From: Minisyncoccota bacterium | GTDB taxonomy: Bacteria > Patescibacteriota > Minisyncoccia > Phycocordibacterales > UBA9973 | NCBI GenBank assembly: GCA_041663005.1 | Contig: JBAZRK010000002.1 | Coordinates: forward strand, 205,402 to 269,401 | Reading direction: 5' to 3' | Length of the DNA: 64,000 nt | Part shown: positions 1 through 64,000 of the stretch, piece after piece | Numbering within the stretch: position 1 is the first letter of the stretch | Layout of the letters: every line of letters begins with the position of its first letter | Translations under genes and position numbers: made by a program | Notes under the pieces: generated by a model | What the model saw: only the letters and a program-made list of their open reading frames with translations | What the model was told of the DNA's origin: nothing | The model's database searches: none

Positions 1-1
1 C

Positions 2-208
2 ATTGAAGCAAAGAAAAAAGAAAGAGACTGGCTTCGTCGGCAATTGATAAATTTTGAATACATAATGATTCAAAGGAGTGTATGGGTCGGCCCATCTCCT
101 TTGCCAGAAGAGTTTCTAAACTATGTAAGGGCAATGGGACTGAAAGCTCATTTGAAAACCTTCAAATTAGCAAAAGCCTATACCGGAAAGGAGAGTATAT
201 TTAAATAA
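2..208 (+). CDS. hypothetical protein, C-terminal fragment (gene continues upstream of the window)
   Basis: Frame 2 is open from the window edge to the TAA at 206-208 (…IEAKKKERDWLRRQ…KAYTGKESIFK*). No recognisable family. Confidence 0.3.
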   Translation: MEAKKKERDWLRRQLINFEYIMIQRSVWVGPSPLPEEFLNYVRAMGLKAHLKTFKLAKAYTGKESIFK

Positions 209-380
209 AAACCCCCTTAGCATATTTACGCTATCGCGCATATATGTAATTTACTTGTTTTTTGAGGTGCCTGCAGGGGAGCGGGCTTTGCTCTGCTGCC
301 TTGTGCATAACCCATCCTTGCCAGGGCCTATCCGGGGGGGTACAATTTGGGTATTATTCTTTAATTCAAAATATAAAAAT

Positions 381-1181
381 ATGGGAAGAGATTCTGCTCC
401 AGGTTCAAAAGAAATAGATCCAAAAGAAGAAGATGCTAAAATAGCGCATGATGCTGAACAGCTAATGTTAGAAAATGGAGATGAGGAGATTCAAGTCGCA
501 ATTAACAAAGTCAAAGAGGAAATAGAAAGAATTCCCTTTAATTCATACTACAGAAAAGAGCAACGCTTGCAAGCAAAAATTAGAGGTTTCGAAACAATTC
601 TTAACAACAGAAAAAGAGAAAAAAATAGGGCGGCAGAAGGAGTAGATGATGTTGGGAAAGCTGAGGCTATGGCATATGCCATGAAGCCGGAAATGGACAA
701 TACTAACGACAGAAACAGATATATGAATTTAGATTTTCGACGCCGACATGAATCGTTTACTATGAGTAAAGCTGAGCGTGAAGAATACGAGCAACTAGGT
801 AGAAGATTTGGGGGTGAAGGATGGGGAAGAGGTCCTTCACATTTAGATAATTTACAGGAGAAGAAATGGGCAGAAGAAAATGCACAAGAGGCCGCCTATG
901 TATACGATGTTGAACAATCGGTGGCGGATAAGAGCGAGGCAGATATAGCTTCAGAGATGAACGGGCTAAAAGAGGAACTTCAAAAATTAGGTAAAGAAGA
1001 CGATAAGTATCTCAGGGCTGAAGATGGCACAAGGAGGGTTATGGAAAGAGAGGGATTTAATCGAGAAGAAGCTGTTCGCCGAATGGAACAAATGAGTAAA
1101 AGGAGATGGACTCTTGAAAAAATAGCTGAAAAAAGAAAAGTAGAAAGACTTTCGAAAGGCATAAAAGACAAGATGCAGTAA
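381..1181 (+). CDS. hypothetical highly charged (E/K/R-rich) protein
   Basis: Track ORF 255..1181. The ATG at 381 is the first in-frame ATG after an AT-rich leader. Low-complexity charged composition with coiled-coil character, no known motif. Confidence 0.45.
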   Translation: MGRDSAPGSKEIDPKEEDAKIAHDAEQLMLENGDEEIQVAINKVKEEIERIPFNSYYRKEQRLQAKIRGFETILNNRKREKNRAAEGVDDVGKAEAMAYAMKPEMDNTNDRNRYMNLDFRRRHESFTMSKAEREEYEQLGRRFGGEGWGRGPSHLDNLQEKKWAEENAQEAAYVYDVEQSVADKSEADIASEMNGLKEELQKLGKEDDKYLRAEDGTRRVMEREGFNREEAVRRMEQMSKRRWTLEKIAEKRKVERLSKGIKDKMQ

Positions 1182-1205
1182 CTATTAGTTTATTTGCAAA
1201 AAAGT

Positions 1206-1249
1206 GCCTGATGCGGTATAGTTCGACTAGCGCATCAGGCGCTTTTTTA
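1206..1249 (+). terminator. rho-independent terminator
   Basis: Stem GCCTGATGCG (1206-1215) pairs with CGCATCAGGC (1231-1240) and is followed by a T-tract (gcttttttat). A second imperfect hairpin follows at 1262-1290. Confidence 0.65.
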
Positions 1250-1321
1250 TTGCTTTATTACCCCGAAGGAAAGCAAAGCTTCCTACGGGGCAGGCATAAT
1301 TTATTATTTATTTAAATACTT

Positions 1322-3469
1322 ATGGAAAGAGATTACCCGTTAGAGAAAGTTAGAAACATTGGAATTATCGCGCACATCGATGCCGGGAAGACTACGACTA
1401 CTGAGCGTGTGCTTTTTTACACTGGAGTATCACACAAAATAGGAGAAGTTCACGACGGAGAAACTACCACCGACTGGATGGAGCAGGAACGAGAACGCGG
1501 AATCACAATTACTTCTGCGGCAGTTACTTGTTTCTGGACACCTACTTACGCGCTTGCAGATAAAACCAAGAAGCATCGTTTCAACATCATCGACACACCA
1601 GGACACATCGACTTTACCGTAGAGGTTAAGCGTTCTCTCCGCGTACTCGACGGAGCTGTTGTCGTTTTCGACGGCGTGGCCGGAGTAGAGCCTCAATCTG
1701 AAACTAACTGGAGATATGCCGACGAGGCGAAAGTTCCTCGCGTTTGTTTCGTAAACAAGCTTGACCGAACAGGCGCATCCTTCGAGCACTCATATGCCAC
1801 AATCCTAGACCGACTTACGAAGAAAGCAGTAAGAATGCAGATTCCTATCGGCCTAGAAGAGAAGCACGAAGGAGTGGTGGACCTTCTCAATATGAAGGCG
1901 TACTATTTCGAAGGAGAAATGGGCAACAAGGTTATTGAAAAAGAAATTCCGGAAGAATTAAAGAAAGAAGCGGAAGGATACCACCACGAGCTCATAGAAA
2001 AGATTGTTGAAACGGACGACAAGATGATGACCGAATACTTGGAGGGAATGACTCCATCCATAGAGACTTTGAAGAAAACTCTCCGCAAGGCGGTTATCGA
2101 CAACAACATTTTCCCAGTATTTGCCGGCAGCGCCCTCAAGAACAAAGGGGTGCAATTGGTGCTCGACGCCGTTGTCGACTACCTACCGTCACCACTAGAC
2201 ATTCCACCGATAGGGGGAGTGGACCCTAACACTGACGAGAAAGCTCTACGCCATGCTTCTGATGAAGAACCTTTCGCAGCACTTGCCTTCAAGGTGGCTA
2301 CCGATCCGTTCGTTGGACAGCTCATATTCTTCCGAGTATATTCCGGAACTCTTGCAGCTGGAAGCTACATCTATAACCCTCGCACCAGGAACAAAGAACG
2401 CATCGGCCGAATTTTGCGTATGCATGCCAACGACCGAGAAGAAGTGAAAAAAGTTTTCGCCGGAGAAATTGCCGCTGCTGTGGGACTCAAAGACACAATT
2501 ACCTCAGATACTATCTGCGACGAGAACAATCCTATCGAGCTTGACCGAATTGTCTTCCCTGAGCCTGTCATCTCTCTCCGCATTGAACCTAAGACCAAGT
2601 CCGACCAGGAGAAAATGGGTATGGCGCTTAACCGTTTGGCCCAAGAAGATCCGACCTTCAAAGTTTCTACCGACCAAGAAACCGGGGAGACAATCATCGC
2701 TGGAATGGGAGAGCTTCACCTTGAAATCATTGTGGACCGTATGAAGCGAGAATTTTCCGTTGAAGCTAACGTCGGCAAGCCACAGGTTGCTTATCGCGAG
2801 ACAATTACGACAAATGCCGATGCGGAAGGTAAATACATCAAGCAGTCAGGAGGACGCGGAAACTACGGTCACGTCAAGATTAAAATTAAACCAATGGAGC
2901 TTCTCACCAAAGAAGAACTGGAAGATTTGCCGAAAAATACCAAGCGCGACGACCATTTCGAATTTGTTAACAACATCAAGGGAGGTGTTATTCCACAAGA
3001 ATACATCGCGCCTTGTGAGAAGGGCTTCCGTGAAGGTTTGGACCGTGGAGTGCTCGCCGGATTTAAAATGGTTAACGTTTCCGTCAATCTCTGGGACGGT
3101 AGCTATCACGAAGTGGACTCGAACGAAATGGCTTTCAAAATTGCCGCTTCGATGGCAATACAAGACGCTTGCAAGAGTGCCAAGCCGGTAATCCTCGAAC
3201 CGATGATGAAAGTTGAAGTTGTTACCCCGGAGAAATTTATGGGAGACGTCACCGGTAACCTCTCTTCTAAGCGAGGACTTATCGAAGGTATGGAAGACCG
3301 AGGAATGAACAAGGTTATGCGCGCGATAGTGCCGCTCTCCGAAATGTTCGGATATATGACCGGACTCCGCTCAATGACCGAAGGCCGCGCTTCTTTCACT
3401 ATGGAATTCTACCGTTACGACATTGTGCCTAACAATGTTGCCGAGACAATCATTGCCGCTAGGAAATAA
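1322..3469 (+). CDS. fusA: translation elongation factor G
   Basis: N-terminal GTPase motif [32 protein letters not shown]; 715 aa typical of EF-G. Confidence 0.95.
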
Positions 3470-3491
3470 CGTAAACAAATTTTACCGGTAC

Positions 3492-3515
3492 GGATTTTTT
3501 AAGCTTAAAAAATCC
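3492..3515. terminator. perfect 24-nt palindrome/hairpin downstream of fusA (putative terminator)
   Basis: GGATTTTTTAAGCTTAAAAAATCC is a perfect inverted repeat giving a 12-bp stem. Confidence 0.4.
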
Positions 3516-3595
3516 TGAAGTTTTCGGCTCGACAGCCTCAAAACCCCTCAAAAATCTGTTTCCGTTATTTTCTGTTTTTTGCTATTATATTAATA

Positions 3596-4675
3596 ATGTT
3601 ATATACGCCTTTCTACGACCCAAGTAAAACATACGAAGAAAACTTCGCAGAAGGACCATTTGGGGTTTTTGCCCGCCCGACTGAGCAGTCGTTCGGGCGG
3701 GCTGACGGGGAACCAAAATATGATTTCCTTGGCGTTAAAGTAAATTCGCCATTCGGAATTCCTGCCGGACCATTGATCAATTCAAATTTTTGTAAAGGAG
3801 CATTTGAAAAAGGGTTTGATATTTGTGTCTATAAGACAGTGCGCTCGGGAGTTTACCCCTGCCACCCATTTCCCAATGTTTTGTCAGTAAAAATTGAGGG
3901 GAATCTGACTTTGGAAAAAGCTCAGGAAAAATTAATTGCCGACAATAATTATGTTGAGCCGATTTCTATAACTAATTCTTTCGGCGTGCCTTCGCGAGAA
4001 GCGACAGCTTGGCAGGACGATGTAAAACAAGCACTTACTTATGCGCGAGCTGGGCAAGTTTTAGTTTTAGGTTTTATGGGTACAGTGCGCGAAGGGCTGA
4101 CAGCGGAAGAATTTATTGCTGACTACGCGCTGGCAGCAAAACAAGCCAAAGAAACAGGAGTAAAAATTCTAGAGACAAATTTATCTTGTCCCAACATCGG
4201 TAACGAAGGTCTTGTCTGCTACAACCTAGATATGACAGCAAAAGTTTGCACAGCTATACGAAAAGAAATAGGGGACACCCCGCTCATTTTAAAAGTTGGC
4301 TACTATAAAGACTATGAAGATGTGAAAAAGCTCGCAGAAATTTGTAAGAAATATGCGCAGGCAATTTCGGCCATCAATACTATCCCCGCAGAAATTGTGG
4401 ACAAAGAAGGGAAGCAAGCATTGCCTGGGCCCAACAGAGTAAAATCAGGAGTATGCGGAGCATCTATAAAATGGGCGGGGCTCGAAATGGCAGAAAAGTT
4501 GAAGAAAGCCCGTACGGAAATAGGCGCAGGGTTTAAAATTATTGGTGTCGGCGGAGTTATGACTTCCGAGGATTTCTTTGAATACCGAAAAGCTGGGGCG
4601 GATTTCGTAATGTCGGCTACCGGAGCTATGTGGAACCCTCATCTTGCTAAAGAGATAAAAGAAAGGCTAGAATAA
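3596..4675 (+). CDS. pyrD: dihydroorotate dehydrogenase-like flavoprotein (class 1 PyrD family)
   Basis: NLSCPN active-site motif, C-terminal IGVGGV FMN-binding motif, TIM-barrel-like layout; neighbour of pyrE and pyrF. Confidence 0.55.
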   Translation: MLYTPFYDPSKTYEENFAEGPFGVFARPTEQSFGRADGEPKYDFLGVKVNSPFGIPAGPLINSNFCKGAFEKGFDICVYKTVRSGVYPCHPFPNVLSVKIEGNLTLEKAQEKLIADNNYVEPISITNSFGVPSREATAWQDDVKQALTYARAGQVLVLGFMGTVREGLTAEEFIADYALAAKQAKETGVKILETNLSCPNIGNEGLVCYNLDMTAKVCTAIRKEIGDTPLILKVGYYKDYEDVKKLAEICKKYAQAISAINTIPAEIVDKEGKQALPGPNRVKSGVCGASIKWAGLEMAEKLKKARTEIGAGFKIIGVGGVMTSEDFFEYRKAGADFVMSATGAMWNPHLAKEIKERLE

Positions 4676-4679
4676 CAAT

Positions 4680-5306
4680 ATGGATATCATTTCTTTACTA
4701 AAAGCCGTAGGCGCTGTAATGCCGGACAGCCATTTTGTCGGAGTGTCAGGCAAGCATATGGCGACCTACATTACCAAAGACGCTTTATTCCCCCACGTTT
4801 TAGAAGTTGAAAAAGTTTGCCAGATGTTTGCTGAAAAAAATAAAGATGTAGATGTAGATGTAGATGTGGTTGCGGCGCCCGCACTCGGGGGAATAATTTT
4901 AGCTCAAGGTACTGCTTATGCGCTCTCTAAAATTAAAGGCAAAGAAATTCTAGCGATATTTACGGAAAAAACAGGAGATGGGGATCAGGTTTTCACCAGA
5001 GGGTACGATAAATACGTCGCTGGCAAAAATGTTCTAGTTTTAGAAGATTTAACGACGACGGGGGGCTCAGTGCAAAAAGTTATAGCAAGTGTAAAGAAGG
5101 CGGGAGGAAATGTGCTGGCTGTCTCCGTAATGGTAAATAAATCTCCAAAAGTAGTTAATAGCGAGATGTTTGGCGTGCCACTGAGGGCCCTCGGAGAGCT
5201 TGAGATAGAAAATTATGATGCCGAAAATTGCCCGCTTTGTAAAAATAATATTCCTATCAATACAGACTTCGGACACGGTAAGAAATTTTTAGAATCCAAA
5301 AAATAG
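4680..5306 (+). CDS. pyrE: orotate phosphoribosyltransferase (type I PRTase)
   Basis: PRPP-binding motif VLVLEDLTTTGGS; about 200 aa; lies between pyrD-like and pyrF. Contains an in-frame (GATGTA)x4 repeat encoding DVDVDVDV. Confidence 0.55.
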   Translation: MDIISLLKAVGAVMPDSHFVGVSGKHMATYITKDALFPHVLEVEKVCQMFAEKNKDVDVDVDVVAAPALGGIILAQGTAYALSKIKGKEILAIFTEKTGDGDQVFTRGYDKYVAGKNVLVLEDLTTTGGSVQKVIASVKKAGGNVLAVSVMVNKSPKVVNSEMFGVPLRALGELEIENYDAENCPLCKNNIPINTDFGHGKKFLESKK

Positions 5307-5307
5307 C

Positions 5308-5982
5308 ATGAAAAAACTAATTTTAGCCTTGGATGAAATACAAAACCTTGATGATGCGGTCAGTCTTGTAAAAAAGGTTGGTTCTTTGATGTATGCCGTA
5401 AAAATTCACAATTTGTATGACAAGTTCGGGCCCGATGTGGTGCGACTACTTAAAGAAGCTGGAGCCGAAAAAGTATGGGTAGACTATAAGCTTTATGATA
5501 TTCCCAACACGGGTAAACTTCGTGGAGAAAGCATTGTGGCAGACATAATATCTGTCCACGCCTCCGGGGGAATAAAGATGATGCAAGAGATAGTTGCCGG
5601 AGGTAAGGAAGTTTTTGCGGTGACGATGCTTACATCTTTCTCTCGGGATGAGGTGAAGCAGATTTATAACAGGGAAGTGGACGAAGCGGTTGTGGTCTTA
5701 GCCCGCTTGGCTAAAGAAGCCGGAGTTTCCGGAGTAGTATGCTCACCCCAAGAAATTAAAATTCTCAGAGGCAATCCTGAGTTTAAAGATTTAAAACTTG
5801 TAGTTCCAGGAATTCGGTCTTCGGGAGTTAGTGCAGATGATCAAATGAGAATAGGCACCCCGTCCCAAGCGCTCGAAGATGGAGCGGACTACTTAGTGAT
5901 AGGCAGGCAAATAACCGAGGCCCCGGACCCTGAGGTAGAAACAATAAAACTTTGCGAAGAAATTAGAAAACTTAGGAACTAA
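5308..5982 (+). CDS. pyrF: orotidine 5'-phosphate decarboxylase
   Basis: LILALDxxxxxxAxxLV N-terminus, VKIHxxxD, and the DYKLYDIPNT catalytic lysine/aspartate motif. Confidence 0.7.
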   Translation: MKKLILALDEIQNLDDAVSLVKKVGSLMYAVKIHNLYDKFGPDVVRLLKEAGAEKVWVDYKLYDIPNTGKLRGESIVADIISVHASGGIKMMQEIVAGGKEVFAVTMLTSFSRDEVKQIYNREVDEAVVVLARLAKEAGVSGVVCSPQEIKILRGNPEFKDLKLVVPGIRSSGVSADDQMRIGTPSQALEDGADYLVIGRQITEAPDPEVETIKLCEEIRKLRN

Positions 5983-5987
5983 TAAAT

Positions 5988-6434
5988 ATGAGCGAAAAAT
6001 ATAGTCTTGATGCAGGTATCCCAGTACAAAAGCCAATAGAAAATAAGGAAAAGTTACCCAAAGTATTATTAGCAGAGGACAATGAAAGTGTTCGGGTTGC
6101 GACCGAGATGATGCTTGAAATGGCTGGGTATGAGACTGAAGTAGTTGAGAATGGAAAAGAATTACTGGATAGAGTTTTAAGCGGAGGTAAAATAAATTTT
6201 ATTGTAACTGACAATGAAATGCCAGAAATGGACGGACTTGAGGCCATCAAACTTATCAGAAATGATTCTCGGTTTGCCTCTACGCCAATAATAATGCATT
6301 CGGGGTCGCTGACAAAAGACATAATTGACCATGCGACGTCACTTCGGGTAGTTTGCTTAGGTAAGCCGTATTCGTTTGATGATTTTGAGGAGGCTCTTAA
6401 AAGAGCAAAGGCCCTAGTGCTAATGGGGGAATAA
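5988..6434 (+). CDS. stand-alone response regulator receiver (CheY-like REC) domain protein
   Basis: KVLLAEDN…TDNEMPEMDGLEAIKLIR is a typical REC domain, with the phospho-accepting Asp in TDNEMP. Confidence 0.7.
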   Translation: MSEKYSLDAGIPVQKPIENKEKLPKVLLAEDNESVRVATEMMLEMAGYETEVVENGKELLDRVLSGGKINFIVTDNEMPEMDGLEAIKLIRNDSRFASTPIIMHSGSLTKDIIDHATSLRVVCLGKPYSFDDFEEALKRAKALVLMGE

Positions 6435-6448
6435 GCCAAATACCATAT

Positions 6449-6476
6449 TTGACAATGGCTGGAAATTTGCTACTAT
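6449..6476 (+). promoter_or_regulatory. sigma70-type promoter (TTGACA-N16-TACTAT) with a conserved AATTTGC spacer
   Basis: -35 TTGACA at 6449-6454 and -10 TACTAT at 6471-6476. The same AATTTGCTA(C/G)TAT block recurs at 10701-10714 and 14453-14465. Confidence 0.45.
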
Positions 6477-6483
6477 GGTAAAT

Positions 6484-6515
6484 AACTGCACTTTCTGCAG
6501 TTTTTGTTTTGTTTT
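6484..6515 (+). promoter_or_regulatory. hairpin plus U-tract in the tuf leader (attenuator/terminator-like)
   Basis: AACTGCA (6484-6490) pairs with TGCAGTT (6496-6502), followed by tttttgttttgtttt. Confidence 0.35.
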
Positions 6516-6603
6516 ATAAATTTATTAGTTAATCTTGTTAGTAATTAGGCCTTAGCGACTGGTTCTCGTACGTTAAGTTTTAATTAGTAACTCAAATAAG
6601 CAT

Positions 6604-7797
6604 ATGGCAGAAGAATTTAAGAGAGATAAGCCGCACATCAATGTCGGCACCATTGGTCACGTTGACCATGGAAAGACAACTTTAACCGCGGCAATCCTCC
6701 ATGTTTTAAACATGATGGGGAACACAGTTAGACTTCGCGGAGTCGACCAAATCGACAACGCTCCCGAGGAAAAAGCTCGTGGAATCACTATTAACATTTC
6801 TCACAACGAGTACGCTACAGAAGCGCGTCACTATGCGCACATTGACGCTCCCGGACACGCCGACTACATCAAGAACATGATTACTGGTGCCGCTCAAATG
6901 GACGGTGCTATTCTTGTGGTTGCCGCAACAGACGGAGCTATGCCTCAGACTCGCGAACACGTTTTGCTCGCAAAGCAGGTTGGCGTGCCTAAAATCATTG
7001 TTTTCTTGAACAAATGCGACATGGTTGATGATAAAGATATGATTGACCTTGTTGAAGAAGAAATTCGTGAACTCCTTACAAAACAAGGCTTTGATGGCGC
7101 TGGCGCACCGGTTATCCGAGGCTCTGCTCTAAAAGCTCTTGAATCTTCTTCAAAGGACGATGAATGGGCCAAGAAAGTTGCTGAATTGGTAAATGCTCTC
7201 GATACTTACATCCCTATCCCAGAACGAGATGTTACCAAGCCTTTCCTTATGCCAGTTGAAGACATATTCTCAATCGAAGGCCGCGGTACAGTTGTAACCG
7301 GTAAAATCGAAAGAGGAATAGTTAAAGTAGGGGAAGAAGTGGAAGTAGTTGGTATTAAAGCTACCCAGAAGACCACAGTTACCGGTATCGAAATGTTTAA
7401 CAAGAACTTGCAAGAGGGTATGGCTGGCGACAACGCTGGTATTCTCCTCCGAGGTCTTAAGAAAGAAGATATAACTCGAGGACAGGTTCTCTGTAAGCCC
7501 GGTACAACTACCCCACACGATAACTTCACTGCAGAAATTTACGTGTTGAAAAAGGAAGAAGGTGGACGACACACTCCATTCTTCAAGGGATACAAACCTC
7601 AGTTCTACATCCGAACTACGGACGTGACTGGAGATGTTACCTTGGCAGAAGGAACCGAAATGGTTATGCCTGGAGATACGGTTAAGATTACAGTTAAATT
7701 AGTAACCCCGGTTGCCCTAGAAGAAGCCCAGAGATTTGCTATCCGAGAAGGAGGCAAGACGGTTGGGGCCGGAGTTGTTACGAAGATCTTAGGATAA
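6604..7797 (+). CDS. tuf: translation elongation factor Tu
   Basis: [26 protein letters not shown] motifs; 397 aa. Confidence 0.95.
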
Positions 7798-7820
7798 TAA
7801 ATTAAAAGTTAGATAGTTCC

Positions 7821-8237
7821 ATGACAACAGCAGATACCAAAGTAGAAAGCAAGACAAAAAAGAAGGCTAGCAAGGCCAAGAAGCCTTCGACTGCCGACAA
7901 GAAAGACAAGCCGGCTAAAGCAGCAGACGGTCGCGTAACGCTTCGTATACGAGTGCGAGCTTACGAGAGCAAGATTCTGGATGCTTCAGTTAAACAAATA
8001 ATGGATACTGCTGTTCGTTATGACGCGGAGATAGTAGGCCCTGTGCCACTTCCGACAGAAATCAAAAAATACACGGTTAACCGCGCTTCTTTTATCTACA
8101 AAAATACACGAGAACAGTTTGAGATAAGAGTCCACAAGCGATTAATCGATATTGTAAATCCGAACGCCAAGACCGTAGAGGCTCTGACCAACTTAACCCT
8201 GCCTTCCGGAGTCGACATAGATGTAAAAATGATGTAA
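7821..8237 (+). CDS. rpsJ: 30S ribosomal protein S10 with an ~37-aa lysine-rich N-terminal extension
   Basis: The S10 core is present (RIRVRAYESKILD…PVPLPTE…IDIVNP…). The N-terminal extension is MTTADTKVESKTKKKASKAKKPSTADKKDKPAKAADG. Confidence 0.85.
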   Translation: MTTADTKVESKTKKKASKAKKPSTADKKDKPAKAADGRVTLRIRVRAYESKILDASVKQIMDTAVRYDAEIVGPVPLPTEIKKYTVNRASFIYKNTREQFEIRVHKRLIDIVNPNAKTVEALTNLTLPSGVDIDVKMM

Positions 8238-8258
8238 CGCCTGAGGCAAATAACCTTT

Positions 8259-8840
8259 ATGAAATTTATTCTTGGAAAAAAAGAAAATATGGCGGAATAC
8301 TTTGCTGAAAACGGCCAGGTTGTTCCGGTGACCATAGTTTCCATCTTGCCTGGAGTTGTCAAAAAGATTTTTTCCAAGGAAAAGGACGGCTATGATTCCG
8401 TCCAGATAAGTTGGGGCGCAATCAAGAACAAAAAAAGCACCAAAGAAAAGTTGAAAGAATTTAGGCTGAAAGCTGGAGATAAGGTGGACCTAAAAGAAGG
8501 AGATACCATAAGCATGGAAAGCTTTCTTCCTGGAGACAAGATAGTGGTTTCAAGTGTTTCCAAGGGTAAGGGTTTCCAGGGCGTAGTTAAACGCCACGGA
8601 TTTTCCGGTGGACCTCGTTCCCACGGACAGAAGCATTCTGAAAGAGAGCCTGGATCCATCGGCGGGGGACTCCGCACCCACGTACCGAAAGGTATGCGTA
8701 TGGCCGGCCGTATGGGCTCCGACAGAATTACCCAAAAGAATTTGAAAGTTGTTTTAGTTGATAAAGAAAATAATTTTATGTTGGTCAAGGGTGCCATCGC
8801 CGGCAAACGCGGAACCTTGGTAGAAATAATAAGCAGATAA
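8259..8840 (+). CDS. rplC: 50S ribosomal protein L3
   Basis: L3 signature GxxKGKGFQGVVKRHGF; the start may instead be the internal ATG at 8289. Confidence 0.85.
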   Translation: MKFILGKKENMAEYFAENGQVVPVTIVSILPGVVKKIFSKEKDGYDSVQISWGAIKNKKSTKEKLKEFRLKAGDKVDLKEGDTISMESFLPGDKIVVSSVSKGKGFQGVVKRHGFSGGPRSHGQKHSEREPGSIGGGLRTHVPKGMRMAGRMGSDRITQKNLKVVLVDKENNFMLVKGAIAGKRGTLVEIISR

Positions 8841-8849
8841 TTTATCGCA

Positions 8850-9509
8850 ATGGAAGCAAAAATATACAACCAAAAAGGCAAGGAAGCAGGCACGATAAAT
8901 TTGCCCGAGAAAGTTTTCGGCGCGCCTTGGAGATCAGACTTGGTTCACCAGGTTATCGAAGGGATGAGAAGCAACAAACGTTCTGGTACTGCTGACACCA
9001 AGGGCCGAGGTGAAGTACGCGGCGGAGGTAAAAAGCCTTGGAAGCAAAAGGGTACCGGACGAGCCCGACACGGTTCTACTCGAAGCCCTATTTGGGTAGG
9101 AGGAGGTGTGACCCACGGTCCATTAGCCGAGAAAAACTACAAACGAAAGATTACCAAGTCTATGCGTGCGCAAGCCCTTTACTCAGTGCTCTCCAAGAAG
9201 CTTAAAGATGGCGAAATAGTTTTCGTTGACTCCTTATCTCTACCAGGAATCAAAACAAAGGATGCCCTGGCAGTTATGGAAAGTTTGTCTAAGGCTTCGG
9301 GACTAAAAGCCTTCGGAGGTTCCAAGAAGAAGCGCGTACTTACCGCTCTCTTAGAGCGAAACGTTAACGCCGAAAGAAGCTTCAGAAATTTGCCACAGCT
9401 TGAAATGGTTTTTGTGAAAAATTTGAATCCGCTCGACGTCCTAAATCACCAATACCTTTTAATAGAAAATCCGGAGAAAGCCGCTGAATTTTTAGTAAGC
9501 AGAGGCTAA
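8850..9509 (+). CDS. rplD: 50S ribosomal protein L4
   Basis: Position after L3; KGRGEVRGGGKKPWKQKGTGRAR motif. Confidence 0.85.
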   Translation: MEAKIYNQKGKEAGTINLPEKVFGAPWRSDLVHQVIEGMRSNKRSGTADTKGRGEVRGGGKKPWKQKGTGRARHGSTRSPIWVGGGVTHGPLAEKNYKRKITKSMRAQALYSVLSKKLKDGEIVFVDSLSLPGIKTKDALAVMESLSKASGLKAFGGSKKKRVLTALLERNVNAERSFRNLPQLEMVFVKNLNPLDVLNHQYLLIENPEKAAEFLVSRG

Positions 9510-9516
9510 TTAATTT

Positions 9517-9789
9517 ATGAATACGAACATTATAAAAAATCCAAGGGTTACCGAGAAGGGGAGTTATTCCTTGGAGCATAACGTGTATACCTTTGACATA
9601 ACCAAAGAAGCTACTAAGGCTGAAATTAAAAAGGCGATTTTTGCTTTGTACAAAGTACACCCTGTTAAGGTTAACGTACTTGCTATCCCAAAGAAAAATG
9701 TAATGCTTCGAGGGAAGCCTGGATCAAAGGGCGGGGGAAGGAAAGCTTTTGTATATCTCAAGGACGGAGATAAGATAGAATTTGTATAA
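9517..9789 (+). CDS. rplW: 50S ribosomal protein L23
   Basis: Size (90 aa), position between L4 and L2, and sequence consistent with L23. Confidence 0.8.
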   Translation: MNTNIIKNPRVTEKGSYSLEHNVYTFDITKEATKAEIKKAIFALYKVHPVKVNVLAIPKKNVMLRGKPGSKGGGRKAFVYLKDGDKIEFV

Positions 9790-9815
9790 CACTAGAACAA
9801 TTTTGAGATAAAACC

Positions 9816-10655
9816 ATGAAATCATACAAACCGACAAGCAAATCACGAAGACAAATGACCAACGTCACCTACCGGGGAGTTTTGACTACTTCCACTCCGG
9901 AAAAGTCTCTAACCCACGGTTGGAAACGCGCCGTTGGACGCAACAGCCAAGGCCGCATTACGATGCGACACAAGGGTTCGGGCCACAAGAGACTCTATCG
10001 GGATGTTGATTTCCTTTATAACAAGAAAGATATTCCGGCGAAAATAGTTTCAGTAGAATACGACCCAAACCGCAGCGCCTTCATAGGGCTTGCTATATAC
10101 AAAGATGGCGAGAAAAGATATGTAGTTCTTCCGAAGTCCCTCAAAGCCGGCAGCACATTTGTTGTTTCAGTCAAAGCTCCGCTTGAGCCTGGAAATCGTT
10201 TGCCACTTAAAAATATTCCAGTAGGAACATTTGTTTACAACATCGAACTTAAGCCACAAGGAGGAGCTAAGATTGGTCGCTCCGCAGGAATATTCGCGCA
10301 AGTTGTGGCGAATGCCGAAGGATACACGAACATAAAAATGCCTTCAAGCGAAGTTCGCAAAGTAAGCGAAAATTGCTGGGCGACAATAGGCACAGTTTCA
10401 AACGAAGAACATCATTTGGAAAATTATGGTAAAGCGGGACGCAGTCGCTGGAAGGGAATCAGGCCAACAGTCCGCGGTACCGCGATGAACCCGGTAGACC
10501 ATCCATACGGAGGAGGAGAAGGCAGACAAGGCCGTGGTACAAAAAGACCGAAAACAATGTGGGGTAAAGTCACCGGAGGACGCAAAACGAGGAGCCCTAA
10601 GAAATACTCAAACGTCTTCATAGTCTCTCGCCGAAAAACAGGAAAAAACAAATAA
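9816..10655 (+). CDS. rplB: 50S ribosomal protein L2
   Basis: Conserved L2 C-terminus GTAMNPVDHPYGGGEG; 279 aa. Confidence 0.9.
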   Translation: MKSYKPTSKSRRQMTNVTYRGVLTTSTPEKSLTHGWKRAVGRNSQGRITMRHKGSGHKRLYRDVDFLYNKKDIPAKIVSVEYDPNRSAFIGLAIYKDGEKRYVVLPKSLKAGSTFVVSVKAPLEPGNRLPLKNIPVGTFVYNIELKPQGGAKIGRSAGIFAQVVANAEGYTNIKMPSSEVRKVSENCWATIGTVSNEEHHLENYGKAGRSRWKGIRPTVRGTAMNPVDHPYGGGEGRQGRGTKRPKTMWGKVTGGRKTRSPKKYSNVFIVSRRKTGKNK

Positions 10656-10661
10656 AAAATT

Positions 10662-10684
10662 AAAAGCCCCGAACGGGGCTTTTA
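10662..10684 (+). terminator. intrinsic terminator inside the ribosomal cluster, after rplB
   Basis: AAAAGCCCCGAACGGGGCTTTT: GC stem with a T-tract. Confidence 0.6.
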
Positions 10685-10686
10685 AT

Positions 10687-10714
10687 TTGACTTTTACTGC
10701 CAATTTGCTACTAT
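10687..10714 (+). promoter_or_regulatory. internal promoter TTGACT-N16-TACTAT upstream of rpsS
   Basis: -35 at 10687-10692 and -10 at 10709-10714. The spacer is almost identical to that of the tuf promoter (CAATTTGCTACTATG). Confidence 0.45.
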
Positions 10715-10820
10715 GAAACCAAGCTCGCTAGGGGGCTATTTTTTATGCCGACGAAGGAGGAGCACGGTGGAAATGTTTATATTTACACAGTGTCCTAATG
10801 ATATCGAGCCAAGATTACTT

Positions 10821-11174
10821 ATGACAAGATCAATAAAGAAAGGATTAAACGTAAATGAAAGGCTACTCAAAAAGATAGCCGGCAAAAACCCGTTGCAAAC
10901 TCCTATGGTTAAGGTCTGGCAGCGTGCTTCGGTTATTTCTCCCGAAATGCTCGGATTTACTTTCGGCGTATACAACGGTAAAACTCACATTGAAGTTTTA
11001 GTTACCGAAGATATGGTGGGGCATCGTTTGGGAGAATTTTCGCCAACCAAGAAATTTATGAAACACGGAGGTAAGATGCAGAAAGAACTCGAAATGAAGA
11101 AGAAAGAAGCCGAAGTCGCACAAGCTAAAGCAGCTACCGCGGTAGCAACGGACGCCAAGGCCGGTAGTAAATAA
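10821..11174 (+). CDS. rpsS: 30S ribosomal protein S19 with a lysine/alanine-rich C-terminal extension
   Basis: Core sequence MTRSIKKGLNVNERLLKK…GKTHIEVLVTEDMVGHRLGEFSPT. The longer track ORF 10713..11174 has no homology upstream of 10821. Confidence 0.8.
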   Translation: MTRSIKKGLNVNERLLKKIAGKNPLQTPMVKVWQRASVISPEMLGFTFGVYNGKTHIEVLVTEDMVGHRLGEFSPTKKFMKHGGKMQKELEMKKKEAEVAQAKAATAVATDAKAGSK

Positions 11175-11180
11175 AATAAT

Positions 11181-11567
11181 ATGAAAGCCTTTTTGAAAAA
11201 TTACAGACAATCCCCACGTAAGGTCCGCTTGGTTGCGAGCCTGGTGAAAGGCAAAGACGTGGCGAACGCTATGGCCCAGCTTGATTTCCTAGCGAAGCGA
11301 GCCAGCACCCCAATCAAGAAACTTCTTATGTCCGCAGTTGCCAATGCCAAGAACCAGGGAGTAGAAGCTGAAAATTTATTTATCAAAGAACTTCGCGTTG
11401 ACAAGGGGATAGTGATGAAGCGAGTAATGCCGGCAGCCATGGGCTCCGCACACCGCATCAACAAAAGGACTAGTCACGTTGAGGTGATTTTAGCCGAAAA
11501 GGTTCTCCCGGTTAAAAAATCAAAAGCAGCAAAAACAGTAAAAGCCAAAAAAGTTAAAGCAAAATAA
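11181..11567 (+). CDS. rplV: 50S ribosomal protein L22
   Basis: L22-like sequence, positioned between S19 and S3. Confidence 0.8.
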   Translation: MKAFLKNYRQSPRKVRLVASLVKGKDVANAMAQLDFLAKRASTPIKKLLMSAVANAKNQGVEAENLFIKELRVDKGIVMKRVMPAAMGSAHRINKRTSHVEVILAEKVLPVKKSKAAKTVKAKKVKAK

Positions 11568-11570
11568 TTT

Positions 11571-12296
11571 ATGAGTAAAATTGTACATCCATACGCACAT
11601 AGATTGACGATACTAAGGGACTGGAAGTCTCGCTGGTTTGCTGATCCGAAAAAATACGTAGCTTACCTTAAAGGGGATGTATTAATTCGTCAGTACTTGG
11701 AAAAGAAACTCCGTGGGATGTATGTATCCTCCATCGAAATAGAACGTAGCCGTAAAGCAACTCGCTTTATCATCAAGACTTCTCGTCCGGGACTTATCAT
11801 AGGACGAAACGGTGAAGGCGCTACTAAACTCAAAGAAGAAATCTTGAAGAAAATGGATCATTTGAAACTTCCACGACCGGAAGACTTCAAGTTGGAAATT
11901 ATGGAAATAGGTAACCCTGAGGCTGATGCTGCAATAGTGGCATATATGATTGCTGAAGGATTGGAGAAAAGAATGCCGTACCGCCGAGTCATCAAGCAAA
12001 CCATTGAAAAGGTTATGAACGCGCACGGAGTAGAAGGAGCGCGTGTGGTGCTGTCCGGACGATTAGGTGGCGCCGAAATTGCCCGTACGGAAGAGCTTAA
12101 GAGGGGATCCATCCCGCTTCAGACTTTCCGCGCGGACATCGATTTCAAGCGTGAACGGGCAACCCTATCTTACGGAGTTGTCGGCATTAAAGTCTGGATT
12201 TACCGCGGTAAAATTTTTGCCGAGAAGAAATCAGCCAAGACCGCTTTCAGTACTGAGCCCAGGAATGAAGGAGAGAATAAAATAAAAACAGATTAA
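11571..12296 (+). CDS. rpsC: 30S ribosomal protein S3
   Basis: KH domain and S3 C-terminal motifs (GRLGGAEIARTE). Confidence 0.9.
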   Translation: MSKIVHPYAHRLTILRDWKSRWFADPKKYVAYLKGDVLIRQYLEKKLRGMYVSSIEIERSRKATRFIIKTSRPGLIIGRNGEGATKLKEEILKKMDHLKLPRPEDFKLEIMEIGNPEADAAIVAYMIAEGLEKRMPYRRVIKQTIEKVMNAHGVEGARVVLSGRLGGAEIARTEELKRGSIPLQTFRADIDFKRERATLSYGVVGIKVWIYRGKIFAEKKSAKTAFSTEPRNEGENKIKTD

Positions 12297-12300
12297 ATTT

Positions 12301-12729
12301 ATGTTGTTACCGAAAAAAGTAAAATTTAGAAAGTGGCAGAGCAACAGGAGCAATCCTAAAAAGATAACTGCAGATACGCGTGGTACCAAGATTGCCTTCG
12401 GCTCTTTCGGTTTGAAATCCGAGTCTGAAGCGCGAGTAAAGTCCACCCAGATTGAGTCCGCTCGAAAAGTTATTTCCCGAACCTTAACCAAATCCGGTAA
12501 ATACTGGGTTCGTATTTTCCCCGACCGACCTTTCACCGCTAAAGCTGCAGAAGTAGGAATGGGGAAAGGTAAAGGAGATCCGCAAGGGTATTGCTTTGAA
12601 GTTTTACCTGGCCGCATACTTTTCGAAGTGGATGGTGCTGAGGAAAGCGTAGCCCGAGAAGCATTACGAAAGGCGGGCTCCAAACTTCCGGTAAAAACCC
12701 GAGTAGTTAGCCGCGGACAGAAACAATAA
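12301..12729 (+). CDS. rplP: 50S ribosomal protein L16
   Basis: MLLPKKVKFRKWQ… is the canonical L16 N-terminus. Confidence 0.9.
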   Translation: MLLPKKVKFRKWQSNRSNPKKITADTRGTKIAFGSFGLKSESEARVKSTQIESARKVISRTLTKSGKYWVRIFPDRPFTAKAAEVGMGKGKGDPQGYCFEVLPGRILFEVDGAEESVAREALRKAGSKLPVKTRVVSRGQKQ

Positions 12730-12730
12730 A

Positions 12731-12934
12731 ATGGCAAAGAAAAAGGAAAATTTAAAAGAAGTAAAGACGGGTGAGCTTGAGAAGAAGCTCCATACCCTAC
12801 AGGAGGAAGAGCGGGGAATTCGTTTCAAAGCGGAAGGAGCTCGTTCCAAGAATGTGAAAGAGCTTTGGAATCTGAAAAAGACAATCGCCAGAATCCTTAC
12901 GGAATTAAATAATAGAACAGGAGAAGAAAAATAA
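12731..12934 (+). CDS. rpmC: 50S ribosomal protein L29
   Basis: 67 aa, helical, positioned between L16 and S17. Confidence 0.75.
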
Positions 12935-12938
12935 TTAT

Positions 12939-13193
12939 ATGACCAAGAAAGACACAACTAAAGAATCAAAAGGCCGCACGCTCCAAGGTGTAGTGGTTTC
13001 CGACAAAATGGACAAGACTGTTGTGGTTTCAGTTTCCAGATTCGTTAAGCACCCGCTCTATGGTAAGTACTACCAGGTAAGCAAGAAGTATAAAGCTCAC
13101 GACGAGAACAAGAAGTATAAAACCGGCGACAAGGTTCAAATAACGGAGACCAAGCCAATTTCCAAAGACAAGAAATTCAAAGTAGTAGAATAA
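12939..13193 (+). CDS. rpsQ: 30S ribosomal protein S17
   Basis: [16 protein letters not shown]…HDE motif. Confidence 0.85.
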
Positions 13194-13197
13194 TTTT

Positions 13198-13569
13198 ATG
13201 ATACAAAACGAAACATTAGTAAAAATAGCTGACAACGCCGGGGGAACCGTAGGAAAGGTTTTCAAGATTTTAGGTTCTTCCAAGAAGCGTTATGCGAGCT
13301 TGGGCGAGAGAGTAATCATTTCAGTTAAGATTGCGAGCCCACGTAAGGCAGTCAAGAAGAAAGACGTGCTTGAGGCGGTAGTGGTGCGCACCCGCGAGGC
13401 TTACAGACGCAAGGACGGTTCATATATTCGCTTTGACGACAATGCCGTAGTAGTCTTGGAAAAAGGCAAACTAGATCCGAAAGCGGGACGTGTTTTCGGA
13501 CCGATGCCGAGAGAGCTTGCGGAAAAAGGTTATCAGAAAATAATTTCACTAGCCCAGGAAGTCATATAA
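13198..13569 (+). CDS. rplN: 50S ribosomal protein L14
   Basis: MIQNETLVKIADNAGG is the canonical L14 N-terminus. Confidence 0.9.
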   Translation: MIQNETLVKIADNAGGTVGKVFKILGSSKKRYASLGERVIISVKIASPRKAVKKKDVLEAVVVRTREAYRRKDGSYIRFDDNAVVVLEKGKLDPKAGRVFGPMPRELAEKGYQKIISLAQEVI

Positions 13570-13577
13570 CAAAATTA

Positions 13578-13612
13578 GACGTCGGAGATCAAGGGTTTAG
13601 ATGTCCGACGTC
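13578..13612. repeat. palindromic intergenic repeat, family A copy 1 (GACGTCGGAGATC…GATGTCCGACGTC)
   Basis: 13-nt arms at 13578-13590 and 13600-13612 with one mismatch, lying between rplN and rplX. Confidence 0.6.
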
Positions 13613-13623
13613 AGAAAAACAAA

Positions 13624-13842
13624 ATGAAAATCAAGAAAGGCGACAGCGTAATAATAATGGCAGGCAAGGATAAAGGTAAATCCGGTAAAGTTGTGCATGC
13701 CCTACCGAAAAAGAATAAAGTCGTAGTGGAGGGTCTTAATATGACCAAACGACACCAGAGGCCAAGGAAGTCCGGCGAGAAGGGGACAGTTTTAAGTATG
13801 GCTATGCCTATCGATGTGTCTAATGTAAAAAAAGCAAAATAG
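13624..13842 (+). CDS. rplX: 50S ribosomal protein L24 (short form)
   Basis: KOW-like motif MKIKKGDSVIIMAGKDKGK. Confidence 0.8.
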   Translation: MKIKKGDSVIIMAGKDKGKSGKVVHALPKKNKVVVEGLNMTKRHQRPRKSGEKGTVLSMAMPIDVSNVKKAK

Positions 13843-13866
13843 TTCGACGAGCTCACTATAAATAAT
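13843..13866 (+). promoter_or_regulatory. conserved 24-nt intergenic motif, family B copy 1 (GTTCGACGAGCTCACTATAAATAA)
   Basis: Lies immediately after the rplX stop and 11 nt before the rplE ATG; near-identical copies sit at 15172-15196 and 16753-16776. Confidence 0.5.
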
Positions 13867-13877
13867 TCTATATAAGT

Positions 13878-14426
13878 ATGAAGCATTCAACAGTAAAAGA
13901 AAGAGAAATACAGAGTTTTGAAAAAATGAAAGGAGCTTTTCATTATAAAAACTCAATGGCGGCACCACGTTTAGAGAAAGTGGTGGTCAATACCGGCACC
14001 GGCACCGCTATGAAAAAGGATAAAAACAAAAACGAAGCAATAGCTTTGCGATTGTCGAAAATTACCGGACAGAAAGCCTCTCTCCGTGGAGCCAAGCAGT
14101 CAATTTCATCCTTTAAGGTTCGACAGGGAGACCCTATCGGCGCTATGGTGACCCTACGAGGCAAAAGAATGTTTGCCTTCCTTGAGAAGCTCATAAACGT
14201 AGCTCTACCCCGCACGAAGGACTTCCGAGGTATCAAGCGCGGCGCAGTGGACAACATTGGTAACCTAACCATCGGTATCAAAGAACACACAATTTTCCCG
14301 GAAACAGCAGATGAAGATATTCGCGACGTTTTCGGTCTGTCTATCACTCTTGTCTCTACGGCAAAAACAAAAGCTGAAGGTCTCGCTTTCTTCGAAAACT
14401 TGGGCGTGCCTTTCAAGAAGGAATAA
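13878..14426 (+). CDS. rplE: 50S ribosomal protein L5
   Basis: L5-family sequence (…PRLEKVVVNTG…AMVTLRG…); position in the spc cluster. Confidence 0.85.
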   Translation: MKHSTVKEREIQSFEKMKGAFHYKNSMAAPRLEKVVVNTGTGTAMKKDKNKNEAIALRLSKITGQKASLRGAKQSISSFKVRQGDPIGAMVTLRGKRMFAFLEKLINVALPRTKDFRGIKRGAVDNIGNLTIGIKEHTIFPETADEDIRDVFGLSITLVSTAKTKAEGLAFFENLGVPFKKE

Positions 14427-14436
14427 TTTCGTACGT

Positions 14437-14465
14437 TTGACTATTGAGCTTTAATTTGCTAGTAT
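14437..14465 (+). promoter_or_regulatory. internal promoter TTGACT-N17-TAGTAT upstream of the S14 gene
   Basis: Third copy of the TTGACW…AATTTGCTA(C/G)TAT promoter block. Confidence 0.4.
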
Positions 14466-14579
14466 CGGAGTAAGGGAATACCGCTGTGATTAATCCGCTT
14501 TTCTCCTCCGACGCCTTATATTATAAGGGTTCGGAGAAAAAAAGTGAGATATTAACAGAGCGCTCCCGAATAATTATTT

Positions 14580-14765
14580 ATGGCAAAAACATCAGTTATC
14601 GCAAGAAGCAAAAAGAAACCTAAATTTTCAACTCGAGCAAAAAATCGATGTTTTAAGTGTGGGCGCGGGAATGCCTTTATGCGCGATTTTGGAATTTGCC
14701 GAATCTGTTTCAGGGAATTAGCAAATGAAGGAATGCTGCCTGGAGTCAGGAAGTCTTCTTGGTAG
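14580..14765 (+). CDS. rpsZ: 30S ribosomal protein S14, zinc-binding type Z
   Basis: 61 aa with [10 protein letters not shown]…CRICFRE zinc-ribbon cysteines. Confidence 0.85.
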
Positions 14766-14785
14766 TAGAATAGATCACAAAATAT

Positions 14786-15172
14786 ATGGATTCAATTTCA
14801 AACATGATAATAATAATGAAGAACGCTTCGCTCGCCGGTAAAGAAACCGCGGTTGTTCCTTATTCCAAGTTGAAGGGCGCTATAGGTGACTGTCTCCAGA
14901 AAGCCGGCTATGTCGGTGAAATTTCGAAGAAAGTGAAGAAAGGACACCCGATTATGGAAGTAAAACTTTTGTACGTGGACAAAAAACCCAAAATTGCCGA
15001 AGTTGAAAGAATTTCCAAACAGTCTCGCCGAGTGTATTTCGGTATGAAAGATATTCATACTGTCAGAAACGGTACAGGGCTTTTAGTGCTTTCAACACCA
15101 AAGGGAATTTTATCAGGCAAGGATGCCCGCAAAGAGCAAGTGGGAGGTGAAGCTTTATTTAGAATTTGGTAG
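14786..15172 (+). CDS. rpsH: 30S ribosomal protein S8
   Basis: 128 aa, after S14; S8-like C-terminus (LSTPKGILSGKDARKEQVGGEAL). Confidence 0.85.
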   Translation: MDSISNMIIIMKNASLAGKETAVVPYSKLKGAIGDCLQKAGYVGEISKKVKKGHPIMEVKLLYVDKKPKIAEVERISKQSRRVYFGMKDIHTVRNGTGLLVLSTPKGILSGKDARKEQVGGEALFRIW

Positions 15173-15196
15173 TTCGACAAGCTCACTATAAATAAA
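15172..15196 (+). promoter_or_regulatory. family B intergenic motif copy 2 (GTTCGACAAGCTCACTATAAATAA)
   Basis: Lies between the rpsH stop and rplF start; 23/24 identical to copy 1. Confidence 0.5.
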
Positions 15197-15202
15197 AATT
15201 TT

Positions 15203-15736
15203 ATGTCACGAATAGGAAAACAAGAAATTTTAATACCAGCAGGAATCAAGATCACCAAAAGTGGCAACACTTTGTCAGTGGTGGGCCCGAAGGGGACCCT
15301 GTCGAAAATATTTCGTGATGATATAACAATGGAAGTTACCGACAAGTCTGTGAAGCTTGATATCAAACGCAACGATAAGTTTTCCAAGGCTCTCTGGGGT
15401 ACCTACGCTTCCCACATCAAGAATATGATTAAAGGCGTAACCACTCCGTATCAGAAGAAGCTCGTGCTCGAAGGAGTTGGATTCAAGTCAGAAGTGAAGG
15501 GCAAGGAACTTCATTTGGCGCTTGGCTTTTCTCACCCAGTTGTTGTTAAAATTCCCGAAGGCATTGCTATGAAAGCCGAGAAGAACGTAATTTCCGTAGA
15601 AGGCATTGATAAGGAATTAGTAGGTAGCTTCACTGCTGCCGTACGTGCCTTAAAGAAGCCGGAGCCATATAAGGGTAAGGGTATGCGTTACGAAGACGAA
15701 GTAATACGTCGCAAGCAGGGCAAGAAGACAGTTTAA
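15203..15736 (+). CDS. rplF: 50S ribosomal protein L6
   Basis: MSRIGKQEILIPAGIKIT is the canonical L6 N-terminus. Confidence 0.85.
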   Translation: MSRIGKQEILIPAGIKITKSGNTLSVVGPKGTLSKIFRDDITMEVTDKSVKLDIKRNDKFSKALWGTYASHIKNMIKGVTTPYQKKLVLEGVGFKSEVKGKELHLALGFSHPVVVKIPEGIAMKAEKNVISVEGIDKELVGSFTAAVRALKKPEPYKGKGMRYEDEVIRRKQGKKTV

Positions 15737-15743
15737 AATAACA

Positions 15744-15779
15744 GACGTCGGACATCAAGAATCCCAGATGTCCGACGTC
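15744..15779. repeat. palindromic intergenic repeat, family A copy 2 (perfect 13-bp arms GACGTCGGACATC / GATGTCCGACGTC)
   Basis: Arms at 15744-15756 and 15767-15779, lying between rplF and rplR. Confidence 0.65.
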
Positions 15780-15793
15780 AAGAAGACAAACAC

Positions 15794-16135
15794 ATGCAAA
15801 CAAAAACAGACAAAAGAATCAGACTTAAGAAAAAAATCAGAACTAAAATCCGCGGTTCGGCCGAGCGCCCACGCCTGTCTGTTTTCCGTTCCAACAAATT
15901 TATTTACGCGCAAGTCATTGATGACACAGTAGGGAAGACTTTGGTTTCTGCCAGCGATGTTAAGGTTGCCAAAGGTACCAAGATTGAACGAGCCAAGGAA
16001 GTAGGGAAGGCCATCGCGCTTGAATGCGGTAAGGCAAAGATTAAAAAAGTTGTCTTTGACCGCAATGGATTCAAGTACACCGGCCGAATTAAATTAGTCG
16101 CCGATGTTGCCAGAGAAGGCGGATTGGAATTTTAA
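15794..16135 (+). CDS. rplR: 50S ribosomal protein L18
   Basis: [35 protein letters not shown] is the canonical L18 N-terminus. Confidence 0.85.
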
Positions 16136-16186
16136 AAGCGTCGCGCTTTAATGGACGATTGCGCGACATGATTTCGTAAAATCAAT

Positions 16187-16750
16187 ATGGAAAAAAGAAA
16201 CGAAAAAAAAGGTAGCGGGCGCAGAGGGGGATCGTCATTCGGACGCCCTAAGCCTGAGTTCGACCAGAAAATCATAGACATTAGGCGCGTGACTCGTGTG
16301 GTTGCCGGAGGACGCCGATTTTCTTTCTCCGTGGCGTTGGTTGCCGGAGACAAAAAAGGGAATGTTGGATTGGGATTAGGAAAGGCAGGAGACACAGCCC
16401 TCGCCATCAACAAAGCCCTCCGCAATGCCAAGAAAAATATGGTTAAACTTCACCTGACTAAAACTATGTCTATTCCGCACGAACTTTCTGCTAAATTCTC
16501 AAGCTCGAAAGTGGCGCTCTATCCTAACAAGGGACGTGGCTTGGTGGCTGGATCAGTAATTCGTGATATCGTAAACCTCTCCGGAGCGAAAGACATAACC
16601 GGCAAGATTCTCTCTCGCAGTACAAATAAATTAAACAACGCTAAGGCCGTAATGGAAGCATTCAAAGGAATTTCTTCACGATACACTAAAGCTGCACCGG
16701 AAGTTTCAGCCACAGTCGTTGTTGCCAATAAAGAAGTACCAGTAGAATAA
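16187..16750 (+). CDS. rpsE: 30S ribosomal protein S5
   Basis: S5 dsRBD and C-terminal domain (RVTRVVAGGRRFSFSVALVAGDKKGNVGLGLGKA). Confidence 0.9.
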   Translation: MEKRNEKKGSGRRGGSSFGRPKPEFDQKIIDIRRVTRVVAGGRRFSFSVALVAGDKKGNVGLGLGKAGDTALAINKALRNAKKNMVKLHLTKTMSIPHELSAKFSSSKVALYPNKGRGLVAGSVIRDIVNLSGAKDITGKILSRSTNKLNNAKAVMEAFKGISSRYTKAAPEVSATVVVANKEVPVE

Positions 16751-16752
16751 TG

Positions 16753-16776
16753 GTTCGACAAGCTCACCATAAATAA
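16753..16776 (+). promoter_or_regulatory. family B intergenic motif copy 3 (GTTCGACAAGCTCACCATAAATAA)
   Basis: Lies between the rpsE stop and the L15 start. There is no L30 gene between S5 and L15. Confidence 0.5.
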
Positions 16777-16777
16777 T

Positions 16778-17089
16778 ATGCAAATACATAATCTAAAAAG
16801 AATACATAAGAACAAGAAAGATCGGCTAGTGGGCCGCGGGGGGAAGCACGCTAAGACTTCCGGTCGCGGAGGCAAGGGGCAGACTGCCCGCGCCGGTAAC
16901 AAGCGCCGACCCGAACTTCGAGATATAATTAAGAAGTTGCCAAAGAATCGCGGTTACCAATTCAAATCTATCCAAAAGATGGTGCTCGTAGCGAAAGATA
17001 AAACCATCTCGAGCGGCACTAAGAAGGAGACCTTTAAAGAGATACGAAAGCGACTAGGGATTAAGGGCGGGAAGATTAAAGTTAAGTAA
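16778..17089 (+). CDS. rplO: 50S ribosomal protein L15 (short, 103 aa)
   Basis: Gly/Arg/Lys-rich L15-like N-terminus (GRGGKHAKTSGRGGKGQTARAG), positioned just before secY. Confidence 0.7.
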   Translation: MQIHNLKRIHKNKKDRLVGRGGKHAKTSGRGGKGQTARAGNKRRPELRDIIKKLPKNRGYQFKSIQKMVLVAKDKTISSGTKKETFKEIRKRLGIKGGKIKVK

Positions 17090-17118
17090 ACTCTCGACTG
17101 GAAAAGTCGGAAACAAAA

Positions 17119-18390
17119 ATGGAAAATTTCTGGAACAAAATAAAACTGATATGGACAGACTCCAGCTTGCGAAATCGGATTTTTTTTGTGCTCTTTGCCC
17201 TAATCGTCTTCCGACTGCTTGCTGCTATTCCTATTCCAGGGATTGACCAGACGGCGCTTGAGCGTTTCCTTTCCAACAACCAATTCTTTGGCATCCTAAA
17301 CATTTTCTCTGGCGGTGGATTGTCCAACCTTTCTATCATAATGTTGGGCGTTGGTCCTTACATCACTAGCTCTATTATTATGCAGCTCCTTACCTTGATG
17401 GTTCCCGCCTTGAAGCGCCTTTATCACGAAGAAGGGGAAGCAGGTAGGAAAAAGTTTTCTCAGTGGAGCCGATTGATTACTGTTCCCTTGGCCGCAGTGC
17501 AGGGCTTCAGCTTGTTGTTCCTTTTGGAACAGCAAAATATTATTTTCCACCTCAATGCTTTCGACCGAATGACAAATTTGTTTATTGTCGTTGCGGGCTC
17601 TATCCTCCTTATGTGGATAGGGGAGCTCGTTACTGAGTTTGGAATTGGTAACGGAGTTTCTTTAATAATTTTCGCTGGTATCGTCTCACGTCTTCCGACC
17701 GTAGTTGGCGAGCTTGCCTTTCAATTTGATGCTTCCCAGATACCGCTTTACCTCGGGTTTGCTGTTGCTGGTCTTCTAGTCATCGCGGGTATCGTGGTGG
17801 TTACGGAAGCGGAGAGGCCAATTCCAGTTACTTATGCTAAACGTGTCCGCGGAGCGAAAATGTATGGTGGTGGGTCTACATACTTGCCTTTGCGTGTTAA
17901 CCAAGCCGGAGTAATTCCAATAATCTTTGCACTCTCCATCCTCCTCTTCCCTCAGATGATAGGAACTTTCTTGGCGCGTTTTACTAATCCAATTTTACTG
18001 AAAATTTCTGCTGTTCTTTCCGCATTCTCGAACACGAGCGTGCTCTACGCAGTGCTCTACTTTATGTTTGTATTTATGTTCACTTATTTCTATACCGCCG
18101 TTACTTTCGATCCGGAAGCTTTGTCCGAGAATTTACAAAAAAATGGCGCCTTTATTCCAGGTATTCGCCCAGGACCATCTACTTCAGAATATATTTCTAA
18201 GGTTCTTACCCGCATCACCCTCCTCGGGGCCGTATTCCTTGGAGTCATCGCCGTACTTCCAATAATTATGCAGCGAATGACTGGCATCGCCTCACTCGCC
18301 ATCGGGGGAACCTCGGTTCTTATCGTTGTCTCAGTAGTTCTAGACTTACTCAAAAAAGTCGATGCTCAAGTCTCAATGCGAGAGTACTAA
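17119..18390 (+). CDS. secY: preprotein translocase subunit SecY
   Basis: 10-TM profile, SecY plug/hinge motifs, position after rplO. Confidence 0.9.
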   Translation: MENFWNKIKLIWTDSSLRNRIFFVLFALIVFRLLAAIPIPGIDQTALERFLSNNQFFGILNIFSGGGLSNLSIIMLGVGPYITSSIIMQLLTLMVPALKRLYHEEGEAGRKKFSQWSRLITVPLAAVQGFSLLFLLEQQNIIFHLNAFDRMTNLFIVVAGSILLMWIGELVTEFGIGNGVSLIIFAGIVSRLPTVVGELAFQFDASQIPLYLGFAVAGLLVIAGIVVVTEAERPIPVTYAKRVRGAKMYGGGSTYLPLRVNQAGVIPIIFALSILLFPQMIGTFLARFTNPILLKISAVLSAFSNTSVLYAVLYFMFVFMFTYFYTAVTFDPEALSENLQKNGAFIPGIRPGPSTSEYISKVLTRITLLGAVFLGVIAVLPIIMQRMTGIASLAIGGTSVLIVVSVVLDLLKKVDAQVSMREY

Positions 18391-19157
18391 TTGTCTAGCC
18401 TTTTAGCTTCTGCCAGGGCTAATTTAAATACACTTCTTAGTGTTGTGGCTATTTCTTTGGATTCGATTATGACTCCCAATTTTTCTTTCCAAGAGGCAAT
18501 CATTACTTTGTCGTTATAAATTTCTATGTCTGTGGGCACGGGGAACTTATCTCCCGGCACAAGTGAAGTGTCGCGGTATTCTATTGCGTCCCTTGATTTT
18601 CTTTTGCGGGCGAGGGGAGTGTCAGCGACGAAAGTATGCACGAATATTTTTTTCTTGGCGCGGCGTTCATAGTATGTCTCAAAATATTTCGGTAAAGTCT
18701 CATGCATTTCTTCATACGTGGAAGTGGAATAAATATCTCCCTTAGACGTGAGGGAGTCTTCGTACACATGCTCTAATCCCGCAAACCCTTCATAGAAAAA
18801 TACGCGAGGCCTGTCACCCACATTATAGAGTGAAGTAAGCTCGGGTAAAACTTCTTTGGCAGTATCGGCGAGCGTTTTTTGTTTTTTAGCTTGCGCTTCA
18901 AGGTATTCCACCAAGTTGGCAGGGGACAGAGCGGCGTATTCTTCCTTCGGTTCTTTGCCGGAGATTTTTACGAGCTTTTTGCCGACTAGACTATCTAATA
19001 TGACATACCCGGTCGAGCGATTTATGCCCGCCTTCCTAGATATCTCAGCAACAGTACCTCGGCCCAGCTCTAATATGGTCAAATATATGGCTATTTCCTT
19101 GTCTAAAAAGCCACTATCTTTCAATAATTGCTCTATTTTTAACATTTGTTCCTTCAT
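18387..19157 (-). CDS. TrmB-family transcriptional regulator (N-terminal winged HTH)
   Basis: LTILELGRGTVAEISRKAGINRSTGYVILDSLVGKKLV is wHTH-like, with a C-terminal TrmB-like domain. Confidence 0.5.
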   Translation of the reverse strand: MKEQMLKIEQLLKDSGFLDKEIAIYLTILELGRGTVAEISRKAGINRSTGYVILDSLVGKKLVKISGKEPKEEYAALSPANLVEYLEAQAKKQKTLADTAKEVLPELTSLYNVGDRPRVFFYEGFAGLEHVYEDSLTSKGDIYSTSTYEEMHETLPKYFETYYERRAKKKIFVHTFVADTPLARKRKSRDAIEYRDTSLVPGDKFPVPTDIEIYNDKVMIASWKEKLGVIIESKEIATTLRSVFKLALAEAKRLDN

Positions 19158-19332
19158 ATATAAGCATTATATTTCAATACTTATTTTGTGTCAATAGAAA
19201 TTAACAAAATTCTGTGGATAACTTTTTAACCTTTCTAAATAAAGCTTAAAATAAATTAAATTGGTAAAATATATTGACAATCTCTAAAAGTGTGTTAGAT
19301 TCAAATTAAATCGTTATTTGAAAGGAGGGAGC

Positions 19333-19533
19333 ATGGATGCTCGAAAAGTTCAGCATCTAATCGGCAGACAAGTGTTGGTTGAGATGGCTAGTGGCGCACG
19401 CGGTAACGCAACACTAAAAGCGATCATTCCGCACTGTCTTGATCAGACCAAGTGGATTGCAGTATTCGGCAATGCTAAGGATTGGTATGTCGAAGGGGCT
19501 GAGATTACGTCTATCTTTGCTGTAACTAACTGA
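19333..19533 (+). CDS. small hypothetical protein (66 aa) in a GC-rich island
   Basis: Strong SD AAAGGAGGGAGC directly upstream of the ATG at 19333. GC3-rich codons unlike the neighbouring genes. Confidence 0.45.
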   Translation: MDARKVQHLIGRQVLVEMASGARGNATLKAIIPHCLDQTKWIAVFGNAKDWYVEGAEITSIFAVTN

Positions 19534-19550
19534 GAAGGAGAAAACTGATT

Positions 19551-20129
19551 ATGTTGTGGTATCTTGTGTTTTTCGTCCTCGGCGTCGCGGCAGCTCTCGT
19601 GTCGCCCGCTGGTTCCACTAAGGAGTCGCTTCAGGTGATCGAAGCCGTGTCGCTCACCGCACTCCTCGCATCTCTCTACGTGCCGTTCGCCGGCTTCGCC
19701 AAGAACGAGAAGTGGCAGAAGTTCGTCCTGCAGAATGTGGCGTGCGCGCTCTTCGGTGTCTATGCCGTAGTCGTGTACGAAGACGGCTCGTTCGCTGGCG
19801 TATTGGCCCTCGTGGTGGTCTCGTCTATGCACTTCGCGTACTGGACGAGCTCCATTCACAGTCGTAACTACCGACTCGAGCAGTTTCGGATGGGGTTCGC
19901 GCCGAGAATGCCCATGACCGCTCGATTCGTGGCGATGCTCAATGCTCAGGGGCGAGCGCACCAGGCTGACATCATCGTCTCTTGCACTCTCAGTGGCAAG
20001 ATGTTGCCCGGTTGGGATTTTGCGAGAGGACTCGAGCTTCCTCCCGGCTGCTGGTCCTGGATACACCTCGTCGACGCAGAGATGACGAACGTGTTCACGC
20101 CGCCGTCCGGCGCAGTTGATCATCCGTAG
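19551..20129 (+). CDS. hypothetical membrane protein (about 4 N-terminal TM helices plus a ~90-aa C-terminal domain) in a GC-rich island
   Basis: SD GAAGGAGAA 8 nt upstream. GC about 58-60% versus about 42% in flanking DNA. Hydrophobic N-terminus MLWYLVFFVLGVAAALV…. Confidence 0.45.
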   Translation: MLWYLVFFVLGVAAALVSPAGSTKESLQVIEAVSLTALLASLYVPFAGFAKNEKWQKFVLQNVACALFGVYAVVVYEDGSFAGVLALVVVSSMHFAYWTSSIHSRNYRLEQFRMGFAPRMPMTARFVAMLNAQGRAHQADIIVSCTLSGKMLPGWDFARGLELPPGCWSWIHLVDAEMTNVFTPPSGAVDHP

Positions 20130-20202
20130 TTTCACATCACGACCGCTTGAATGGGGAGGCCACCGGCCACACCTCGCAGGCGGTCTTCTCATTTCTACTC
20201 AA

Positions 20203-20772
20203 TTATTTTTCCAGCCACCTTTGGTATTCGGAGACGACGAGATCAACAACCTGCTCAAGGTTGTTTTTGTTTGTGTCTATGACTAAGTCGAAGTTGTTTT
20301 TGTCGGTATGGTTTTCGATGCCGTAGAGGTCTTTGTATCTTTTTTTCTCACTTAAAAGACGGGCGTCTATTTTCGCCTGGATTTCTTCCGGGGAAGAGGA
20401 GTCCTCGCTCTGCTTGCGAAGTGCATTTTCTTTTAAATTATTTAAAATTCTTTCCTTGGCGATTTCTGGAGGCAAATCCAAATACACTTTAAAAGATTCC
20501 GGTATCCAGTGGAATGCCAAGCGAGAGTCAATGACAATTTTTTCCATTTCTCCTGCCTTCCTCACTTCGGCATCAATGGCTAGGTCTATCGTGTCGTCTG
20601 CTTGGGCTTTAATGCTCAAGTCGTTTACTGTTATGCCCATATCTACCGCAAGCTTTCGCATAAAATCGCCCGAGGAGAAGCGCGTGAAGCCCAGCTTTTC
20701 TGCTACCAAGTCCGCCGTGCTCGACTTGCCAGAGCCTAATGTGCCCGTGATGGTGATGATTTCCTTCTTCAT
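20203..20772 (-). CDS. cmk: cytidylate kinase-like P-loop nucleoside monophosphate kinase
   Basis: N-terminal P-loop ITITGTLGSGKSS; about 190 aa NMP-kinase layout; lies beside adk and pyrH. Confidence 0.45.
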   Translation of the reverse strand: MKKEIITITGTLGSGKSSTADLVAEKLGFTRFSSGDFMRKLAVDMGITVNDLSIKAQADDTIDLAIDAEVRKAGEMEKIVIDSRLAFHWIPESFKVYLDLPPEIAKERILNNLKENALRKQSEDSSSPEEIQAKIDARLLSEKKRYKDLYGIENHTDKNNFDLVIDTNKNNLEQVVDLVVSEYQRWLEK

Positions 20773-20794
20773 AATTTATGCTATTATAACACAT

Positions 20795-21388
20795 ATGCAA
20801 CCGCAAACTTTCATATTTTTCGGCATAGTGGGCTCCGGCAAAGGCACCCAGGTGAAGCTCCTTATGGAGTACTTAAAAGGCAAAGATAGCGCCCCTTGTG
20901 TGTACATAGGAACAGGGGAAATTTTCCGTGCGATTGCGCATTCTACCGACCTGGACGAGAATGTGCGTATGGTGAAGGAACTTCTAGACGCTGGTCGCCT
21001 GATTCCTGATGAAATGACCAACCAGCTTGTGCTTCAGAAAATTGATACGGAATTGTCTGCCGAAAAGCATTGCCTTTTCGATGGATATCCACGGACCGTT
21101 TCTCAATCTGAAGTTTTCGAAGGAAAGATGAAGGAAATTGGGCGCGGAAACATAAAAATAATTTACCTAGAGCTTAGCAAAGAAGAGGCCACGAAAAGAA
21201 ATCTTCTGCGTGGGAGGCATGACGACACCGCTGAAGGCTTGGCGAAAAGATTTGATGAATACGTGAACAAAGTTGTGCCAGCTATGAATTATTTCAAGGG
21301 TAAGAACGGCTATACAATATATGCTATTAACGGCGAGCAGTCGGTCGAAGACGTGCACAGAGAGATACTAGAAAAGATTAATTTATAA
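20795..21388 (+). CDS. adk: adenylate kinase
   Basis: IFFGIVGSGKGTQ P-loop, LFDGYPRT, NMP-binding and LID regions. The track ORF 20333..21388 extends spuriously upstream across the divergent cmk-like gene. Confidence 0.85.
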   Translation: MQPQTFIFFGIVGSGKGTQVKLLMEYLKGKDSAPCVYIGTGEIFRAIAHSTDLDENVRMVKELLDAGRLIPDEMTNQLVLQKIDTELSAEKHCLFDGYPRTVSQSEVFEGKMKEIGRGNIKIIYLELSKEEATKRNLLRGRHDDTAEGLAKRFDEYVNKVVPAMNYFKGKNGYTIYAINGEQSVEDVHREILEKINL

Positions 21389-21390
21389 AT

Positions 21391-22074
21391 ATGCAAGATT
21401 CAATAATAATTTCATTAGGTGGTTCGCTCATAGTGCCCGAAGAGATAGACGTCGGGTTTTTGAAAGAGTTCAAGGCTTTAATACTTGAACACGTAGAGAA
21501 AGGTAAGAAGTTCGTAATCATTACCGGGGGAGGCAAGATAAACAAGCGCTACAATGATGCAGCCCGTTCGATTGCCGGCAATCCCACTGACGAAGATTTA
21601 GATTGGATAGGAATTGCGGCGCTTAAATTAAACGCCGAGCTCCTCCGAGTTATATTTGCGGACTACGCCAACAAGAAAGTGATGGACAATCCTTCAGAAA
21701 ATTTTACCTTCGAAAAATCTATTGTCATTGGCTCAGCCTATGAGCCAGGGAAAAGTTCTGACTGGGATGCTGTTCACGCTGCCAAGACAATCGGTGCGAA
21801 AAAGATAATAAATCTATCGAACACTGATTATGTTTATGATTCTGATCCGAAAATTAATCCTAACGCTCAAAAAATAGAATCCATTTCTTGGGCCGATTAC
21901 CGCAAAATAATTCCAGCAGAATGGACCTCACGACTTAATTCGCCATTTGACCCCATTGCTTCGAAGATGGCCCAAGAGCTCGGCATCGAGGTGGACATAC
22001 TAAACGGCAAGAACATAGAGAATCTTAAAAAATGCCTCTCTGGCGAGAATTTCTTGGGAACTAAAATAAAATGA
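21391..22074 (+). CDS. pyrH: UMP kinase (archaeal-type, amino-acid-kinase fold)
   Basis: IIISLGGSLIVPE N-terminal motif; 227 aa. Confidence 0.6.
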   Translation: MQDSIIISLGGSLIVPEEIDVGFLKEFKALILEHVEKGKKFVIITGGGKINKRYNDAARSIAGNPTDEDLDWIGIAALKLNAELLRVIFADYANKKVMDNPSENFTFEKSIVIGSAYEPGKSSDWDAVHAAKTIGAKKIINLSNTDYVYDSDPKINPNAQKIESISWADYRKIIPAEWTSRLNSPFDPIASKMAQELGIEVDILNGKNIENLKKCLSGENFLGTKIK

Positions 22075-22850
22075 TAACGATAAAAACTCCGGAAGAAATA
22101 AAAATAATCCGCGAATGCGGTCGGAGGTTGGCAACCGTGCTGTATAAGGTTAAAGATATGATAGCGCCGGGAATTTCAACCAAGGACCTAGACGTGTATG
22201 CGGAAAAGCTTATCCGAGATATGGGGGATGTCCCAGCTTTTTTAGGTTATCGACCGGAGGGCGCTCGCATTCCTTTTCCGGCGACACTTTGCGTTTCAGT
22301 TAATGATGAAGTGGTGCACGGTATTCCACGCAAAGATCGAATCTTAAAAGAGGGAGACATCGTGTCTATAGACCTTGGTGTTAAACACAAAGGCCTGTTT
22401 ACCGATATGGCGCTCACCGCGCCGGTGGGCCGGGTAAGCGATACAGATTCGAAATTAATGAAGCTCACCGAGCAAGCCCTGGAAGCCGGCATTTTCGCCG
22501 CGCGAGCGGGGAGTAGGGTTGGGGACATTGGCCATGCCATCGAGAGTTTCGTGCGGGGACAGAAAGGGCAGAAATATGGCATCGTGGAAGTTCTCGCCGG
22601 CCACGGCGTAGGACACAAAATTCATGAAGACCCTTTCGTGCCGAATTTTGGCCGAAAAGGTACAGGAGCGAAGCTAGTGCCGGGAATGATACTTGCCCTA
22701 GAGCCTATGCTTAATCTTGGAACTAAAGAAGTAACTATGGATGATGATGAATATACCTTCCGAACCGCTGACGGCAAAAGGAGCGCCCATTTTGAACATA
22801 CGATACTCATCACAGAAGGTGAACCTGAGATACTGACAAAAATTTCTTAA
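22071..22850 (+). CDS. map: methionine aminopeptidase type I
   Basis: IKTPEEIKIIRECGR, pita-bread fold metal ligands (D…D…H…E…E). Confidence 0.85.
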   Translation: MITIKTPEEIKIIRECGRRLATVLYKVKDMIAPGISTKDLDVYAEKLIRDMGDVPAFLGYRPEGARIPFPATLCVSVNDEVVHGIPRKDRILKEGDIVSIDLGVKHKGLFTDMALTAPVGRVSDTDSKLMKLTEQALEAGIFAARAGSRVGDIGHAIESFVRGQKGQKYGIVEVLAGHGVGHKIHEDPFVPNFGRKGTGAKLVPGMILALEPMLNLGTKEVTMDDDEYTFRTADGKRSAHFEHTILITEGEPEILTKIS

Positions 22851-22902
22851 AGTATACTTTAAAAATTTAGTTTTTTGTATTTTTTGTTATATAATTAAAC
22901 TA

Positions 22903-25668
22903 ATGAATCCCTCTTTTATAAAAGAGATGCCGAAATTCAAGACTCCAGAGGAGGAGCTGGATTATCTTCGTGCCCACGTTAAGAAGCGCGAAGAGGAACT
23001 TATAGAAATAGGACACACTGAACGCACTGCAGAGATGGCTACGCGCGAGGTTATGGGCGAATACAGAACGGTCCCGGTGGAGAAAGCCGTGCATAAAGAT
23101 AATGTTTTGAAAGAAGACGAAACCGAAGGCATTGTGCTTAAACTTAAACCTGAACCGCATGATACCGTGATGGAAGAGCTTTTGGGGATTGTGATTACTA
23201 AAGGAATCCGAAATGCGCTTTCTGTAGTTGAGGCAATGGGCAATCCGCATATCGATGACGACTTTCATCGTTTACTCATTCAATATTTCAAAACTGGGCA
23301 AATCACTGGGTTTAAAGAAGGTACTCCGATGTATCGGTCTCTTAATATGACTCTTTTTGAAATAACTTTGCCGCCGCCACAAGACGAAGCCGACAAGTCG
23401 AAGGGCTTTAAAGAATTTATCGGGGCCATGGAGCAGTTTTATGCCGGTATGCAGTCTATCTCCGAAGGCAAGAGTAATGAGAAAGAAAATTATTTCACCA
23501 TAGAGGTGGCGCTTGGCAATCAAAGCGATGAAGTGGTGATATATGCCGCTGTGCCCAATAAATATTTGTCTCTTTTTGAAAAACAAATCCTGGCTTTCTA
23601 TCACGATGCGAAAATCCGAGAGGTAACCGACGACTACAACATTTTCAACGAGCAGGGCGCCTCGACAGGGGCTTATGCTGTGTTCACTGAACGCCCAGTA
23701 ATGCCCATTAAGACCTATGACGAGATCGAGCACGACCCGATGAACCCTATTCTAAACGTTTTCTCCAAGCTACAGAAGAGCGGTGAAGGAGCGGCTATTC
23801 AATTCCTCATAGCTCCGGCGGGGGATAAATTTATCAATGAGTTTCATATGATTCTAGATGATGTCAAAGACGGCATTTCAGTTAAACATGCGGCAGACAA
23901 TTTCTATAAATGGCGTAGTGCTCTCAAGACTGCCGGCAAGGATCTCTTGTTTGGGCTGAAAGAAAAAAACGAAGAAGAAAAAAAGGAAAAGTATATGAAA
24001 GGCAGGCGCGCCGTGGATGAAGGTGCCGCAGAAAAAATAGGCAACAAAATAAAGAGCACCATAATGAAAGCGAATATCCGCGTGATTGCCTCCGGCGAAA
24101 CGAAAGAGCGCGCAGAAGCAATTCTTCGTGAAATAGAATCTTCCTTCAATCAATTTTCTGCCGCAGCTTCAAATTCTTTCATCTTCCAAGAGGCGAAGGG
24201 CGGCGACTTGAAAAAACTTTTCCACGATTTTTCTTACCGAGCTTTTGCACACGAAAAGATTCTCCCGATGAACTTGAAAGAACTTTCTTCCGTTTTCCAC
24301 TTCCCGGTAGGTATGGGTAGTCAGCCGCAACTCAAAGAAGCCAAGGCGGGCATTGCGCCAGCACCGATAGAAATGGGAACCGAAGGCATAGTCTTGGGCA
24401 TAAATAGCTACCGAGGCCGAGATACGGAAGTGCACTTAGCCCGAGAAGACAGGATGAGACATATGTATGTAATAGGGCAAACTGGAACCGGTAAGACGAA
24501 CATTATGCTCAATATGATTACTCAGGATATCCGTAACGGTGACGGGTGCTGCTACATTGACCCTCATGGCACAGATATCCAGACGATCCTCTCTAGAATT
24601 CCTAAGGAGCGCATTGACGATGTTATCTATTTCGATCCCGCCTATACTGCCCGTCCAATGGGACTCAACATGCTCGAATATGATCCAAAGTACCCTGAGC
24701 AGAAAACCTTCGTGGTGAACGAAATGATGGGAATTTTCAACAAACTTTTCGATATGAAAGTCGGAGGCGGAGCGATGTTCGAACAATATTTCCGAAACAG
24801 CGCCTTTCTCGTGATGGAAGACCCTTCTTCCGGTTCGACCCTCCTTGAGATTACTCGAGTGCTTGGTGACAAAGAATTTCGCGATTTGAAATTGTCCCGT
24901 TGCAAGAATCCAATCATAAAACAATTTTGGGTTTCGGCGGAGCAGACTACGGGTGACCAGTCGCTCGCAAACTTCGTGCCCTATATTTCTTCCAAATTCG
25001 ACAACTTTATTTCCAACGACATAATGCGTCCAGTGGTGCTTCAGCAGAACTCGGTTTTTAATTTTAGAAAAATTATGGACGAGAAGAAAATTCTCTTGGT
25101 CAATCTTTCGAAAGGTAGACTGGGCGACATCAATGCGAACCTCATAGGTCTCGTGCTTGTTGGCAAAATTCAAATGGCCGCACTGTCTCGTGTAGATATG
25201 TTCGGCAAGCCGATGAATGATTTCTATTTGTATATCGATGAGTTCCAGAACGTTACCACGGACTCTATCGCTTCAATTCTCTCAGAAGCGCGAAAGTATA
25301 GATTGTCTCTCAACATTGCCCACCAGTACATTACCCAGCTCGAAGAGAATATCAAGAATGCTGTTTTTGGTAACGTCGGCTCTATGGCGGTGTTCCGTGT
25401 GGGTACCGAAGACGCGACATTCCTCGAGCCGAAATTCAAACCGCAATTTACCGCGCACGACATTACTAAACTTGATAACTTTAATGCGTATATGAGCATG
25501 CTAGTGAAAGGTCAGCCTACCAAACCTTTCAACATCCGCACGCTAGCGCCCGAGACTGGAAATCCAGAAATAGTGGACAGCTTGAAAGAACTTTCATATG
25601 TTAAATACGGTCGTGATCGTGAAGAAGTGGAGAAGGAAATAATGTCGCGATACAATACGATGGAATAA
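22903..25668 (+). CDS. soluble P-loop ATPase with a TraD/TrwB/VirD4-like (type IV coupling protein-like) C-terminal half and a novel ~480-aa N-terminal domain
   Basis: Walker A HMYVIGQTGTGKT, DPHG motif (compare DPKG in coupling proteins), Walker B LYIDEFQNV, and ARKYRLSLNIAHQYITQL (compare RKxxxxxxxxxQSxxQL). No predicted TM helices. Confidence 0.5.
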   Translation: MNPSFIKEMPKFKTPEEELDYLRAHVKKREEELIEIGHTERTAEMATREVMGEYRTVPVEKAVHKDNVLKEDETEGIVLKLKPEPHDTVMEELLGIVITKGIRNALSVVEAMGNPHIDDDFHRLLIQYFKTGQITGFKEGTPMYRSLNMTLFEITLPPPQDEADKSKGFKEFIGAMEQFYAGMQSISEGKSNEKENYFTIEVALGNQSDEVVIYAAVPNKYLSLFEKQILAFYHDAKIREVTDDYNIFNEQGASTGAYAVFTERPVMPIKTYDEIEHDPMNPILNVFSKLQKSGEGAAIQFLIAPAGDKFINEFHMILDDVKDGISVKHAADNFYKWRSALKTAGKDLLFGLKEKNEEEKKEKYMKGRRAVDEGAAEKIGNKIKSTIMKANIRVIASGETKERAEAILREIESSFNQFSAAASNSFIFQEAKGGDLKKLFHDFSYRAFAHEKILPMNLKELSSVFHFPVGMGSQPQLKEAKAGIAPAPIEMGTEGIVLGINSYRGRDTEVHLAREDRMRHMYVIGQTGTGKTNIMLNMITQDIRNGDGCCYIDPHGTDIQTILSRIPKERIDDVIYFDPAYTARPMGLNMLEYDPKYPEQKTFVVNEMMGIFNKLFDMKVGGGAMFEQYFRNSAFLVMEDPSSGSTLLEITRVLGDKEFRDLKLSRCKNPIIKQFWVSAEQTTGDQSLANFVPYISSKFDNFISNDIMRPVVLQQNSVFNFRKIMDEKKILLVNLSKGRLGDINANLIGLVLVGKIQMAALSRVDMFGKPMNDFYLYIDEFQNVTTDSIASILSEARKYRLSLNIAHQYITQLEENIKNAVFGNVGSMAVFRVGTEDATFLEPKFKPQFTAHDITKLDNFNAYMSMLVKGQPTKPFNIRTLAPETGNPEIVDSLKELSYVKYGRDREEVEKEIMSRYNTME

Positions 25669-25713
25669 GTGTAATTTTGCAAACTCGGCTTTTTCTGGTA
25701 GAATAAGCTTATT

Positions 25714-26190
25714 ATGACAAGACCAAATAGTGAAAAATCTTTAATAATCATTAAGCCGGACGCTATTCAGAGGAACCTTACCGGGGAGGTGATAAGGCGA
25801 TTCGAGAATAAAGGGCTCAAGATTATCGGCCTCAAGATGATGAGCATCAAGGATGCAGTGTTAGATGAACATTATGCCCATATCAAAGATAAACCTTTCT
25901 TCCCGGGGATTAGGGATTTTATGAAATCTTGCCCGGTTATCGTTATGGCCGTGGAAGGAATTAATGCCATCTCCGCAATTCGCATAATTGTCGGGCCTAC
26001 GAAGGCCTGGGAGGCTGATGCAGGCACAATTCGGGGAGACTTTTCGCTCTCAACTCAATCGAACATCGTTCACGCTTCAGACTCTGTGGAAAACGGTGAG
26101 GTAGAGGTCAAAAGATTTTTCTCTTCTGATGAAATCTTTGAGTACAAAAAAATAGATACGGATTTCGTCTATGCGGAGCATAAGGAATAA
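25714..26190 (+). CDS. ndk: nucleoside diphosphate kinase
   Basis: IIKPDAIQRNL…HASDS motif with the active-site His. Confidence 0.9.
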   Translation: MTRPNSEKSLIIIKPDAIQRNLTGEVIRRFENKGLKIIGLKMMSIKDAVLDEHYAHIKDKPFFPGIRDFMKSCPVIVMAVEGINAISAIRIIVGPTKAWEADAGTIRGDFSLSTQSNIVHASDSVENGEVEVKRFFSSDEIFEYKKIDTDFVYAEHKE

Positions 26191-26463
26191 ATGTTCCAGC
26201 TTGTTTTTGTCTTAAAATTGTGTTTTTCTGAAAAAAATATTGCCAAAATTTTTTAAGAGAGTATAGTGAAAGTAGGGTTATTTCCGATTATTACCTAGAA
26301 CACTAATTTATGGGAGAGTCGATCGCGATTGGCCTTGGCCCTTCTCGTCTCTCACCCACTTAGCTTTTAAGCTACGGTAATATATCAGAGATAGTCCTAA
26401 GAAGAACTCCGCGCTGTGAATACAGTTGGCGGATTTTTTCTTGGAAATCCTGTATAATCATCA

Positions 26464-26869
26464 GATGGGTGGCAGAAAACTTCTTAAATTACTCAGTGTT
26501 CTTATTTTCGTTATATTTTTTATAAATTTTTCAGCGAACACATTCTACTGGTATTCTTCTATTGGGTATTTTGATACTATCGTTCATTATTTTGGGGGAG
26601 CATGGGTTGGATTTTTTACTTTATATTTATCCTCTGAAGAGTTACCGTCAGCTCGCTTGGTAATAAAAGTTCTTATCAGTGTTTTGTTGGTAGGAGTCTG
26701 CTGGGAAGCATATGAGCTGATAATAGATAAAGTTGTTAGCGGAAACTTCTTGAACCCCCTCGACACTGTTTCTGACCTCTTCTTCGATTTCGCGGGAGGT
26801 GCTAGCGCATTGTTGTATTATATTTATAAAATTATGTCTTTACGCACGAGTAAGGTACAATCTCAGTAA
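26464..26869 (+). CDS. hypothetical small membrane protein
   Basis: Track ORF 26426..26869. The ATG at 26464 follows an extended -10 TGTATAAT at about 26449, so the mRNA is probably leaderless. 3-4 TM helices. Confidence 0.4.
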
Positions 26870-28233
26870 TGCAAAAAAAAGCAAAAATTACATTTCACGG
26901 GGGGACGGATACGGTAACCGGAGCAAATTTCCTCCTCGAGATTGATAACAAGAAAATTCTCATAGACTGTGGTTTAACGCAGGGGACGAAGGTCGCCGAC
27001 GATGTGAATTGGAGCCCCTTCGCATATGACCCCAAGAGCATAGATTTACTTTTTATCACCCACGGACACGTGGATCACTTGGGGCGTGTCCCTAAGCTTA
27101 TTTCGGAGGGTTTTCGCGGGGCAATATATTCTACAGAGCCGACGAAGGGCCTAGCGCTTCCTATGCTCGAAGATACGGCAGGGATTTTAAGTGGCAACAC
27201 TGATTTAAATTTAGATAAAATTTATACTGCAGAAAATGTGAAGTTAGCACTTTCGCTCTGGCACGGATTTAAATATCATGAAAAAATAAATATTACTCCG
27301 GATTTGGAAGTAACCTTCTTGAACGCCGGTCACATATTAGGCTCAGCGATGATTTTGTTTTCATATAACGGCAAGAAAATTCTTTTCACCGGAGATTTGG
27401 GCAATAATCCTTCGCCTCTTCTGCCGGATCCGGATGTAGTGACCGATATAGACTATTTAATTATGGAGTCAGTGTATGGCGACAGGAATCACGAATCTCG
27501 CGACACTCGCCGCAGCAAGCTGGCACAGGTGATTCAAGATAATGATAAAAGACGAGGAACCTTAATTATCCCTACTTTTTCACTTGAACGTTCACAAGAG
27601 TTGCTGTTTGAATTGGACGCGCTCTTGGAAGAAAACCGCATTCCGGTTATGCCTGTATTTTTTGATTCTCCGCTGGCGATTCGTTTGACTGATGTTTTCA
27701 AACAATACAAAGAATATCTAAATGAAAAGGCGCAGAAGGCAGTTTCGCCTGGTAAGTACTTATTTGATTTCCCGGGCCTGCACAACACCCTGAGGTCGGA
27801 AGAGTCCAAGCTCATAGTTGATACGCCTAATCCTAAAATAGTCATTGCGGGGAGCGGAATGTCCACTGGTGGGCGGGTGGTGCATCATGAGAGGCATTAT
27901 CTACCAGACGCGAACAATACGCTCTTACTAACCGGCTACCAAGCCGTAGGCACACCAGGGAGACTGATTGAGGAAGGACTCAAGAAAGTTCACATTACCG
28001 GGGAAGATGTGATTATCCGAGCGCACATAGAAAAAATTTCTGGTTATTCTGGGCACAAAGATAGCGATGGGCTCCTGAACTTCGTTGCGGATACGGCCGA
28101 CCAATTGAAAAAAGTTTTCGTGGTGATGGGGGAGCCGAAGTCCTCGATGTTCCTCGTGCAGAAACTACGAGACAATCTTGCGATAGAAGCCTATGCACCG
28201 GAGACAGGGAAGAGTGTGGAGCTTCCTTGCTAG
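26869..28233 (+). CDS. MBL-fold metallo-hydrolase, beta-CASP family ribonuclease (RNase J/CPSF-like)
   Basis: HGHVDHLG metallo-beta-lactamase motif with a beta-CASP-like C-terminal half; 454 aa. Confidence 0.6.
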   Translation: MQKKAKITFHGGTDTVTGANFLLEIDNKKILIDCGLTQGTKVADDVNWSPFAYDPKSIDLLFITHGHVDHLGRVPKLISEGFRGAIYSTEPTKGLALPMLEDTAGILSGNTDLNLDKIYTAENVKLALSLWHGFKYHEKINITPDLEVTFLNAGHILGSAMILFSYNGKKILFTGDLGNNPSPLLPDPDVVTDIDYLIMESVYGDRNHESRDTRRSKLAQVIQDNDKRRGTLIIPTFSLERSQELLFELDALLEENRIPVMPVFFDSPLAIRLTDVFKQYKEYLNEKAQKAVSPGKYLFDFPGLHNTLRSEESKLIVDTPNPKIVIAGSGMSTGGRVVHHERHYLPDANNTLLLTGYQAVGTPGRLIEEGLKKVHITGEDVIIRAHIEKISGYSGHKDSDGLLNFVADTADQLKKVFVVMGEPKSSMFLVQKLRDNLAIEAYAPETGKSVELPC

Positions 28234-28294
28234 GTCGGATTTTAAATTCAGACGAACCTGGATTTATTATTTTTAACTGTTACAATAGACGAGC

Positions 28295-28918
28295 ATGGCA
28301 ATCATAAAAAACTTTTCAGACAAACACGGCCACTCCCAAATAAAAATTTGTGTTTCAGGCGCCGCCGAAACTGGGCATTGTGGCATTGATGCCCTTGATA
28401 CCGCCAAGGAGCTTGGCAGAGAGATAGCTCGACAGGGAGCCATAATAGTTACCGGAGCCACTACTGGATTCCCACTGTGGTCGGCTATGGGGGCCAAAGA
28501 AGAAGGAGGAATTTCAATCGGCATTTCGCCCGCAGCCTCAGAGCGCGAGCACGTGGAATCCTATAAGTTACCGGTTGATTATATGGATATGATTATTTAT
28601 ACCGGCTTTGGCTACCCAGGGAGAGATATTTTATTAACGCGTTCTGCCGACGCAGTTATTTGCGGCTGCGGACGGGTAGGAACCATTCACGAGTTCACGG
28701 TGGCCTTCGAAGATGGCAAGCCTATCGGTATTTTAGAAGGGGATTGGGAAACCGACAAAGAGATAAAAAGTATTATAGACAATGGTCACCGCCCCAATGC
28801 AAAAATAGTTTTTAGCGACGACCCGAAAAAACTAATTGAAGAAGTTATTGCTCTGGTGAAGAAAGATAAGATTGCAGAGTACAAAATAGTACCGCCGTTA
28901 GGAACAGATACACAATAA
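28295..28918 (+). CDS. LOG/TIGR00725-family Rossmann-fold nucleotide-binding protein
   Basis: IIVTGATTGFPLWSAMGA…GGISIGISP…ICGCGRVGTIHEF pattern typical of the TIGR00725/LOG family. Confidence 0.45.
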   Translation: MAIIKNFSDKHGHSQIKICVSGAAETGHCGIDALDTAKELGREIARQGAIIVTGATTGFPLWSAMGAKEEGGISIGISPAASEREHVESYKLPVDYMDMIIYTGFGYPGRDILLTRSADAVICGCGRVGTIHEFTVAFEDGKPIGILEGDWETDKEIKSIIDNGHRPNAKIVFSDDPKKLIEEVIALVKKDKIAEYKIVPPLGTDTQ

Positions 28919-28947
28919 AAAAACCCCGCCGAAGCGGGGTTTTTTTA
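28919..28947. terminator. bidirectional rho-independent terminator
   Basis: AAAAAACCCCGCCGAAGCGGGGTTTTTTT lies between the convergent 28295..28918 gene and rplT. Confidence 0.8.
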
Positions 28948-28959
28948 TTGGGAATTTAT

Positions 28960-29304
28960 TTATTTAACTTCCTGCAAGATTCTTTCAAATGTTTTCGGAT
29001 GGAATTCTGCAAACAAAGAAAGAATTTTTCGGTCAAGCATTATGTTTTTCTTCTTTAGGGCACCGATGAGCTTGGAGTACGAAATTCCTTGTTCACGAGC
29101 TCCGGCGTTAATCTTTATATTCCACAGTTTGCGATTGTGGGACTTCTTGTCCTTGCGGTGAGCAAACGAATAGTTACCGGCGTGCAAAAGCGCGTCCTTT
29201 GCTTGACGTTCCTTAGTGCTGCGACCATGTCGCATACCTTTGGTCTGCTTTAATACGCTCCTTCTCCTTTTTAATGCATGTACTCCTTTCTTTACTCTTG
29301 TCAT
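28960..29304 (-). CDS. rplT: 50S ribosomal protein L20
   Basis: MTRVKKGVHALKRRRSVLKQTKG is the canonical L20 start. Confidence 0.9.
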   Translation of the reverse strand: MTRVKKGVHALKRRRSVLKQTKGMRHGRSTKERQAKDALLHAGNYSFAHRKDKKSHNRKLWNIKINAGAREQGISYSKLIGALKKKNIMLDRKILSLFAEFHPKTFERILQEVK

Positions 29305-29309
29305 TGGTT

Positions 29310-29504
29310 TTAGCTAAATGGTAATAAGTGGCTTTTCGGCTTGTTCTTGATAACGAAGTTTACTCCGCTTTTACCTGCAAGCTGCTTGCTGCGGGATTGT
29401 TTGGCATTGAAATGGTTGAAGCCGGCCTTGCGAGAAAGAACCTTCCCGTTTTTGGTAAGCTTTAATCTTTTGCTGTATGATTTATTTGTCTTCATTCCTT
29501 TCAT
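29310..29504 (-). CDS. rpmI: 50S ribosomal protein L35
   Basis: 64 aa, K-rich; lies between infC and rplT. Confidence 0.85.
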   Translation of the reverse strand: MKGMKTNKSYSKRLKLTKNGKVLSRKAGFNHFNAKQSRSKQLAGKSGVNFVIKNKPKSHLLPFS

Positions 29505-29505
29505 A

Positions 29506-30009
29506 TTATTTTTTCTCTATGGTTACTGTTAAGCCTTTTGGACCTCTCTTATATGAGTCCGAAATTTTATAATCCTCAGTAATCAAATGTAGTACCCGGT
29601 CTAACCTTTCTCTTAGGAATTTCTCCTCCATATACTTAGCGCGACCCGAGAGGAAAAGCTCTACCTTGATTCTGTGTCCTTCCTTAATCCAACCTGAAGC
29701 GGTCTTCGCTTTAAGCCCTAAGTCATGGTCGCCGGTGCCTATTTTGATTTGAATGGACTTGGTCTCGGTGCGGTTCGCTCCCGCCTTCGCCTTCTTTAAC
29801 TTTTTATTGGCGTCGTATTGATACTTGCCGAAATCCATTATCTTTGCGACCGGGGGATTGCTTGTGGGGCCTATCTCGATAAGGTCCAGACCTTTGGCCA
29901 TGGCCAACTCTAGGGCATCCTTTATGCTCAAAATTCCGAGATTTTTATTTTCACTGTCCAAAACCCGAAGCTCTTTCGCCCGTATTTGATTGTTTATTCT
30001 TTCTCGCAA
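29506..30009 (-). CDS. infC: translation initiation factor IF-3
   Basis: INNQIRAKELRVLDSENKNLGI… covers the IF3 N- and C-domains. Confidence 0.85.
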   Translation of the reverse strand: MRERINNQIRAKELRVLDSENKNLGILSIKDALELAMAKGLDLIEIGPTSNPPVAKIMDFGKYQYDANKKLKKAKAGANRTETKSIQIKIGTGDHDLGLKAKTASGWIKEGHRIKVELFLSGRAKYMEEKFLRERLDRVLHLITEDYKISDSYKRGPKGLTVTIEKK

Positions 30010-30062
30010 TTGATATTAGATACCATCCAAGTAAAATGGAAGACTTCGAAATAATAGCGTAT

Positions 30063-30093
30063 TTGACACTAAAAGTCAAACTAGTGGTATAAT
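30063..30093 (+). promoter_or_regulatory. promoter with extended -10 (TGGTATAAT at 30085-30093); the ATG at 30100 implies a leaderless transcript
   Basis: TTGACA at 30063-30068, TGGTATAAT at 30085-30093, ATG 7 nt downstream. Confidence 0.45.
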
Positions 30094-30099
30094 TTAAGC

Positions 30100-30429
30100 A
30101 TGGAAGGAAAAGACGGACATATTCTTTCATTCCACGCCCATAAACACCCTGCTCCAGACCACGATGAGGCAGAGCGCAATTTCGACAATAAGGAAAAAGA
30201 AATAAAAGAAAGGATTGCTATGCTTTTAAGATGGAAAAGTAGCGATGACCCTGATCTGGGAGAATCTGAGCGTGAGGAGTACAAATACCAAGTCGAGAAT
30301 TTCCGAAAGCTTTCTCAAGGGGTAGCCGTAGAGGCTGAAATTAAAGAAAGATACGCTGGGTGGACAAAGGGCGACTTTGTGCGGATTTTGCGTGAAATAG
30401 GAGAAGAGTTTCCTAGAACATTCGAATAA
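30100..30429 (+). CDS. hypothetical small acidic protein
   Basis: ORF preceded by a strong promoter; no recognisable family. Confidence 0.4.
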   Translation: MEGKDGHILSFHAHKHPAPDHDEAERNFDNKEKEIKERIAMLLRWKSSDDPDLGESEREEYKYQVENFRKLSQGVAVEAEIKERYAGWTKGDFVRILREIGEEFPRTFE

Positions 30430-30485
30430 GACAGTCTACAAGAGTTGTTGGATGTTTTTGGCATACAAAATGCTAGTATATAAAA

Positions 30486-30935
30486 ATGGCTGCTTATGCT
30501 GAAAACAGAAAAGCGCGCTTTAATTACGAAATCCTCGAAAAATACGAGGGAGGTATTGAGCTTTTGGGTACAGAAGTAAAGTCCGTGCGCAACGGACAGA
30601 TGTCTCTTGAGGGCGCCTTCGTCGTGGTGCGAGGCGGGGAAGCATTCCTCATAAATGCCAACATCCCTCCATATCAAGCCAAAAACGCGGGAGAAGGATA
30701 CGACCCACTACGTAACAGGCGAATCTTGTTGACGAAGAAAGAGATTAAAGAACTCTCAGGGAACGAGAAGAATAAGAGTTTGACAATAGCGCCTATTTCA
30801 GTGTATAATAAAGGAAGAAAAATCAAGGTAGAGATTGCTTTGGTGAAGGGAAAGAAAAAAACAGATAAAAGGCAGACTATTCAAAAAAGAGAAACTGATC
30901 GCGAGGTCAGGAGAGAGTACAAAAGAGGTTCGTAA
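30486..30935 (+). CDS. smpB: SsrA-binding protein SmpB
   Basis: NRKARFNYEILEKYEGGIELLGTEVKSVRNG is the SmpB signature. Confidence 0.85.
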   Translation: MAAYAENRKARFNYEILEKYEGGIELLGTEVKSVRNGQMSLEGAFVVVRGGEAFLINANIPPYQAKNAGEGYDPLRNRRILLTKKEIKELSGNEKNKSLTIAPISVYNKGRKIKVEIALVKGKKKTDKRQTIQKRETDREVRREYKRGS

Positions 30936-30956
30936 GAACATTGATAAGAAAATATG

Positions 30957-31354
30957 GGGATGCAAGGCATAGACAGTTGGCTCATTGTCATCGATGCATG
31001 TCGAGAATGAACGTAATCTCGTGAAAATTCGTTCAATAGCTTAATTGCAAAATTAGCTTCCAAAACTAAAGCTGTTGTTTCTTCATACTTTAGTATGAAG
31101 GACTTTGTTTTAGTTCCAGCTTTCGCGTAAGCCAAGGTTGGCGTCTCTCTTATAGACTTCCGATATATAAGCTGAGGTGTAATATTATCGGGATAGGGGA
31201 AAGAATGTCTCGGTTTTCTCCCGAAACAAAGAGACTCGGTTAAAAAATATTTGGCACGCTTCATAATTTTTTAATCTAAACCAAAAAGCGCGATAAACAT
31301 GTAGACTTCCTTACAAAAACCTTCTGCACGGGGATTCGATTTCCCCCATCTCCA
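30957..31354 (+). ncRNA. ssrA: tmRNA (ssrA), tRNA-Ala-like ends, candidate 27-aa tag reading frame
   Basis: The 5' GGGGAUG (30957-30963) pairs with the 3' CAUCUCC (31347-31353), including the G3·U70 wobble that is the alanine identity element. Discriminator A at 31354. T-arm GGGGA-UUCGAUU-UCCCC at 31330-31346. An AAUAGC element sits before a GCA resume codon at 31047, and the frame runs to UAA at 31128-31130 encoding AKLASKTKAVVSSYFSMKDFVLVPAFA. Lies immediately downstream of smpB. Confidence 0.55.
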
Positions 31355-31396
31355 CACATTTTAATTTTAAAACATGAGCTTAACCTTTCATGGATT

Positions 31397-33340
31397 TTGT
31401 GCTACCATAGTCACATGGATTTTAATTTTCTAAATCAAAAAGAAGAGCCAGGAAAGAAGAAAAGAGCACCCAAACAAACGAAATTTGCCGGGAACATTTT
31501 AGGGGCGATTATTTTCTTTATGCTCATTACGGCGCTCTATTTAGTAGTTTCGGGTGGAGACAAACCTAAACCCGAGGTTGCCATCTCTGAATTGGCGCAG
31601 GGGGTAGTCTCTGGGGAAGTAACTAGTATTTTAGTTGAGGGAGATAAGCTTACTGTTACCTACAAGGATGGCGCAGTAAAAACTTCAAAAAAAGAATCAG
31701 ACGCATCGCTTTCACAAACATTAGCTAACTATGGCGTCACCAGCGAGGCGCTCGGAGCGACCGAGATACAAATAAAGAGTGAGAGTGGATTTATGTTTTG
31801 GTTTGTTAATATTTTGCCGTTTCTCCTGCCGGTAGTTTTCATTCTGCTTTTCTTTTGGTACTTGTCTCGACAGGTGAAAGGGGCTGGGATGCAAGCATTT
31901 ACCTTCGGACAATCCAAGGCTCGCATTACCGATCCGAACGACAAGAACAACAGAGTTACATTCAAAGACGTTGCCGGTTGCAAAGAAGCCAAAGAAGAGC
32001 TGAAAGAAATTGTAGATTTCTTAAAAAGTCCGAAAAAGTTTTTAGACATTGGCGCCCGGATTCCAAAAGGCGTTATGCTTACAGGTTCTCCTGGAACAGG
32101 GAAGACCTTGCTAGCCAGGGCCGTAGCCGGGGAAGCTTCTGTGCCGTTTTTTCATTTGTCTGGTAGTGAATTCGTAGAGATGTTCGTGGGGGTTGGAGCG
32201 TCTCGGGTGAGGGATTTGTTTAAAATGGCCAAGCGTGCAGCTCCAGCAATAATTTTCGTAGATGAAATAGATGCTATTGGACGTACTCGAGGAGGAGGTT
32301 TCGGTGGAGGCAATGACGAGCGTGAACAAACATTAAACCAGATATTGGTGGAGATGGATGGTTTTGAGCCGAACGATAAAGTCATAGTTATGGCAGCAAC
32401 CAACAGACCCGATGTGCTCGATCCAGCTCTCATTCGCCCGGGACGTTTTGATAGAAAAGTAATGCTTGATCTTCCTGATCGGGCGGATCGTGAAGAAATA
32501 TTAAAAATTCATGCAGTAAAGAAACCTCTCGCTGAAGATATAAATCTCAAACTAATTGCTGAGCGTACACCAGGATTTTCTGGCGCAGATTTATATTCAT
32601 TAATGAACGAAGGCGCGATTCTCGCCGCGCGAGAAAACAGGAAAAAAGTTTTCCAATTTGATTTAATCCGCGCCATTGAGAAAGTCATGCTCGGGCCCGA
32701 GAGAAAGAGCCACTTGCTTTCTAAGAAAGAAAAAGAAATTACCGCGTATCACGAAGCAGGGCATGCGATAGTTGCGTCAGTTCTTCCGCATGCAGATCCG
32801 GTGCACAAAGTTTCTATTATCTCCCGAGGCAATGCCGGCGGGTATACTCTGAAACTTCCACTCGAAGAAAAAAGATTACAATCCAAAAAAGAATTCATTG
32901 ATGACATTGCTATGTCTCTCGGTGGATATGTCGCTGAGCAGATGATGTTCGGGGATATTACTACAGGCCCCTCAAGTGATTTACAAGTAGCCACAAATAT
33001 CGCCCGAGCCATGGTGACCCGATGGGGGATGTCCGAGCTCATCGGTCCGATAGCATTGACCGAATCTCCCGGGCGCGTGCAATACGGTGAAATTCCAGAA
33101 AAAGAATTTTCAGAAAATGTAGCCACAAAGGTGGACGGTGAAGTATCGCGCATAATAAATGACGGAATGAAGTCTGCGGAGAAGGTTATTACGGAAAACA
33201 AGAAGGCCTTTACTGCCATTGCCGAGAAATTGATTGAAGTAGAAACGATAGAGCAAGAAGAATATGAAAAAATTCTCGTAGCGCACGGAATATTGTTAAA
33301 AAAGAAAGACATCGTCGCTCCTGTCGAGGGGATTAAATAA
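31397..33340 (+). CDS. ftsH: ATP-dependent zinc metalloprotease FtsH
   Basis: AAA Walker [20 protein letters not shown] zinc motif, N-terminal TM helices. The start may be the ATG at 31412. Confidence 0.9.
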
Positions 33341-33388
33341 TTTTTTCCGGTTGTTTTTGACCTGGAAATGGTATATTCTACCCTTAAC

Positions 33389-33462
33389 CCGTCCTTAGCT
33401 CAGTTGGTTAGAGCACAGAGCTTATACCTCTGGGGTCCTTGGTTCGAATCCAAGAGGACGGA
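33389..33462 (+). tRNA. tRNA-Ile with anticodon UAU (manual fold)
   Basis: Acceptor CCGTCCT/AGGACGG, D-arm GCTC-AGTTGGTTA-GAGC, anticodon stem CAGAG/CTCTG with loop CTTATAC (anticodon TAT), T-arm CTTGG-TTCGAAT-CCAAG, discriminator A; CCA not encoded. Confidence 0.6.
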
Positions 33463-33626
33463 CACTAAAAATCTAAAAAATTTACCTCGTACGGGCTTGT
33501 AGTTGCTCGATTTTACAGAGTGTCTCTTGTTTTATTTTTTCTCCTGTTTTCTTTTGCAAAGTTTTCCAAAAAACAGTGGTTTTCCACTTTACATTGAGGG
33601 GCTAACTGCGTGATAATGATAGTCCA

Positions 33627-34175
33627 ATGATCGACAAGATAAACAAGACAGGTAAATTTTTTCTCCTAGCAATCTTCTGTACTATAGTGCGACTCTTGCC
33701 TTTCCGAGCGCCTAATGTAGAGCCAATTTTAGCCTCAGTGATGCCCTTAAGTGGAGTGTATGGAGCGCTAGCGGGGTTTTCTTTTGGAACATTTAGCGTG
33801 CTGCTCTACGATATTATTACCGGAACCTTCGGAGTGCATACATTTTTCACCGCAGGAGCATATGGAGTGCTTGGAATCTTGGCGGCGAGCTATTTCGAGC
33901 ACAAGGAAGCCAATATTTCAAACTACGTACGTTTTTCAATAATCGGAACTCTGTTTTTCGACGTTATTACCGGGTTGGTAGTTGGTCCAGCATTCTTTCA
34001 CCAGCCTTTTCTTGCCGCGCTTTCCGGACAAATACCTTTCACTCTATTTCATCTCGTAGGCAACGTTGCCTTTGCAGTTACTTTAAGCCCAGTTATTCAT
34101 CATCTTCTAATTAAAAAGAGAAAGCCCAGTTCGGCCGCCGCTCTTATCGACACATTTAATCCTAAAGTAATTTAA
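33627..34175 (+). CDS. small polytopic membrane protein, ECF-transporter S-component-like (substrate unknown; possibly vitamin/cobalamin uptake)
   Basis: 182 aa with 5-6 TM helices; lies directly upstream of class II RNR and a PduO adenosyltransferase. Confidence 0.3.
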   Translation: MIDKINKTGKFFLLAIFCTIVRLLPFRAPNVEPILASVMPLSGVYGALAGFSFGTFSVLLYDIITGTFGVHTFFTAGAYGVLGILAASYFEHKEANISNYVRFSIIGTLFFDVITGLVVGPAFFHQPFLAALSGQIPFTLFHLVGNVAFAVTLSPVIHHLLIKKRKPSSAAALIDTFNPKVI

Positions 34176-34181
34176 AAATCC

Positions 34182-36476
34182 ATGAAACCAACAGAAAAAA
34201 TTTCAAAAAGCGACTTAGCAAAAATAAAAACAATTCGACGCCGCAGCGGCGAGGTGGTGCCCTTCGACCTCGAGAGGGTTGCTACTGCCGTTTTCAAGGC
34301 CTTTGAAGTTACCGGGGAGGGTGGACAGCAAGCTTCGGAGAAAATTGCCAACAACGTTTTCAAAAATTTATTGAAATTGCACGATGACCTGGTAAAGGAA
34401 AACAAAAGTGCAAAATTTTTACCTACAGTGGAGTTGGTGCAAGATTTTGTTGAAAAAGAATTGATGAATGACGGATTCACCGACACCGCCAAGAAATATA
34501 TTTTATACAGAAACAAACGTTCCGAACTTCGTGCCACTTTCGGACCTGTTTCCGAAGAAGTTCGAAAGGCTGTCGAAGAATCTAGCAAATATTTTTCTAG
34601 CGCTTACTCTGAATATATTTTCTACCAATTTTATTCGCGTTGGGTTCCTGAGCTCGGCCGACGAGAAACATGGGTAGAGACTATCGACAGATATATGGCG
34701 TACATGAAAGAGAACCTCGGCAACAAGCTTACCGGGAAGGATTACGAAGACTTGCGCCAAGGCATCCTAAATCAAGACGTATGTCCTTCTATGAGGCTTC
34801 TTTGGTCCTCTGGCAAGGCCTGCCGACAGTCTAATGTATGGGCCTATAACTGCTCATACATTGCCCCTACCTGCACCCAGGACCTGGGAGAAATAATGTA
34901 TATATCTATGTGCGGAGCGGGTCTAGGCTTTGCCGTGGAATGGGAAAATGTTCAGCAATTTCCTCAGATAAAGAAGCAGACGGGAGGCAAACCTCTTACT
35001 CACGTAGTAGTAGACAGTAAGGAAGGCTGGGCGGACGCATTTGTGATGGGTCTCGACGCTTGGTTCGGAGGTAAAGACATAAAATTTGATTACTCACAAA
35101 TCAGGCCAGCCGGTGCGCGCCTTGAAACAGCCGGAGGTAAAGCTTCGGGGCCGCAGCCACTGATGGACCTTATGGAATTCGCTAAGAGGAAAATTTTAGC
35201 AAAACAAGGACGCCGACTCTCGAACATCGATATGCATGACGTCATCTGCCAAATCGGAATGATTGTCGTGGCTGGAGGAGTACGCCGCAGCGCCCTCATC
35301 TCTCTGTCAGAGTTAGAAGACACCGAAATGCGAGACGCAAAAAAGGGACAATTTTATTTGACTGAAGAACAACGCTCGATGGCTAACAACTCCGCTGTTT
35401 ACAATGCCAAGCCTTCAGCTGAAGAATTCTTGGATGAATGGACAGCGCTAGTGAAATCGAAATCTGGTGAACGAGGAATTTTCAACCGTGCCGGATTAGA
35501 AAAACAAGTTCCAGCTCGCAGGTGGGAAGCAATCAAAGACGAAAGACAAATGGGATTAAATCCATGCGGAGAAATTTATCTTCGCTCAAAACAATTCTGC
35601 AACCTTACTTCTATAGTTGTGCGTCCCAAGGATACAGTAGAGACGCTAAAAAGAAAAATGGAACTGGCTACAATCTTGGGAACGTATCAGTCTACGCTTA
35701 CCAACTTCGGATACCTGTCCAAGAAGTGGAAAGAAAATTGTGAAGAGGAAAGATTACTCGGAGTTTCTCTCACTGGCTACTACGACAACCCAGTCATAAG
35801 AAATGATAAAGTTCTCGACACACTTAAGGCTGTGGGCGTAGAAGTAAACAAGAAGTACGCCAAGAAGCTCGGCATCAATGCTTCCACTGCTATCACCTGC
35901 GTTAAACCTCACGGAAATTCCGGACAGCTCTTGGGTGTAGGAAGCGGAATGCATCCATGGTTCGCTCCTTACTTCATCCGCCGAGTACGAATTTCTCACA
36001 CCGACACATTGCTCAAGATGGCTCGAGACCAGGGAGTGCCTTGCGTACCTGAAGTAGGACAAGCAGAAGCTACAGCTACAACCTTCGTCCTTGAATTCCC
36101 TGTAAAGGCGCCGGCCGGAGCAATCTTTAAAGATGAAGTGAAGGCTCTCGACTTAATGAAAGAATGGAAGAGACTCAAGGAGCATTTCGTAGAGCACAAC
36201 CCTTCAGCAACTATCTACGTGGGCCCCGATGAGTGGATTGCGGTAGGCAACTTTGTCTACGAGAACTGGGACTGGATAGGAGGGCTATCTTTCTTGCCTC
36301 GCTCAGAACACGTGTACCAGCTTGCTCCATATGAAGCTATAACTAAAGAAGAATACGAAAAGAGAACCAAGGCTATCGGTAAAATCGATTTCTCCAAGCT
36401 TTCTCAATACGAAGCTGTAGACAATACCACCGGAGCCAAAGAATTCGCTTGTGTGTCTGGCGTCTGCGAAATATAG
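34182..36476 (+). CDS. nrdJ: adenosylcobalamin-dependent (class II) ribonucleotide reductase with an N-terminal ATP-cone
   Basis: ATP-cone (KIKTIRRRSGEVVPFDLERV…), active-site NPCGEIYL motif, C-terminal CVSGVCEI; no nrdB-like partner nearby. Confidence 0.65.
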   Translation: MKPTEKISKSDLAKIKTIRRRSGEVVPFDLERVATAVFKAFEVTGEGGQQASEKIANNVFKNLLKLHDDLVKENKSAKFLPTVELVQDFVEKELMNDGFTDTAKKYILYRNKRSELRATFGPVSEEVRKAVEESSKYFSSAYSEYIFYQFYSRWVPELGRRETWVETIDRYMAYMKENLGNKLTGKDYEDLRQGILNQDVCPSMRLLWSSGKACRQSNVWAYNCSYIAPTCTQDLGEIMYISMCGAGLGFAVEWENVQQFPQIKKQTGGKPLTHVVVDSKEGWADAFVMGLDAWFGGKDIKFDYSQIRPAGARLETAGGKASGPQPLMDLMEFAKRKILAKQGRRLSNIDMHDVICQIGMIVVAGGVRRSALISLSELEDTEMRDAKKGQFYLTEEQRSMANNSAVYNAKPSAEEFLDEWTALVKSKSGERGIFNRAGLEKQVPARRWEAIKDERQMGLNPCGEIYLRSKQFCNLTSIVVRPKDTVETLKRKMELATILGTYQSTLTNFGYLSKKWKENCEEERLLGVSLTGYYDNPVIRNDKVLDTLKAVGVEVNKKYAKKLGINASTAITCVKPHGNSGQLLGVGSGMHPWFAPYFIRRVRISHTDTLLKMARDQGVPCVPEVGQAEATATTFVLEFPVKAPAGAIFKDEVKALDLMKEWKRLKEHFVEHNPSATIYVGPDEWIAVGNFVYENWDWIGGLSFLPRSEHVYQLAPYEAITKEEYEKRTKAIGKIDFSKLSQYEAVDNTTGAKEFACVSGVCEI

Positions 36477-36508
36477 CTCTAGCTCTAAAATAGGAGTAAA
36501 ATAAAAGT

Positions 36509-36607
36509 ATGCTCTACACAAGAAAAGGGGACGGCGGCACCACCAAGACTTTTGGTTGCAATAGTATTAGAATATATACATGTCATTTTTATTGCAGGTT
36601 GCGATAA
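36509..36607 (+). pseudogene. 5' fragment of a pduO-type adenosyltransferase gene (17 codons), duplicate of the 38024 gene start
   Basis: 36509-36562 is 47/54 nt identical to 38024-38077 and encodes MLYTRKGDGGTTKTFGC (identical for 17 aa); the frame then runs into unrelated AT-rich sequence. Confidence 0.55.
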
Positions 36608-38007
36608 TATTTAGCCTATATTTATTTATAAGAGTAACTATTAGTTTACTTCTTAAATTTCGTATTTTTGTAAAAAATTGGTTTTTTCAAGGAGTAATTT
36701 TCAGTGTAGGTTTTTATTTTTTTGTAAGTATTTTATATAAGTGGTTGTACCACTTAACAGGACCAGCCTCTTTTGAGACATACAATTCTTATCCGTTCCT
36801 GTTTAGCGCTGTGTCCGGATTCGGTTTACTTCTAGGCATTGACGCATTTACCGCCTTTTTTTGTTCCGTAATTTTTTTTGAAAGTTATAAGCATGTAACC
36901 CCTAAAACATTTTCTTCTAAATGGTTTGTATTTATACCTAACCTTATTTATCTAATCCTCACTTTTATCTTCATAAGAATGGAAGGCTCTGGCGAAGCCG
37001 CGGGCTGGGGGATAATAGGCTTGATTTTTACTCTGCCCCTCGCGATTCTTTTTCCGATGGTTTGGATATTTTTCAGCGAAAAATCTGAAATTAAAGTTCA
37101 GTCTGTTGAAAAGGCAAATGAACCAGCGAATACCCAGCACCAGATTCATTGGTGGTGGCTTGTAGTTGTGCTTGCGTCATTTATAGCTGTCTTGGTTTGG
37201 CAAGAAATATCCATTAATCGTGCCGTTAACCAGAGTCAACAATACGACGCTGATGCGGTTAAAAGATTTCAGGAAGAACAAAATAAAATTGATTTATATG
37301 AAAGTCAACCTCCGTCGCCCAACCCGATATTTGATAATGCCATTAAAAAAGCCAGATATGCGCTGGCGGAGCATTTAGATGTACATGAATCTGCTGATGA
37401 TATATCTATAAAATCTTATACGCTTAAATCACCAGAAGAATGGATGTATTTTCAGTTCTGTAAAGAATTTTCTTTGGGCTACGTATTATTCCAAAATTTT
37501 CCTAGTGGGCAAAAAATTTCCACCGAAGGAAACAGTAAAGTTTTATCTTCGCGCCAAATAATTCTAACAGCAGAAAACAAGCTTCCTGCTTTAATATCTG
37601 TTCCCGTACATATTGCTTCACCTGTTCCTACCACCTTATCCTTTGATTACCAGTGGAGCGGGAATGAGAGGACCGAGCTAGATATTCTTGTTAATGGAAA
37701 CCGTGTAAATTGGGCCTATTTACTTACGCCTAGCCTAGGTAGTAAAGGATTTGCCAGAGGTATTTATTTAGCAAACCAATTTTATGAAACTAAGCCAGGC
37801 TGGAATACCTTTACTTTTAAATTGTCTCCATATGTAAATGGCACGGCCACAATATCTAATGTTGAGTTAGTGGATGATGGGTTGATACCTGGGTGTACCA
37901 CCAGCCGAAGCGAATATAGGCAAGTCGTATATACCTATAATAATATCGATTACTATTATTTGTTTGATAGTACTGGAAATTATTTCCGAATGGGTGATTA
38001 TAGATAA
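36580..38007 (+). CDS. hypothetical membrane protein (about 6 TM helices plus a ~270-aa C-terminal, probably extracytoplasmic, domain) on an AT-rich insertion
   Basis: 475-aa ORF; very AT-rich (about 30% GC) relative to its neighbours; flanked by the duplicated pduO 5' end. Confidence 0.5.
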   Translation: MSFLLQVAIIFSLYLFIRVTISLLLKFRIFVKNWFFQGVIFSVGFYFFVSILYKWLYHLTGPASFETYNSYPFLFSAVSGFGLLLGIDAFTAFFCSVIFFESYKHVTPKTFSSKWFVFIPNLIYLILTFIFIRMEGSGEAAGWGIIGLIFTLPLAILFPMVWIFFSEKSEIKVQSVEKANEPANTQHQIHWWWLVVVLASFIAVLVWQEISINRAVNQSQQYDADAVKRFQEEQNKIDLYESQPPSPNPIFDNAIKKARYALAEHLDVHESADDISIKSYTLKSPEEWMYFQFCKEFSLGYVLFQNFPSGQKISTEGNSKVLSSRQIILTAENKLPALISVPVHIASPVPTTLSFDYQWSGNERTELDILVNGNRVNWAYLLTPSLGSKGFARGIYLANQFYETKPGWNTFTFKLSPYVNGTATISNVELVDDGLIPGCTTSRSEYRQVVYTYNNIDYYYLFDSTGNYFRMGDYR

Positions 38008-38023
38008 TTAACAAAAAACTTTT

Positions 38024-38581
38024 ATGCTCTACACGAGAAAAGGGGATGGCGGTACCACGAAGACTTTCGGATGCGATCAGCGCATTTCTAAGAGCTCGCT
38101 CGTAGCTGAAGCTCTGGGCTCGCTTGATGAAGCGAATTCTTTTCTTGGGGTAGCTCGAGCCCGCTCAACACGAAGGACGTTTAAAATTGGCGCTGAAGAA
38201 TTAAAATTCTCCGAGCTTGTTTTAGAAGTTCAGCAGAATTTATTTATTGTGCAGGCGGAAGTGGCGGGGTCTACCTTGTCTATTGATAAAGAAAAAGTTT
38301 CTAGGGTTGAGCACATAGTAGATGAAATAGAAAAAGTTCTTCCGCCCATAAGTAGTTTCTTCATTAGTGGTTCAACGGAATTGTCGGCGACTTTTGATTT
38401 CGCACGCACATTAGCCCGCCGAGCCGAGAGGAGAGTGGTGGCAGCAAAAGAAGAAGGGAAAATTACCGTGAGCGACAACACAATGTCGTACCTAAATAGA
38501 CTATCGAGTTTGTTGTATGCGCTGGCAAGAATTTCGAGCCACATAGATGGAGTCGAAGAACCCAAGCCCACATATAAATAA
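38024..38581 (+). CDS. pduO: ATP:cob(I)alamin adenosyltransferase, PduO type
   Basis: MLYTRKGDGGTTKTFGCDQRISKSSLVAEALGSLDEANSFLGVARA is the canonical PduO-type N-terminus. Confidence 0.75.
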   Translation: MLYTRKGDGGTTKTFGCDQRISKSSLVAEALGSLDEANSFLGVARARSTRRTFKIGAEELKFSELVLEVQQNLFIVQAEVAGSTLSIDKEKVSRVEHIVDEIEKVLPPISSFFISGSTELSATFDFARTLARRAERRVVAAKEEGKITVSDNTMSYLNRLSSLLYALARISSHIDGVEEPKPTYK

Positions 38582-38582
38582 T

Positions 38583-40763
38583 TTATTCGAAATGAAAAAC
38601 GCCCGCCTTGGAGCTAACTTTTTTCTTTAGAAGAGGATAATTCTTTAACTCAGGATCTTTTTCAATTAGAGCAATAGCTTCTGTGCGCGCAGCTTCCACC
38701 ATTTTTATATTTTTTATAGCTTCCATACCTAGGTCGGTGATACCCCATTGTTTGGTGCCGCCGAGTTCTCCCGCACCACGAAGAGATAAATCCAATTCTG
38801 CGAGCTCGAAACCATTTTTTGCAGTTTTCAGGGCTTTTAATCTACTTATGGTTTTTTCACTCTTAGCGTCGGCAAAAATATAACAATATGCTTGGTGGGC
38901 GCTTCTGATGACGCGCCCGCGAAGCTGGTGAAGCTGAGCCAAGCCAAAACGTTCGGCACCTTCAATAATTATTATTGTGGCATTTGGTACATTAACGCCG
39001 ACTTCGACTACGGAAGTGGCGCATAAAATATTTATTTTCCCATCAGTGAATTCCTGCATTACTTGTTCTTTCTTTTCTTTACTCATCTTGGAGTGAAGGA
39101 CGCCGATTTCGTACTCTTGGAAAACTTCTTTCTTTAAGCGTTTGGCTTCCGCCATTACGGACTTCACGTTTAAAGCCATTTCTTTTTCCGGATCCGGTTC
39201 GTTGATTCTAGGGCAAATCACATATAGCTGGCGTCCGGCTCCGAGCTCTTTTCTTATTTCTTCATAAGTCTCACCACGCTTGGGTGGAGTAATTATTTCA
39301 GTAATTATTTCCTTTCGCCCTGCTGGCATCTCGTCCAAAAGTGAAAGATCTAGGTCTCCATAAATAGTGAGCGCCAGAGTGCGGGGGATGGGGGTCGCGG
39401 TCATCGATAAAAGGTGCGGAGCCAGGCCGTCCTTGCGCACCAGCTTTCTTCTTTGTGCAGTTCCGAAGCGGTGCTGTTCATCAATCACTGCCAATGCCAA
39501 ATTTTTAAATTTAACAGTTTTCTGAATTAAAGCGTGTGTGCCTATAAGGATAGGTACCTCTCCGTTGGCGACCCACTTTAGTAATTGCGGCCTAGAAATT
39601 GTAGTCCACCCGCCAGGATTTACTTTCGAGGGGAATTTCCTACAGCCACTCCCGGTGATTAGGCCTACGTTTATCGGTAGGTGGTTAAAATACTTTATAA
39701 AAGATTCGAAATGTTGAGTTGCCAGTATTTCTGTAGGTGCCATATAGGCCACTTGCAGGTTTCCAAAATCCTGAGGCTTGCCCTGAGCGAAGTCGAAGGG
39801 CCTTTGCTTTACTGCCACATAGCTTGCAGTCGCAGCGACTGCCGTTTTACCACTCCCGACATCACCCTCAAGCAGGCGCGACATCGGGTAAGTTCTTTTC
39901 ATATCGCCAAGAATTGTTTCGATAGACTTTTTCTGGCTCTTGGTAGGCTCAAAAGGGAATCTCGATAAAAATTCTTCCACATCTCCTTCTCTGGGTGTAA
40001 TTTTAAAAGATTTATTTTTGCGATATTCAAATTTGTCGTGTTGGCGTTCGAGCTGGATGCAAAACACTTCTTCGAAGGCAAATCTTTTGCGCGCAGATTC
40101 GGCGTCATTTTTATTTCTTGGTTTGTGCATCCAAACAAGTGCAGTTTTAAGCGTCGGGAGGTGATATTTTTTTAAAATTTCTGGAGGTATATAGTCGACA
40201 ATAGTGTCGAGAGTTTTATCTTTCAAAACTTTCTCTACGGCGTGATAAAACCATTTTGAAGTAATGCCTCTAGTCTCCGCATAGACAGGGTAGGAGAAGC
40301 CTTCGTTCGAAGCTCCGCTTTGTTTAAACAAAGTATCGTGTGCATCAATCGGCATATCAGGGGCCTTTTCAAATTCAGGATTTGCTAAGTAAATGCCATT
40401 TTTACTTTCCGTAACTTTTCCGGTGAGCTTTATGGTGTCACCGCTTTTAATCATCTTTGCTAGGTAGGCTTGGTGGTACCAAATTATTTTGATTTTTCCG
40501 GTTAGGTCTTCGACCTCACCTTCACCCATTGGGATTTTAGAACGGAACCCCTTTTTGGTCCTAAGCTTTGCCACCTTACCATATACGGTAGCTGTGTCTC
40601 CGGGCAGCAATTCATCTATGTTTTTTATCACACTCATATCGCTGTAGCGTACAGGGAAATGGAAAAGCAGGTCCCCCACAGTCACAATCTTAAGTCGAGC
40701 CAAGGCCTTCTTCTGGAGGGTGTCAGGGTGTAATTTAATCTCAAGTCTATCGTCTAAATTCAT
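38583..40763 (-). CDS. recG: ATP-dependent DNA helicase RecG
   Basis: Wedge domain plus SF2 helicase motifs (GDVGSGKT, DEQHRFG, TATPIPRT). Confidence 0.85.
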   Translation of the reverse strand: MNLDDRLEIKLHPDTLQKKALARLKIVTVGDLLFHFPVRYSDMSVIKNIDELLPGDTATVYGKVAKLRTKKGFRSKIPMGEGEVEDLTGKIKIIWYHQAYLAKMIKSGDTIKLTGKVTESKNGIYLANPEFEKAPDMPIDAHDTLFKQSGASNEGFSYPVYAETRGITSKWFYHAVEKVLKDKTLDTIVDYIPPEILKKYHLPTLKTALVWMHKPRNKNDAESARKRFAFEEVFCIQLERQHDKFEYRKNKSFKITPREGDVEEFLSRFPFEPTKSQKKSIETILGDMKRTYPMSRLLEGDVGSGKTAVAATASYVAVKQRPFDFAQGKPQDFGNLQVAYMAPTEILATQHFESFIKYFNHLPINVGLITGSGCRKFPSKVNPGGWTTISRPQLLKWVANGEVPILIGTHALIQKTVKFKNLALAVIDEQHRFGTAQRRKLVRKDGLAPHLLSMTATPIPRTLALTIYGDLDLSLLDEMPAGRKEIITEIITPPKRGETYEEIRKELGAGRQLYVICPRINEPDPEKEMALNVKSVMAEAKRLKKEVFQEYEIGVLHSKMSKEKKEQVMQEFTDGKINILCATSVVEVGVNVPNATIIIIEGAERFGLAQLHQLRGRVIRSAHQAYCYIFADAKSEKTISRLKALKTAKNGFELAELDLSLRGAGELGGTKQWGITDLGMEAIKNIKMVEAARTEAIALIEKDPELKNYPLLKKKVSSKAGVFHFE

Positions 40764-40800
40764 ATGGAAAGTATATAACTAAATGTGATATAATACACCC

Positions 40801-41052
40801 ATGGATACATTTTCACAGTCAGAGCTTTTCTTTCTTATTTCCTCGGTTGGGTTTGTTTTGTTGTGGATACTCGTAGCCATCCTGCTTTTCTACCTTATTC
40901 GCATTACCCACAGTTTCTCCCGAATTATGGACAAGATAGAAAATAGTGTAAACAAGATAGGCGACACGACCAAGGAAATGCTTGAAGACTTGAGGGACAG
41001 CACATTATTTAGTTTTTTATTAAGAAGAAGGAGAAAAAGTCGCAAAGAATAA
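40801..41052 (+). CDS. hypothetical small membrane protein
   Basis: Single TM helix; the preceding extended -10 TGATATAAT (40786-40794) implies a leaderless transcript. Confidence 0.35.
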   Translation: MDTFSQSELFFLISSVGFVLLWILVAILLFYLIRITHSFSRIMDKIENSVNKIGDTTKEMLEDLRDSTLFSFLLRRRRKSRKE

Positions 41053-41070
41053 AAGTAAGTATTTAATTTT

Positions 41071-41343
41071 ATGAAACACGATAAAAAAACATCAAAAGGA
41101 AAAGTTGCAGCTGTGGGGGTGGGTATGGCAGCAGTCGGAGCGGGCGCTTACTACCTGCTCGGACCGAAAGGGAAAGCACACCAGAAGAAATTAATGGCAA
41201 TGGGCAAGAAAGCTGCCGGTCAAGTTAAAAAGGAGGCAGGTAAACTAAAAAAAGACTGGGAAGATATCTCGTCCCAAGCGGAGAAAGTTGCTAATAAGGT
41301 GAAATCCACTGTTAAAAAAGTAAAAGCCAGGGCTAAAAAATAA
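41071..41343 (+). CDS. hypothetical small K-rich protein with an N-terminal TM helix
   Basis: ORF only. Confidence 0.35.
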   Translation: MKHDKKTSKGKVAAVGVGMAAVGAGAYYLLGPKGKAHQKKLMAMGKKAAGQVKKEAGKLKKDWEDISSQAEKVANKVKSTVKKVKARAKK

Positions 41344-41362
41344 AAGTAAACAGAAAACAAAA

Positions 41363-41386
41363 ATGTACATAATATATTACGTACAT
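41363..41386. repeat. 24-nt AT-rich palindrome ATGTACATAATATATTACGTACAT (copy 1; one mismatch to a perfect palindrome)
   Basis: Lies between a + strand gene end and the 3' end of the minus-strand tRNA-Ser; a perfect copy is at 61179-61202. Confidence 0.6.
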
Positions 41387-41399
41387 TTTCGTTTTGATG

Positions 41400-41488
41400 C
41401 GGAGCCGGCTGGATTCGAACCAGCGGTGCCTTTTAAAGGGCACACCTCTTTAGCAAAGAGGCACGTTAGACCACTCTGACACGGCTCC
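41400..41488 (-). tRNA. tRNA-Ser (anticodon GCU), long variable arm
   Basis: Reverse complement GGAGCCG…CCTCT-TTGCTAA-AGAGG…GCTGG-TTCGAAT-CCAGC-CGGCTCC-G; anticodon GCT; the D-arm is irregular. Confidence 0.55.
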
Positions 41489-41591
41489 GTATTTTCTTAC
41501 TTTAGCACATTTCTCTATTTTTTCCATTATTTTCATTTGTGATATAATTTAAGGGTAAGTCGAAATTAACCATTTAATTAAGTGTAAATTT

Positions 41592-41801
41592 ATGTCTCGA
41601 TCACAACAATTACAAACTGATGTTTGGTGGTGGCAAGAAGAAATACAAAAGTTGACCAGGGAGCAAAGGAGAATCATGGAAGAATCAAGGGCGATTTCTA
41701 TTAAGATAGAAGATGCTAATAAGAAAATTCAAGAGCGACAACATGAGCTCACTCGAGCCCTGGAGGAGGAAGCAAGAGACTCACAAAAAAAAGCTGCATA
41801 A
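41592..41801 (+). CDS. hypothetical small coiled-coil protein
   Basis: ORF only. Confidence 0.3.
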   Translation: MSRSQQLQTDVWWWQEEIQKLTREQRRIMEESRAISIKIEDANKKIQERQHELTRALEEEARDSQKKAA

Positions 41802-41835
41802 CATAGACATGGTGATTAATGTTAAAATATAGATT

Positions 41836-42198
41836 ATGCACGAATTATGGAGTGAATTTAAGAAGTTTATTGCCCGAGGCAACGTTATGGACCTCGCGGT
41901 GGGTCTTGCCATAGGTACCGCATTTCAGAAGATAGTCTCTTCGCTTGTAAATGATGTAGTTTTCCCGTCCTTGGCGCCGCTCCTCAATGTGGCCCAGTTT
42001 AGCGATTGGAAATGGGGAGGAGTGCTCATTGGTAGCTTTATCAAGAATATAGTAGATTTTTTAGTCATTGCCCTCGCAATATTCTTCATTGTTAAGGTGT
42101 TCAATCGCTTTCGCAAGAAACAAGATAAATCTAAGACGGCGGAGCTCTCCAAGCAAGAGCAGCTTCTAACCGAAATTCGTGATTTGTTAAAAAAATAG
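41836..42198 (+). CDS. mscL: large-conductance mechanosensitive channel
   Basis: MHELWSEFKKFIARGNVMDLAVGLAIGTAF is the canonical MscL N-terminus. Confidence 0.85.
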   Translation: MHELWSEFKKFIARGNVMDLAVGLAIGTAFQKIVSSLVNDVVFPSLAPLLNVAQFSDWKWGGVLIGSFIKNIVDFLVIALAIFFIVKVFNRFRKKQDKSKTAELSKQEQLLTEIRDLLKK

Positions 42199-42245
42199 TT
42201 CGACCGTTCTATAAACTCAGGGTAAACAAGCTAACTACAAATAAA

Positions 42246-42833
42246 ATGGACATACAGCGCCCACAAGCTCACCAACCCATACCCTCGCACGCCAAGCGGG
42301 TGTTTAAAGGAGTGATGTTTGATGTTTATCAGTGGGAGCAGGAAATGTTTGACGGTTCGCGGGCGATTTTTGAAAAAGTAAAACGTGCGGATACAGTGGT
42401 GGTCTTTGCGGTATTGCCAGACGGTAAAATAATTCTGACTAAACAAGAACAGCCTGGCCGTCCGCCGTTTGTGGGTGCTACCGGCGGGAGAATTGATGAA
42501 GGCGAAGATGTCTTGACCGCAGCCAAGCGTGAGCTCCTGGAAGAGAGTGGCTACATAGCGGAGGAATTTATTTTATGGGACGCCAGATTTCCGGTAGGTA
42601 AGGTAGACTGGGTGGTTTATACCTTCATCGCCAAGGGTTTGAAAAAGATTGCGGACCTGAGCCTCGACGCCGGAGAAAAAATAGAATTGATTACTCTCAC
42701 GCTGGACGAACTTATAGACACAGCGCTCGACAAGAAAACTCATTTTGCGGAGCAAGAGATACTCGAGAAATTTTATCAGGCAAAATACGTTCCGGAAAAG
42801 AGAAAAGAATTGGAGGAATTGTTTAAACCTTAG
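42246..42833 (+). CDS. NUDIX hydrolase
   Basis: Nudix box GGRIDEGEDVLTAAKRELLEESG. Confidence 0.7.
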   Translation: MDIQRPQAHQPIPSHAKRVFKGVMFDVYQWEQEMFDGSRAIFEKVKRADTVVVFAVLPDGKIILTKQEQPGRPPFVGATGGRIDEGEDVLTAAKRELLEESGYIAEEFILWDARFPVGKVDWVVYTFIAKGLKKIADLSLDAGEKIELITLTLDELIDTALDKKTHFAEQEILEKFYQAKYVPEKRKELEELFKP

Positions 42834-42849
42834 ATCAATAATAAAATAC

Positions 42850-43734
42850 ATGGACAATCTCAGGCCTTTTAAGCCGAAAAAAGAAAAGCAAGAAGTGGAC
42901 GGTATCACAGTTGAAAGTAGAAGAGAGCCTACAGAGCAAGAGACGTTGACCGAAGCTCAGCGAGACTATGCAAACGAACTGCAAGAGAGGCTAGACGGCA
43001 TGGCCGCTGAAACAATTTTAGCAGAGCCTGATTCACCTGATTTTTCAAACTTAAATTTGGAAAAAATACGTAGTTTCACATCTCGCGGTAGCTCCAAAAT
43101 TCTCTTTGAAAATATTTTGTTCCAACAAGGTAATAAAATTTCACCAGAACAACAGCAAATACTTCGTTTATATATCTCACTAATTCAACATGATCGGTTA
43201 GGAAAAGAAGGGGGCGGATTATACCCGAACGACCCAAAATATTCTTCGGAATCTTTCAACCTGGAACAGCAAATAAGAGAGAAAGAAATAAAATTATGCC
43301 GGGAGGCTTTGGGCGACGAATTGGCTAAGCTTGTGGATGGTATAGATAAATATGTTCGAGACAATTGGGGCAGTACATCTTGGCAAGAAGAAATCGCAAC
43401 TCGTAGAGCAGAGGCTATGCCAGTTACAGATGAAGCCACAGACCTGCTGGATCTTTCAGAAATTGTCTACTCAATGAGTATGACAGAAGAAGGCACTGGA
43501 GATTTAGAAGCAGCACGTATTCGGCGGCAAATACAGGAAGCACGAGAAGCACTTCCCGAGGCTGTAAAAAAGTGGAATTTTCAAACAGATAATATCTTTT
43601 TAAAAAATGCACTGGAAGTGAATCACAATCAAGAAATAAGTTATCAACATGACCTTGCTATGGCGACTATGAAATTTTTAGATGACAAGGTGAAATCCAG
43701 ATTAGCGGAAATGAAAATGGGGGAGCAAGAATAA
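42850..43734 (+). CDS. hypothetical protein
   Basis: Track ORF 42745..43734. The first ATG past the Nudix stop is at 42850 (MDNLRPF…). No known motif. Confidence 0.4.
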   Translation: MDNLRPFKPKKEKQEVDGITVESRREPTEQETLTEAQRDYANELQERLDGMAAETILAEPDSPDFSNLNLEKIRSFTSRGSSKILFENILFQQGNKISPEQQQILRLYISLIQHDRLGKEGGGLYPNDPKYSSESFNLEQQIREKEIKLCREALGDELAKLVDGIDKYVRDNWGSTSWQEEIATRRAEAMPVTDEATDLLDLSEIVYSMSMTEEGTGDLEAARIRRQIQEAREALPEAVKKWNFQTDNIFLKNALEVNHNQEISYQHDLAMATMKFLDDKVKSRLAEMKMGEQE

Positions 43735-43759
43735 TCGAGCCAGGTGGAGCTTGTGTCGA

Positions 43760-44275
43760 TTACACTCTTTTGATATTCCCACAAGCGAGGCGGGGGCCAC
43801 CGGAGACTCCAGAGCCTTTTTCGCCGCCTTCGTAAGGGTCGGTATTTGCGTGAACCATAAGTGAAGTTTCGGTATTGAGAATTGAGATAGGTCCGGGAGA
43901 GAGAGTGACGCGAGTGGTGACAGCTTCTAGTGTTCCCGAACCATTTTCGTTGACAACAATGTTCGGCAGGTCGCCTGCGTGGAAGGGATGGTTTACATCT
44001 GGGTCGGAATTGCCCGCAGGGCCTGGATCGAAGTGCCCACCAGCGCATTTGAAACTAGGGTCATCATCACAGCAAGGCTTCTCGTGAATGTGCACTGCGT
44101 GCGCACCAGCTATTAGCTTATCCGGACTGCCAGATAGTTCAAGCATTATTTTTACTACTTTACCCGTGCCGAATTCGTATTCAGTCAATGTTGCCAGGCC
44201 CGTTATGCCGTCACCCTTCATTTCTGCTTGCGCCTGCATCACTATTTTCCCCTCAATTGTAAATAAGTTATTCAT
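43760..44275 (-). CDS. sodC: Cu/Zn superoxide dismutase (no signal peptide)
   Basis: HAVHIHEKPCC…GGHFDP…HAGDLPN…CGNI are the canonical Cu/Zn-SOD ligand motifs. Confidence 0.8.
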   Translation of the reverse strand: MNNLFTIEGKIVMQAQAEMKGDGITGLATLTEYEFGTGKVVKIMLELSGSPDKLIAGAHAVHIHEKPCCDDDPSFKCAGGHFDPGPAGNSDPDVNHPFHAGDLPNIVVNENGSGTLEAVTTRVTLSPGPISILNTETSLMVHANTDPYEGGEKGSGVSGGPRLACGNIKRV

Positions 44276-44443
44276 ACATTAGATAATACCAAAAGTTGCC
44301 CCCAAAAACACCCCTATGCTATAATACTTAAGTCGATCATTAGCAAGATTAATTACAAAAATGCTATGACAGGAGGACACTAATAACTTAAATCTATTTT
44401 GATATTATAATAAAGAGACAGCCTAGCTGTCTCTTTCCGGTTT

Positions 44444-45649
44444 ATGGAAAAATATACTAAAAATTCGCCTGAGCCACAATCCAAAAAAAGTTCCTGTGCC
44501 TACTGCGGGGATGCCCCAATAATCCACGCTTTATTTTATTTCGATAGTTTGGTGTCTTCCGTAATAGAACCCCACGTGAGCAAAGTCGCCAAGGCGAGTC
44601 CTCAGTTTTTGAAAACGTTTGCGGACTGGTTACCAATTTTCACTTTTAAAACTTTCTCCCTGTTCGGACTGGCCAAGTTTTCCGCCGACTTAAGCAAGGT
44701 GAAAACTTTTCGCTCTCGGGTGGTATGGGAGGAGGCGCTACGGCGAGGAATAAAAATGGAGCAACTTATACTTTTCGGTAAACCGATGGAATTTTATCGG
44801 GCATTTTTAAATGGAAAAGAAATTTATTTCCAGAGCCTGCCCATACCACCTAAATACCTAGAGCTCACTGCTGACTGGGATAATAAGTTTGTCCTAAAAG
44901 AAGAACTTAAAAAGCACGGCATACCCGTGCCCGCATATATCCCGCTCTCAAATCTTAATGAAGATAGCCTCGCGCAAACGTTCGACACAATACCGAAGCC
45001 ATTCATAGTAAAGCCTAAGCTTGGTTCTCGCGGTCGCCATACTACTACCAACATTCATACCTTACCGCAAATGAAGGAGGCGGTCAGGATTGCAAAAATT
45101 CTCAGCCCCCATCTAATCATAGAGGAGCACCTCACCGGCTACGTGTGTCGCGCAACTCTCGTTTCTGGGAAGCTGGCGGGTTTTTACCGAGGCGAAGCGC
45201 CGACTGTTGTTGGGGACGGGACCCAAACAATAAAGCAACTGATATCAGAAAAAGACCGCAATCGGAATGCGAGAGTAGAAGCGGTCACGATAAGCGAAGA
45301 ATTGAAAAGTCACATTGGGCGGTCTGGATTTGCGTTGAATGATGTTTTGCCTAAAGGAGTGGTTTTACCGCTGACTCACAGGGTGGGGCGACTTTTCGGC
45401 GGAGCGACAAAAGAAATGCTTGATGAATTGCACCCGAATTTCATTCCGATTTTTGAAAAAGTGGCGAAGCTCACCGAGCTTGCCGTGGCAGGTATTGACT
45501 GCATCATACCTGATCCCACGAAAGCCCCTGATGCCCAAAAGTGGGGAATCATTGAATGCAACACGCTCCCCTTTATCGATCTTCACTACTACGCACTTGA
45601 AGGCAAGCCGCAAAATATTGCGGGGATGATTTGGGATTTCTGGAAATAA
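44444..45649 (+). CDS. ATP-grasp domain protein (cyanophycin-synthetase-like/RimK-like ligase)
   Basis: FIVKPKLGSRGRHTTTNI…IIEEHLTGY…GIIECNTLP pattern of ATP-grasp enzymes. Confidence 0.45.
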   Translation: MEKYTKNSPEPQSKKSSCAYCGDAPIIHALFYFDSLVSSVIEPHVSKVAKASPQFLKTFADWLPIFTFKTFSLFGLAKFSADLSKVKTFRSRVVWEEALRRGIKMEQLILFGKPMEFYRAFLNGKEIYFQSLPIPPKYLELTADWDNKFVLKEELKKHGIPVPAYIPLSNLNEDSLAQTFDTIPKPFIVKPKLGSRGRHTTTNIHTLPQMKEAVRIAKILSPHLIIEEHLTGYVCRATLVSGKLAGFYRGEAPTVVGDGTQTIKQLISEKDRNRNARVEAVTISEELKSHIGRSGFALNDVLPKGVVLPLTHRVGRLFGGATKEMLDELHPNFIPIFEKVAKLTELAVAGIDCIIPDPTKAPDAQKWGIIECNTLPFIDLHYYALEGKPQNIAGMIWDFWK

Positions 45650-45659
45650 ATTTTCTTAA

Positions 45660-46355
45660 TTAATGAGCAAGAGTGAAAGCGATGACTTTACGGGCGCCGG
45701 CATCCTTAAGCGTGCGTCTGGCCTCGGAGAGGGTGGCGCCCGTGGTTAGGATGTCGTCTATTAAAATTATATTTCTCCCTGCGACAATTGCAGGGTTGTC
45801 AACCTGGAAAGTTCCGCGCATATTTTCCATTCGTCTTTTACGGTCCTTAATATGAGCTTGGTGTTCTGTTTCTTTGGGTTTAACGAGAGCATTCTCGCTG
45901 AGCTCAAACTTTACCCCGGAGTTTTCTTGCGCAATATTAATTTTCAGGATTTCTCGACAAATCAACGCAGCTTGATTGTAACCGCGCTCACGCAAACGTT
46001 TGCGTGAAAGAGGTATGGGTACCAAAAGTGTATTGTTAAAATTTTCCAAAACCGCAAGGTCGGCAAGCTCCTCAAGCATATTTTCGTACAAAATTTCGGC
46101 AAAAATTTTCGCCAACCGTCTCTTGCCCTTGTACTTAAACAACCAAAGGGATTTTTTAATGGGTGGGTGACGGTAGTCGTATAAAGGGAAAATCCACTTG
46201 GCGCTCTCCCGTTCAGCCCTAGGACAGTCTTCCAGACACCGAGAACAGAAATCTAACCCAGCTTTGCCACATATGGCGCATTTGATTGGGAAGACAAGGG
46301 AGAGTATTGTGTCTAAAAAATCCATATATGATATACTTAAGGGGTATTTTAGCAT
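45660..46355 (-). CDS. comFC: ComF-family competence protein (ComFC-like phosphoribosyltransferase)
   Basis: N-terminal Cys4 zinc finger (CAICG…CSRC) plus a C-terminal PRTase motif ILIDDILTTGATL. Confidence 0.65.
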   Translation of the reverse strand: MLKYPLSISYMDFLDTILSLVFPIKCAICGKAGLDFCSRCLEDCPRAERESAKWIFPLYDYRHPPIKKSLWLFKYKGKRRLAKIFAEILYENMLEELADLAVLENFNNTLLVPIPLSRKRLRERGYNQAALICREILKINIAQENSGVKFELSENALVKPKETEHQAHIKDRKRRMENMRGTFQVDNPAIVAGRNIILIDDILTTGATLSEARRTLKDAGARKVIAFTLAH

Positions 46356-46358
46356 AAT

Positions 46359-47495
46359 TTGAAGATGAGTAATCTATTAAATAAAATTTTTTCAGGTTTC
46401 CAGAAAATCACTCCCGGAGGAGGAGAAAATTCAGCAATTGGGGTAGATGTTGGGACCTCGGCAATTAAGATCGTGGAGATAAAAAGGAAAGGGGGTAAGG
46501 CTGTACTTGAAACCTACGGCGCTATTGCACTTGGTCCATATGCGGACATGGAGGCGGGTCGTGTTACTAATTTGCCTATAGAGAAAACCGTGGAGGCCTT
46601 GAAAGAAGTATTGAAACAGTCTGACGCTCGGGGGAGTGACTTGGCGCTAGCTGTGCCCATACAATCAAGCTTAATTTTTACTATTGAACTTCCAGCGAAC
46701 ATAGGCGCGGATGAAATTGAAGCAATTGTTCCAACCGAAGCCCGAAAATATATTCCCGTACCGATAACTGAAGTTTCTTTAGACTATTTTATTTTACCGA
46801 AAAAAGAAGCGTCTTTTGAAGAGTTGAATACGGACAGTGCTACGACAGTTGCCGAAAGCAAAATTAACATTCTTGTTGTAGCTACCCAAAATGATGCTGT
46901 GGCGAAGGCGCGGTCAGTTGTTTCCGCCTGTGGTATGTCGGCGTCATTTTTTGAAATAGAAATATTTTCATCGATTCGTGCCAACTTCGAGCACGAGCTT
47001 TCCCCAGTCTTGCTGATGGATTTTGGAGCGTCACGCACGAAGTTATCTCTAGTTGAGTTCGGTATGGTGAAAAGCTACCATACGATTGATCGTGGCGGAG
47101 CCGATATCACGAATTCCATTTCAAAATCGCTCAGCATCCCGTTTCAAGATGCGGAAAAAATGAAGAAAGATTTCGGACTTTTTGGTAGCCCATACGAGAA
47201 ATCTTTGGCAGATATTGTAAAGGTTCACATAGACTATATATTTTCGGAGACCAACAGTGTATTGCTCGGATATGAAAAGAAATACGGACGAACCGTCAGT
47301 AAAATAATTTTCACCGGCGGAGGGGCGCTCTTGAAAGGACTCCAGGAAACCGCGGCCGATAATTTCAGAGCTGAAATGGAGATGGGGCATCCGTTTTCTA
47401 AAGTTGGAGCACCCCAATTTTTAGACAAAGTTTTAGCTACTATGGGTCCGGAATTCGCTGTAGCTCTGGGGCTTGCCTTGCGAAAATTGCAATAA
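46359..47495 (+). CDS. pilM: type IV pilus assembly protein PilM (actin-like ATPase)
   Basis: IGVDVGTSAIKIVEI…TGGGALLKGL is an actin/HSP70-fold PilM pattern. Confidence 0.7.
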   Translation: MKMSNLLNKIFSGFQKITPGGGENSAIGVDVGTSAIKIVEIKRKGGKAVLETYGAIALGPYADMEAGRVTNLPIEKTVEALKEVLKQSDARGSDLALAVPIQSSLIFTIELPANIGADEIEAIVPTEARKYIPVPITEVSLDYFILPKKEASFEELNTDSATTVAESKINILVVATQNDAVAKARSVVSACGMSASFFEIEIFSSIRANFEHELSPVLLMDFGASRTKLSLVEFGMVKSYHTIDRGGADITNSISKSLSIPFQDAEKMKKDFGLFGSPYEKSLADIVKVHIDYIFSETNSVLLGYEKKYGRTVSKIIFTGGGALLKGLQETAADNFRAEMEMGHPFSKVGAPQFLDKVLATMGPEFAVALGLALRKLQ

Positions 47496-47592
47496 TTCTT
47501 CGTTCCAGCTATAGAAATTTAATTTACAGTTGCCGAGTTATACACAATTTACTTCATTTGAGTTTGCGTTTGTTATATAATATATAGGATAA

Positions 47593-48189
47593 ATGGAGCA
47601 AAATTTTCAAACATCATTTATACCTAAGAAGCCGATTATCAAACAACGCGCTGAGGCTTCGCGGCCTGTGAACCCGTTGCTTGTCATTGCGCTTTTTATT
47701 TTATTTACGGTGCTTGTCGCCTCGGGGGGGTTGTATTTTTATACCCAGCTTAAAGGCAAAAATCTTGAAAATATGAAAACGAGTCTTGGTATAGCACAAA
47801 CTCGTTTTGAACCGACCAAGCTTGCCGAGTTACAAGTGTTAGATAAGCGTCTCCTTGCTGCTAATAAGGTTCTCTCTCAGCACATCGCTGTTACGCCTAT
47901 TTTCGAAGCACTAGAGGATATAACAATGAAAACTGTTCGTTTTACTTCTTTTGCTTATTCGATAGGGGAAGATATTAACTCTCCCATAGAGGTGAAAATG
48001 TCGGGAGAAGCCGTGGGCTATCGTCCCATCGCGCTTCAATCAGATTTGTTTGCCAAAAACAAAATTTTTATCGACCCCGTTTTTTCGAATTTATCCCTAG
48101 ACCAAAATGGCAATATTGTTTTTGATTTAACTTTTTCCATAGATCCGGAGGTTCTAAATTATAAGCAGACTATATCTACAGACGTTTAG
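47593..48189 (+). CDS. pilN: PilN-like bitopic pilus assembly protein
   Basis: Single N-terminal TM helix and periplasmic-type domain; position after pilM. Confidence 0.4.
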   Translation: MEQNFQTSFIPKKPIIKQRAEASRPVNPLLVIALFILFTVLVASGGLYFYTQLKGKNLENMKTSLGIAQTRFEPTKLAELQVLDKRLLAANKVLSQHIAVTPIFEALEDITMKTVRFTSFAYSIGEDINSPIEVKMSGEAVGYRPIALQSDLFAKNKIFIDPVFSNLSLDQNGNIVFDLTFSIDPEVLNYKQTISTDV

Positions 48190-48199
48190 TTTTTAAAAA

Positions 48200-48790
48200 A
48201 TGAAATTTTTTATACCAACAATTTTAATAGCCATAGCCGTAGCTGTATTTTTCCTATTCACTTCACCAACTTACGACAAGCTGTCGCTCCTCCGCACTGA
48301 AATTAAATCCTATGACGAAGCACTGGGGAATTCCAAAGCACTGGAGGATAAACGGGATAAATTAACTGCCAAGAAAAATTCTTTCCGCACAGAAGATTTG
48401 AGTCGACTAGAAAAGCTTTTACCCGAAAACGTAGACAATATCCGCTTGGTGCTCGAGATAGAGCAGTTGGCAGAGCCTTATAATATGGCGCTCAAGAATG
48501 TAAAATATGATGCTGCTGAAGGTCCAACTCCTCCAAAGGGGAGTAAGGTGGCGACTAGCAATGCTCGTCAAACTCGTGAAGACTATGGCGCCCTTGAGCT
48601 GGAATTTACCGTAGTTGGCACTTACGACAAATTTGTTAACTTTGTGCGCGACTTAGAAAATAATTTAAGGATTGTGGATATCTCCTCAATTACTTTCTCT
48701 TCAAATAATCCAACAATTGTAGGAAAAGCGGTTACTCCGGATTTATATGAATACAATATTCGCATTAAAACTTATTGGTTAAAGAATTAA
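48200..48790 (+). CDS. pilO: PilO-like pilus assembly protein
   Basis: N-terminal TM helix and coiled coil; position. Confidence 0.35.
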   Translation: MKFFIPTILIAIAVAVFFLFTSPTYDKLSLLRTEIKSYDEALGNSKALEDKRDKLTAKKNSFRTEDLSRLEKLLPENVDNIRLVLEIEQLAEPYNMALKNVKYDAAEGPTPPKGSKVATSNARQTREDYGALELEFTVVGTYDKFVNFVRDLENNLRIVDISSITFSSNNPTIVGKAVTPDLYEYNIRIKTYWLKN

Positions 48791-48791
48791 A

Positions 48792-49223
48792 ATGCCCAAA
48801 ATAAGAAACATCATAATATTCATATGTATTGCGGCGGCGGTATTTCTTGGGTATTTTTACTTTACCAAAACGCGACCACCAGAGGAAGCGGCCCTTGTAT
48901 CTTTACCTGTAACTCAAGATTCACCCACTTCAAACGACGTGCCTAACTCCGACGTAGATTCAGGTACACCGGTCCTAGCCGGCGAGTTTCTGTCTCTTCT
49001 CCTTAGCGTAGAAAATATAAAACTAGAAGATGCTATTTTTTCTAATCCGGCCTTTAAGAATCTCAAAGATTCTAGTATTGTTATTACCGGTGATGGTACA
49101 GAGGGAAGGCCGAACCCATTCGCACGCATAGGATCTGATGCCCCCGTAGCGCCTATTACCCCTCCCGCAACAGAAACTCCTCCAGCTTTTCCGCTTCCAC
49201 CAACTGAACCTGCAACCGAATAA
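48792..49223 (+). CDS. hypothetical TM protein with a proline-rich tail (PilP-like by position)
   Basis: Position only. Confidence 0.25.
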   Translation: MPKIRNIIIFICIAAAVFLGYFYFTKTRPPEEAALVSLPVTQDSPTSNDVPNSDVDSGTPVLAGEFLSLLLSVENIKLEDAIFSNPAFKNLKDSSIVITGDGTEGRPNPFARIGSDAPVAPITPPATETPPAFPLPPTEPATE

Positions 49224-49241
49224 AGGAGGATAACACAAGCC

Positions 49242-50981
49242 ATGAGTTTTTTAGAAGAATTAGCCAAACAAGGCGTAATAGATAAAAATAAAATAGGAGA
49301 AATCAAAGATCGCGCGCGCGAAGACCATGGTGGCGATATAGACGAGGCGCTTGTGAGTCTAGGAATTCCCGCTGAAAAGATATTAGAACTCAAAGGAGAC
49401 TATTTAGGTATTCCCGTCAAGAAATTAAATATCGAAGAGATGTCTTTCGATGCCCTGAAATACATATCGGAAGATTCTGCTGTGCACTATCGCTTTGTTC
49501 CACTGGAACTTAAAGATGGGGTGCTGGAAGTTGGCGTTACAGACCCTGAAAACATGCAAGGCATGGACGCTTTGCAGTTTATTTCTACTAAAATAGGTCT
49601 TCCTTTTAAAGTTTTTCTTATTTCCAAAAACGATTACGATAGTGTTATAGAAACCTATAAAGGCATTGAAAGCCAGGTGGGAGAGGCGCTAGAGGAATTA
49701 AGTAAAGAAGAGATAGACGACGTAAAAAAATTAAGTGCGGAAAATCTTAATAAGGAAATCAAAAATATAGAGCCCGGTAATGAAAAAATAGTTGAAGACG
49801 CACCGGTTATAAAAATTGTCGCGGTAATTCTCCGGAACGCCATCGAAGGAAATGCCTCAGATATACATATTGAGCATATGGGAGAAAAGGTTAAAGTCCG
49901 CTTTCGGGTGGATGGGGCACTTCACACAACCATAACCCTACCACCGAGTGTTTATGCGGGAGTCGTGGCCCGCATTAAAATTTTAGCTAAATTGCGCTTA
50001 GACGAGAAACGCAAGCCTCAGGATGGATCATTCAGTGCCAATATAGACAATCGTAAGATAGATTTTCGCGTATCTACAATGCCAGCGTATTATGGAGAGA
50101 AAGTCGTAATGCGAATCCTCGATTCCGAGAAAGGGGTGAAACCCCTCGATCAGTTGGGACTCTCCGAAGTCAATTTAAATATAATTCGAGAAGCAATAAA
50201 GAAACCCTACGGACTCATTTTAATTACTGGTCCTACCGGTTCTGGGAAATCCACTACTCTTTATTCAATGATGAACGAGCTCGATAAAGAAACTTCAAAC
50301 ATTATTTCTTTAGAAGATCCGGTGGAGTACCATATGCCTGATATTAACCAGTCACAGATGATGCCAGAAATTGGTTATACTTTCGCTTCCGGTCTACGTT
50401 CAATTCTTCGCCAGGACCCGGATATAATAATGGTGGGAGAAATTCGTGATAAAGAAACGGCCCAGCTGGCTATCCAGGCCGCGCTTACGGGGCACTTGGT
50501 TCTTTCGACGCTTCACACCAACAGCGCCGTGGGCGCCATACCGAGGCTCGTAGACATGGGTGTGGATCCATATTTAATTGCTCCGACGTTAATCGTTTCC
50601 ATTGCCCAGCGGTTGGCTCGTCTCACATTTCCAGCCTCACGAAAGGAGGTGCCTATGGATCCAAGTGTACGTACGCAAATCGAAGAACAGATGAGAGATT
50701 TGCCGGAACAATGGCGACCAGCGATAGGAGACAAGATGTACGATATCGTGCCTTCTCCTGAATGTCCTTCCGGGACACGCGGGCGTATAGCGGTTTTCGA
50801 AATGTTCAAGGTGGATAAGGAAATGCAGTCAGTAATATTGAAGAATCCGGTTAACTCGGAAATTTATAGAGTCGCTCGAAAGAATGGAATGCTCATCATG
50901 CGCGAAGATGCTATGTTGAAATCACTGCAAGGACTCATTCCTTTTACAGAGGTATATAATTTTAATAATGAAACAGAGTAA
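49242..50981 (+). CDS. pilB: type IV pilus assembly ATPase PilB (GspE family)
   Basis: Walker A GPTGSGKSTT, Asp box, His box, tetracysteine motif (CPSG…); SD AAAGGAGGA upstream. Confidence 0.85.
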   Translation: MSFLEELAKQGVIDKNKIGEIKDRAREDHGGDIDEALVSLGIPAEKILELKGDYLGIPVKKLNIEEMSFDALKYISEDSAVHYRFVPLELKDGVLEVGVTDPENMQGMDALQFISTKIGLPFKVFLISKNDYDSVIETYKGIESQVGEALEELSKEEIDDVKKLSAENLNKEIKNIEPGNEKIVEDAPVIKIVAVILRNAIEGNASDIHIEHMGEKVKVRFRVDGALHTTITLPPSVYAGVVARIKILAKLRLDEKRKPQDGSFSANIDNRKIDFRVSTMPAYYGEKVVMRILDSEKGVKPLDQLGLSEVNLNIIREAIKKPYGLILITGPTGSGKSTTLYSMMNELDKETSNIISLEDPVEYHMPDINQSQMMPEIGYTFASGLRSILRQDPDIIMVGEIRDKETAQLAIQAALTGHLVLSTLHTNSAVGAIPRLVDMGVDPYLIAPTLIVSIAQRLARLTFPASRKEVPMDPSVRTQIEEQMRDLPEQWRPAIGDKMYDIVPSPECPSGTRGRIAVFEMFKVDKEMQSVILKNPVNSEIYRVARKNGMLIMREDAMLKSLQGLIPFTEVYNFNNETE

Positions 50982-51065
50982 ATAAGGTAGATTATATGAA
51001 GTTTTCCCCGAAAGATTATAACCTAAGTTGGTGTATGGTATAATGAATGGGTAGTGTTAAATCCT

Positions 51066-51458
51066 ATGGAAAAAGAAAAAAAGAAAATTCTAATAGTTGA
51101 CGATGACAACTTCTTGCTTGATATGTATGCGCTTAAATTCAGCCAGAATGATTTCGAGGTGTACACGGCCGGTAGCGGTATGACTGTCTTGGATAAGCTC
51201 CACGGAGGGTTAACGCCCGACGTAATATTGATGGACATAATAATGCCCGAGATGAACGGCTTTGAGGCGCTTGACCAAATTAACAAAGAAGGTCTCTGCC
51301 CAAACGGTATTAAAATTATCTTATCCAACAAAAGCGAGCAGAAAGATATTGAAGAAGGCAACCGTCTTGGGGTCGCCGGATACATAGTCAAAGCTAATTC
51401 CACGCCGGCGGAGGTCATAGAGCAAGTGGTGAAAATTTTAGAAAACAAAAAAGTATAA
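51066..51458 (+). CDS. response regulator receiver domain protein (PilH/CheY-like)
   Basis: KILIVDDDNFLLDMY…MDIIMPEMNGFEAL. The track ORF begins at GTG 51054; ATG 51066 is more likely. The promoter TGGTATAAT at 51036-51044 leaves a leader of about 15 nt. Confidence 0.6.
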   Translation: MEKEKKKILIVDDDNFLLDMYALKFSQNDFEVYTAGSGMTVLDKLHGGLTPDVILMDIIMPEMNGFEALDQINKEGLCPNGIKIILSNKSEQKDIEEGNRLGVAGYIVKANSTPAEVIEQVVKILENKKV

Positions 51459-51461
51459 ATT

Positions 51462-52520
51462 ATGGATTACAAAAAAGAACTTGAAGAACTCATATTAAAC
51501 GTTGTACACGAGAATGGCTCTGACTTGCATCTCGGTGTAGGGCGCCCACCCGCCATCAGAGTTGCCGGGGAACTTATTACAATTACGAAACATCAACCAT
51601 TAACACAAGAAGACCTTTTGGGATTTTTGGCTGAGATTTTAGATAAAAAGAAAATCGACGAATTTCAAGAAAACCTCGAAGCGGATTTCTCGTACGATTT
51701 CCAAGGAGAAACAAGGCTCCGTGGCAACGCCTTTTTCCAGAAAGGTAAAATCAATATAGTTTTCCGAATTGTGCCTAAGGTTCAGACAATGGCCGAGCTT
51801 CGTCTCCCTCCCGTACTTGCAGAACTAGCGCGCAAGAAACAAGGTTTTTTCCTAGTTGTGGGACCCGTCGGCCAAGGTAAATCCACAACTCTATCCGCAA
51901 TGGTTAATATCATAAACAACGAACAAGCGCGACACATAGTAACCATCGAAGATCCGATTGAACATGTTTATACAGCGAACAAATCCATAGTGAATCAGCG
52001 CGAGGTAGGTATTGATACCAAGGATTTTCATGTGGCACTTAAAGAAGTTTTTCGCCAAGACGTGAACGTCATAATGATAGGCGAAATGCGCACCCCCGAA
52101 ACCATCTCAACTGCGGTCACCGCGGCGGAGACTGGGCACTTGGTGCTTTCCACGCTTCATACCAACAATGCCTCGCAGACAATTGATCGTATCATCGATT
52201 CATTCCCCGGTAATCAACAAGATCAAATACGTACACAGCTGGCAGCTTCGCTTTTAGGAATATTTTCCCAGCGTTTAGTTCCTAGAATTGCCGGAGGATT
52301 GATTCCTGCCTATGAATTGCTTTTAAACAACAATGCGGTAGCGAACTTGATCAGAGAGAAACGTACCCACGAAATAGATGTCGTGATTGAGACCGGAACA
52401 GAGTCAGGCATGGTGGATTTAAACCATTCGCTTCTAGAGTTGGTTCGTGCTGGGGAAATTTCCATCGAGAACGCTTACCAGTATTCTCTTAACCCGAAGG
52501 GTTTAGAGCGGTTGATTTAA
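51462..52520 (+). CDS. pilT: twitching motility ATPase PilT
   Basis: GPVGQGKSTT Walker A, PilT-like Asp/His boxes; 352 aa. Confidence 0.85.
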   Translation: MDYKKELEELILNVVHENGSDLHLGVGRPPAIRVAGELITITKHQPLTQEDLLGFLAEILDKKKIDEFQENLEADFSYDFQGETRLRGNAFFQKGKINIVFRIVPKVQTMAELRLPPVLAELARKKQGFFLVVGPVGQGKSTTLSAMVNIINNEQARHIVTIEDPIEHVYTANKSIVNQREVGIDTKDFHVALKEVFRQDVNVIMIGEMRTPETISTAVTAAETGHLVLSTLHTNNASQTIDRIIDSFPGNQQDQIRTQLAASLLGIFSQRLVPRIAGGLIPAYELLLNNNAVANLIREKRTHEIDVVIETGTESGMVDLNHSLLELVRAGEISIENAYQYSLNPKGLERLI

Positions 52521-52576
52521 AATCAGACATCGGACGCGAAAGAATTCCTACGTCCGACGCCTAGAATGATACAATT

Positions 52577-53785
52577 ATGCTTTTCAAATACAAAGCTCTT
52601 GATACTGAAGGTTCGACGAAAGAAGGGGAGATAGATGCTCCCAGCAAAGACATTGCGATAAGCGGATTGCAACGACGTGGTCTCGTGATAGTTTCTATTA
52701 ATGAAGAAGGATCCAAAAAATCTATTTTTCAGGTTTCTATTTTTGACAGAGTAAAACCTAAGGAAATTGTTATCCTTTCACGTCAGATTGCCACACTCTT
52801 TGAGGCTGAAGTTTCAGCACTTAAGGCTTTTACGATGCTCGGAGCAAATACTGAAAGCAAACTCTTAAGTCGAAAGCTTAACCAAATAAGCGACGACTTG
52901 CAGGCCGGGGTTTCTATATCTGGCGCGTTGGCTCATCAGCCGGATGTGTTTTCTAATTTCTACGTCAACATGGTGAAAGTGGGAGAAGAGACAGGTAAAT
53001 TAAATGAAACCTTCCTCCACTTGGCAGAATATCTGGATCGACAATACTCTCTTACCTCAAAGACACGAAATGCGCTTATTTACCCGGCATTCGTCATCGT
53101 CACTTTTTTCGTGGTTATGACTTTGATGTTCACGGTTGTTATCCCGAAGCTTGCCGCCATAATGCTTGATTCTGGACAAGACGTACCTACTTTCACAAAA
53201 ATAGTGATAGCTATTTCTAATCTGTTTGTACACTATGGATTTCTGGTTTTGATCCTTCTAGTGTTTGGCGGATTTTGGATTTGGCGTCTCGCCACAACAG
53301 AAAAAGGCAAGATCTACCTTGACTCCATAAGGCTTGCCACTCCAGCAGTAGGAAATCTATATCAAAAATTATATCTTTCCCGAATTACCGACAACTTAAA
53401 CACAATGCTTTCTTCCGGTGTACCAATCGTGCGCTCCATAGACATTACTGCCGAAGTTGTCGGGAGCGTGGTGTATAAGGATTTATTGAAAGAAGTTGCC
53501 GATGGAGTGAAGTCAGGGCTTGCTTTGTCAGCTGCCTTCCAACGTCACCCTGAAGAAATCCCGGGTATATTGGTGCAGATGGTGCAAGTAGGAGAGGAGA
53601 CAGGCTCCCTTGGTTCAATTCTTAAAACATTAACGGATTTCTACAAACGCGAAGTAGATGACGCTGTCGATACTCTCGTGGGATTGATTGAGCCGGTAAT
53701 GATAGTTGTCCTGGGCTTGGGTGTGGGAATTTTACTAGTGTCAGTGCTTATGCCTATTTACAATATGGCGGGAGGAATCAGCTAG
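52577..53785 (+). CDS. pilC: type IV pilus platform protein PilC (GspF family)
   Basis: Two GspF repeats, polytopic, 402 aa. Confidence 0.85.
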   Translation: MLFKYKALDTEGSTKEGEIDAPSKDIAISGLQRRGLVIVSINEEGSKKSIFQVSIFDRVKPKEIVILSRQIATLFEAEVSALKAFTMLGANTESKLLSRKLNQISDDLQAGVSISGALAHQPDVFSNFYVNMVKVGEETGKLNETFLHLAEYLDRQYSLTSKTRNALIYPAFVIVTFFVVMTLMFTVVIPKLAAIMLDSGQDVPTFTKIVIAISNLFVHYGFLVLILLVFGGFWIWRLATTEKGKIYLDSIRLATPAVGNLYQKLYLSRITDNLNTMLSSGVPIVRSIDITAEVVGSVVYKDLLKEVADGVKSGLALSAAFQRHPEEIPGILVQMVQVGEETGSLGSILKTLTDFYKREVDDAVDTLVGLIEPVMIVVLGLGVGILLVSVLMPIYNMAGGIS

Positions 53786-53926
53786 ATGCCTGTGGATAAC
53801 TTCCTTGCGTATATAAAACTCTACGGTGATATAATATAGTTATAAAAATAAGTCGAAATTTCAGCCTGGTCGGCTGATTCGCCGAAAAGGCAAAATTATC
53901 AGTTATTATTAATAATTAATATAATT

Positions 53927-54343
53927 ATGAAGAATTTTAAGAAAGGTTTTACGTTGATCGAACTCTTGGTGGTTGTAGCCATCATCGGTATCTTGGCTTC
54001 CGTTGTGCTTGCGTCTCTAAACAGCGCTCGAACAAAGGGTAAGGATGCTAGTGCGAAGGCAAGTATGTCTTCTATGAAGGCTGAAGCTGAGTTAGCAGTG
54101 GATTCAAGCGGAAACTATCCAGCGACTTTATGTTCTGCTACGTTGTCTAACTTGATTACCGCAGTAAACGGACAAGTTCCTACAGCTGGAGCTGTTAACT
54201 GTGACGTACCAGCTGCAGCCCCTTATAGCGCCTGGGCAGCAGAAACCACATTAAACGATGGAACTATCTTCTGCGTTGATAGCACTGGTTTCTCTGGAAC
54301 CATAGCGGCTACAAAAGGGGCAGATACGACAGTTTGTCAATAA
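53927..54343 (+). CDS. type IV pilin (class III signal peptide, G/FTLIE)
   Basis: MKNFKKG|FTLIELLVVVAIIGILASV prepilin N-terminus; terminator follows. Confidence 0.8.
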   Translation: MKNFKKGFTLIELLVVVAIIGILASVVLASLNSARTKGKDASAKASMSSMKAEAELAVDSSGNYPATLCSATLSNLITAVNGQVPTAGAVNCDVPAAAPYSAWAAETTLNDGTIFCVDSTGFSGTIAATKGADTTVCQ

Positions 54344-54362
54344 TTAATTTCAATAGTTATTA

Positions 54363-54395
54363 AGAAAAAACGACCAAAGGGTCGTTTTTTCTTTT
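54363..54395 (+). terminator. rho-independent terminator after the first pilin gene
   Basis: AAAAAACGACCAAAGGGTCGTTTTTTCTTTTT. Confidence 0.7.
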
Positions 54396-54441
54396 TAGGC
54401 CTATGGTATAATAAAACCATATTATAAATAACTTTTAATTT

Positions 54442-54882
54442 ATGAAGTTGTTAAAAAATAGCAAAAGAAATCAAGGGTTTACGCTAATAGAACTTTTGAT
54501 AGTTATCGCAATTATTGGAATTTTGTCTACGGTGGTTTTGGCAATGTTAAGTTCTGCTAGGAACAAAGGCAAGGACTCGTCGATTCAAAGAGAGATGAAA
54601 TCACTGCAGAGTCAGGTAGCCATAGCGGCAGATGATGGAAATTATAATGGTCTTTTTGACACTAATGACCAGTGGTCTTCGCCAGATCCCAAGATTCAAG
54701 CACTCTTGACTGCTATCGGAGAGTTGAGCACGGTACACACTGCAGGTAGCGGGGAGTTAGGTTGGGCTGTCCAAGTGCAGTTAACAAACGATGCTTCACA
54801 GTATTTCTGCGTAGATACCAGTGGCAATGGAAGCACATCGACCACAGCCTTATCTCCAGGTGACACAGCTTGTCCACAATAA
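54442..54882 (+). CDS. type IV pilin (second paralog)
   Basis: MKLLKNSKRNQG|FTLIELLIVIAIIGIL; promoter TGGTATAAT at 54404-54412. Confidence 0.75.
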   Translation: MKLLKNSKRNQGFTLIELLIVIAIIGILSTVVLAMLSSARNKGKDSSIQREMKSLQSQVAIAADDGNYNGLFDTNDQWSSPDPKIQALLTAIGELSTVHTAGSGELGWAVQVQLTNDASQYFCVDTSGNGSTSTTALSPGDTACPQ

Positions 54883-54888
54883 GTACAA

Positions 54889-55692
54889 ATGACCACTATT
54901 CTTACATTAATTTTTTTCGGTCTCGGGCTTATCATTGGTAGCTTCTTGAATGTGGTAATTTTCCGGCTCAACACGGACCGAACTTTCGGCGGCAGAAGCG
55001 CGTGTATGTCGTGTCACCACAAACTTTCTTGGTTCGAACTTGTGCCCCTTTTAAGTTACCTCTTTCTTCTTGGTAGGTGTCGCCATTGCAAGACTCACAT
55101 CTCCGCCCAGTACCCCATAGTTGAATTCCTCGTGGGAATTATTTTCGCATCGCTCTTCTTGAAATTCGAAAATTTGTTTTTCGATGCCCCGTATTCCTTC
55201 ATTGCGGCTTACGCCTTTTACGCGGCGGTGTTCTCCTTACTTATGGTGATTGCGACGTACGACGTAAAGCACAAAATAATTCCAGACGCGCTTTCTGTTA
55301 TTCTCGGGACACTAGCCTTTATCGGGATATTTTTCTTCAATATCGATGACGCGCGAGTCTTTTACCTTCATCTTCCTTCGCTTTCGCAATTTCTCTCAGG
55401 TTTTATCTTGGCCGCTCCATTTGCCCTCTTGTGGCTGGTTTCACGCGGGCGCTGGATGGGCCTGGGCGACGCCAAGCTTGCCATAGGGCTCGGCTGGATT
55501 TTAGGGCCCTCAAGGCTTCTTTCAGGCGCAGTACTTTCTTTCTGGGTCGGAGCCGTTCTTGGAATTATTCTGGTAGCCTTCTCGAGGAAATATAAAATGA
55601 AAAGTGAGCTACCCTTTGCGCCGTACCTTGTTCTGGGTGCCGCCTTGGCTTTCTTCTTCGAGCTCCATATATTTCTAATGAGTTTTAATTAG
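54889..55692 (+). CDS. pilD: prepilin peptidase (A24 family)
   Basis: Polytopic; CxxC…CxxC zinc motif (CMSCHH…CRHC); catalytic Asp motifs. Confidence 0.8.
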   Translation: MTTILTLIFFGLGLIIGSFLNVVIFRLNTDRTFGGRSACMSCHHKLSWFELVPLLSYLFLLGRCRHCKTHISAQYPIVEFLVGIIFASLFLKFENLFFDAPYSFIAAYAFYAAVFSLLMVIATYDVKHKIIPDALSVILGTLAFIGIFFFNIDDARVFYLHLPSLSQFLSGFILAAPFALLWLVSRGRWMGLGDAKLAIGLGWILGPSRLLSGAVLSFWVGAVLGIILVAFSRKYKMKSELPFAPYLVLGAALAFFFELHIFLMSFN

Positions 55693-56282
55693 TGATAGTG
55701 CAAAAATTTCAATTGAAAAATTTAAAATTTAGAAAAAACAGGAACAAGGGGATGACCTACGTAGAACTTATCGTGGTCCTATCTATTTTCTCCGTGTTGT
55801 CAGCGGTGTCGATGTTTAATTATGGTAAATTTCAAGCCAAGATTGATATAAAAAATCTAGCTTCCGACATAGCTCTAAAAATTGTCGAAGCCCAGAAATC
55901 CTCAATCGGTGGACTTTTACCTCCAAACGCAGACCCAGACTGGAAACCTTCCTACGGTGTTTATTTTAACCGAATTGCAAATAATAAAAGTTTTATTTAT
56001 TTTGCAGATGCCAGTGGAGATCGACAGTTTCAAGTTGGAGAAGAAATTCGGACAATGGCTATAAACAAGGGCAATTTAATTTCCTCAATCAAGACCTTTC
56101 CTGAAGACCTCTCTTTGGGTAATTTTACAATAAGTTTCGCGCGACCGGATTCTGGTGCCAAAATGTTTGGCGATGGAATAGAGCTGGTAAATACTTCCTG
56201 GGTAGAAATTACGGTAGAGTCCCCAAGCGAACCGCAAGCTATAATTCGAGTGTATCCTTCTGGTAGATTAGAAACACAATGA
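55692..56282 (+). CDS. minor pilin/pseudopilin-like protein
   Basis: Leader …NKG|MTYVELIVVLSIF with Glu at +5. Confidence 0.5.
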   Translation: MIVQKFQLKNLKFRKNRNKGMTYVELIVVLSIFSVLSAVSMFNYGKFQAKIDIKNLASDIALKIVEAQKSSIGGLLPPNADPDWKPSYGVYFNRIANNKSFIYFADASGDRQFQVGEEIRTMAINKGNLISSIKTFPEDLSLGNFTISFARPDSGAKMFGDGIELVNTSWVEITVESPSEPQAIIRVYPSGRLETQ

Positions 56283-56283
56283 T

Positions 56284-56904
56284 ATGATTAAATTACATCA
56301 AGTAAAATCTTCTATTATGCTTCGCAAGACGCGCCCTCATTTATATAGCGGATATACAATTATTGAAACAATGATTTCGATCTCTCTGTTTCTGGTAGTA
56401 GTGATGTCGGGAATGGGTGCGCTTCTAAACGCAAATTTAGTGCACGAAAAGTCCCAGGATATGCGAGGGATCATAGACAGCCTTAGTTTCATTATGGAGG
56501 ATATGGCGCGCAACCTACGGGTAGGCTACGATTTTCACTGTATAGATAATGGTGATCTTAATACAATTTTTGCGCACAGCTGTGAATATGGTGGAGGTAT
56601 TTCTTTCAAGTCTTCCCTTGCTGATGGTGGTGGACAATGGATTTATTATATAAAAAATGATGGCACAATTCATAAACGATATACAGACGCAGAGGGTGTT
56701 CTTCACGAGTATCAGCTTACTCCGCCAGATGTAGTGATCGATGACATTTCTGGATTTTCCGTATTGGGGGCTGAGTCACCATCTTTGGGTAACACACAGC
56801 AGCCTTTTATAACGATCCGTTTGGTGGGGAAAGTAAAGTATCATGATGTCGAGACACCCTTTTCTCTGCAAACCTCAACTTCCGCTCGCTTAATCGATTT
56901 ATAA
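56284..56904 (+). CDS. minor pilin-like protein
   Basis: …YSG|YTIIETMISISLF prepilin N-terminus. Confidence 0.5.
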   Translation: MIKLHQVKSSIMLRKTRPHLYSGYTIIETMISISLFLVVVMSGMGALLNANLVHEKSQDMRGIIDSLSFIMEDMARNLRVGYDFHCIDNGDLNTIFAHSCEYGGGISFKSSLADGGGQWIYYIKNDGTIHKRYTDAEGVLHEYQLTPPDVVIDDISGFSVLGAESPSLGNTQQPFITIRLVGKVKYHDVETPFSLQTSTSARLIDL

Positions 56905-56906
56905 AA

Positions 56907-57488
56907 ATGAAATCTAAATTTTTTAAAAATAAAAACACCGGTTACACCTTGATTGAAACGCTCGTAGCGCTATCAATTTTTAGCATCTCTATCTTAGGGA
57001 TTTTGGTAACTTTATCACAGAGTGTTGCGGATACAAGCTATGCGCAGAAGAAAGTTGTGGCGGCTTACCTCGCACAGGAGGGGATAGAGTACGTCAGGAA
57101 TTTGCGCGACACCTATATGATTTATAACACCAACAATCCGAAAACCGGTTGGTCTGATTTCACGAGTAGATTGCTCACGGATGGTTGCGATATCGGTTGT
57201 TATTTTGACCCAGCTGAACTGGTTTTTACGGATGAGACTCAACCAATGTTGGATTTAGGCATATATCCTTGTGACGCAGAAATTTGTCCTAATTACCTTG
57301 TTTATAATCAAACTACCGGCGAGTATGGCTATAGCGCTTTAGGCGAGAATACTGGTCTCAGACGGACCATCAGAGCAGAGCAAGTAAATGCCAACGAGGA
57401 AAAGATTACCTCTATTGTTTCCTGGGAACAAGGTTCCGGCAGTTACAGCGTTGAACTTTCTGACAACTTGTTTAATTGGATAGAATAG
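56907..57488 (+). CDS. minor pilin-like protein
   Basis: …NTG|YTLIETLVALSIF prepilin N-terminus. Confidence 0.5.
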   Translation: MKSKFFKNKNTGYTLIETLVALSIFSISILGILVTLSQSVADTSYAQKKVVAAYLAQEGIEYVRNLRDTYMIYNTNNPKTGWSDFTSRLLTDGCDIGCYFDPAELVFTDETQPMLDLGIYPCDAEICPNYLVYNQTTGEYGYSALGENTGLRRTIRAEQVNANEEKITSIVSWEQGSGSYSVELSDNLFNWIE

Positions 57489-57492
57489 ATTT

Positions 57493-61133
<3,641 letters not shown>

Positions 61134-61178
61134 AATACTGAAAGCGCTTAGTATATCATATATGATAGATTAAGGGTT

Positions 61179-61202
61179 ATGTACGTAATATATTACGTAC
61201 AT
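61179..61202. repeat. perfect 24-nt palindrome ATGTACGTAATATATTACGTACAT (copy 2), with adjacent palindromes TATCATATATGATA and TTACATATGTAA
   Basis: Exact inverted repeat; lies between the convergent ligA and the minus-strand CsaA/tRNA-Ser unit. Confidence 0.65.
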
Positions 61203-61226
61203 AATGTACTTACATATGTAAGGAGA

Positions 61227-61550
61227 TTAGCGGACGATACTTCCAGGCTCTACGTCCTCTGCAGGGTGGAGTAGGATGGGGGCGTCGCCAGAACTCGCCG
61301 CAAGCATCATACCCTGACTTTCCAGTCCGCGCATTTTGCGAGGCTCGAGGTTTACAATGAAAGGCATTTCTTTGCCCGGGAGTGTCGAAAGATCGGCTAC
61401 GAATTCCGCAATGCCCGCTAGTATCTGCCTCTCCTCGGTGCCGAAATTTACCATCATTCGCACTAGTTTATCTGAGTCCGGAATTCTCTCCGCGGAAATT
61501 ACTTTCCCTATTCGTATATCTAATTTTTTGAAATCTTCTATTGTAATCAT
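61227..61550 (-). CDS. tRNA-binding protein (CsaA/Trbp111-like OB-fold domain)
   Basis: DIRIGKVISAERIPDSDKLVRMMVNFG…RQILAGIAEF…NLEPRKMRGLESQGMMLAA is the Trbp111/MetRS C-domain signature. The start was moved to the ATG at 61550 because the track ORF overlaps the tRNA. Confidence 0.6.
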   Translation of the reverse strand: MITIEDFKKLDIRIGKVISAERIPDSDKLVRMMVNFGTEERQILAGIAEFVADLSTLPGKEMPFIVNLEPRKMRGLESQGMMLAASSGDAPILLHPAEDVEPGSIVR

Positions 61551-61578
61551 AAAAATAAGTTCTGATTTCGAATTTTTG

Positions 61579-61663
61579 CGGAGGGTAGGAGATTCGAACT
61601 CCTGGTGGATTGCTCCACACACGCTTTCCAAGCGTGCGCACTAGACCGCTATGCGAACCCTCC
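61579..61663 (-). tRNA. tRNA-Ser (anticodon GGA), long variable arm
   Basis: Reverse complement GGAGGGT-TC-GCA-TAGCGGTCTAG-TGC-G-CACGC-TTGGAAA-GCGTG-…-AGGAG-TTCGAAT-CTCCT-ACCCTCC-G. Confidence 0.65.
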
Positions 61664-61801
61664 TGACACTCCTAAATATACACGATTTTTTACACAAAGA
61701 AAGCTTGTAATCAGCGCAGTTGCCAAATCGGCATAAAGTTGTAGAATGAAAAATAAGGTAGTTTTTCACCTTTTTCATTATAAATTAAGGGTAAAAATGT
61801 T

Positions 61802-62686
61802 ATGAAAACAAAAATTTTAAAAATCCTGGTCATCATTATGGTTGTGTTTTTCGCAGCTCGCGCCGAAGCTACCTCAGTAGTTTATGGTAGTGGTGCTTGT
61901 AGTTTTACCCGTGATTTATATCAGGGTATGTACGGAGAAGACGTGCGTTGTCTTCAACAGTATCTAAGCACCAACGTCAACACAGCATCTGCTTATGGTT
62001 ATTACGGAACATCGTACCCATCATACATCGTAGCAGATGGATATTATGGTCCAATGACTGTCCAAGCAGTAATGCAGTGGCAAGCAGCGCGCGGTATTTA
62101 TTCTGCCTACGGTACTTTTGATGCAACTTCACGTGCCAAGTATTACGAGCTCAATGGTTCTGGTTACGGCACTCCTTCCTACGGTTATAGCGCCTCTGAA
62201 CAGAAAGCTTACCAAAAGATACAAGAAGCTCTGCGGATGATTGAAGATGCCCAAGATGAAATAGACGATTCGAATAAAAATACCAGCACTGCAGAGAACG
62301 AACTTGAGGATGCTCGCGACGATCTTCTCGATGCAGTGCATGAATATTTCATAAACCGAGACTTCGAAGAAGCCTATGACCTTGCTGACGATGCATTGCA
62401 AAATGCGGAGGATGCTTTTGATGATGCAGGTGGTTCAAACGGTAGTAAGAGTGATGCCAAAGACGCCATTGATGATGCGGAGAATGCTATCAATGATGCG
62501 CAGGACGAAATAGATTACTGGGATGATCGAGGTAGGGACGTGGATGATGCTCAAGACCTTCTAGACGACGCGCAGGAAAAGCTCGATGATGCCGACGATG
62601 AGTATGACGATGGTGACTATGATAACGCTGAAGATTACGCTCGCGACGCAGAGGACTTGGCCCAGGAAGCAATGGATGCCATATAG
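61802..62686 (+). CDS. secreted protein with a peptidoglycan-binding-like domain and an Asp-rich repetitive C-terminus
   Basis: Signal peptide MKTKILKILVIIMVVFFAARAEA; YGPMTVQAVMQWQAARGI (PG_binding_1-like); DDAxDxxDDA repeats. Confidence 0.45.
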   Translation: MKTKILKILVIIMVVFFAARAEATSVVYGSGACSFTRDLYQGMYGEDVRCLQQYLSTNVNTASAYGYYGTSYPSYIVADGYYGPMTVQAVMQWQAARGIYSAYGTFDATSRAKYYELNGSGYGTPSYGYSASEQKAYQKIQEALRMIEDAQDEIDDSNKNTSTAENELEDARDDLLDAVHEYFINRDFEEAYDLADDALQNAEDAFDDAGGSNGSKSDAKDAIDDAENAINDAQDEIDYWDDRGRDVDDAQDLLDDAQEKLDDADDEYDDGDYDNAEDYARDAEDLAQEAMDAI

Positions 62687-63481
62687 ATGAAGTTGGGAAA
62701 AGTAATTTTACTTAACAAAAAAGAAGGCGAAACGCCCCTAGAATGCTTGGGGCGTTTTCGCTTGAGAAATCGCGCATATAAAAACGAAAAGATGACATAC
62801 GCCGGGCGCCTCGACCCTATGGCGAGAGGCCTCTTACTAGTGCTTGTGGGGGAGGAAGTTAAAAATAAAGACAAGTATTTAAAACTGGATAAGGAATATG
62901 AATTCGAAATTCTCGTTGGTTTTGCCACGGACACTTACGACATCTTGGGCAAAATACAACATTCTCACATTCTTGAGAATGTTGGAATGTTAAAATTGGA
63001 GGAATGGGAAAGAGATATAAGAAATAATTTAAAACATTTTAGAAGAAAATTTACCCAGAAATATCCAATATATTCTTCTAAAACCGTGAAAGGCAAACAG
63101 CTGTGGCAGTATGGTCGGAATGCAGAAGAAGTAGAAATCCCGGAAAGAGAAGTAAGTGTAAAAAAATTGCAATTCCTAAAAATAAGACGCATTAGTGCCA
63201 AAAAATTACTTGAAGTAATAGAGCGTCGAATTAAAAAAGTTGAAGGACATTTCCGTCAGAAAGAAATTATAAAACTGTGGCGCAAACATTTAGTCAAGGA
63301 TCCCTCGGCGCGTTTAGTCCTGGCAAATTTTAAAATAAAATGTAGCAGTGGGACTTACGTCCGTGGCATAGCCCACTCCCTGGGTGAGAAAATGGGCGCC
63401 CCCGCGCTGGCATTCTCGATTAAGAGGACAACGATAGGAAAATTTGGTAAGATATCGGGATGGAAGCGCAAACAATACTAA
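62687..63481 (+). CDS. truB: tRNA pseudouridine(55) synthase
   Basis: GRLDPMARGLLLVLVGEE contains the catalytic Asp motif. Confidence 0.7.
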   Translation: MKLGKVILLNKKEGETPLECLGRFRLRNRAYKNEKMTYAGRLDPMARGLLLVLVGEEVKNKDKYLKLDKEYEFEILVGFATDTYDILGKIQHSHILENVGMLKLEEWERDIRNNLKHFRRKFTQKYPIYSSKTVKGKQLWQYGRNAEEVEIPEREVSVKKLQFLKIRRISAKKLLEVIERRIKKVEGHFRQKEIIKLWRKHLVKDPSARLVLANFKIKCSSGTYVRGIAHSLGEKMGAPALAFSIKRTTIGKFGKISGWKRKQY

Positions 63482-64000
63482 CAATCTTGTTCGGGGTTAT
63501 CGTAACCGGGTTTATGATTCTAGACCTGGGCTTTTTCAACAAGCAGAGTCATAAAATAGAATTTAAGGCTGCGCTGTATCAGTCAATTTTCTGGATAGCC
63601 ATATCTCTGGTTTTCGGTCTGCTGATTTACATATTTATCGGGAAAGTTATGGCAGTGGAGTTTCTAAGCGCGTATGTTACCGAGAAAATGCTTTCGGTGG
63701 ACAACCTCTTCGTCATAATGCTTATTTTCAGTTACTTTAAGCTTGAAGAAAAATATCACCACCGGGCGCTTTTCTGGGGAATTCTCGGGGCCATAATTTT
63801 CCGAGGAATTTTCATCAGCGCGGGCGCCTTCATAATTCATCAATTCTACTGGGTGCTGTACATCTTCGGTGCCATCTTACTCTACACCGGAGTTAAACTC
63901 TTGGTGGAGAAAAAAGAAGAACATATAGATTTCAAGCACAATAAAATTATTAAGTTCGCCCATAAAATTTTCCCTTTCACCGATACCCACCACGGAGGCA
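63460..64000 (+). CDS. TerC-family integral membrane protein (3' end beyond the window)
   Basis: The frame is open from ATG 63460 to the window end; EKMLSVDNLFVIM TerC motif; multiple TM helices. Confidence 0.55.
   Translation, partial: MEAQTILTILFGVIVTGFMILDLGFFNKQSHKIEFKAALYQSIFWIAISLVFGLLIYIFIGKVMAVEFLSAYVTEKMLSVDNLFVIMLIFSYFKLEEKYHHRALFWGILGAIIFRGIFISAGAFIIHQFYWVLYIFGAILLYTGVKLLVEKKEEHIDFKHNKIIKFAHKIFPFTDTHHGG

Follow-up and report, generated by a model that had tools for sequence, protein, structure and literature searches.

A gene in the 64,000-nucleotide stretch analysed here, referred to as the window, was found to encode a 921-residue ATPase of the VirB4/VirD4 superfamily built from three modules (Table 1), of which the second, DUF8128, folds like the N-terminal domain of VirB4 and the first is a small partner protein that is encoded separately in other Patescibacteria. 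The C-terminal module is a catalytically intact P-loop ATPase that, judged by its sequence, is closest to the VirD4/TraD/TrwB coupling proteins. On balance we favour the view that the protein is an essential, envelope-directed motor of the VirB4/VirD4 type with a dedicated adaptor.

Table 1 Coordinates of the ATPase gene, its modules and its motifs in the window.
Feature	Residues	Nucleotides	Strand	Basis or remarks
Complete gene, three-module VirB4/VirD4-superfamily ATPase	921 codons + stop	22903..25668	+	ORF list and translation; ATG start
Fused partner module	1-140	22903..23322	+	Helical, charged, without transmembrane segment
DUF8128 (PF26449)	141-492	23323..24378	+	Alpha/beta; its fold resembles the VirB4/TrwK N-terminal domain
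P-loop ATPase, coupling-protein (VirD4/TraD/TrwB) type	493-921	24379..25665	+	Pfam, NCBIfam, PDB profile search
Walker A HMYVIGQTGTGKT	520-532	24460-24498	+	Translation
IDPHG motif	552-556 (DPHG 553-556)		+	Translation
Walker B LYIDEFQ	776-782 (LYIDEF 776-781)	25228-25245 (LYIDEF)	+	Translation
ARKYRLSLNIAHQYITQL	796-813		+	Translation; EARKY...AHQ = residues 795-808

The ORF and all of the motifs quoted for it in a first-pass annotation, which had been made from the sequence alone, are present in the translation. It is not a chance ORF, as more than 2200 database homologues were found (one identical, many at 84–90% identity) and matches at E ≤ 1e-30 number at least 4999 among clusters made at 50% identity. 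The identical protein (P0001) is annotated in public databases with PF26449 and PF12696.

Modules of the 921-residue ATPase

The region preceding the ATPase had been described in the first-pass annotation as a novel, uncharacterised N-terminal domain of about 480 aa. This region is neither a single domain nor novel, as it consists of the fused partner followed by DUF8128. The PF26449 assignment was taken from the precomputed Pfam annotation of the identical protein and of all listed homologues, in each of which the match is present. DUF8128 adopts the VirB4 N-terminal fold; a sequence search of DUF8128 against the PDB gave nothing significant. No paper mentioning either DUF8128 or PF26449 was retrieved by a fast full-text search.

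The plan of the protein after the partner, an N-terminal alpha/beta region of about 350 aa followed by an ATPase of about 430 aa, is shared with VirB4 (TrwK of R388; PDB 7o42, 7o41 and 8rtb), though the ATPase of the window family is not recognised by VirB4 sequence models. PF03135 (CagE_TrbE_VirB) was absent from the matches of the window protein and from the 25 families listed for 32 diverse members of the family, AAA_10 (PF12846) gave weak matches in 7 of these 32, and no VirB4 chain was recovered at E ≤ 1 when the family profile was searched against the PDB. The best relatives in this search were TrwB (E 2.3e-7) and DotL (1.6e-4), followed by HerA at about 1e-2.

The coupling-protein character that had been proposed for the C-terminal ~430 aa was thus borne out by TrwB as the top PDB relative and by two Pfam families that scored above their cut-offs in the 921-aa protein, PF12696 (TraG-D_C; 24.7 bits against 22) and PF10412 (TrwB_AAD_bind; 22.8 against 20.5). 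TrwB_AAD_bind matches all 32 diverse members; for the two families the counts are 32/32 and 30/32 members. Residues G525, G528, K531, D779, E780, R797, K798 and Q808 do not vary among 32 sequences of 29–62% identity. None of the curated equivalog or subfamily models for type IV coupling proteins (NCBIfam TraD, VirD4, TrbC) was passed by the protein, the NCBIfam TraD/VirD4 matches being all partial and the best of them, TIGR03743, reaching 46.9 bits against a cut-off of 366.

Placement in the HerA or FtsK families, which the first-pass annotation had named as the outcome that would speak against a coupling-protein relative, was not found. DUF87 remained below its cut-off (19.6 against 23.2 bits), the N-terminal domain matches VirB4 and not a barrel, and a NurA neighbour was not found. 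For FtsK, PF01580 scored 12.2 bits against a cut-off of 24, and no Pfam match to the alpha, gamma or 4TM domains was present in the protein.

Comparison with the coupling proteins VirD4, TraD, TrwB, Cagbeta and DotL disclosed the same order of motifs (Walker A, DP(H/K)G, Walker B, RK...Q). An all-alpha insertion of the kind known from coupling proteins may also lie between Walker A and Walker B of the window ATPase. In its AF2 model residues ~598–727, flanked by the strands that follow Walker A and those that precede Walker B, are helices only; confidence is moderate to low in this segment, and the ATPase half of the full-length model is of low confidence. Like many coupling-protein genes, that of the window is encoded away from virB4. 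It differs from them in the addition of a 350-aa VirB4-type domain and the fused partner before the ATPase, and in its setting, since it is chromosomal, housekeeping-linked, probably essential and without relaxase or T4SS neighbours. Last, coupling proteins carry a two-helix membrane domain, whereas a single helix is present in the unfused relatives and none in the window protein.

A partner protein fused in place of the membrane anchor

Residues 1–140 are homologous to an unannotated protein of about 110–155 aa, which in other Patescibacteria has its own gene immediately before that of the ATPase, and this match identifies a gene fusion. An HMM built from the separate upstream ORFs only matched residues 16–122 of the window protein (E 2e-6); of the 43 long forms counted, with the window protein among them, 42 were matched at the N-terminus. 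BLASTP of the window N-terminus against two separate upstream ORFs gave E values of 3e-6 and 1e-5. The partner motif KGIxxAL..(x)NPHIDDDFHRLL is conserved at about residues 100–125, and the AF2 model places the partner helices at 15–131, with pLDDT of the block mostly ~70–89.

Among 41 short-form loci, 25 have a separate partner ORF on the same strand, the position of which ranges from a 4-nt overlap with the ATPase start to an end ~180 nt upstream; for several of the other 16 no upstream sequence is available. No locus was found with both a fused and a separate partner, and the window holds no separate copy. The partner family has at least 668 database matches, all 'hypothetical' and devoid of a Pfam domain, and Pfam searches with the partner, the fused N-terminus and the neighbouring unknown ORFs gave no families. 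Depending on the clade, the upstream partner is of one of three kinds that appear to be unrelated: type-2 ORFs had no homology to the type-1 partner detectable by hhalign, and a third kind (loci L089 and L090) was matched by neither partner HMM.

The first-pass annotation had also described the protein as lacking a transmembrane anchor. This is correct for the window protein, for which no transmembrane helix is predicted because no 19-residue Kyte-Doolittle window reaches 1.6 (the maximum, 1.54 at residue 743, lies inside the ATPase core), so that ~490 soluble residues precede the ATPase. The absence is not a property of the family, being the derived state of one clade. Unfused relatives (~790–860 aa) begin with a strong single N-terminal transmembrane helix followed by DUF8128; the helix is present in short forms and in none of the long ones. 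As the unfused relatives carry this helix, solubility is derived and of single origin. In a neighbour-joining tree of the core region the long forms are monophyletic, with 43 long tips and zero short forms inside. Thus, the widespread form of this module in Patescibacteria is a pair of genes, for a small partner and for an ATPase tethered by a single N-terminal transmembrane helix, and in the Nomurabacteria/Paceibacteria clade one fusion event put the partner where the anchor had been. With a transmembrane helix at its N-terminus and a small gene immediately before it, the unfused form is reminiscent of the virB3-virB4 gene pair, of which fusions are known. VirB3 is, however, a membrane protein, while the partner of the window family is soluble and charged.

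Chromosomal setting and the Southlakia counterpart

The DNA comes from a Nomurabacteria-like patescibacterium (CPR). The gene lies in a housekeeping cluster, as the first-pass annotation had stated: secY, a cmk-like gene on the minus strand, adk, a pyrH-like gene and map occur upstream, and ndk occurs downstream. As a side observation, a candidate RNA was noted at about 26270-26445. The order secY-adk-map-X-ndk, in which X is the ATPase gene, is kept in about half of the long forms. At least 598 loci were confirmed among GTDB species representatives, and the best 80 are titled either Patescibacteria or vaguely labelled metagenome bins. Related loci were retrieved with full-length alignment, and 83 of them were examined with up to 8–10 kb on each side. 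Identity to the closest related locus is 85% overall and 93% in the ATPase part, compared with 81% for SecY and 72% for Map. The ATPase module is chromosomal and housekeeping-linked, and it evolves as slowly as SecY.

No VirB-type secretion genes were recognised in the window, in agreement with the first-pass annotation. Neither T4SS genes (VirB4, VirB6, VirB8, pilins) nor a second related ATPase were found within the 64-kb window or within 8–10 kb in the 83 related loci, and virB3, virB6, virB8 and pilin genes did not recur in neighbour clustering or in the Pfam annotations of neighbours. A relaxase was absent from the window, and none recurred within 8–10 kb of the 83 loci. The possibility raised in the first-pass annotation, that homologues would be confined to the surroundings of conjugative or integrative-element genes, did not hold.

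These data bear on the idea that the gene was left behind by a conjugative or integrative element, or encodes an anti-phage ATPase of the HerA or MADS mad8 kind, and happens to be inserted after map. The conjugation-related names of its Pfam families would fit, as would weak HerA matches, a PADLOC mad8 match (E 1e-11, partial and limited to the ATPase core) and the existence among representative proteins of relatives that share only the ATPase part, carry other domains N-terminally and in some cases include a receiver domain. On the other side, the GC content of the gene is the same as that of its flanks, it occupies the map-ndk position in about half of the fused-form loci, the core-region tree splits fused from unfused forms cleanly, and conservation equals that of SecY. 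No integrase, NurA, methyltransferase or other defence partner is nearby, nor were a full-length mad8 match and other mad genes found, the neighbours being housekeeping genes. On context and conservation this origin was rejected, and it seems extremely improbable.

A counterpart of the ATPase probably exists in Southlakia epibionticum, the only patescibacterium with Tn-seq data. The product of SEML1_0142 is a ~1000-aa 'TraM recognition domain-containing' ATPase with a P-loop domain from about residue 380, flagged as a core, Patescibacteria-enriched family (PMC10633639). In Table S1 of Wang et al. 2023 (PMC10633639) its Tn-seq calls are ES/ES/ES, and those of SEML1_0141, a 139-aa gene that ends 12 nt upstream, are GD/ES/ES with zero insertions; neither gene number occurs in the main text of that paper. 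The gene order in Southlakia, L35-IF3-YifB-(gap)-~120 aa-small ORF-~1000-aa ATPase, matches that of L090, whose ATPase has DUF8128; L090 also has L20 at that end, a gene that lies beyond the Southlakia rows compared. On the strength of seven-gene synteny and of length, SEML1_0142 probably corresponds to the window ATPase, and by this synteny both the ATPase and its small partner appear to be essential in that organism. The two are separate genes in Southlakia and one fused gene here, and the upstream ORF of L090, syntenic with SEML1_0141, has no detectable homology to the partner type fused in the window protein. The Southlakia assignment likewise speaks against a mobile or defence origin.

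The first-pass annotation had proposed a DNA-uptake or processing motor that acts with the type IV pilus/ComFC set, by analogy with ComFA or FtsK. A type IV pilus cluster and comFC do occur in the 64-kb window, ~20 kb downstream of the ATPase gene; the ATPase family includes DNA translocases, weak NCBIfam matches to CedB/CedD (archaeal DNA-import ATPases) occur at the P-loop, and RmuC is encoded ~4 kb from the ATPase in 11 related loci. Yet pil/comF genes are nearly absent from the surroundings of the related loci: PilM was found in 1, ComFC in 1 and PilB, PilT, PilC or PilD in 0 of the 83 loci within up to 8–10 kb on each side, and no DNA-binding domain was identified in the 921-aa protein. 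Moreover, deletion of comEC in Southlakia abolishes competence and leaves viability intact (FEMS review PMC12857230), whereas Tn-seq scores SEML1_0142 and SEML1_0141, the counterparts by synteny, as essential; a role in competence only is disfavoured by the essentiality of SEML1_0142, if orthology holds. Southlakia also has a bona fide essential FtsK, SEML1_0096, on account of which a substitute for FtsK was rejected. A motor for DNA uptake is therefore very unlikely.

Proposed role and relation to type IV secretion

The reading we favour, that of an essential envelope motor with its adaptor, would operate as follows. The ATPase would probably assemble, as its relatives do, into a ring on the cytoplasmic side of the membrane, and the VirB4-like domain and the partner may dock or regulate this ring. 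ATP hydrolysis would then drive the assembly of an envelope-spanning machine, or the passage of a substrate through it. A candidate for this machine would be the patescibacterial T4SS, presumably encoded elsewhere in the genome in a cluster of its own that lacks a recognised coupling protein. In Southlakia the T4SS is essential, and its cluster is without a recognisable coupling protein. The link of the ATPase to this system is suggested by family resemblance and by parallel essentiality. In addition, 2918 of 3035 Patescibacteria genomes encode VirD4-type homologues, of which only 148 are near virB4 (PMC12102498).

A competing explanation is an autonomous, T4SS-independent essential machine, in which a partner-ATPase module exapted from the VirB4/VirD4 lineage would power an envelope or polymer process specific to Patescibacteria, e.g. 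the export or uptake of macromolecules for a host-dependent lifestyle. We regard it as the less probable of the two. The ATPase was never found beside T4SS genes in the loci examined, its dedicated small partner is of three apparently unrelated kinds by clade, the fused clade lost the membrane anchor, and some members of 1100–2000 aa end in long, disordered tails rich in Pro and Ala, in which short motifs are conserved and no domain is recognisable by eye. VirD4-type homologues are present in more of the 3035 genomes than VirB4 is (2918 against 2417), an excess that may mean that many genomes encode this ATPase and no T4SS; the incompleteness of metagenome bins could account for part of it. 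The authors of that survey themselves raise exaptation (PMC12102498). On the other hand, coupling-protein genes are often distant from virB4 in ordinary systems anyway (PMC12102498), and the conserved neighbours suggest no substrate or machine, apart from a 100-aa DUF5663 gene weakly linked in 11 loci.

A large part of bacterial diversity belongs to the Patescibacteria, and a role is known for few of the conserved proteins specific to this lineage; here an ATPase and a small partner are, by synteny, essential in Southlakia. Three results, namely the VirB4 N-terminal fold of the unknown domain, a dedicated partner indicated by natural fusion and the loss of the anchor in one clade, lead to testable hypotheses for what had been an anonymous 'TraM recognition domain protein'. 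The fused, anchor-less window protein also offers structural and biochemical studies a soluble form that is easy to work with. The ATPase may be the missing coupling or second ATPase of an essential, relaxase-less patescibacterial T4SS, or it may belong to a separate machine. More speculatively, the DUF8128 ATPases could be a third, hitherto undescribed branch of the VirB4/VirD4 superfamily, in which a VirB4-type N-terminal domain, a coupling-protein-type motor and a small adaptor make up an essential, T4SS-independent machine of Patescibacteria; we hold this tentatively, as an idea with a minor share of the probability. Such a machine could drive macromolecule exchange for a host-dependent, biosynthetically minimal lifestyle, and the architecture of the DUF8128 ATPases might preserve an intermediate between VirB4 and VirD4.

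The coupling-protein-like ATPase and its setting

The target ORF named by the first-pass annotation is real; it begins with ATG and encodes 921 aa (ORF list and translation), and the motifs quoted in that annotation were all found in its translation (see the table). Identities of neighbouring genes were assigned from Pfam, and their order bore out the proposed adk-pyrH-map … ndk housekeeping cluster around the target. Elsewhere the window holds translation genes, tmRNA, ftsH, ribonucleotide reductase, recG, comFC, a type IV pilus cluster and ligA. GC content is even along the target gene, and public data contain one identical protein and hundreds at 84–90% identity. A TATAAT hexamer at 22890–22895 (site 22884–22902), not called by the promoter consensus scan, lies 7 nt 5' of the ATG, and no Shine-Dalgarno sequence is obvious there, which suggests transcription from a promoter of its own, with little or no leader.

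Features of the target protein and of the window
Feature	Position	Strand	Basis
secY	17119-18390	+	Pfam
TrmB-like regulator	18387-19157	-	Pfam
no assigned identity	19443-20192	-	
cmk-like	20203-20772	-	Pfam
adk (ADK domain within)	20333-21388	+	Pfam
pyrH-like amino-acid kinase	21391-22074	+	Pfam
map	22071-22850	+	Pfam
target ATPase	22903-25668	+	
Walker A motif HMYVIGQTGTGKT	target residues 520-532		
IDPHG	target residues 552-556		
LYIDEFQ	target residues 776-782		
ARKYRLSLNIAHQYITQL	target residues 796-813		
ndk	25714-26190	+	Pfam
candidate structured RNA	26240-26445	+	
no assigned identity	26426-26869	+	
beta-CASP RNase J-like	26869-28233	+	Pfam
tmRNA	30956-31357	+	Rfam, 115 bits
tRNA	33389-33462	+	
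tRNA	41400-41488	-	
tRNA	61579-61663	-	

Sequence evidence places residues ~493–921 with the type IV coupling proteins, as had been proposed for the C-terminal ~440 aa. Pfam matches to TraG-D_C (24.7 bits, cut-off 22) and TrwB_AAD_bind (22.8, cut-off 20.5) were both just above threshold, and those to HerA DUF87 and FtsK fell below theirs, so that the protein is not placed with HerA/FtsK; NCBIfam gave only partial TraD, VirD4 and TrbC matches, far under the curated thresholds. Among 32 family members (29–62% identity), TrwB_AAD_bind was matched by all 32, TraG-D_C and DUF87 by 30 each, T4SS-DNA_transf by 13 (best E 3e-12) and AAA_10 by just 7, and CagE_TrbE_VirB was neither among the Pfam matches of the window protein nor among the 25 families listed for these members. 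A search of all PDB sequences with the family profile returned TrwB first (E 2.3e-7), followed by DotL (1.6e-4) and HerA (~1e-2), with no VirB4 chain at E ≤ 1. The ATPase looks catalytically competent, since G525, G528 and K531 of Walker A, D553-P554-x-G556, D779-E780 of Walker B, and E795, R797-K798 and Q808 are invariant in the 32-member alignment. A full-length model, of low confidence in the ATPase half, has only helices at ~598–727, between the Walker A and Walker B strands, where coupling proteins have an all-alpha domain.

The VirB4-like domain, the fused partner and loss of the anchor

Whole-library search defined a family-wide common core at target residues ~143–918, corresponding to proteins of ~790–860 aa; residues 1–140 were covered by the closest clade only. 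The uncharacterised ~480-aa N-terminal region described earlier thus comprises two modules, 1–140 and 141–492, rather than a single domain. The second is Pfam PF26449 (DUF8128), the name under which the family is already known to databases; full-text search found no paper mentioning either term. Foldseek comparison of its model (alignment of 25 sequences, 21–55% identity; pLDDT 84.2, pTM 0.83) showed a VirB4-like fold, all 14 matches at E ≤ 1e-3 being TrwK/VirB4 chains (best E 8.5e-7, probability 0.99–1.00). As residues 141–492 lack a P-loop and no other P-loop ATPases occurred in the fold-search lists, the predicted match is to the VirB4 N-terminal domain.

Unfused relatives have a small ORF of ~110–155 aa immediately 5' of the ATPase gene and in the same orientation; it overlaps the ATPase start by 4 nt or ends up to ~180 nt before it. 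The conserved C-terminus of this partner, ...KG(I/V)xxAVxVAxxhxDPYhLDxFHDxL..., aligns with window residues ~100–125 (KGIRNALSVVEAMGNPHIDDDFHRLL), and when the window N-terminus was compared by BLASTP with two separate small ORFs, the E values were 3e-6 and 1e-5. An HMM built exclusively from separate small ORFs matched window residues 16–122 (E 2e-6) and, window included, 42 of 43 counted long forms at the N-terminus. Of 41 short-form loci, 25 had a separate upstream ORF matching this HMM, several of the other 16 being without upstream sequence for scanning. Fused and separate partners were never found by this HMM in one locus, and the window has no separate copy. By homology, residues 1–140 are shown to be the fused partner protein, and the natural fusion reveals that a dedicated partner exists. 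At least 668 database proteins belong to the partner family; each is called 'hypothetical', and none carries a Pfam domain.

Upstream ORFs of a second kind, 150–194 aa long and ending in ...WLKIIPGVNxFFLEQEAKIKTD, directly precede the anchored DUF8128 ATPases of other clades in five related loci (L074 3701–4153, L080 7063–7647, L081 7303–7818, L084 782–1288, L086 7108–7602); homology to the window-fused partner was not detectable. A third kind, of 210 aa, occurs at the Southlakia-like locus (L089 3139–3771, L090 9364–9996) and matched neither partner HMM. In all three kinds, disorder on the N-terminal side gives way to a short C-terminal part that, judged by eye, is probably helical.

Transmembrane prediction for the target and its relatives was by hydropathy alone. 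Nearly all members of ~790–860 aa have one strong hydrophobic helix in the first ~50 residues (Kyte-Doolittle mostly 2.1–3.4), directly followed by DUF8128, and members of ~880–935 aa have no such N-terminal helix. No helix was predicted in the target, every 19-residue window staying below a mean of 1.6 (peak 1.54 at residue 743, within the ATPase core), in agreement with the earlier statement that it lacks an anchor. A neighbour-joining tree of the common core (80 sequences) cleanly split the two forms, the 43 fused anchor-less ones being monophyletic and the 37 anchored ones lying outside. This topology shows, at the level of core sequences, that the partner was fused to the ATPase once, replacing the anchor; solubility of the target is a derived state. 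The fused lineage takes in Nomura-, Taylor-, Zambryski- and Adlerbacteria-type genomes, the taxon names of many metagenome bins being unreliable.

Two further sets of proteins were observed. Members of ~1270–2000 aa (P0170, P0177, P0178, P0182, P0184, P0186, P0189, P0199, P0201) have long, apparently disordered Pro/Ala-rich C-terminal tails with recurring motifs (PPPIGAPPVD, ITDITGG, HKVIQPLEPIV, terminal GEVYVDExGNVIIGE) that may be tethers or recruitment motifs. Representative database proteins P0220–P0270 are 40–48% identical to the window ATPase half; most have unrelated N-terminal regions of ~190–610 aa, none has an N-terminal membrane helix, P0220 and P0257 start with a response-regulator receiver domain, and the DUF8128 HMM matched just P0242 among 18 tested. 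Given this N-terminal diversity, the motor module is found in other architectures.

Other features of the window

The candidate unannotated RNA following ndk is ~185 nt long, folds well (z -4.0) and ends in a hairpin and U-run, with a promoter-like TTGCCA-16-TATAGT at 26240–26267 ahead of it. It is conserved at 76–83% identity over ~190–250 nt in the closely related loci L009, L010, L011 and L015; matches in L007/L008 and L012–L014 are shorter. Its consensus fold, a two-segment outer helix around two hairpin arms, has compensatory changes in 14 of 36 predicted pairs (9 sequences), and Rfam gave no match, even with the threshold relaxed to E ≤ 1. The element could act as a riboswitch-like leader for the gene that follows, which is DUF2238 in L007 and has no Pfam match in the window.

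As listed, the adk ORF starts with TTG, encodes 351 aa and shares sequence with the cmk-like gene of the opposite strand; because the ADK domain spans just residues 163–324, the true start is probably near 20795. The pyrH-like gene was found between adk and map only in the closest relatives, L009–L013, and map directly follows adk in L007, so it looks as if it was inserted into the conserved secY-adk-map string in this lineage specifically. The ORF at 30486–30935 (+), immediately before the tmRNA gene, has SmpB as its counterpart in syntenic L007. No Pfam match at E ≤ 1e-4 was found for ORFs 255–1181, 36580–38007, 42745–43734, 44444–45649 and 57493–59124 (all +; 308, 475, 329, 401 and 543 aa).

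Distribution, probable essentiality and possible function

The family has at least 4999 clusters at 50% identity (E ≤ 1e-30) and at least 598 confirmed loci when one genome for each GTDB species was scanned; the best 80 of these are titled as Patescibacteria or have metagenome-bin titles that are vague or mislabelled. The housekeeping position recurs, the order secY-(cmk)-adk-map-X-ndk-...-RNase J-like being present in about half of fused-form loci. The partner is the only frequent immediate neighbour of anchored forms, the remainder being housekeeping or envelope genes that differ by lineage. A DUF5663 gene (100 aa) recurs in 11 loci (L001 9216–9518 and 10 others, cluster 18): in 8 loci of the anchored type it sits immediately ahead of the partner gene, in 3 of the fused type it lies within a few kb, and the window has no copy of it. 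As judged from protein identities, the target is shown to be under strong purifying selection: in the closest related locus, L009, the counterpart is 85% identical over its whole length and 93% over the ATPase part, against 81% and 72% for SecY and Map, and at more distant loci its divergence tracks that of SecY and Map.

The target would work like a VirB4/VirD4-superfamily ATPase, yet it lies outside both canonical families. Unlike coupling proteins, it has no membrane domain, scores under curated thresholds and shows no T4SS or relaxase association in the window and related loci; unlike VirB4, its C-terminal half is not recognised by VirB4 sequence models and its gene neighbourhood is different. 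One hallmark is shared with each, a coupling-protein-type motor that its motifs show as catalytically intact, and a VirB4-type N-terminal domain. A literature search found no earlier description of the hybrid architecture, partner gene, fusion, anchor loss or link to SEML1_0141/SEML1_0142 of Southlakia epibionticum.

Tn-seq data for this organism (Wang et al. 2023, PMC10633639) disclosed an essential T4SS cluster without a recognisable coupling protein. Related locus L090 encodes a 994-aa DUF8128 ATPase, ~35% identical to the window protein, in the order L20(-), L35(-), IF3(-), YifB(-), gap, 121-aa membrane protein(+), 210-aa ORF(+), ATPase(+), which from L35 onwards agrees gene for gene with SEML1_0136 (L35) through SEML1_0142; from this synteny and the lengths, SEML1_0142 is a probable family member, and essentiality of the family is inferred by the same route. 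In Table S1 of PMC10633639, SEML1_0142 was scored ES/ES/ES, and SEML1_0141, a hypothetical protein of 139 aa encoded 12 nt upstream on the same strand, GD/ES/ES with zero insertions after selection; the main text gives neither of these two locus numbers. A second coupling-protein-like gene, SEML1_0293 (921 aa), has no small upstream partner and was scored NE/NE/NE (Table S1). Substitution for FtsK was rejected, as Southlakia has a genuine FtsK, SEML1_0096 (GD/ES/ES, Table S1), and a mobile-element or defence origin was rejected on context and conservation.

The role in DNA uptake or processing suggested by the first-pass annotation is less likely. Within 8–10 kb of related loci PilM and ComFC were each found once and PilB, PilT, PilC and PilD never, so that linkage to the pil/comF set gives no support, and essentiality by synteny contradicts the idea, comEC of S. 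epibionticum being dispensable (PMC12857230). With the T4SS essential in Southlakia, the family likewise essential there by synteny, and its relatives consisting entirely of T4SS ATPases, the most economical function is that the family may supply the missing coupling ATPase, or second energising ATPase, of the T4SS that Patescibacteria carry on the chromosome without a relaxase. By analogy with TrwB, VirB4 and HerA, the ATPase would form a ring acting near the membrane, with the VirB4-like domain and partner in a docking or regulatory role.

The main rival is that the family may have been exapted as a machine that operates autonomously. In its favour, neither a second related ATPase nor a relaxase or recognisable T4SS gene was found within 8–10 kb of anchored-form loci, and the early observation that VirB-type genes are missing near the target extends to T4SS genes within 8–10 kb at related loci, so linkage is wholly lacking at the loci examined. 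In a survey of 3035 Patescibacteria genomes (Quinonero-Coronel et al. 2025, PMC12102498), 5713 VirD4-type homologues, probably including members of this family, were present in 2918 genomes, more than the 2417 with VirB4; just 148 were near virB4, and its authors noted exaptation as a possibility. The family makes it possible to test directly what orphan coupling-protein-like ATPases do in Patescibacteria.

Follow-up and report, generated by a model that had tools for sequence, protein, structure and literature searches.

Stop codons of tmRNA tags generally lie in the loop of helix 5, also in Escherichia coli, and the mRNA-like domain (MLD) spans 48-126 nt (PMC1168896). Within the MLD of the E. 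coli, B. anthracis and C. crescentus tmRNAs an element named 'helix m', which involves tag codons or the resume region, was predicted (PMC1168896). In M. pneumoniae, whose cells have no ClpXP, the tag of 27 amino acids was termed 'unusual long', and Lon is the main protease that degrades it (PMC8403727). A search of the literature on tmRNA tags in CPR, Parcubacteria or Patescibacteria retrieved nothing specific.

The locus described here belongs to a Paceibacterota/Nomurabacteria bacterium (Patescibacteria, CPR) and is a canonical one-piece tmRNA gene. It shares with the standard one-piece tmRNA (RF00023; E. coli SsrA) the G3·U70 pair, the discriminator A, the T-arm, P2, four pseudoknots, an A/U-rich element followed by a GCA resume codon, a stop codon in the helix 5 loop, a tag which ends in hydrophobic residues and Ala, and an adjacent smpB. 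It differs from it by an extra in-frame hairpin upstream of helix 5, whose loop is usually UUCG in the clade, by the lack of an encoded CCA, by a probable promoter inside smpB and by a score below the default threshold of ARAGORN. The tmRNA itself is ordinary and of a known family, and the modest new detail is the clade-specific structured tag region. Taken jointly, a canonical tmRNA beside smpB, a translated 27-codon tag of a clade family and a coding stretch that can mostly be base-paired constitute an explanation in which we have high confidence.

Identification of the ssrA gene

The following genes and frames were located in the window, which is the whole 64-kb stretch of DNA that was analyzed:

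30486-30935, + strand: smpB (Pfam PF01668, E = 2.9e-50)
30956-31354, + strand: tmRNA (ssrA) gene, according to RF00023, ARAGORN -ps and whole-structure covariation in 58 sequences
30881-31264, - strand: spurious ORF of 127 aa antisense to the tmRNA, without Pfam family and not conserved

A preliminary description of this DNA had proposed that the region adjacent to smpB is a tmRNA. The covariance model RF00023 matches it at full length (model positions 1-374 of 374; window positions 30956-31357, + strand) with 115.4 bits, far above the gathering score of 47, and E = 2e-44, and all the features described at that time are present. The 5' end is at 30956, one base earlier than the 30957 given previously, and mature ssrA, counted to the discriminator A, has 399 nt. 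The 3' CCA is absent from the genome sequence, where CUCCA is followed by CAC, and likewise it is not encoded in many relatives.

ARAGORN with default settings reports no tmRNA, neither in the window nor in a 700-nt sub-region, whereas with lowered thresholds (-ps) it reports 30956-31355 with the same tag; the check with this program proposed in the preliminary description was thus only positive in its relaxed form. Among 80 related loci, default ARAGORN found the tmRNA in 25 and nhmmer in 77, and Rfam recovered 20/20 of the sampled genes missed by ARAGORN. The default miss would explain a gap in any annotation based on this program.

Architecture of the tmRNA

The alignment used for structural analysis (A1) contains 58 tmRNAs, the window and 57 relatives, the closest of which is 85% identical. 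Because RNAalifold gave only fragments of the pseudoknotted fold, the structure was assembled manually, with the Rfam alignment and inspection as its basis, and then tested by pair counts. Outside the tag region, it comprises:

30956-30962, + strand: 5' strand of the acceptor stem (GGGGAUG), paired with CAUCUCC at 31347-31353, including G3·U70
30974-31001, + strand: 5' strand of P2, paired with 31297-31326; P2a, P2c and P2d are 81-100% paired
31002-31035, + strand: pseudoknot 1 (H3, tm47-50/63-66; H4, tm53-58/75-80), 96-99% paired
31142-31193, + strand: pseudoknot 2 (H6, H7), 95-99% paired; H6 covaries and H7 is almost invariant
31196-31235, + strand: pseudoknot 3 (H8, H9), 69-82% paired, 12/12 pairs compensatory; the alignment is gappy here
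31238-31292, + strand: pseudoknot 4 (H10, H11), 99.7% and 90% paired
31330-31346, + strand: T-arm of 5 bp (GGGGA/UCCCC) with a 7-nt loop (UUCGAUU), 100% paired, 5/5 pairs covarying

In A1, 91.4% of cells are paired, compared with 82.7% in shuffles, a contrast which overstates independence given the kinship among the sequences (0/500 shuffles reach the observed value), and with 37-49% in slid registers. Changes on both sides were found for 70 of the 101 pairs, and every helix class is supported: acceptor stem, T-arm, P2, four pseudoknots and helix 5. The acceptor pairing with its G3·U70 wobble, the discriminator A (31354) and the canonical T-arm had been read correctly from the single sequence. 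G3·U70 is present in 58/58 tmRNAs, and acceptor pairs 4 and 5 switch from G-C/A-U to A-U/C-G in 12 relatives. In the D-loop analogue G11, G12 and GAC (tm17-19) are invariant, and there is no anticodon arm. Pairs tm45/343 and tm46/342 of P2 switch in 24 and 23 sequences, respectively, and the base of P2 is GCAC in the window and its 57 aligned relatives versus GGAC in the Rfam consensus. As for the pseudoknots, whose covariation the preliminary description had left to be checked against related genomes, both stems of all four are supported in the 58 tmRNAs; compensatory changes were found in seven of the eight stems, H7 being the exception, and affect 5/6 pairs of H4 in pseudoknot 1, and 10/11 pairs of H10 and 5/7 of H11 in pseudoknot 4.

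The tag reading frame

The elements related to the start and the end of the tag are:

31043-31054, + strand: possible small hairpin AAUU[GCAA]AAUU with the resume codon in its loop, from the predicted fold of the MLD
31047-31130, + strand: tag frame, from GCA (31047-31049) through 27 codons to the stop codon UAA (31128-31130), encoding AKLASKTKAVVSSYFSMKDFVLVPAFA
31116-31141, + strand: helix 5, core 31116-31120 paired with 31137-31141 and stop codon in the loop; 96.6% paired, 5/5 pairs compensatory

The frame opens with neither AUG nor a Shine-Dalgarno sequence. An AAUAGC element is located at 31035-31040, upstream of UUAAUU-GCA. Both this element and the resume codon at 31047 had been indicated in the preliminary description, and relaxed ARAGORN, which gives an identical gene and tag, agrees with the Rfam alignment in the choice of GCA. 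The C-terminal part of the tag reads ...AAKLASKTKAVVSSYFSMKDFVLVPAFA, with VPAFA as final residues. The distance from the resume codon to the hairpin within the frame is 25, 28, 31, 34 or 37 nt, that from the hairpin to helix 5 is 26, 29 or 32 nt, and that from the resume codon to helix 5 ranges between 51 and 69 nt, always in one phase in 58/58 tmRNAs; unlike this stretch, the non-coding linkers differ in length in all phases. Since length differences among the three elements are always multiples of three, we consider the frame to be real. Furthermore, in the DFAF linker the three codon positions have entropies of 0.30/0.21/1.08, a pattern of third-position wobble. By these comparative signatures, the predicted frame of 27 codons, described previously with the same stop codon, is conserved and translated.

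A resume codon located farther downstream, for example the Ala or Val codon immediately preceding SPYF, would reduce the tag to 16-19 aa, and relaxed ARAGORN does choose a downstream start and 19-aa tags for several relatives (L010, L023, L035 and L045). We regard this start as highly improbable, given that the Rfam consensus resume codon falls on GCA 31047 and that UAAUUGCAAAAU is invariant or nearly so across the 58 sequences. In the disputed stretch third positions vary most (0.64/0.63/1.04 by codon position), and its length from 31047 to the hairpin changes by multiples of three in 58/58, which is expected only under translation and led us to reject the downstream codon.

At the other end of the frame, the stem of helix 5 extends to 8 bp in the window and its tip, GC[GUAA]GC, presents the UAA according to the fold prediction. 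The preliminary description had placed helix 5 of E. coli after the stop codon; stop codons lie in the loop of this helix (PMC1168896). The predicted AAUU[GCAA]AAUU hairpin around the resume codon is comparable to 'helix m'; covariation is no test of it because its inner 4 bp are invariant in the 58 sequences.

The tag family of the clade

Homologous tags of 21-29 aa with the core SPYFGM.DFAFA, read from the aligned resume codon, were found in 75 Nomurabacteria/Paceibacterota tmRNAs. They show a basic N-terminal part, AKL[AT]SK.KA, and endings that include PAFA, SALA, SAYA and SASA; the S, P and Y/F residues are kept as amino acids in 72-75 of the 75 tags. With respect to this consensus the window changes P to S, G to S and AFA to VLV, and its predicted tag is a divergent member of the clade family, in which the long tag is a trait of the clade. 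The same SSYFSMKDFV core is present in L087, which is an independent lineage. The exact tag of the window is known from one assembly, and the two Logan contigs with identical SmpB end 23 nt into the gene. No match to the exact 25-mer of the window hairpin was obtained among the metagenome contigs searched, and an 18-mer search gave 32 matches, corresponding to 31 unrelated sequences and one tmRNA.

Mycoplasma tags are acidic or polar in their N-terminal half, unlike the basic N-terminal half of the window tag (AKLASKTK). Mycoplasma/Mesoplasma tags and the window have in common a length of about 27 aa, richness in hydrophobic and aromatic residues, an AFA-type end and a host with a strongly reduced genome; the likeness of the tags as sequences is limited to length and the AFA-type ending. 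The window tag has 27 residues and ends in PAFA, and its relatives have an internal DFAFA and PAFA, SALA, SAYA or SASA endings. What stands of the Mycoplasma-type tag noticed in the preliminary description is that the tag is long (27 encoded residues versus 10-11 aa in E. coli SsrA) and that it ends in AFA; its length is the norm of the clade, and the likeness is best regarded as a possible convergence.

The deviations of the tag from the consensus, together with the missing CCA and the absence of a call by default ARAGORN, are what would be seen if the locus were a decayed, non-functional ssrA pseudogene. All helices are nevertheless intact and the window adds to the covariation, the frame is open and terminates in the helix 5 loop, smpB is intact, and many relatives do not encode CCA either. 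Moreover, the divergent residues extend or keep the RNA pairing and recur independently in L087; the pseudogene was rejected for the intact helices, the open frame and this recurrence. The other form of this alternative takes the 127-aa antisense ORF as the real gene. This ORF, considered spurious from the beginning, has no Pfam family, and the stop-free antisense run in 75 relatives has a median of 69 aa and reaches at least 100 aa in only seven, which shows that it is not conserved and led to its rejection. In either form, the alternative to a functional ssrA is extremely improbable.

A conserved hairpin within the tag frame

Two helices were found inside the tag frame, upstream of helix 5:

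31064-31115, + strand: long tag hairpin, 31064-31072 paired with 31107-31115, enclosing the inner hairpin; 92% of cells paired
31081-31100, + strand: tag-internal hairpin CUUCAUAC[UUUA]GUAUGAAG, codons 12-18; -10.5 kcal/mol, z = -4.3

The inner 8-bp hairpin is present as first described, and none of 200 shuffles is as stable. The clade conserves its inner 5 bp (85-98% paired), and the 3 bp outside them are for the most part specific of the window. In relatives the usual form is CAUAC[UUCG]GUAUG, and the hairpin folds at -3 kcal/mol or better in 72/75. It had been called unusual, which holds in that it is an extra helix upstream of the normal helix 5, but it is clade-wide and not specific of this genome. 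The outer helix, in which codons 6-9 pair with codons 21-23, is 92% paired compared with 34-42% in slid registers. Most of the tag-coding stretch, from about codon 6 on, thus appears to be folded into a conserved hairpin followed by helix 5.

Both helices could be by-products of a conserved peptide, in which case selection would act on the tag alone, for example as a binding site for an adaptor or a protease, and the RNA itself would have no function. The conservation of S, P and Y/F as residues in nearly all tags agrees with this explanation, as does the inner 5 bp, which is nearly invariant with few compensatory events (at tm132/139, 53 sequences have A-U and three have U-A). The Lys-Ala (AAAGC) and Ala-Phe (GCUUU) codons are complementary in themselves and, with the near-invariance of the inner 5 bp, imply that part of the pairing could follow from peptide conservation. 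Furthermore, RNAalifold consensus folding of the full alignment and of MLD sub-alignments did not call the tag hairpin, and Phe codons ending in C are favored even outside the hairpin (93:76), compared with 22% TTC in smpB.

Recoding of the same peptides argues for a constraint at the RNA level. Recodings drawn from the codon pool of the family are less stable than the native MLD in 73/75 tmRNAs, a figure that overstates independence given the kinship of the sequences (median z -1.9), and for the window MLD none of 200 recodings is as stable (z = -2.7). Compensatory changes with a synonymous partner point in the same direction. At tm112/157, synonymous Val and Phe codons (GUA to GUG and UUU to UUC) give A-U in 26 sequences and G-C in 13, and in L002, L026 and L066 a Tyr-to-Phe change (UAC to UUC) is accompanied by a synonymous exchange of GGU for GGA, by which the pair is restored. 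In L004 the peptide is altered to YANM and has lost the FG residues, yet the stem is longer (11 bp) and capped by a GNRA loop, GCAA; in L087 the outer helix is kept with different codons and amino acids; and an outgroup has, at the same site, a hairpin in a shifted register, CUCCA[UAUUU]UGGAG. Parsimony counts on the neighbor-joining tree are probably inflated by tree error and were used only qualitatively. On the basis of the recoding test and the synonymous compensations, selection on the tag stretch as RNA is our preferred reading, and an origin of the pairing in peptide conservation alone is unlikely, at about the level of one chance among a few.

The mid-ORF hairpin also differs from the 'helix m' elements, which are an energy prediction without phylogenetic support, in its conservation in about 75 species, in some compensatory changes and in the support by the recoding test.

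Genomic context and putative promoter

The stop codon of smpB is 20 nt upstream of the tmRNA 5' end, and the encoded SmpB, the protein with which tmRNA acts, is 100% identical to the SmpB of a 'Candidatus Paceibacterota' MAG. smpB adjoins ssrA in 77 of the 80 related loci, and the remaining three end at contig edges. Inside smpB there is a motif with the following location:

30780-30809, + strand: sigma-70 consensus, TTGACA-18 nt-TATAAT, 12/12 match

In 61/75 relatives smpB carries a promoter-like motif at an identical offset, where the codons of the hexamers are fixed at synonymous sites and those of the spacer vary. It is likely that this TTGACA/TATAAT is the ssrA promoter; the leader would then measure roughly 140 nt and be removed by RNase P.

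The neighboring FtsH matches M41 and AAA, and is the sole ATP-dependent protease seen within the 64-kb window; Lon, ClpP and ClpX motifs were not found in this window, which is a part of a larger genome. The adjacency of ftsH as a sign that FtsH is the tag protease was set aside, since both gene arrangements of the clade follow from a single inversion, between infC and ftsH, of the smpB-ssrA module. The literature search on the protease complement of Patescibacteria gave nothing informative.

Discussion

From established knowledge of trans-translation, we propose that ssrA would be transcribed from the probable promoter embedded in smpB, its 5' end cut by RNase P and its 3' end completed by the CCA-adding enzyme. 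Alanyl-tRNA synthetase would charge it with Ala through G3·U70, and with SmpB and EF-Tu it would enter stalled ribosomes. The ribosome would then switch to the GCA resume codon, unwind the tag hairpin and helix 5 by its own helicase and append A+AKLASKTKAVVSSYFSMKDFVLVPAFA to the stalled product, which the hydrophobic, aromatic C-terminal part of the tag would direct to an ATP-dependent protease. In our preferred reading the hairpin may keep the unusually long MLD compact in the pseudoknot ring until translation, and perhaps it also protects this domain from nucleases.

A stronger interpretation, which we put forward only tentatively and rate at somewhat below even chances, is that Paceibacterota/Nomurabacteria tmRNAs are a distinct structural variant, with nearly the whole tag frame in a covarying hairpin and a mutual constraint between RNA and degron. 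If so, the ribosome must unwind a hairpin with a cUUCGg tip and Lys-Ala codons that pair with Ala-Phe codons, and the occurrence of KVKA against AFA in the tag would be owed to RNA structure, not to protease recognition; the P-to-S, G-to-S and AFA-to-VLV changes of the window would likewise be RNA-driven.

For annotation, pipelines that rely on ARAGORN with its default settings will leave ssrA unannotated in a large CPR clade, and they may call a false antisense protein in its place. For the organisms, which have very reduced genomes, a clade-wide consensus of a long degradation tag is given here, with a parallel in Mycoplasma, where a long aromatic tag accompanied a protease switch. The RNA that encodes the tag appears to be selected both as peptide and as helix. 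The understanding of trans-translation is unchanged, and these tmRNAs add testable detail on how a long, structured MLD may bear on ribosome loading and RNA stability.

Identification of the tmRNA gene

The preliminary description had placed a tmRNA in the gap between smpB and ftsH, starting at 30957. According to Rfam, the whole window contains a single tmRNA match, RF00023 at 30956-31357 (+), which covers the entire model with 115.4 bits (gathering score, 47; E = 2e-44). ARAGORN with default parameters reported three tRNAs and no tmRNA in the window, and the default run on the sub-region was likewise empty; with lowered thresholds (-ps), it called in the sub-region a tmRNA at 30956-31355, in which the resume codon lies at 31047 and the tag reads AKLASKTKAVVSSYFSMKDFVLVPAFA*. 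The consensus resume codon of the Rfam alignment falls on the same GCA at 31047. Both searches agree with the proposed locus, except that its start was set one base late, as GGGG starts at 30956. The 3' CCA is not encoded in the genome, where CUCCA is followed by CAC. The locus is a genuine, complete and canonical one-piece tmRNA, and joins a well-known family as a new member. The features of the region are:

30486-30935 (+), smpB (PF01668, E = 2.9e-50), intact and adjoining the tmRNA
30780-30809 (+), perfect sigma-70 consensus TTGACA-18 nt-TATAAT, inside smpB, approximately 147 nt upstream of the tmRNA
30881-31264 (-), 127-aa antisense ORF overlapping the tmRNA
30956-31354 (+), tmRNA gene, ssrA
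31397-33340 (+), ftsH, encoding FtsH (M41 plus AAA)

The 127-aa antisense ORF, previously considered most likely spurious, matched no Pfam family, and when the antisense strand of the tmRNA was read in 75 relatives, the longest stretch lacking a stop had a median length of 69 aa, with only seven relatives reaching 100 aa. This ORF is spurious. Two close relatives (L083 and L084) show a comparable orphan minus-strand gene call just 3' of the tmRNA.

Related loci

The SmpB of the window is 100% identical to one protein from a 'Candidatus Paceibacterota' MAG, and it shares 82-88% identity with many 'Candidatus Nomurabacteria' proteins. A SmpB scan of species-representative genomes provided 80 loci, which belong to Nomurabacteria, Paceibacterota, Zambryskibacteria and related Patescibacteria. 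With the window tmRNA as query, nhmmer detected a homologue immediately 3' of smpB in 77 of them, the remaining three stopping at contig edges. In most of these loci the tmRNA sits at approximately 2950-3520, just 3' of smpB. The closest tmRNA relative is only 85% identical to the window, therefore the set was diverse enough for covariation analysis. The window and 57 ingroup tmRNAs were aligned (alignment A1), and the pseudoknotted structure was written by hand from the Rfam alignment and inspection.

Furthermore, two independent Logan assemblies (L081, SRR6484324; L082, SRR18595301) are 100% identical to window 29985-30978 and break off at one shared base, after 23 nt of the tmRNA, likely because a conserved tmRNA 5' end common to co-occurring relatives disrupts the assembly graph.

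Secondary structure of the tmRNA

Helices of the window tmRNA (tm1 = window position 30956)
P1: tm1-7 / 392-398
P2: tm19-25 / 365-371; 30-33 / 358-361; 42-46 / 342-346
PK1: tm47-50 / 63-66 and 53-58 / 75-80
Tag hairpin: tm126-133 / 138-145
Helix 5: tm161-165 / 182-186
PK2: tm187-192 / 219-224, 194-199 / 211-216 and 203-210 / 231-238
PK3: tm241-247 / 261-267 and 252-256 / 276-280
PK4: tm283-293 / 311-321 and 300-306 / 331-337
T-arm: tm375-379 / 387-391

In A1, 91.4% of the cells are paired, compared to 82.7 ± 0.2% for shuffles (0/500 as high) and 37-49% for slid registers, and both-sided changes are found in 70 of the 101 pairs, compared to 42 for shuffles and 23-33 for slid registers. The G3·U70 pair is kept in all 58 sequences, and acceptor-stem pairs 4 and 5 switch jointly in 12. 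Helix 5 is 96.6% paired, with covariation at its five pairs and the stop codon within its loop. In some relatives, insertions are located at position 216, within PK2 helix 6 (45-58 nt, L014 and L027), at position 275, in PK3 (32 nt, L061), and at position 325, between the PK4 stems (11 nt, L028 and L067); they may be expansion hairpins or mobile sequence.

Where the Rfam consensus has GGAC at the P2 base, the window reads GCAC (tm371-374, 31326-31329), opposite AGAC (tm16-19, 30971-30974), and each of the 57 relatives in A1 also reads GCAC. The E. coli tmRNA has tandem G·A pairs at the P2 base; since GCAC replaces GGAC, one of the two would be A·C here. This GCAC may partly account for the low score in ARAGORN.

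Reading frame and conservation of the tag

An open frame of 21-29 codons follows the aligned resume codon in all 75 usable relatives. The distances from the resume codon to the hairpin core (25, 28, 31, 34 or 37 nt), from the hairpin to helix 5 (26, 29 or 32 nt) and from the resume codon to helix 5 (51-69 nt) each keep a single phase in 58/58 sequences; all phases occur among the various lengths of the non-coding linkers (PK3, helix 5 loop, P2 interior and PK1 to resume codon). The first, second and third codon positions have entropies of 0.64/0.63/1.04 upstream of the hairpin and of 0.30/0.21/1.08 within the DFAF linker. These single-phase lengths and the entropy pattern show that the tag frame is translated from GCA 31047, and rule out the downstream resume codons called by relaxed ARAGORN in a few relatives.

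In the predicted fold of the mRNA-like domain (MLD), the resume codon lies inside a GCAA loop closed by AAUU/AAUU (31043-31054) and the stop UAA inside a GUAA loop at the helix 5 tip, closed by GC/GC (31125-31132); GNRA-type loops would present both codons. These loops are too invariant in sequence for covariation testing.

The tags are homologous clade-wide, as in AKLASKVKAAVSPYFGMNDFAFAPAFA and ...DFAFASVSALA, and a Zambryskibacteria-like outgroup shows AKNIVAKAKSVVSPYFGVNDFAFAYVRA. The window tag is a divergent member, with SPYFGM changed to SSYFSM and DFAFA to DFVLV. This variant recurs in a different organism of a separate lineage (L087, tag AKLGFRQVSSYFSMKDFVPVNAFA), whose tmRNA and SmpB are 72 and 80% identical to those of the window, which indicates a lineage trait and rules out an assembly error. 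The tag had been described as unusually long. With 27 residues it exceeds the general norm and equals the M. pneumoniae tag, termed 'unusual long' beside an E. coli tag of 11 and a B. subtilis tag of 14 residues (PMC8403727); within the clade, its length is typical. The length of the window MLD falls within the 48-126 nt published for this domain (PMC1168896).

Base pairing within the tag frame

The hairpin noticed inside the tag frame (31081-31100) is present, with a folding energy of -10.5 kcal/mol (z = -4.3). In 72/75 relatives the local sequence folds into a hairpin at -3 kcal/mol or lower, and most relatives form CAUAC[UUCG]GUAUG from the codons CCA UAC UUC GGU AUG. In A1, pairing is 85-98% for the inner five pairs, and the outer three, which give the window its 8-bp stem, are mostly unpaired in the other members.

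Several changes were counted as evidence for selection at the RNA level. In L002, L026 and L066, UAC to UUC (Tyr to Phe) is accompanied by a synonymous GGU to GGA that restores the pair; L004 has the altered peptide SPYANMGD, yet its stem extends to 11 bp below a GCAA loop; in L013 and L018, Met is replaced by Lys or Glu, pairing with a CCU Pro codon; and the outgroup shows CUCCA[UAUUU]UGGAG in the same place. Codon usage is also strongly skewed: hairpin Tyr codons are TAC:TAT 61:10, compared to 35% TAC in smpB, and hairpin Phe codons are TTC:TTT 58:15, compared to 22% in smpB and 93:76 for the other Phe codons of the tags.

Folding of the whole MLD places the tag hairpin at the tip of a longer helix (31064-31072 with 31107-31115), 92% paired in A1 compared to 34-42% in slid registers. 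One of its pairs is A-U in 26 sequences and G-C in 13, a switch made with synonymous codons for Val (GUA/GUG) and Phe (UUU/UUC). Codons for Lys-Ala and Ala-Phe are inherently complementary. In a recoding test, each peptide was held constant and codons were sampled from those that the family itself uses in its tags; the native MLD was more stable in 73/75 sequences, which are related and not independent (median z -1.9). The window MLD has a native value of -34.2 compared to -23.4 ± 4.0 kcal/mol, and 0/200 recodings were as stable. RNAalifold on the tmRNA alignments did not call the tag hairpin, whose inner stem is near-invariant across sequences. The pairing of the tag frame is conserved and probably selected; as a modest new point, this frame appears largely base-paired, under both RNA and peptide constraint.

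The earlier comparison with E. coli, in which helix 5 would follow the stop codon, was wrong: in E. coli, as in tmRNAs generally, stop codons sit in the helix 5 loop (PMC1168896). The normal helix 5 of the window holds the stop in its loop, and in relation to a standard tmRNA the tag hairpin is an additional element and not a displaced helix 5. In cryo-EM work, the E. coli MLD is folded and dense within the pseudoknot ring; a structured tag-coding RNA extends known behaviour.

Probable promoter, gene neighbourhood and proposed function

The promoter motif inside smpB is found at the identical offset in 61/75 relatives. The codons of its hexamers (Leu-UUG, Thr-ACA, Tyr-UAU and Asn-AAU) are fixed at synonymous sites and those of the spacer vary, suggesting that the ssrA promoter is probably embedded within the smpB coding sequence; this likely promoter is a further new point, also modest.

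The gene order is rplT-rpmI-infC (-), smpB-ssrA (+), ftsH (+) in window 28960-33340, and ftsH (-), smpB-ssrA (+), infC-rpmI (+) in the close relatives L083 and L084. The smpB-ssrA module is therefore inverted in place between infC and ftsH. ftsH adjoins smpB-ssrA in 66/80 loci, in two arrangements; as one inversion suffices for both, the linkage was not taken as functional evidence. No Lon, ClpP or ClpX motifs were found in the 64-kb window, which cannot speak for the rest of the genome. A 109-aa ORF between infC and smpB (30100-30429, +), which the identical Logan contigs carry as a gene call, has no recorded Pfam family.

Directly 3' of ftsH, a tRNA-Ile with anticodon UAU was identified at 33389-33463 (+) by ARAGORN and Rfam (69 bits), and ftsH is likewise followed by a tRNA in some relatives, among them L006, L010, L016, L073 and L078. 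Bacteria usually decode AUA with a lysidine-modified CAU tRNA, therefore the UAU anticodon suggests a different AUA-decoding strategy.

From established trans-translation biology, ssrA would be transcribed from the promoter inside smpB, and the tmRNA would be processed by RNase P at its 5' end, trimmed at its 3' end, completed with CCA and alanylated via G3·U70. Together with SmpB and EF-Tu it would enter stalled ribosomes, where translation would resume at GCA, with the helicase activity of the ribosome unwinding the hairpin and helix 5, and terminate at UAA; the product, bearing A + 27 residues, would undergo proteolysis.

Detection of tmRNA genes across the clade

The long tag and the in-frame hairpin are traits of a large CPR clade, not oddities of the window genome. 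Among the 80 related loci, ARAGORN detected a tmRNA in 25 with default parameters and in 67 with relaxed thresholds, and of the loci missed by the default run, all 20 tested were recovered by Rfam at the gathering threshold (67-127 bits). A modest but new point is that a widely used detector at its defaults misses most tmRNA genes of the clade; ssrA will be systematically under-reported in this CPR clade wherever annotation relies on ARAGORN.

Follow-up and report, generated by a model that had tools for sequence, protein, structure and literature searches.

The nrdJ–pduO locus and its parts

The window that we analysed, a stretch of 64,000 nucleotides, belongs to an uncultivated, ultra-small groundwater bacterium (Candidatus Paceibacterota). 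At the locus considered here, nrdJ is followed by a stub of the pduO 5' end (c1), by an open reading frame of 475 codons (orf475), by the intact pduO, whose first 54 nt form the other copy of a repeat (c2), and by recG; nrdJ and pduO are both vitamin-B12-related (Table 1).

Table 1. Features of the nrdJ–recG region, in window coordinates
Feature	Position	Strand	Remarks
nrdJ, adenosylcobalamin-dependent ribonucleotide reductase, 764 aa	34182..36476	+	conserved left flank
native nrdJ–pduO spacer	36477..36508	+	TAAAAT -10-like box at 36497-36502, 6 nt before the stub ATG
c1, stub of the pduO 5' end, codons 1-18	36509..36562	+	opens a 32-codon ORF, 36509-36607
c1–orf475 spacer, 17 nt	36563..36579	+	TAGAAT -10-like box at 36568-36573, 6 nt before the orf475 ATG
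orf475, predicted 6-TM membrane protein with a modelled extracytoplasmic beta-sandwich domain; very rare family	36580..38007	+	
orf475–pduO spacer, 16 nt	38008..38023	+	without a TAnAAT box
c2, first 54 nt of the intact pduO, other repeat copy	38024..38077	+	
pduO, PduO-type ATP:cob(I)alamin adenosyltransferase, 185 aa, intact	38024..38581	+	
recG	38583..40763	-	conserved right flank, convergent with pduO; syntenic in relatives

NrdJ carries the Pfam domains ATP-cone, RNR-II_ins_dom and Ribonuc_red_lgC, and matches the NCBIfam model RTPR at 6e-85, yet under that model's cut-off. Its amino acid identity is 81–93% in nearly all syntenic relatives, and 61% in one of them (L025). The intact PduO matches PF01923 over its full length (profile positions 1–170 of 171; 3.8e-44, 151.2 bits, cut-off 24) and scores 131.7 bits with TIGR00636, over the cut-off of 108.45. 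The precomputed Pfam domains of RecG are RecG_wedge, DEAD, Helicase_C and RecG_dom3_C. No riboswitch or known RNA was found in 33000–41000.

The stub lies where pduO begins in relatives, 32 nt past the nrdJ stop codon (3–256 nt in the relatives), and gtaaaataaaagt, directly 5' of its ATG, is common to the spacers of the closest relatives, L088, L092 and L002. The frame that it opens overlaps the start of orf475 by 28 nt; the idea that a frameshift joins the stub to orf475 was discarded, as the overlap is without a canonical slippery site.

Promoter calls rest on the spacing of TAnAAT boxes, a genome-specific test that replaced a generic sigma-70 scan; the latter, like a terminator scan, gave nothing above shuffled controls. 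A TAnAAT box lies 3–13 nt 5' of the ATG in 18 of 66 genes, against a background of 2.3%, and Shine-Dalgarno-like motifs are seen in only six of the 66. The spacing of the TAGAAT box of orf475 is typical for this genome.

A sequence-only reading of this DNA had put the insert at about 30% GC. We measure 36.0% for the insert and 36.4% for orf475, as compared with 43.4% for the window, and 30% is reached only in the first ~300 nt. In three independent contexts, members of the orf475 family have a higher AT content than their neighbours, so low GC cannot be used to date an arrival. The insert consists of one ORF, in which no integrase, transposase or terminal inverted repeats were found, and the genes listed for ~10 kb to each side include no integrase. 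An insertion sequence, transposon or MITE was rejected, there being neither terminal inverted repeats nor a transposase, and the flanking repeat being 54 nt long and 13% diverged.

Divergence between the two pduO starts

A repeat search pairs 36508–36562 with 38023–38077 (55 nt, 87% identical, spacing 1515). When the 54 nt of c2 are scanned over both strands of the whole window, 47 match at 36509, the figure reported in the sequence-only reading, while the next best of ~128,000 positions matches at 28 (mean 13.4, sd 3.2). The copies differ at gene positions 12, 24, 30, 36, 45, 48 and 52. The first six differences fall on third codon positions and are synonymous, both copies encoding MLYTRKGDGGTTKTFGC; the seventh is at a first codon position and gives N versus D at codon 18. 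The synonymous third-position pattern that had been described thus holds for six of the seven differences, along with the 17 shared amino acids. The longest run of identity between the copies is 11 nt, and at the 3' edge of the repeat just 3 nt are identical. No further diverged gene-end repeats were found in the window or in more than 80 related loci.

In tblastn, c1 matches PduO residues 1–18 with 94% identity (E = 4e-6). Since it reaches only positions 1–18 of the 171 in the Pfam profile Cob_adeno_trans (14.4 bits, cut-off 24) and its frame ends after 32 codons, c1 is a gene fragment rather than a second enzyme. Its homology to pduO stops after codon 17/18, where all relatives read on as CAGCG[CT]AT, and this places the left junction of the rearrangement at about 36560–36565. 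The 'ATAG' that follows c1 repeats the last 4 nt of nrdJ, the only hint of microhomology at the join. A crossover at TGCGA, shared by the nrdJ end and pduO codons 17–18, was rejected, because the observed junction would need extra deletions.

Over the 17 shared codons the copies agree at 45 of 51 positions, and c1 agrees with the starts in L003 and in L019 at 46 of 51 each. Orthologous starts from different species that code for the same 17 amino acids agree on average at 41.2 of 51 positions and at most at 47, and by this measure the divergence of c1 from c2 is within the between-species range of pduO starts. If the repeat had arisen by duplication in situ and the stub had been neutral, the finding that all six differences in these codons are synonymous would have P = 0.002; we therefore reject a local duplication whose stub then decayed neutrally. 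Each copy resembles a genuine pduO start, and the two seem to have diverged in separate lineages with the protein sequence under constraint, in line with the earlier proposal that they evolved as functional starts in different genomes. Judged from these comparisons, the stub is a piece of the downstream gene derived from a different lineage than the intact pduO. Synonymous sites are saturated, so 54 nt do not decide which copy is the resident one.

The orf475 family and the empty and occupied sites

The start of orf475 at 36580 is backed by the N-termini of distant homologs; NCBI annotates only a 420-aa version. The 475-aa protein had been read as having about six TM helices and a large domain of the extracytoplasmic type, and our predictions agree, giving six hydrophobic segments and a 263-aa C-terminal domain on the outside. 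No curated family (Pfam, NCBIfam, PHROGs, PADLOC) matches orf475 or its homologs, and to this extent the statement that the protein has no recognisable family stands; about 1.8 billion representative proteins do include four very distant homologs (24–33% identity). Word-indexed protein searches, queried either with the sequence alone or with the alignment of the family, returned only orf475 itself and P0125, and no relatives were found with family alignments as query in JGI metagenome contigs (two scans) or viral contigs (one scan). The family, with five members in about 15 billion proteins, is one of very rare, fast-evolving membrane proteins. As two of the five share the nrdJ/pduO site, it is a candidate for work on host interaction or corrinoids.

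In a structure model of medium confidence (pLDDT 70.8; a single-sequence AlphaFold model, at pLDDT 46.8, was unusable), residues ~275–470 form a beta-sandwich loosely like those of an L-type lectin and carbohydrate-binding modules (ERGIC-53, CBM8, CBM11, CBM29, CBM36, CBM66). The likeness does not extend to sequence, identity being 3–16%; unlike in these proteins, the sandwich is fused to a six-TM domain that matches no family, and a Foldseek comparison with solved folds gave no match at E <= 0.001. The orf475 product is probably an accessory protein of the cell surface whose beta-sandwich ectodomain binds a ligand.

In about 47 related genomes and contigs whose nrdJ–pduO junction could be read (~42 syntenic species-representative genomes, and contigs including L088, L089 and L092), pduO follows nrdJ directly, 3–256 nt apart, and neither the orf475 gene nor a second pduO start is present. 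Two pduO starts occur in this genome alone among 86 related loci scanned. In contigs L085/L086, a member of the orf475 family stands between the nrdJ end and pduO; as this is another lineage, an 'occupied' variant of the nrdJ/pduO locus exists. The PduO of L085/L086 is 82.7% identical to the one studied here, tying with the closest known relatives, and the occupied site of L085 is without a stub. Near the family members in L082, L083 and L084, no pduO-like sequence was found.

In 200-nt sliding windows, identity to 75 relatives is at most 84.5% at the nucleotide level, and the nearest neighbour switches from window to window. As every relative stays at or below this value in any such window, no imported tract or breakpoint is visible. 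No signal of an imported tract came from the nearest neighbours of each gene, from regressing PduO distance on flank distance, or from sliding identity, and no phylogenetic anomaly of PduO relative to its flanks was found.

Probable recombination between versions of the site, and other routes to the same structure

In our reading, the locus marks past DNA exchange between diverged relatives and not a new kind of genetic element. It is probably the scar of recombination between two diverged versions of one chromosomal site, the common 'empty' nrdJ–pduO and the rare 'occupied' nrdJ–orf475–pduO. DNA would have been taken up from a relative diverged to near synonymous saturation and integrated by homology-facilitated illegitimate recombination, in which one side pairs by homology within a conserved flank and the other is joined without homology. 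The non-homologous join, at ~36560–36565, would have left 17–18 codons of one lineage's pduO (c1) beside the orf475–pduO of the other.

Within this model, two directions of transfer would give the same product. In the first, to which we give slightly better than an even chance, orf475 and pduO are the incoming piece, anchored in recG or the 3' part of pduO, and the resident pduO would have been replaced from codon 19 onwards. In the second, which falls a little short of even, the lineage would already have had nrdJ–orf475–pduO, and the incoming piece would be the nrdJ 3' part with the spacer and the first ~51–54 nt of pduO from an empty allele. It would have been anchored in nrdJ and joined just upstream of the orf475 promoter, the join being illegitimate because the piece would have lacked the length and the similarity needed to pair with the start of the resident pduO; we take the longest shared run of 11 nt to be too short for efficient homologous pairing of the copies. 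The sequence-only reading had suggested that the insert arrived by recombination with a related strain's variant locus. The occupied sites of L085/L086 bear out the existence of such a locus, but that the insert was the arriving piece is not established, since import of the stub would give the same structure.

After the exchange, the native pduO-type promoter would drive only the 32-codon leaderless stub ORF, and orf475 would be transcribed from its own TAGAAT box. The intact pduO would have lost its own -10 box and is probably co-transcribed with orf475.

Homology-facilitated illegitimate recombination is known from natural transformation of Acinetobacter, Streptococcus pneumoniae and Pseudomonas stutzeri, and has also been invoked for type VI secretion effector-immunity and Rhs arrays. 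As in those cases, where the recombination and the resulting gene stubs have been described (PMC3240628; PMC5361080), one conserved flank would serve as anchor while the other end is joined without homology, and foreign DNA comes to lie beside a conserved gene with truncated 'orphan' pieces of the displaced allele remaining. Here, in contrast, the mechanism is deduced from one natural product in an uncultivated genome, with donor, anchor tract and any microhomology invisible, and what is left over is the 5' end of a gene together with its promoter, rather than a 3' end or an immunity gene. The locus also resembles variable genes that homologous recombination swaps between conserved neighbours, as in capsule and O-antigen locus switching, in that a rare accessory gene lies between the conserved nrdJ and pduO, at the same site in two lineages and not in about 47 others. 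A clean double crossover leaves no stub, and thus one crossover here was not homologous.

To our knowledge, natural transformation in Patescibacteria has so far been shown experimentally in Saccharibacteria only. Transformation through ComEC was demonstrated there, and conservation of com genes extends over the candidate phyla radiation (PMC10633639); for groundwater Patescibacteria, competence has been discussed as a way in which genes are exchanged (PMC12455944). A cluster of type IV pilus genes, with pilM, pilB, pilT and pilC, is present in the window. In this ultra-small and uncultivated bacterial group, the locus would be a clean natural footprint of DNA passing between deeply diverged lineages. 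It illustrates how an essential module for B12-dependent nucleotide synthesis can gain or retain a putative accessory gene for a surface protein, and how such a gain may rewire the promoter of the downstream gene. Current understanding is left unchanged by it; its value is that of a worked example and a lead.

Anchoring in flanks that are probably only ~75–85% identical would be inefficient, which speaks against the recombination model, as does the fact that this is a single event in a single genome, where other routes to the same structure look alike. One such route, which we consider unlikely, has two steps: a foreign orf475–pduO was inserted 3' of the resident pduO, and a later deletion removed everything from codon 19 to just before orf475. 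The final structure would be the same, two starts that both evolved under constraint would be accounted for, and the pduO–recG spacer is indeed variable in relatives (0–2.8 kb). This route needs two rare events where one is enough, though, its intermediate with two pduO copies is found in no relative, and no remnant of a pduO 3' end follows c1.

Lower still is the probability that a circle of ~1.5 kb, carrying orf475 and a mimic of the pduO start, integrated site-specifically into the pduO 5' end with a recombinase acting in trans. The direct repeats have the topology of a Campbell-type product, and a second family member occupies the same nrdJ/pduO site. There is a likeness to prophage e14 and phage 21 in icd of E. 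coli, where a duplicated gene end (the icdC fragment) flanks the inserted DNA. According to PMC13626634, which cites Hill et al. 1989, the icd copies at e14 differ mostly conservatively or synonymously because each evolved as a working gene end, and the locus studied here shares this trait of a duplicated gene end with copies differing only synonymously in 17 codons. E14, however, encodes an integrase, has an identical core at the crossover and duplicates the icd 3' end, for which it carries a replacement, whereas at this locus it is the 5' end that occurs twice, the inserted DNA amounts to one gene of 1.4 kb, no recombinase is encoded in it or nearby, and, with differences spread from position 12 to 52, an identical core is lacking. 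Moreover, the occupied site without a stub in L085, the family members away from pduO-like sequence in L082–L084, and the lack of viral or PHROG relatives of orf475 all tell against integration of this kind. The broader proposition that the family is the cargo of an unrecognised recombinase-less or trans-mobilised Patescibacteria cassette, which targets the first codons of pduO and brings its own replacement start, is if anything even less probable. Were this so, the cassette would be the 5'-end equivalent of phages with icd or tRNA genes as their integration targets, and, as pduO transcription would be taken over, the surface protein would be tied to B12 cofactor activation.

We find it very improbable that the pduO start was duplicated locally at insertion and the stub then kept by selection on its peptide or on a role as a leaderless uORF. 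The stub does retain a promoter-like box, an ATG and an open 32-codon frame overlapping the orf475 start. Selection on translation initiation would keep the ATG and not 17 amino acids, though; 18 residues cover only the very beginning of a 185-aa enzyme; the copies are as divergent as those of different species, with a synonymous excess that a neutral stub would not explain; and the stub peptide is absent from the 86 related loci.

An assembly chimera of two co-occurring strains, a concern here because the genome was assembled from short metagenomic reads, and one that the sequence-only reading had advised checking, can be given hardly any credence: the longest shared run is too short to mislead a k-mer assembler and leaves no k-mer path for a false join, the orf475 protein is present in NCBI (two accessions), JGI/IMG, ENA and Logan, and the separate Logan assembly of SRR6484324 is 100% identical over 4671 nt (window 33580–38250), spanning both junctions.

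The duplicated pduO start

The window is a stretch of contig JBAYHS010000002.1 from the Candidatus Paceibacterota metagenome-assembled genome GCA_041666025.1, in which an ECF-S-like membrane protein gene is followed by nrdJ (B12-dependent ribonucleotide reductase), a 475-aa ORF (orf475), pduO (ATP:cob(I)alamin adenosyltransferase) and, on the other strand, recG. The strongest local direct repeat of the whole window pairs the start of the intact pduO (c2) with an upstream stub (c1). When c2 was scanned along both strands, the top match was c1 (47/54 at 36509) and the runner-up reached 28/54 among ~128,000 positions; the second copy reported in the sequence-only reading is thus real. The copies differ at seven gene positions (12, 24, 30, 36, 45, 48 and 52). 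Third codon positions account for the first six, all of them synonymous, so that both encode MLYTRKGDGGTTKTFGC, and the statement that the 17 shared codons differ only synonymously holds (6/6); the seventh alters codon 18, which is Asn in c1 and Asp in c2.

An assembly artefact behind this arrangement is excluded for practical purposes. As the longest run identical in c1 and c2 is 11 nt, a k-mer mis-join is not credible, and window 33580-38250 recurs with 100% identity in a Logan assembly of run SRR6484324 that is independent of the deposited genome.

Coordinates of features (window positions unless a contig or protein is named)
Feature	Position	Remarks
Palindromic repeat copy	3480-3554	between two unrelated genes
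Low-GC3 ORFs	381-1181; 26465-26869; 42850-43734	GC3 0.30-0.36, no Pfam match
tRNA-Ile gene	33389-33463	anticodon TAT (UAU)
nrdJ	34182-36476	
Direct repeat	36508-36562; 38023-38077	55 nt, 87% identity, spacing 1515 nt (repeat search)
c1	36509-36562	stub
ATAG	36561-36564	stub end
orf475	36580-38007 (+)	475 aa
NCBI call of orf475	from 36745 (TTG)	420 aa; omits 36580-36744
c2	38024-38077	start of intact pduO
pduO	38024-38581	
Type IV pilus cluster	46365-53785	PilM, PilB-like ATPase with MshEN domain, PilT-like ATPase, PilC
P0124 gene	L085 50-937; L086 50-937	membrane half only
Palindromic repeats, nrdJ-pduO spacer	L004 4859-5000; L009 4867-5000	also in L006, L017, L019, L029, L030, L036, L040
Membrane segments, orf475 protein	7-25; 34-52; 81-99; 116-134; 145-163; 194-212	hydropathy, n=6
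Lys/Arg-rich loops, orf475 protein	26-33; 100-115; 164-193	
Beta-sandwich, orf475 protein	~275-470	predicted

A PduO query against species-representative genomes retrieved 80 loci, ~42 of which (L002-L041, L043, L075, L078) keep the order ECF-S, nrdJ, pduO, recG with 3-256 nt between nrdJ and pduO; pduO also directly follows nrdJ in L088, L089 and L092, whose PduO proteins are among the closest known. A family HMM run on six-frame translations finds no relative of the 475-aa protein in any of these loci, and none of 86 related loci scanned has a second pduO start; two starts occur only in the sequences of this genome itself (the window, L001, L087). Since c1 begins 32 nt past the nrdJ stop, and the spacer leading up to it ('gtaaaataaaagt' + ATG) can be recognised in L088, L092 and L002, it occupies the ancestral pduO start position. 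Past codon 18, c2 and all relatives read CAGCG[CT]AT...; c1 reads AGTATTAGAATATATAC and then the ATG of orf475. A 32-codon ORF begins at c1 and overlaps the start of orf475 by 28 nt in a different frame.

The convergent pduO-recG gap ranges from ~0 to 2.8 kb among relatives (L008, L010, L021, L024, L075, L078 and others), so that side of pduO is also a variable region. Many relatives' nrdJ-pduO spacers contain palindromic repeats of ~100-140 nt, in either orientation and belonging to at least two sequence families. These have no Rfam match and look like MITE/REP-type elements common to several species.

A small membrane-protein family

The 475-aa protein has no match in Pfam, NCBIfam, PHROGs or PADLOC, and among 5.8 billion clustered proteins it finds only itself. 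An exhaustive HMMER search over 1.84 billion representative proteins returned four remote homologs: P0122 (471 aa, E 4e-40) and P0123 (558 aa, E 6e-33), both 28% identical over the full length, with weaker matches to P0125 (549 aa) and P0124 (295 aa). The earlier verdict of no recognisable family therefore stands for the four databases but not for the HMMER search. The family alignment contains the motifs PPxPNP[IV]FDAA, FC, PC...SE.R.V.F and SG.YF, with two conserved cysteines toward the C terminus. The N-termini of the distant homologs and the JGI, ENA and Logan gene calls back the ATG at 36580; the NCBI call is judged too short, and the public record consequently lacks the first two membrane helices.

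The about six TM helices and large extracytoplasmic-type domain proposed from sequence are borne out by six hydropathy segments and a 263-residue C-terminal domain, predicted to lie outside the cell from the positions of the Lys/Arg-rich loops. AlphaFold2 with a five-sequence alignment (pLDDT 70.8) predicts a beta-sandwich, and we conclude that the orf475 product is anchored in the membrane and has a predicted ectodomain of generic lectin/CBM-like type.

The insert is less AT-rich than had been proposed: its GC is 36.0%, with ~30% confined to the first ~300 nt. The values for orf475 are 36.4% GC and GC3 0.315, against 43.4% GC for the window and GC3 0.438 +/- 0.056 for its 66 long ORFs. This low GC is no sign of recent arrival, because family members elsewhere are also lower in GC3 than their neighbours (0.274 versus 0.409 in the adjoining pduO in L085, 0.479 versus 0.625 in L083). 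Three further low-GC3 ORFs in the window may be lineage-specific accessory genes.

The Logan contigs L085 and L086 both carry the gene for P0124. Each opens with the last nrdJ codons (...CVSGVCEI*), and the P0124 gene lies 23 nt beyond them and 7 nt before a full pduO, without a stub. The PduO of these contigs (P0007) is 82.7% identical to that of the window, on par with the closest relatives known. A member of this very rare family therefore sits at the same site in a second lineage, and the related variant locus that had been envisaged is found. The P0124 gene looks like a decaying copy, as only the membrane half is present and its frame ends inside the TATAAT box before pduO. The remaining three family members lie at other sites (P0123 after HMA/DsbD_2 and cupredoxin genes) or on contigs too short to judge, with no pduO-like sequence found nearby.

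Origin of the two copies

The peptide MLYTRKGDxGTTKTFGC[DN] is nearly invariant across the clade, leaving only synonymous sites free to vary. For the 16 relatives whose 17 aa are the same, the 51 nt compared pairwise agree at 41.2 positions on average (range 36-47); c1 matches c2 at 45/51 and L003 and L019 at 46/51, so the two copies are about as different as pduO starts of different species. When in-situ duplication was simulated with c2 constrained and c1 neutral, conditioned on six differences, c1 retained the identical peptide in 0.18% of runs. Together these results provide good support for the proposal that both copies diverged as working gene starts in different lineages; selection on the stub peptide as the force keeping c1 intact is implausible.

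The insert contains no recombinase, transposase or terminal inverted repeats. Target-site duplication is ruled out for the 54-nt repeat, which is diverged, and recent gene conversion is excluded, the differences being evenly spaced.

The structure is most simply explained by recombination of an occupied (nrdJ-orf475-pduO) with an empty (nrdJ-pduO) allele from lineages that had diverged close to synonymous saturation, with a homologous exchange on one side and an illegitimate join on the other. Such a one-sided pattern is named homology-facilitated illegitimate recombination (PMC3240628); stubs and orphan genes of type VI secretion and Rhs arrays have been attributed to it (PMC5361080). Two directions are compatible with the product. 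In the first, the anchor would lie within recG or the 3' portion of pduO, and the incoming IGR-orf475-pduO would join the resident pduO after codon 17/18, replacing its remainder. In the second, the resident would already be occupied and an incoming empty-allele fragment would anchor in nrdJ; its far end would extend no more than ~51-54 nt into pduO, a stretch too short and too diverged to pair with c2, and the join would fall 17-20 nt before the orf475 ATG, immediately 5' of the -10 box of orf475. Best relative identity in any 200-nt segment is at most 84.5%, with the nearest neighbour varying between segments, and PduO is no outlier against its flanks. That two separately derived gene starts were united through recombination with a variant locus is supported, while the claim that the insert is the arriving piece is not established, as both directions give the observed structure. 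The gene nrdJ itself ends in the same ATAG that stands at the stub end (...GAAATATAG); at the illegitimate join, these four bases may be left over from the nrdJ end of the occupied allele.

A two-step history, with a second pduO acquired first and a deletion later, is possible, though less parsimonious than one-sided recombination. An integrating cassette resembling e14/icd, which has the same topology and synonymous-only repeats (PMC13626634), fails: there is neither an integrase in the insert or within ~10 kb on either side nor an identical core in c1/c2, and the stub does not recur in the related loci scanned. The event is of a known type, of which this locus is a further case, and no novel type of system is involved; the tiny protein family of orf475 is new.

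DNA uptake is plausible, given the type IV pilus cluster in the window and the transformation reported in related groups: natural transformation through ComEC has been demonstrated in Saccharibacteria, com genes are conserved throughout the radiation (PMC10633639), and competence has been discussed for groundwater Patescibacteria (PMC12455944).

Predicted expression of the locus

Shine-Dalgarno-like motifs precede only 6 of the 66 long ORFs. In 18/66 genes the ATG lies 3-13 nt past the end of a TAnAAT box, as against 2.3% of random positions; these figures suggest that mRNAs with no leader, or a very short one, are common in this genome. c1 retains a TAAAAT box 6 nt before its ATG. At the same distance from its own ATG, within the 17-nt spacer, orf475 has a TAGAAT box. 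No such box precedes the intact pduO, which begins 16 nt past the orf475 stop. From this placement, the stub ORF is probably all that the native pduO-type promoter drives, and orf475 and pduO probably share a transcript.

Most bacteria decode AUA by a lysidine-modified CAU anticodon; the tRNA-Ile gene in the window has the anticodon UAU.

Follow-up and report, generated by a model that had tools for sequence, protein, structure and literature searches.

Short palindromes of the kind reported here have their closest counterparts in several described systems. Bidirectional intrinsic terminators are palindromic stem-loops between convergent genes. The REP elements and BIMEs of Proteobacteria are extragenic palindromes of 20 to 40 nt, the same sequence of which recurs at unrelated gene 3' ends; they stabilize the upstream mRNA, bind proteins such as gyrase and IHF, and reach copy numbers of tens to hundreds per genome. 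In Neisseria and Pasteurellaceae, inverted pairs of DUS/USS lie in terminators, and DUS occur approximately once per kilobase. The MetJ metbox (AGACGTCT repeats) and the TrpR operators are tandem arrays of short palindromes with an ACGT core. The genomes of CPR/Patescibacteria are tiny and densely packed, and, to our knowledge, almost nothing is known about how these bacteria end transcription or organize their noncoding signals. A term search of one REP survey found no mention of REP-like elements for Patescibacteria, and our literature searches brought up no description of Patescibacteria terminators, REPs, or the motif itself.

The DNA that we analyzed, called the window here, is a 64,000-nt stretch from a groundwater Parcubacteria (CPR) bacterium. 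It forms part of a 226-kb metagenome contig in ENA, and its assignment to Parcubacteria/Patescibacteria rests on the names of homologous proteins. The element that we describe in it is a conserved extragenic palindrome at gene ends, and thus an element of a known kind in a phylum for which the searched literature holds none. It shares with bidirectional intrinsic terminators the form of a palindromic stem-loop between convergent genes and with REP elements the extragenic location, the size, the palindromy, and the recurrence at unrelated gene 3' ends. Like the DUS/USS pairs, it is a short inverted pair at gene ends that is common to related lineages, and, as in the MetJ and TrpR operators, short ACGT-core palindromes can be repeated at a fixed period in two to three copies.

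Two copies of the palindrome at convergent gene ends

The exact 24-nt palindrome ATGTACGTAATATATTACGTACAT lies at positions 61179 to 61202 (copy 2), and a copy with one mismatch (G to A at position 7), ATGTACATAATATATTACGTACAT, lies approximately 20 kb away at positions 41363 to 41386 (copy 1), both where the initial annotation had placed them. The exact copy is AT rich, with 6 G or C residues among its 24 bases. No third copy was present in the window at three or fewer mismatches, and 100 dinucleotide-preserving shuffles of the window gave no match to the 24-mer; two copies are far beyond chance expectation. Another 8.7 kb, from a contig of the same organism (L049, 100% protein identity), contained no new copy, and the copy number in this genome is only 2 in the 72.7 kb examined (the window plus these 8.7 kb). 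The proteins of contigs L009/L010, like those of L049, are 100% identical to those of the window and belong to the same organism.

The palindromy extends past the 24-mer to a different degree at each site. At copy 2, the perfect palindrome reaches 28 nt (61177 to 61204), and copy 1 lies inside a 42-nt palindrome that includes A/T tracts (41354 to 41395), which reads AAAACAAAA, the 24-mer, and TTTTCGTTTT and which, from palindrome and terminator searches and from folding, has the shape of a bidirectional intrinsic terminator. No relationship links the flanking sequences of the two copies, and thus the repeated unit is the palindrome itself.

Each copy lies between the end of a plus-strand gene and the end of a minus-strand unit that contains a tRNA-Ser gene, and both junctions are convergent, as had been claimed. 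At copy 1, a gene for a 90-amino-acid YtxH-like protein (41071 to 41343, plus strand) ends with its stop codon 19 nt before the palindrome, and tRNA-Ser(GCU) (41399 to 41488, minus strand) has its 3' end 12 nt from it on the other side. At copy 2, the gene for the NAD-dependent DNA ligase LigA (59148 to 61133, plus strand, identified by its Pfam domains) converges with a gene for a CsaA-like tRNA-binding-domain protein (61227 to 61550, minus strand, PF01588), which ends 24 nt from the palindrome; tRNA-Ser(GGA) (61578 to 61663, minus strand) lies 27 nt upstream of the CsaA-like start. This position of the tRNA suggests that tRNA-Ser(GGA) and the CsaA-like gene form one transcription unit ending at copy 2. 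The tRNA is also found directly upstream of the CsaA-like gene in three relatives (L011, L012, and L022). ARAGORN and Rfam agreed on the tRNA-Ser GCU and GGA genes given in the initial annotation, with lower coordinates of 41399/41400 and 61578/61579, respectively. Sequence sources label the CsaA-like gene methionine--tRNA ligase beta chain.

Copy 2 is the middle one (B) of three adjacent hairpins, and the neighboring palindromes proposed for this site were recovered by palindrome search and folding. Hairpin A, CTTAGTATATCATATATGATAGATTAAG, lies on the LigA side (61147 to 61174) and contains the palindrome TATCATATATGATA (61154 to 61167). Hairpin C, ATGTAC-TTACATATGTAA-GGAGAT, lies on the CsaA side (61204 to 61227), with its central palindrome TTACATATGTAA at positions 61210 to 61221, one position from the approximate 61209 to 61220 given earlier. 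Hairpin A has a counterpart in a similar palindrome in the spacer after the full-length LigA gene of L012, while hairpin C is conserved in L013, and its ATGTACTTAC(AT) module also adjoins the palindromes of L008 and L018. Hairpin C seems to be flipped in L013 relative to the window, which would be accounted for by mirrored substitutions that arose independently in a nearly perfect palindrome.

Occurrence and conservation in other lineages

A genome collection and a metagenome collection, neither of which includes the window's own genome, were scanned for TGTACRTAATATATTAYGTACA. The only match in the genome collection was an A/T-only chance match in Prochlorococcus, and the metagenome collection gave six A/T-only chance matches and one informative match, L008. 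This 2.2-kb contig from Hainich groundwater carries the exact 24-mer, preceded by the 12-mer ATGTACTTACAT, which also stands beside copy 2 (61204 to 61215). Only 3 nt separate the end of the palindrome from the stop codon of a TrxB-like gene, and since a GC-rich bidirectional terminator of canonical form lies right behind the palindrome, the latter is not needed as a terminator at this locus. The TrxB-like protein is closest to proteins of Candidatus Nomurabacteria (82% identity), and the GC content is 49%, versus 43% in the window; this suggests that L008 comes from a lineage other than that of the window's organism.

Further loci were chosen by their closest orthologs of the CsaA-like protein, and a shared core, TACGTAAT-NN-ATTACGTA, was found directly after the CsaA-like gene in the window and in four other lineages. 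In L013 (CsaA-like protein 85% identical), the site reads AAT TACGTAAT AC ATTACGTA ATT, with hairpin C before it. L011 (82%) has the degenerate form AGG TACGTAAT AC TTTACGCA CAT. L012 (78%) has a pair of sites, both of them arrays of three units with a period of 12 bp. In L022/L023 (71%), the site CAT TACGTAAT CT ATTACGTA CAT takes up all of the 23-nt spacer and runs into the stop codon of LigA. The core was replaced in L018/L019 (77%) by a different perfect 28-nt palindrome, ACACATATACGCCATGGCGTATATGTGT, located after ATGTACTTAC; since another perfect palindrome fills the orthologous spot, palindromy itself was maintained there. The genes abut with no palindrome in L020/L021 (71%), and the motif was absent from the P0080 lineage, where the CsaA-like gene stands in a tandem RecR-CsaA-GrpE context. 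In a relative with orthologs of the 90-amino-acid YtxH-like gene (L014 to L017), neither a tRNA-Ser gene nor the palindrome lies downstream of them. A covariance model search over 178 kb of sequence detected no diverged extra loci, and a scan of a viral collection for the core returned 25 scattered singletons, none with extended palindromy, which we judged consistent with chance.

All 16 core positions are identical in copy 2, L013, the left site of L012, and L022/L023, and 14 of 16 are identical in L011. By comparison, the fourfold degenerate sites of the adjacent CsaA-like gene have a mean identity of 0.37 between the core-bearing lineages (range, 0.26 to 0.50), and synonymous sites are effectively saturated. 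The spacing of the half-sites is fixed, with no indels, and the center dinucleotide is free (AT, AC, GT, CT, or AG). The outer triplets vary in a partly symmetric manner (ATG/CAT, AAT/ATT, and AGT/ACT). In pair counts, the inner 7 stem pairs were invariant, and the changes, some of them compensatory, were confined to the outer pairs. The overall covariation signal is weak, at 0.173 versus 0.115, and 38 of 500 shuffles scored at least as high. The two copies within the genome differ at 1 of 24 positions, and the orthologous copies in relatives differ at 4 to 6 of 24. The extension of the palindrome is specific to the locus: 28 nt at copy 2, 42 nt at copy 1, and 40 nt at the right site of L012. 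Since the core is invariant at saturated divergence and each locus extends the palindrome differently, two things are maintained, namely, a specific sequence, beyond what a hairpin needs, and palindromy past the core, beyond what a simple protein site needs.

Every copy that we found lies just past the 3' end of a gene or tRNA, from 0 to 45 nt after the stop codon or tRNA end. The palindrome abuts or overlaps stop codons in L008, L011, the right site of L012, and L022, where it makes up essentially the whole spacer. Most sites stand between two stop codons, and only two adjoin promoter-like elements: the L013 site ends 4 nt before an extended -10-like sequence, TGGTAGAAT, of the next gene, and the left L012 site is 15 to 30 nt upstream of a similar element, TGGTAGAGT, ahead of tRNA-Ser. 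Of the neighbors that the copies were expected to have, a convergent gene pair was seen in six of seven independent contexts, and a tRNA is absent from the 2.2-kb L008 contig. The general association is with (mostly convergent) gene ends and not with tRNA-Ser.

The palindromes and insertion at tRNA-Ser loci

Among the roles proposed for the element was that of a recombination or attachment site, with tRNA-Ser genes as the integration targets. Such a site would fit the two window copies, which both flank tRNA-Ser units, the rearrangement of the tRNA-Ser(GGA) neighborhood in relatives (L013, L018, and L020), and the position of the left L012 site at the junction of two differently arranged segments. 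However, the element does not overlap a tRNA gene, since it lies 12 nt past the tRNA at copy 1 and beyond the CsaA-like gene at copy 2, and no integrase or recombinase was found among the window proteins scanned. The insertions in L013 (a GIY-YIG gene) and L018 (SWIM/Fic genes) fall between tRNA-Ser(GGA) and the CsaA-like gene, on the opposite side of that gene from the palindrome. A large serine-recombinase island stands in L020 beside tRNA-Ser(GGA), which is not next to the CsaA-like gene there, but L020 has no sequence resembling the 24-mer, and no tRNA-derived direct repeats were found around the islands in the L020 and L018 sequence examined. The L008 copy, with no tRNA on its contig, also stands against this role. 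Thus, the tRNA 3'-end overlap, direct repeats, and integrase-bearing island of tRNA-targeting att sites were not found at the palindromes.

L012 also showed an apparent inversion of the tRNA-Ser/CsaA unit flanked by palindromes. Because the two LigA genes of this contig share only 68% identity, the arrangement could stem from a chimeric assembly or from a duplication long ago, and we did not use it as evidence, for the attachment site or otherwise.

Folding and terminator-like features

The minus-strand (tRNA-sense) RNA of copy 1 folds into a continuous 19-bp stem of -19.7 kcal/mol (z = -4.9), followed by UUUUUGUUUU, and a terminator search likewise reported a 19-pair terminator-like site at copy 1 on the minus strand. 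The mismatch, which gives an A.C mispair in the plus-strand RNA and a G.U pair in the minus-strand RNA, makes the plus-strand fold weaker (-11.5 to -12.5 kcal/mol). Copy 1 has the same layout of A-tract, stem, and T-tract as the canonical bidirectional terminators of the window (for example, those at 10657 to 10688, 28913 to 28950, and 54362 to 54393), which have GC-rich stems between an A-tract and a T-tract. Across all copies, the stems are 10 to 19 bp, with folding energies of -8 to -25 kcal/mol in 54-nt windows, and each copy provides a stable stem-loop right after a gene or RNA 3' end, as intrinsic terminators do.

A U-tract, defined as at least 5 U residues in the 8 nt directly after the stem, was present at copy 1 on both strands and at L008 on the plus strand. 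It was absent from copy 2 on either strand and from L011, both L012 copies, L013, and L022. The suggestion of a bidirectional terminator therefore fits copy 1, with its A-tract, stem, and T-tract, whereas copy 2 and most relatives do not have the canonical form. The element further differs from bidirectional intrinsic terminators in its AT-rich stem and from ordinary terminators in that one stem sequence recurs at unrelated loci and is kept from species to species; each of the other terminators of the window has its own GC-rich stem and T-tracts. With Rfam 15 at the gathering score, only tRNAs and tmRNA passed in the window and the palindromes were unmatched, and permissive Rfam searches of both sites gave generic hairpin noise far under the thresholds.

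Gene content of the window and comparison with other motifs

Approximately 40 window proteins were scanned against Pfam. They include translation and secretion proteins (EF-G, EF-Tu, the S10 ribosomal operon, SecY, L20, IF3, and SmpB) and further core functions (nucleotide kinases, an RNase J-like enzyme, FtsH, class II ribonucleotide reductase, and RecG), as well as MscL, SodC, type IV pilus proteins, LigA, and a VirD4/TraG-like ATPase. The only regulator noted was a TrmB-family HTH protein (18387 to 19157). No integrase, transposase, recombinase, or ParB was among these annotated proteins, nor was a RAYT (Y1 transposase) or other candidate partner protein. Nor did the general Pfam annotation of the scanned window proteins bring up a homolog of MetJ or TrpR. 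The genome has a second family of repeated intergenic hairpins, GACGTCGGACATC...GATGTCCGACGTC. The cumulative GC skew rises monotonically across the window, and hence no origin or terminus lies within it.

The type IV pilus genes of the host are a further likeness to DUS/USS systems. Half-sites matched at two or fewer mismatches 8 times, compared with 3.8 ± 1.9 expected, and 4 of the 8 matches were the palindrome arms themselves; the remaining four were weak, and the one checked lies inside a gene. Unlike DUS/USS, single half-sites are thus not overrepresented here. Inspection against the consensus sequences gave no match to dif (11-6-11) or parS (TGTTNCACGTGAAACA), and the window shows no skew switch and no ParB. 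The LexA box, the NrdR box, the PadR site (ATGT-N8-ACAT), tetO/TGM, and RTP-Ter differ from the element in spacing or sequence when compared with it by inspection.

Discussion

Our preferred reading, which we hold tentatively and at somewhat less than even confidence, is that the 24-mer represents a family of lineage-conserved extragenic palindromes in a group of Parcubacteria, a REP-like, sequence-read hairpin that defines or protects transcript 3' ends. From the observed location, conservation, and folding potential, we infer an activity in termination or stabilization and a reader acting in trans. The elements occupy minimal spacers where transcription units, most of them convergent, come to an end. 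Owing to the perfect palindromy, each of two converging transcripts would gain the same AU-rich stem-loop of 10 to 19 bp, which may define or protect the 3' ends of both. Copy 1, with its flanking A- and T-tracts, would act as a true bidirectional intrinsic terminator, and copy 2 and most of the relatives' copies, with no U-tract, may form a 3' hairpin at which RNA polymerase pauses, exonucleases are blocked, or termination occurs with the help of a factor. The invariance of the inner 8 bp where neutral sites are saturated, together with the near identity of nonorthologous copies, argues that the sequence is read and not the fold alone; the likeliest reader would be a protein that recognizes the duplex or the hairpin, as with REP elements. 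The mismatch of copy 1 adds support, in that the tRNA-sense strand retains a G.U pair there (-19.7 versus -11.5 kcal/mol). Against the preferred reading we count the missing U-tracts, the canonical terminators present in the genome, the canonical terminator beside the L008 palindrome, the weak covariation, the low density, and the lack of a candidate partner among the window proteins scanned.

The likeness to REP elements lies in the same sequence being present at unrelated loci, here the two window copies and the nonorthologous L008 copy, and in copies that are homogeneous within a genome and diverged between genomes. In other respects the element differs. Classical REPs are far denser than the 2 copies in the approximately 73 kb of this genome examined, the 24-mer has no GTAG/CGTC tag, no RAYT is among the approximately 40 window proteins, and the element is kept at an orthologous position across deeply diverged species.

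A different kind of site, one read at the DNA level by a dimeric and possibly cooperatively multimerizing sequence-specific protein, either an architectural or roadblock factor at convergent junctions or an operator-binding protein, seems to us possible but unlikely. The repeating unit would then be the 10-bp palindrome ATTACGTAAT, with a period of 12 bp, and the hairpin potential would be a by-product of the twofold symmetry. The invariance of the core at saturated neutral divergence, the strictly fixed spacing of half-sites around a free center dinucleotide, the three-unit arrays with a 12-bp period at both L012 copies, the consensus-like sites that are identical in two lineages, and the two promoter-adjacent cases (L013 and the left L012 site) would all follow from such a protein. 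Most sites, however, run from stop codon to stop codon with no promoter to regulate, and the locus-specific extensions of the palindrome (28, 40, and 42 nt) are not predicted by a protein that contacts only the core. In L018, another perfect palindrome has taken the place of the core, which also speaks against such a site. The scan of the window linked no candidate protein to the sites; the TrmB-family protein was the only regulator noted there. The operator for a dimeric protein that the initial annotation had suggested is partly strengthened by the invariant, twofold symmetric 8+8-nt core with fixed spacing, but the sites are at gene 3' ends instead of promoters, and no cognate regulator was identified among the window proteins scanned. 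MetJ and TrpR operators likewise differ from the element, whose period is 12 bp and whose sites are at gene 3' ends and not promoters.

It is improbable, in our estimate, that the element is a mobile REP/MITE-like repeat spread by a RAYT-like Y1 enzyme or another hairpin-recognizing enzyme, with gene ends as tolerated insertion sites. Mobility would explain why near-identical copies stand at nonhomologous loci with unrelated flanks, why the exact 24-mer and its accessory module reappear at a nonorthologous site in a different lineage, and why copies are more alike within than between genomes, and this genome also carries the second family of repeated intergenic hairpins. However, at least five lineages with saturated synonymous sites have kept the element where the CsaA-like and LigA genes meet, an orthologous position, which indicates long-term retention and not recent insertion. 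The low copy density, the lack of a transposase among the window proteins scanned, and the lack of evident target-site duplications at the copies also speak against mobility.

Slightly less probable again is a plain intrinsic terminator hairpin that nothing reads by sequence, with common descent and slow evolution of the stem as the reason why the copies are alike. This explanation would suffice for the terminator shape of copy 1, for the location of all copies at gene ends, and for the different palindrome at the same spot in L018. It does not account for the lack of a U-tract at most copies or for an inner 8 bp that shows no compensatory changes across lineages with saturated neutral sites, and near-identical nonorthologous copies, with an exact one in a separate lineage, would not be expected when the other terminators of the window each have a GC-rich stem of their own. 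A tRNA-Ser attachment site is very improbable and already largely refuted by the lack of an integrase among the window proteins scanned, the L008 copy with no tRNA on its 2.2-kb contig, and the placement of the relatives' insertions away from the palindrome.

A more specific proposal, to which we give only slight credence, is that the core duplex is the site of a dedicated Parcubacteria protein acting as a sequence-specific, orientation-independent terminator or insulator at convergent junctions of these ultra-compact genomes. Its function would be analogous to that of the mitochondrial mTERF or the Pol I Reb1/TTF-I roadblocks; we know of no work establishing roadblock-type termination of this kind as a general mechanism in bacteria. 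If true, it would account both for a palindrome with no U-tract being the sole nucleotides from stop codon to stop codon and for the frozen sequence.

These results correct the tempting reading of palindromes beside tRNA genes as attachment sites. An element that is identical across lineages in which synonymous sites have been randomized, and that is often the sole spacer between convergent genes, is a concrete and testable cis element. It could show how CPR bacteria avoid transcriptional collision and read-through, whether REP-like families exist in them, and which protein reads such an element.

Insertions beside tRNA-Ser(GGA)

In relatives, the neighborhood of the tRNA-Ser(GGA) gene is a hot spot for insertions, as seen in L013, L018 and L020/L021, which carry orthologs of the CsaA-like, tRNA-binding-domain gene. 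In L013 (55-754), a GIY-YIG endonuclease gene has tRNA-Ser(GGA) on one side and the CsaA-like gene on the other, and in L018 (790-3654) the space between the same two genes holds SWIM and Fic genes together with a gene for a 217-aa product. In L020/L021 (L020 12366-19537), tRNA-Ser(GGA) lies apart from the CsaA-like gene and adjoins an island that encodes HTH_36 and AbiEii proteins and a large serine recombinase. A search for direct repeats derived from the tRNA around the insertions detected none in the L020 and L018 sequence examined.

The relative L012, a single MEGAHIT contig, carries a full LigA (DNA ligase) gene on the plus strand (2807-4804). On the far side of tRNA-Ser and CsaA lies the 3' end of another LigA gene, on the minus strand (5362-5895), and the two share only 68% DNA identity. 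Either the assembly is a chimera in which two related genomes were joined close to the conserved palindrome, or the contig records an old inverted duplication.

Palindromes and repeats

A palindrome 3' of the full-length LigA in L012 (4807-4835) is similar to hairpin A, TCTATCA/TATCA-TATA-TGATAGA, which lies 3' of LigA in the window (61147-61174) and whose half-sites resemble tetO/TGM-type TATCA...TGATA operators. The window also encodes a TrmB-family regulator, at 18387-19157. Within the minus-strand phosphoribosyltransferase-domain gene (45660-46355), the perfect 20-nt palindrome TCACGCAAACGTTTGCGTGA (45988-46007) is similar to the PurR-box consensus, ACGCAAACGTTTGCGT.

Hairpins of a second repeated family also occur between genes. 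They have the form GACGTCGGACATC-(loop)-GATGTCCGACGTC, with GC-rich 13-bp stems, no T-tract and a head that includes CGTC, recalling CGTC-tagged REPs (repetitive extragenic palindromic elements). Two copies (13578-13612 and 15744-15779), each 3' of a gene, lie in the ribosomal-protein operon region, and a weaker one is at 52524-52561. The operon also contains three copies, 88 to 100% identical, of the 26-nt spacer TAGTTCGACRAGCTCACTATAAATAA (13840-13865, 15170-15195 and 16751-16776); at least two begin at or directly past the stop codon of the upstream gene, and the ATG of the next gene follows the end of every copy by 1 to 12 nt. This spacer may be a conserved inter-cistronic element.

A 55-nt direct repeat (36508-36562 and 38023-38077; 87% identical) duplicates the start of a Cob_adeno_trans-like gene (38024-38581) just upstream of a 475-aa ORF at 36580 and looks like the remnant of a gene-start duplication. 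Core housekeeping genes surround the gene for a 921-aa VirD4/TraG-like type IV coupling protein (22903-25668), which has weak TraG-D_C and TrwB matches.

tRNA gene contexts

Directly past FtsH and downstream of tmRNA/SmpB lies a tRNA-Ile gene with anticodon TAT (UAU; 33389-33463); a UAU-anticodon tRNA-Ile reads AUA codons by a route uncommon among bacteria. The CsaA-like gene lies directly downstream of tRNA-Ser(GGA) on the same strand (window 61550-61663; L012 4912-5001), with a gap of 27 nt in the window and none in L012, whose start codon falls right at the end of the tRNA. This arrangement suggests that tRNA processing would free the mRNA of a tRNA-binding protein from its tRNA co-transcript.
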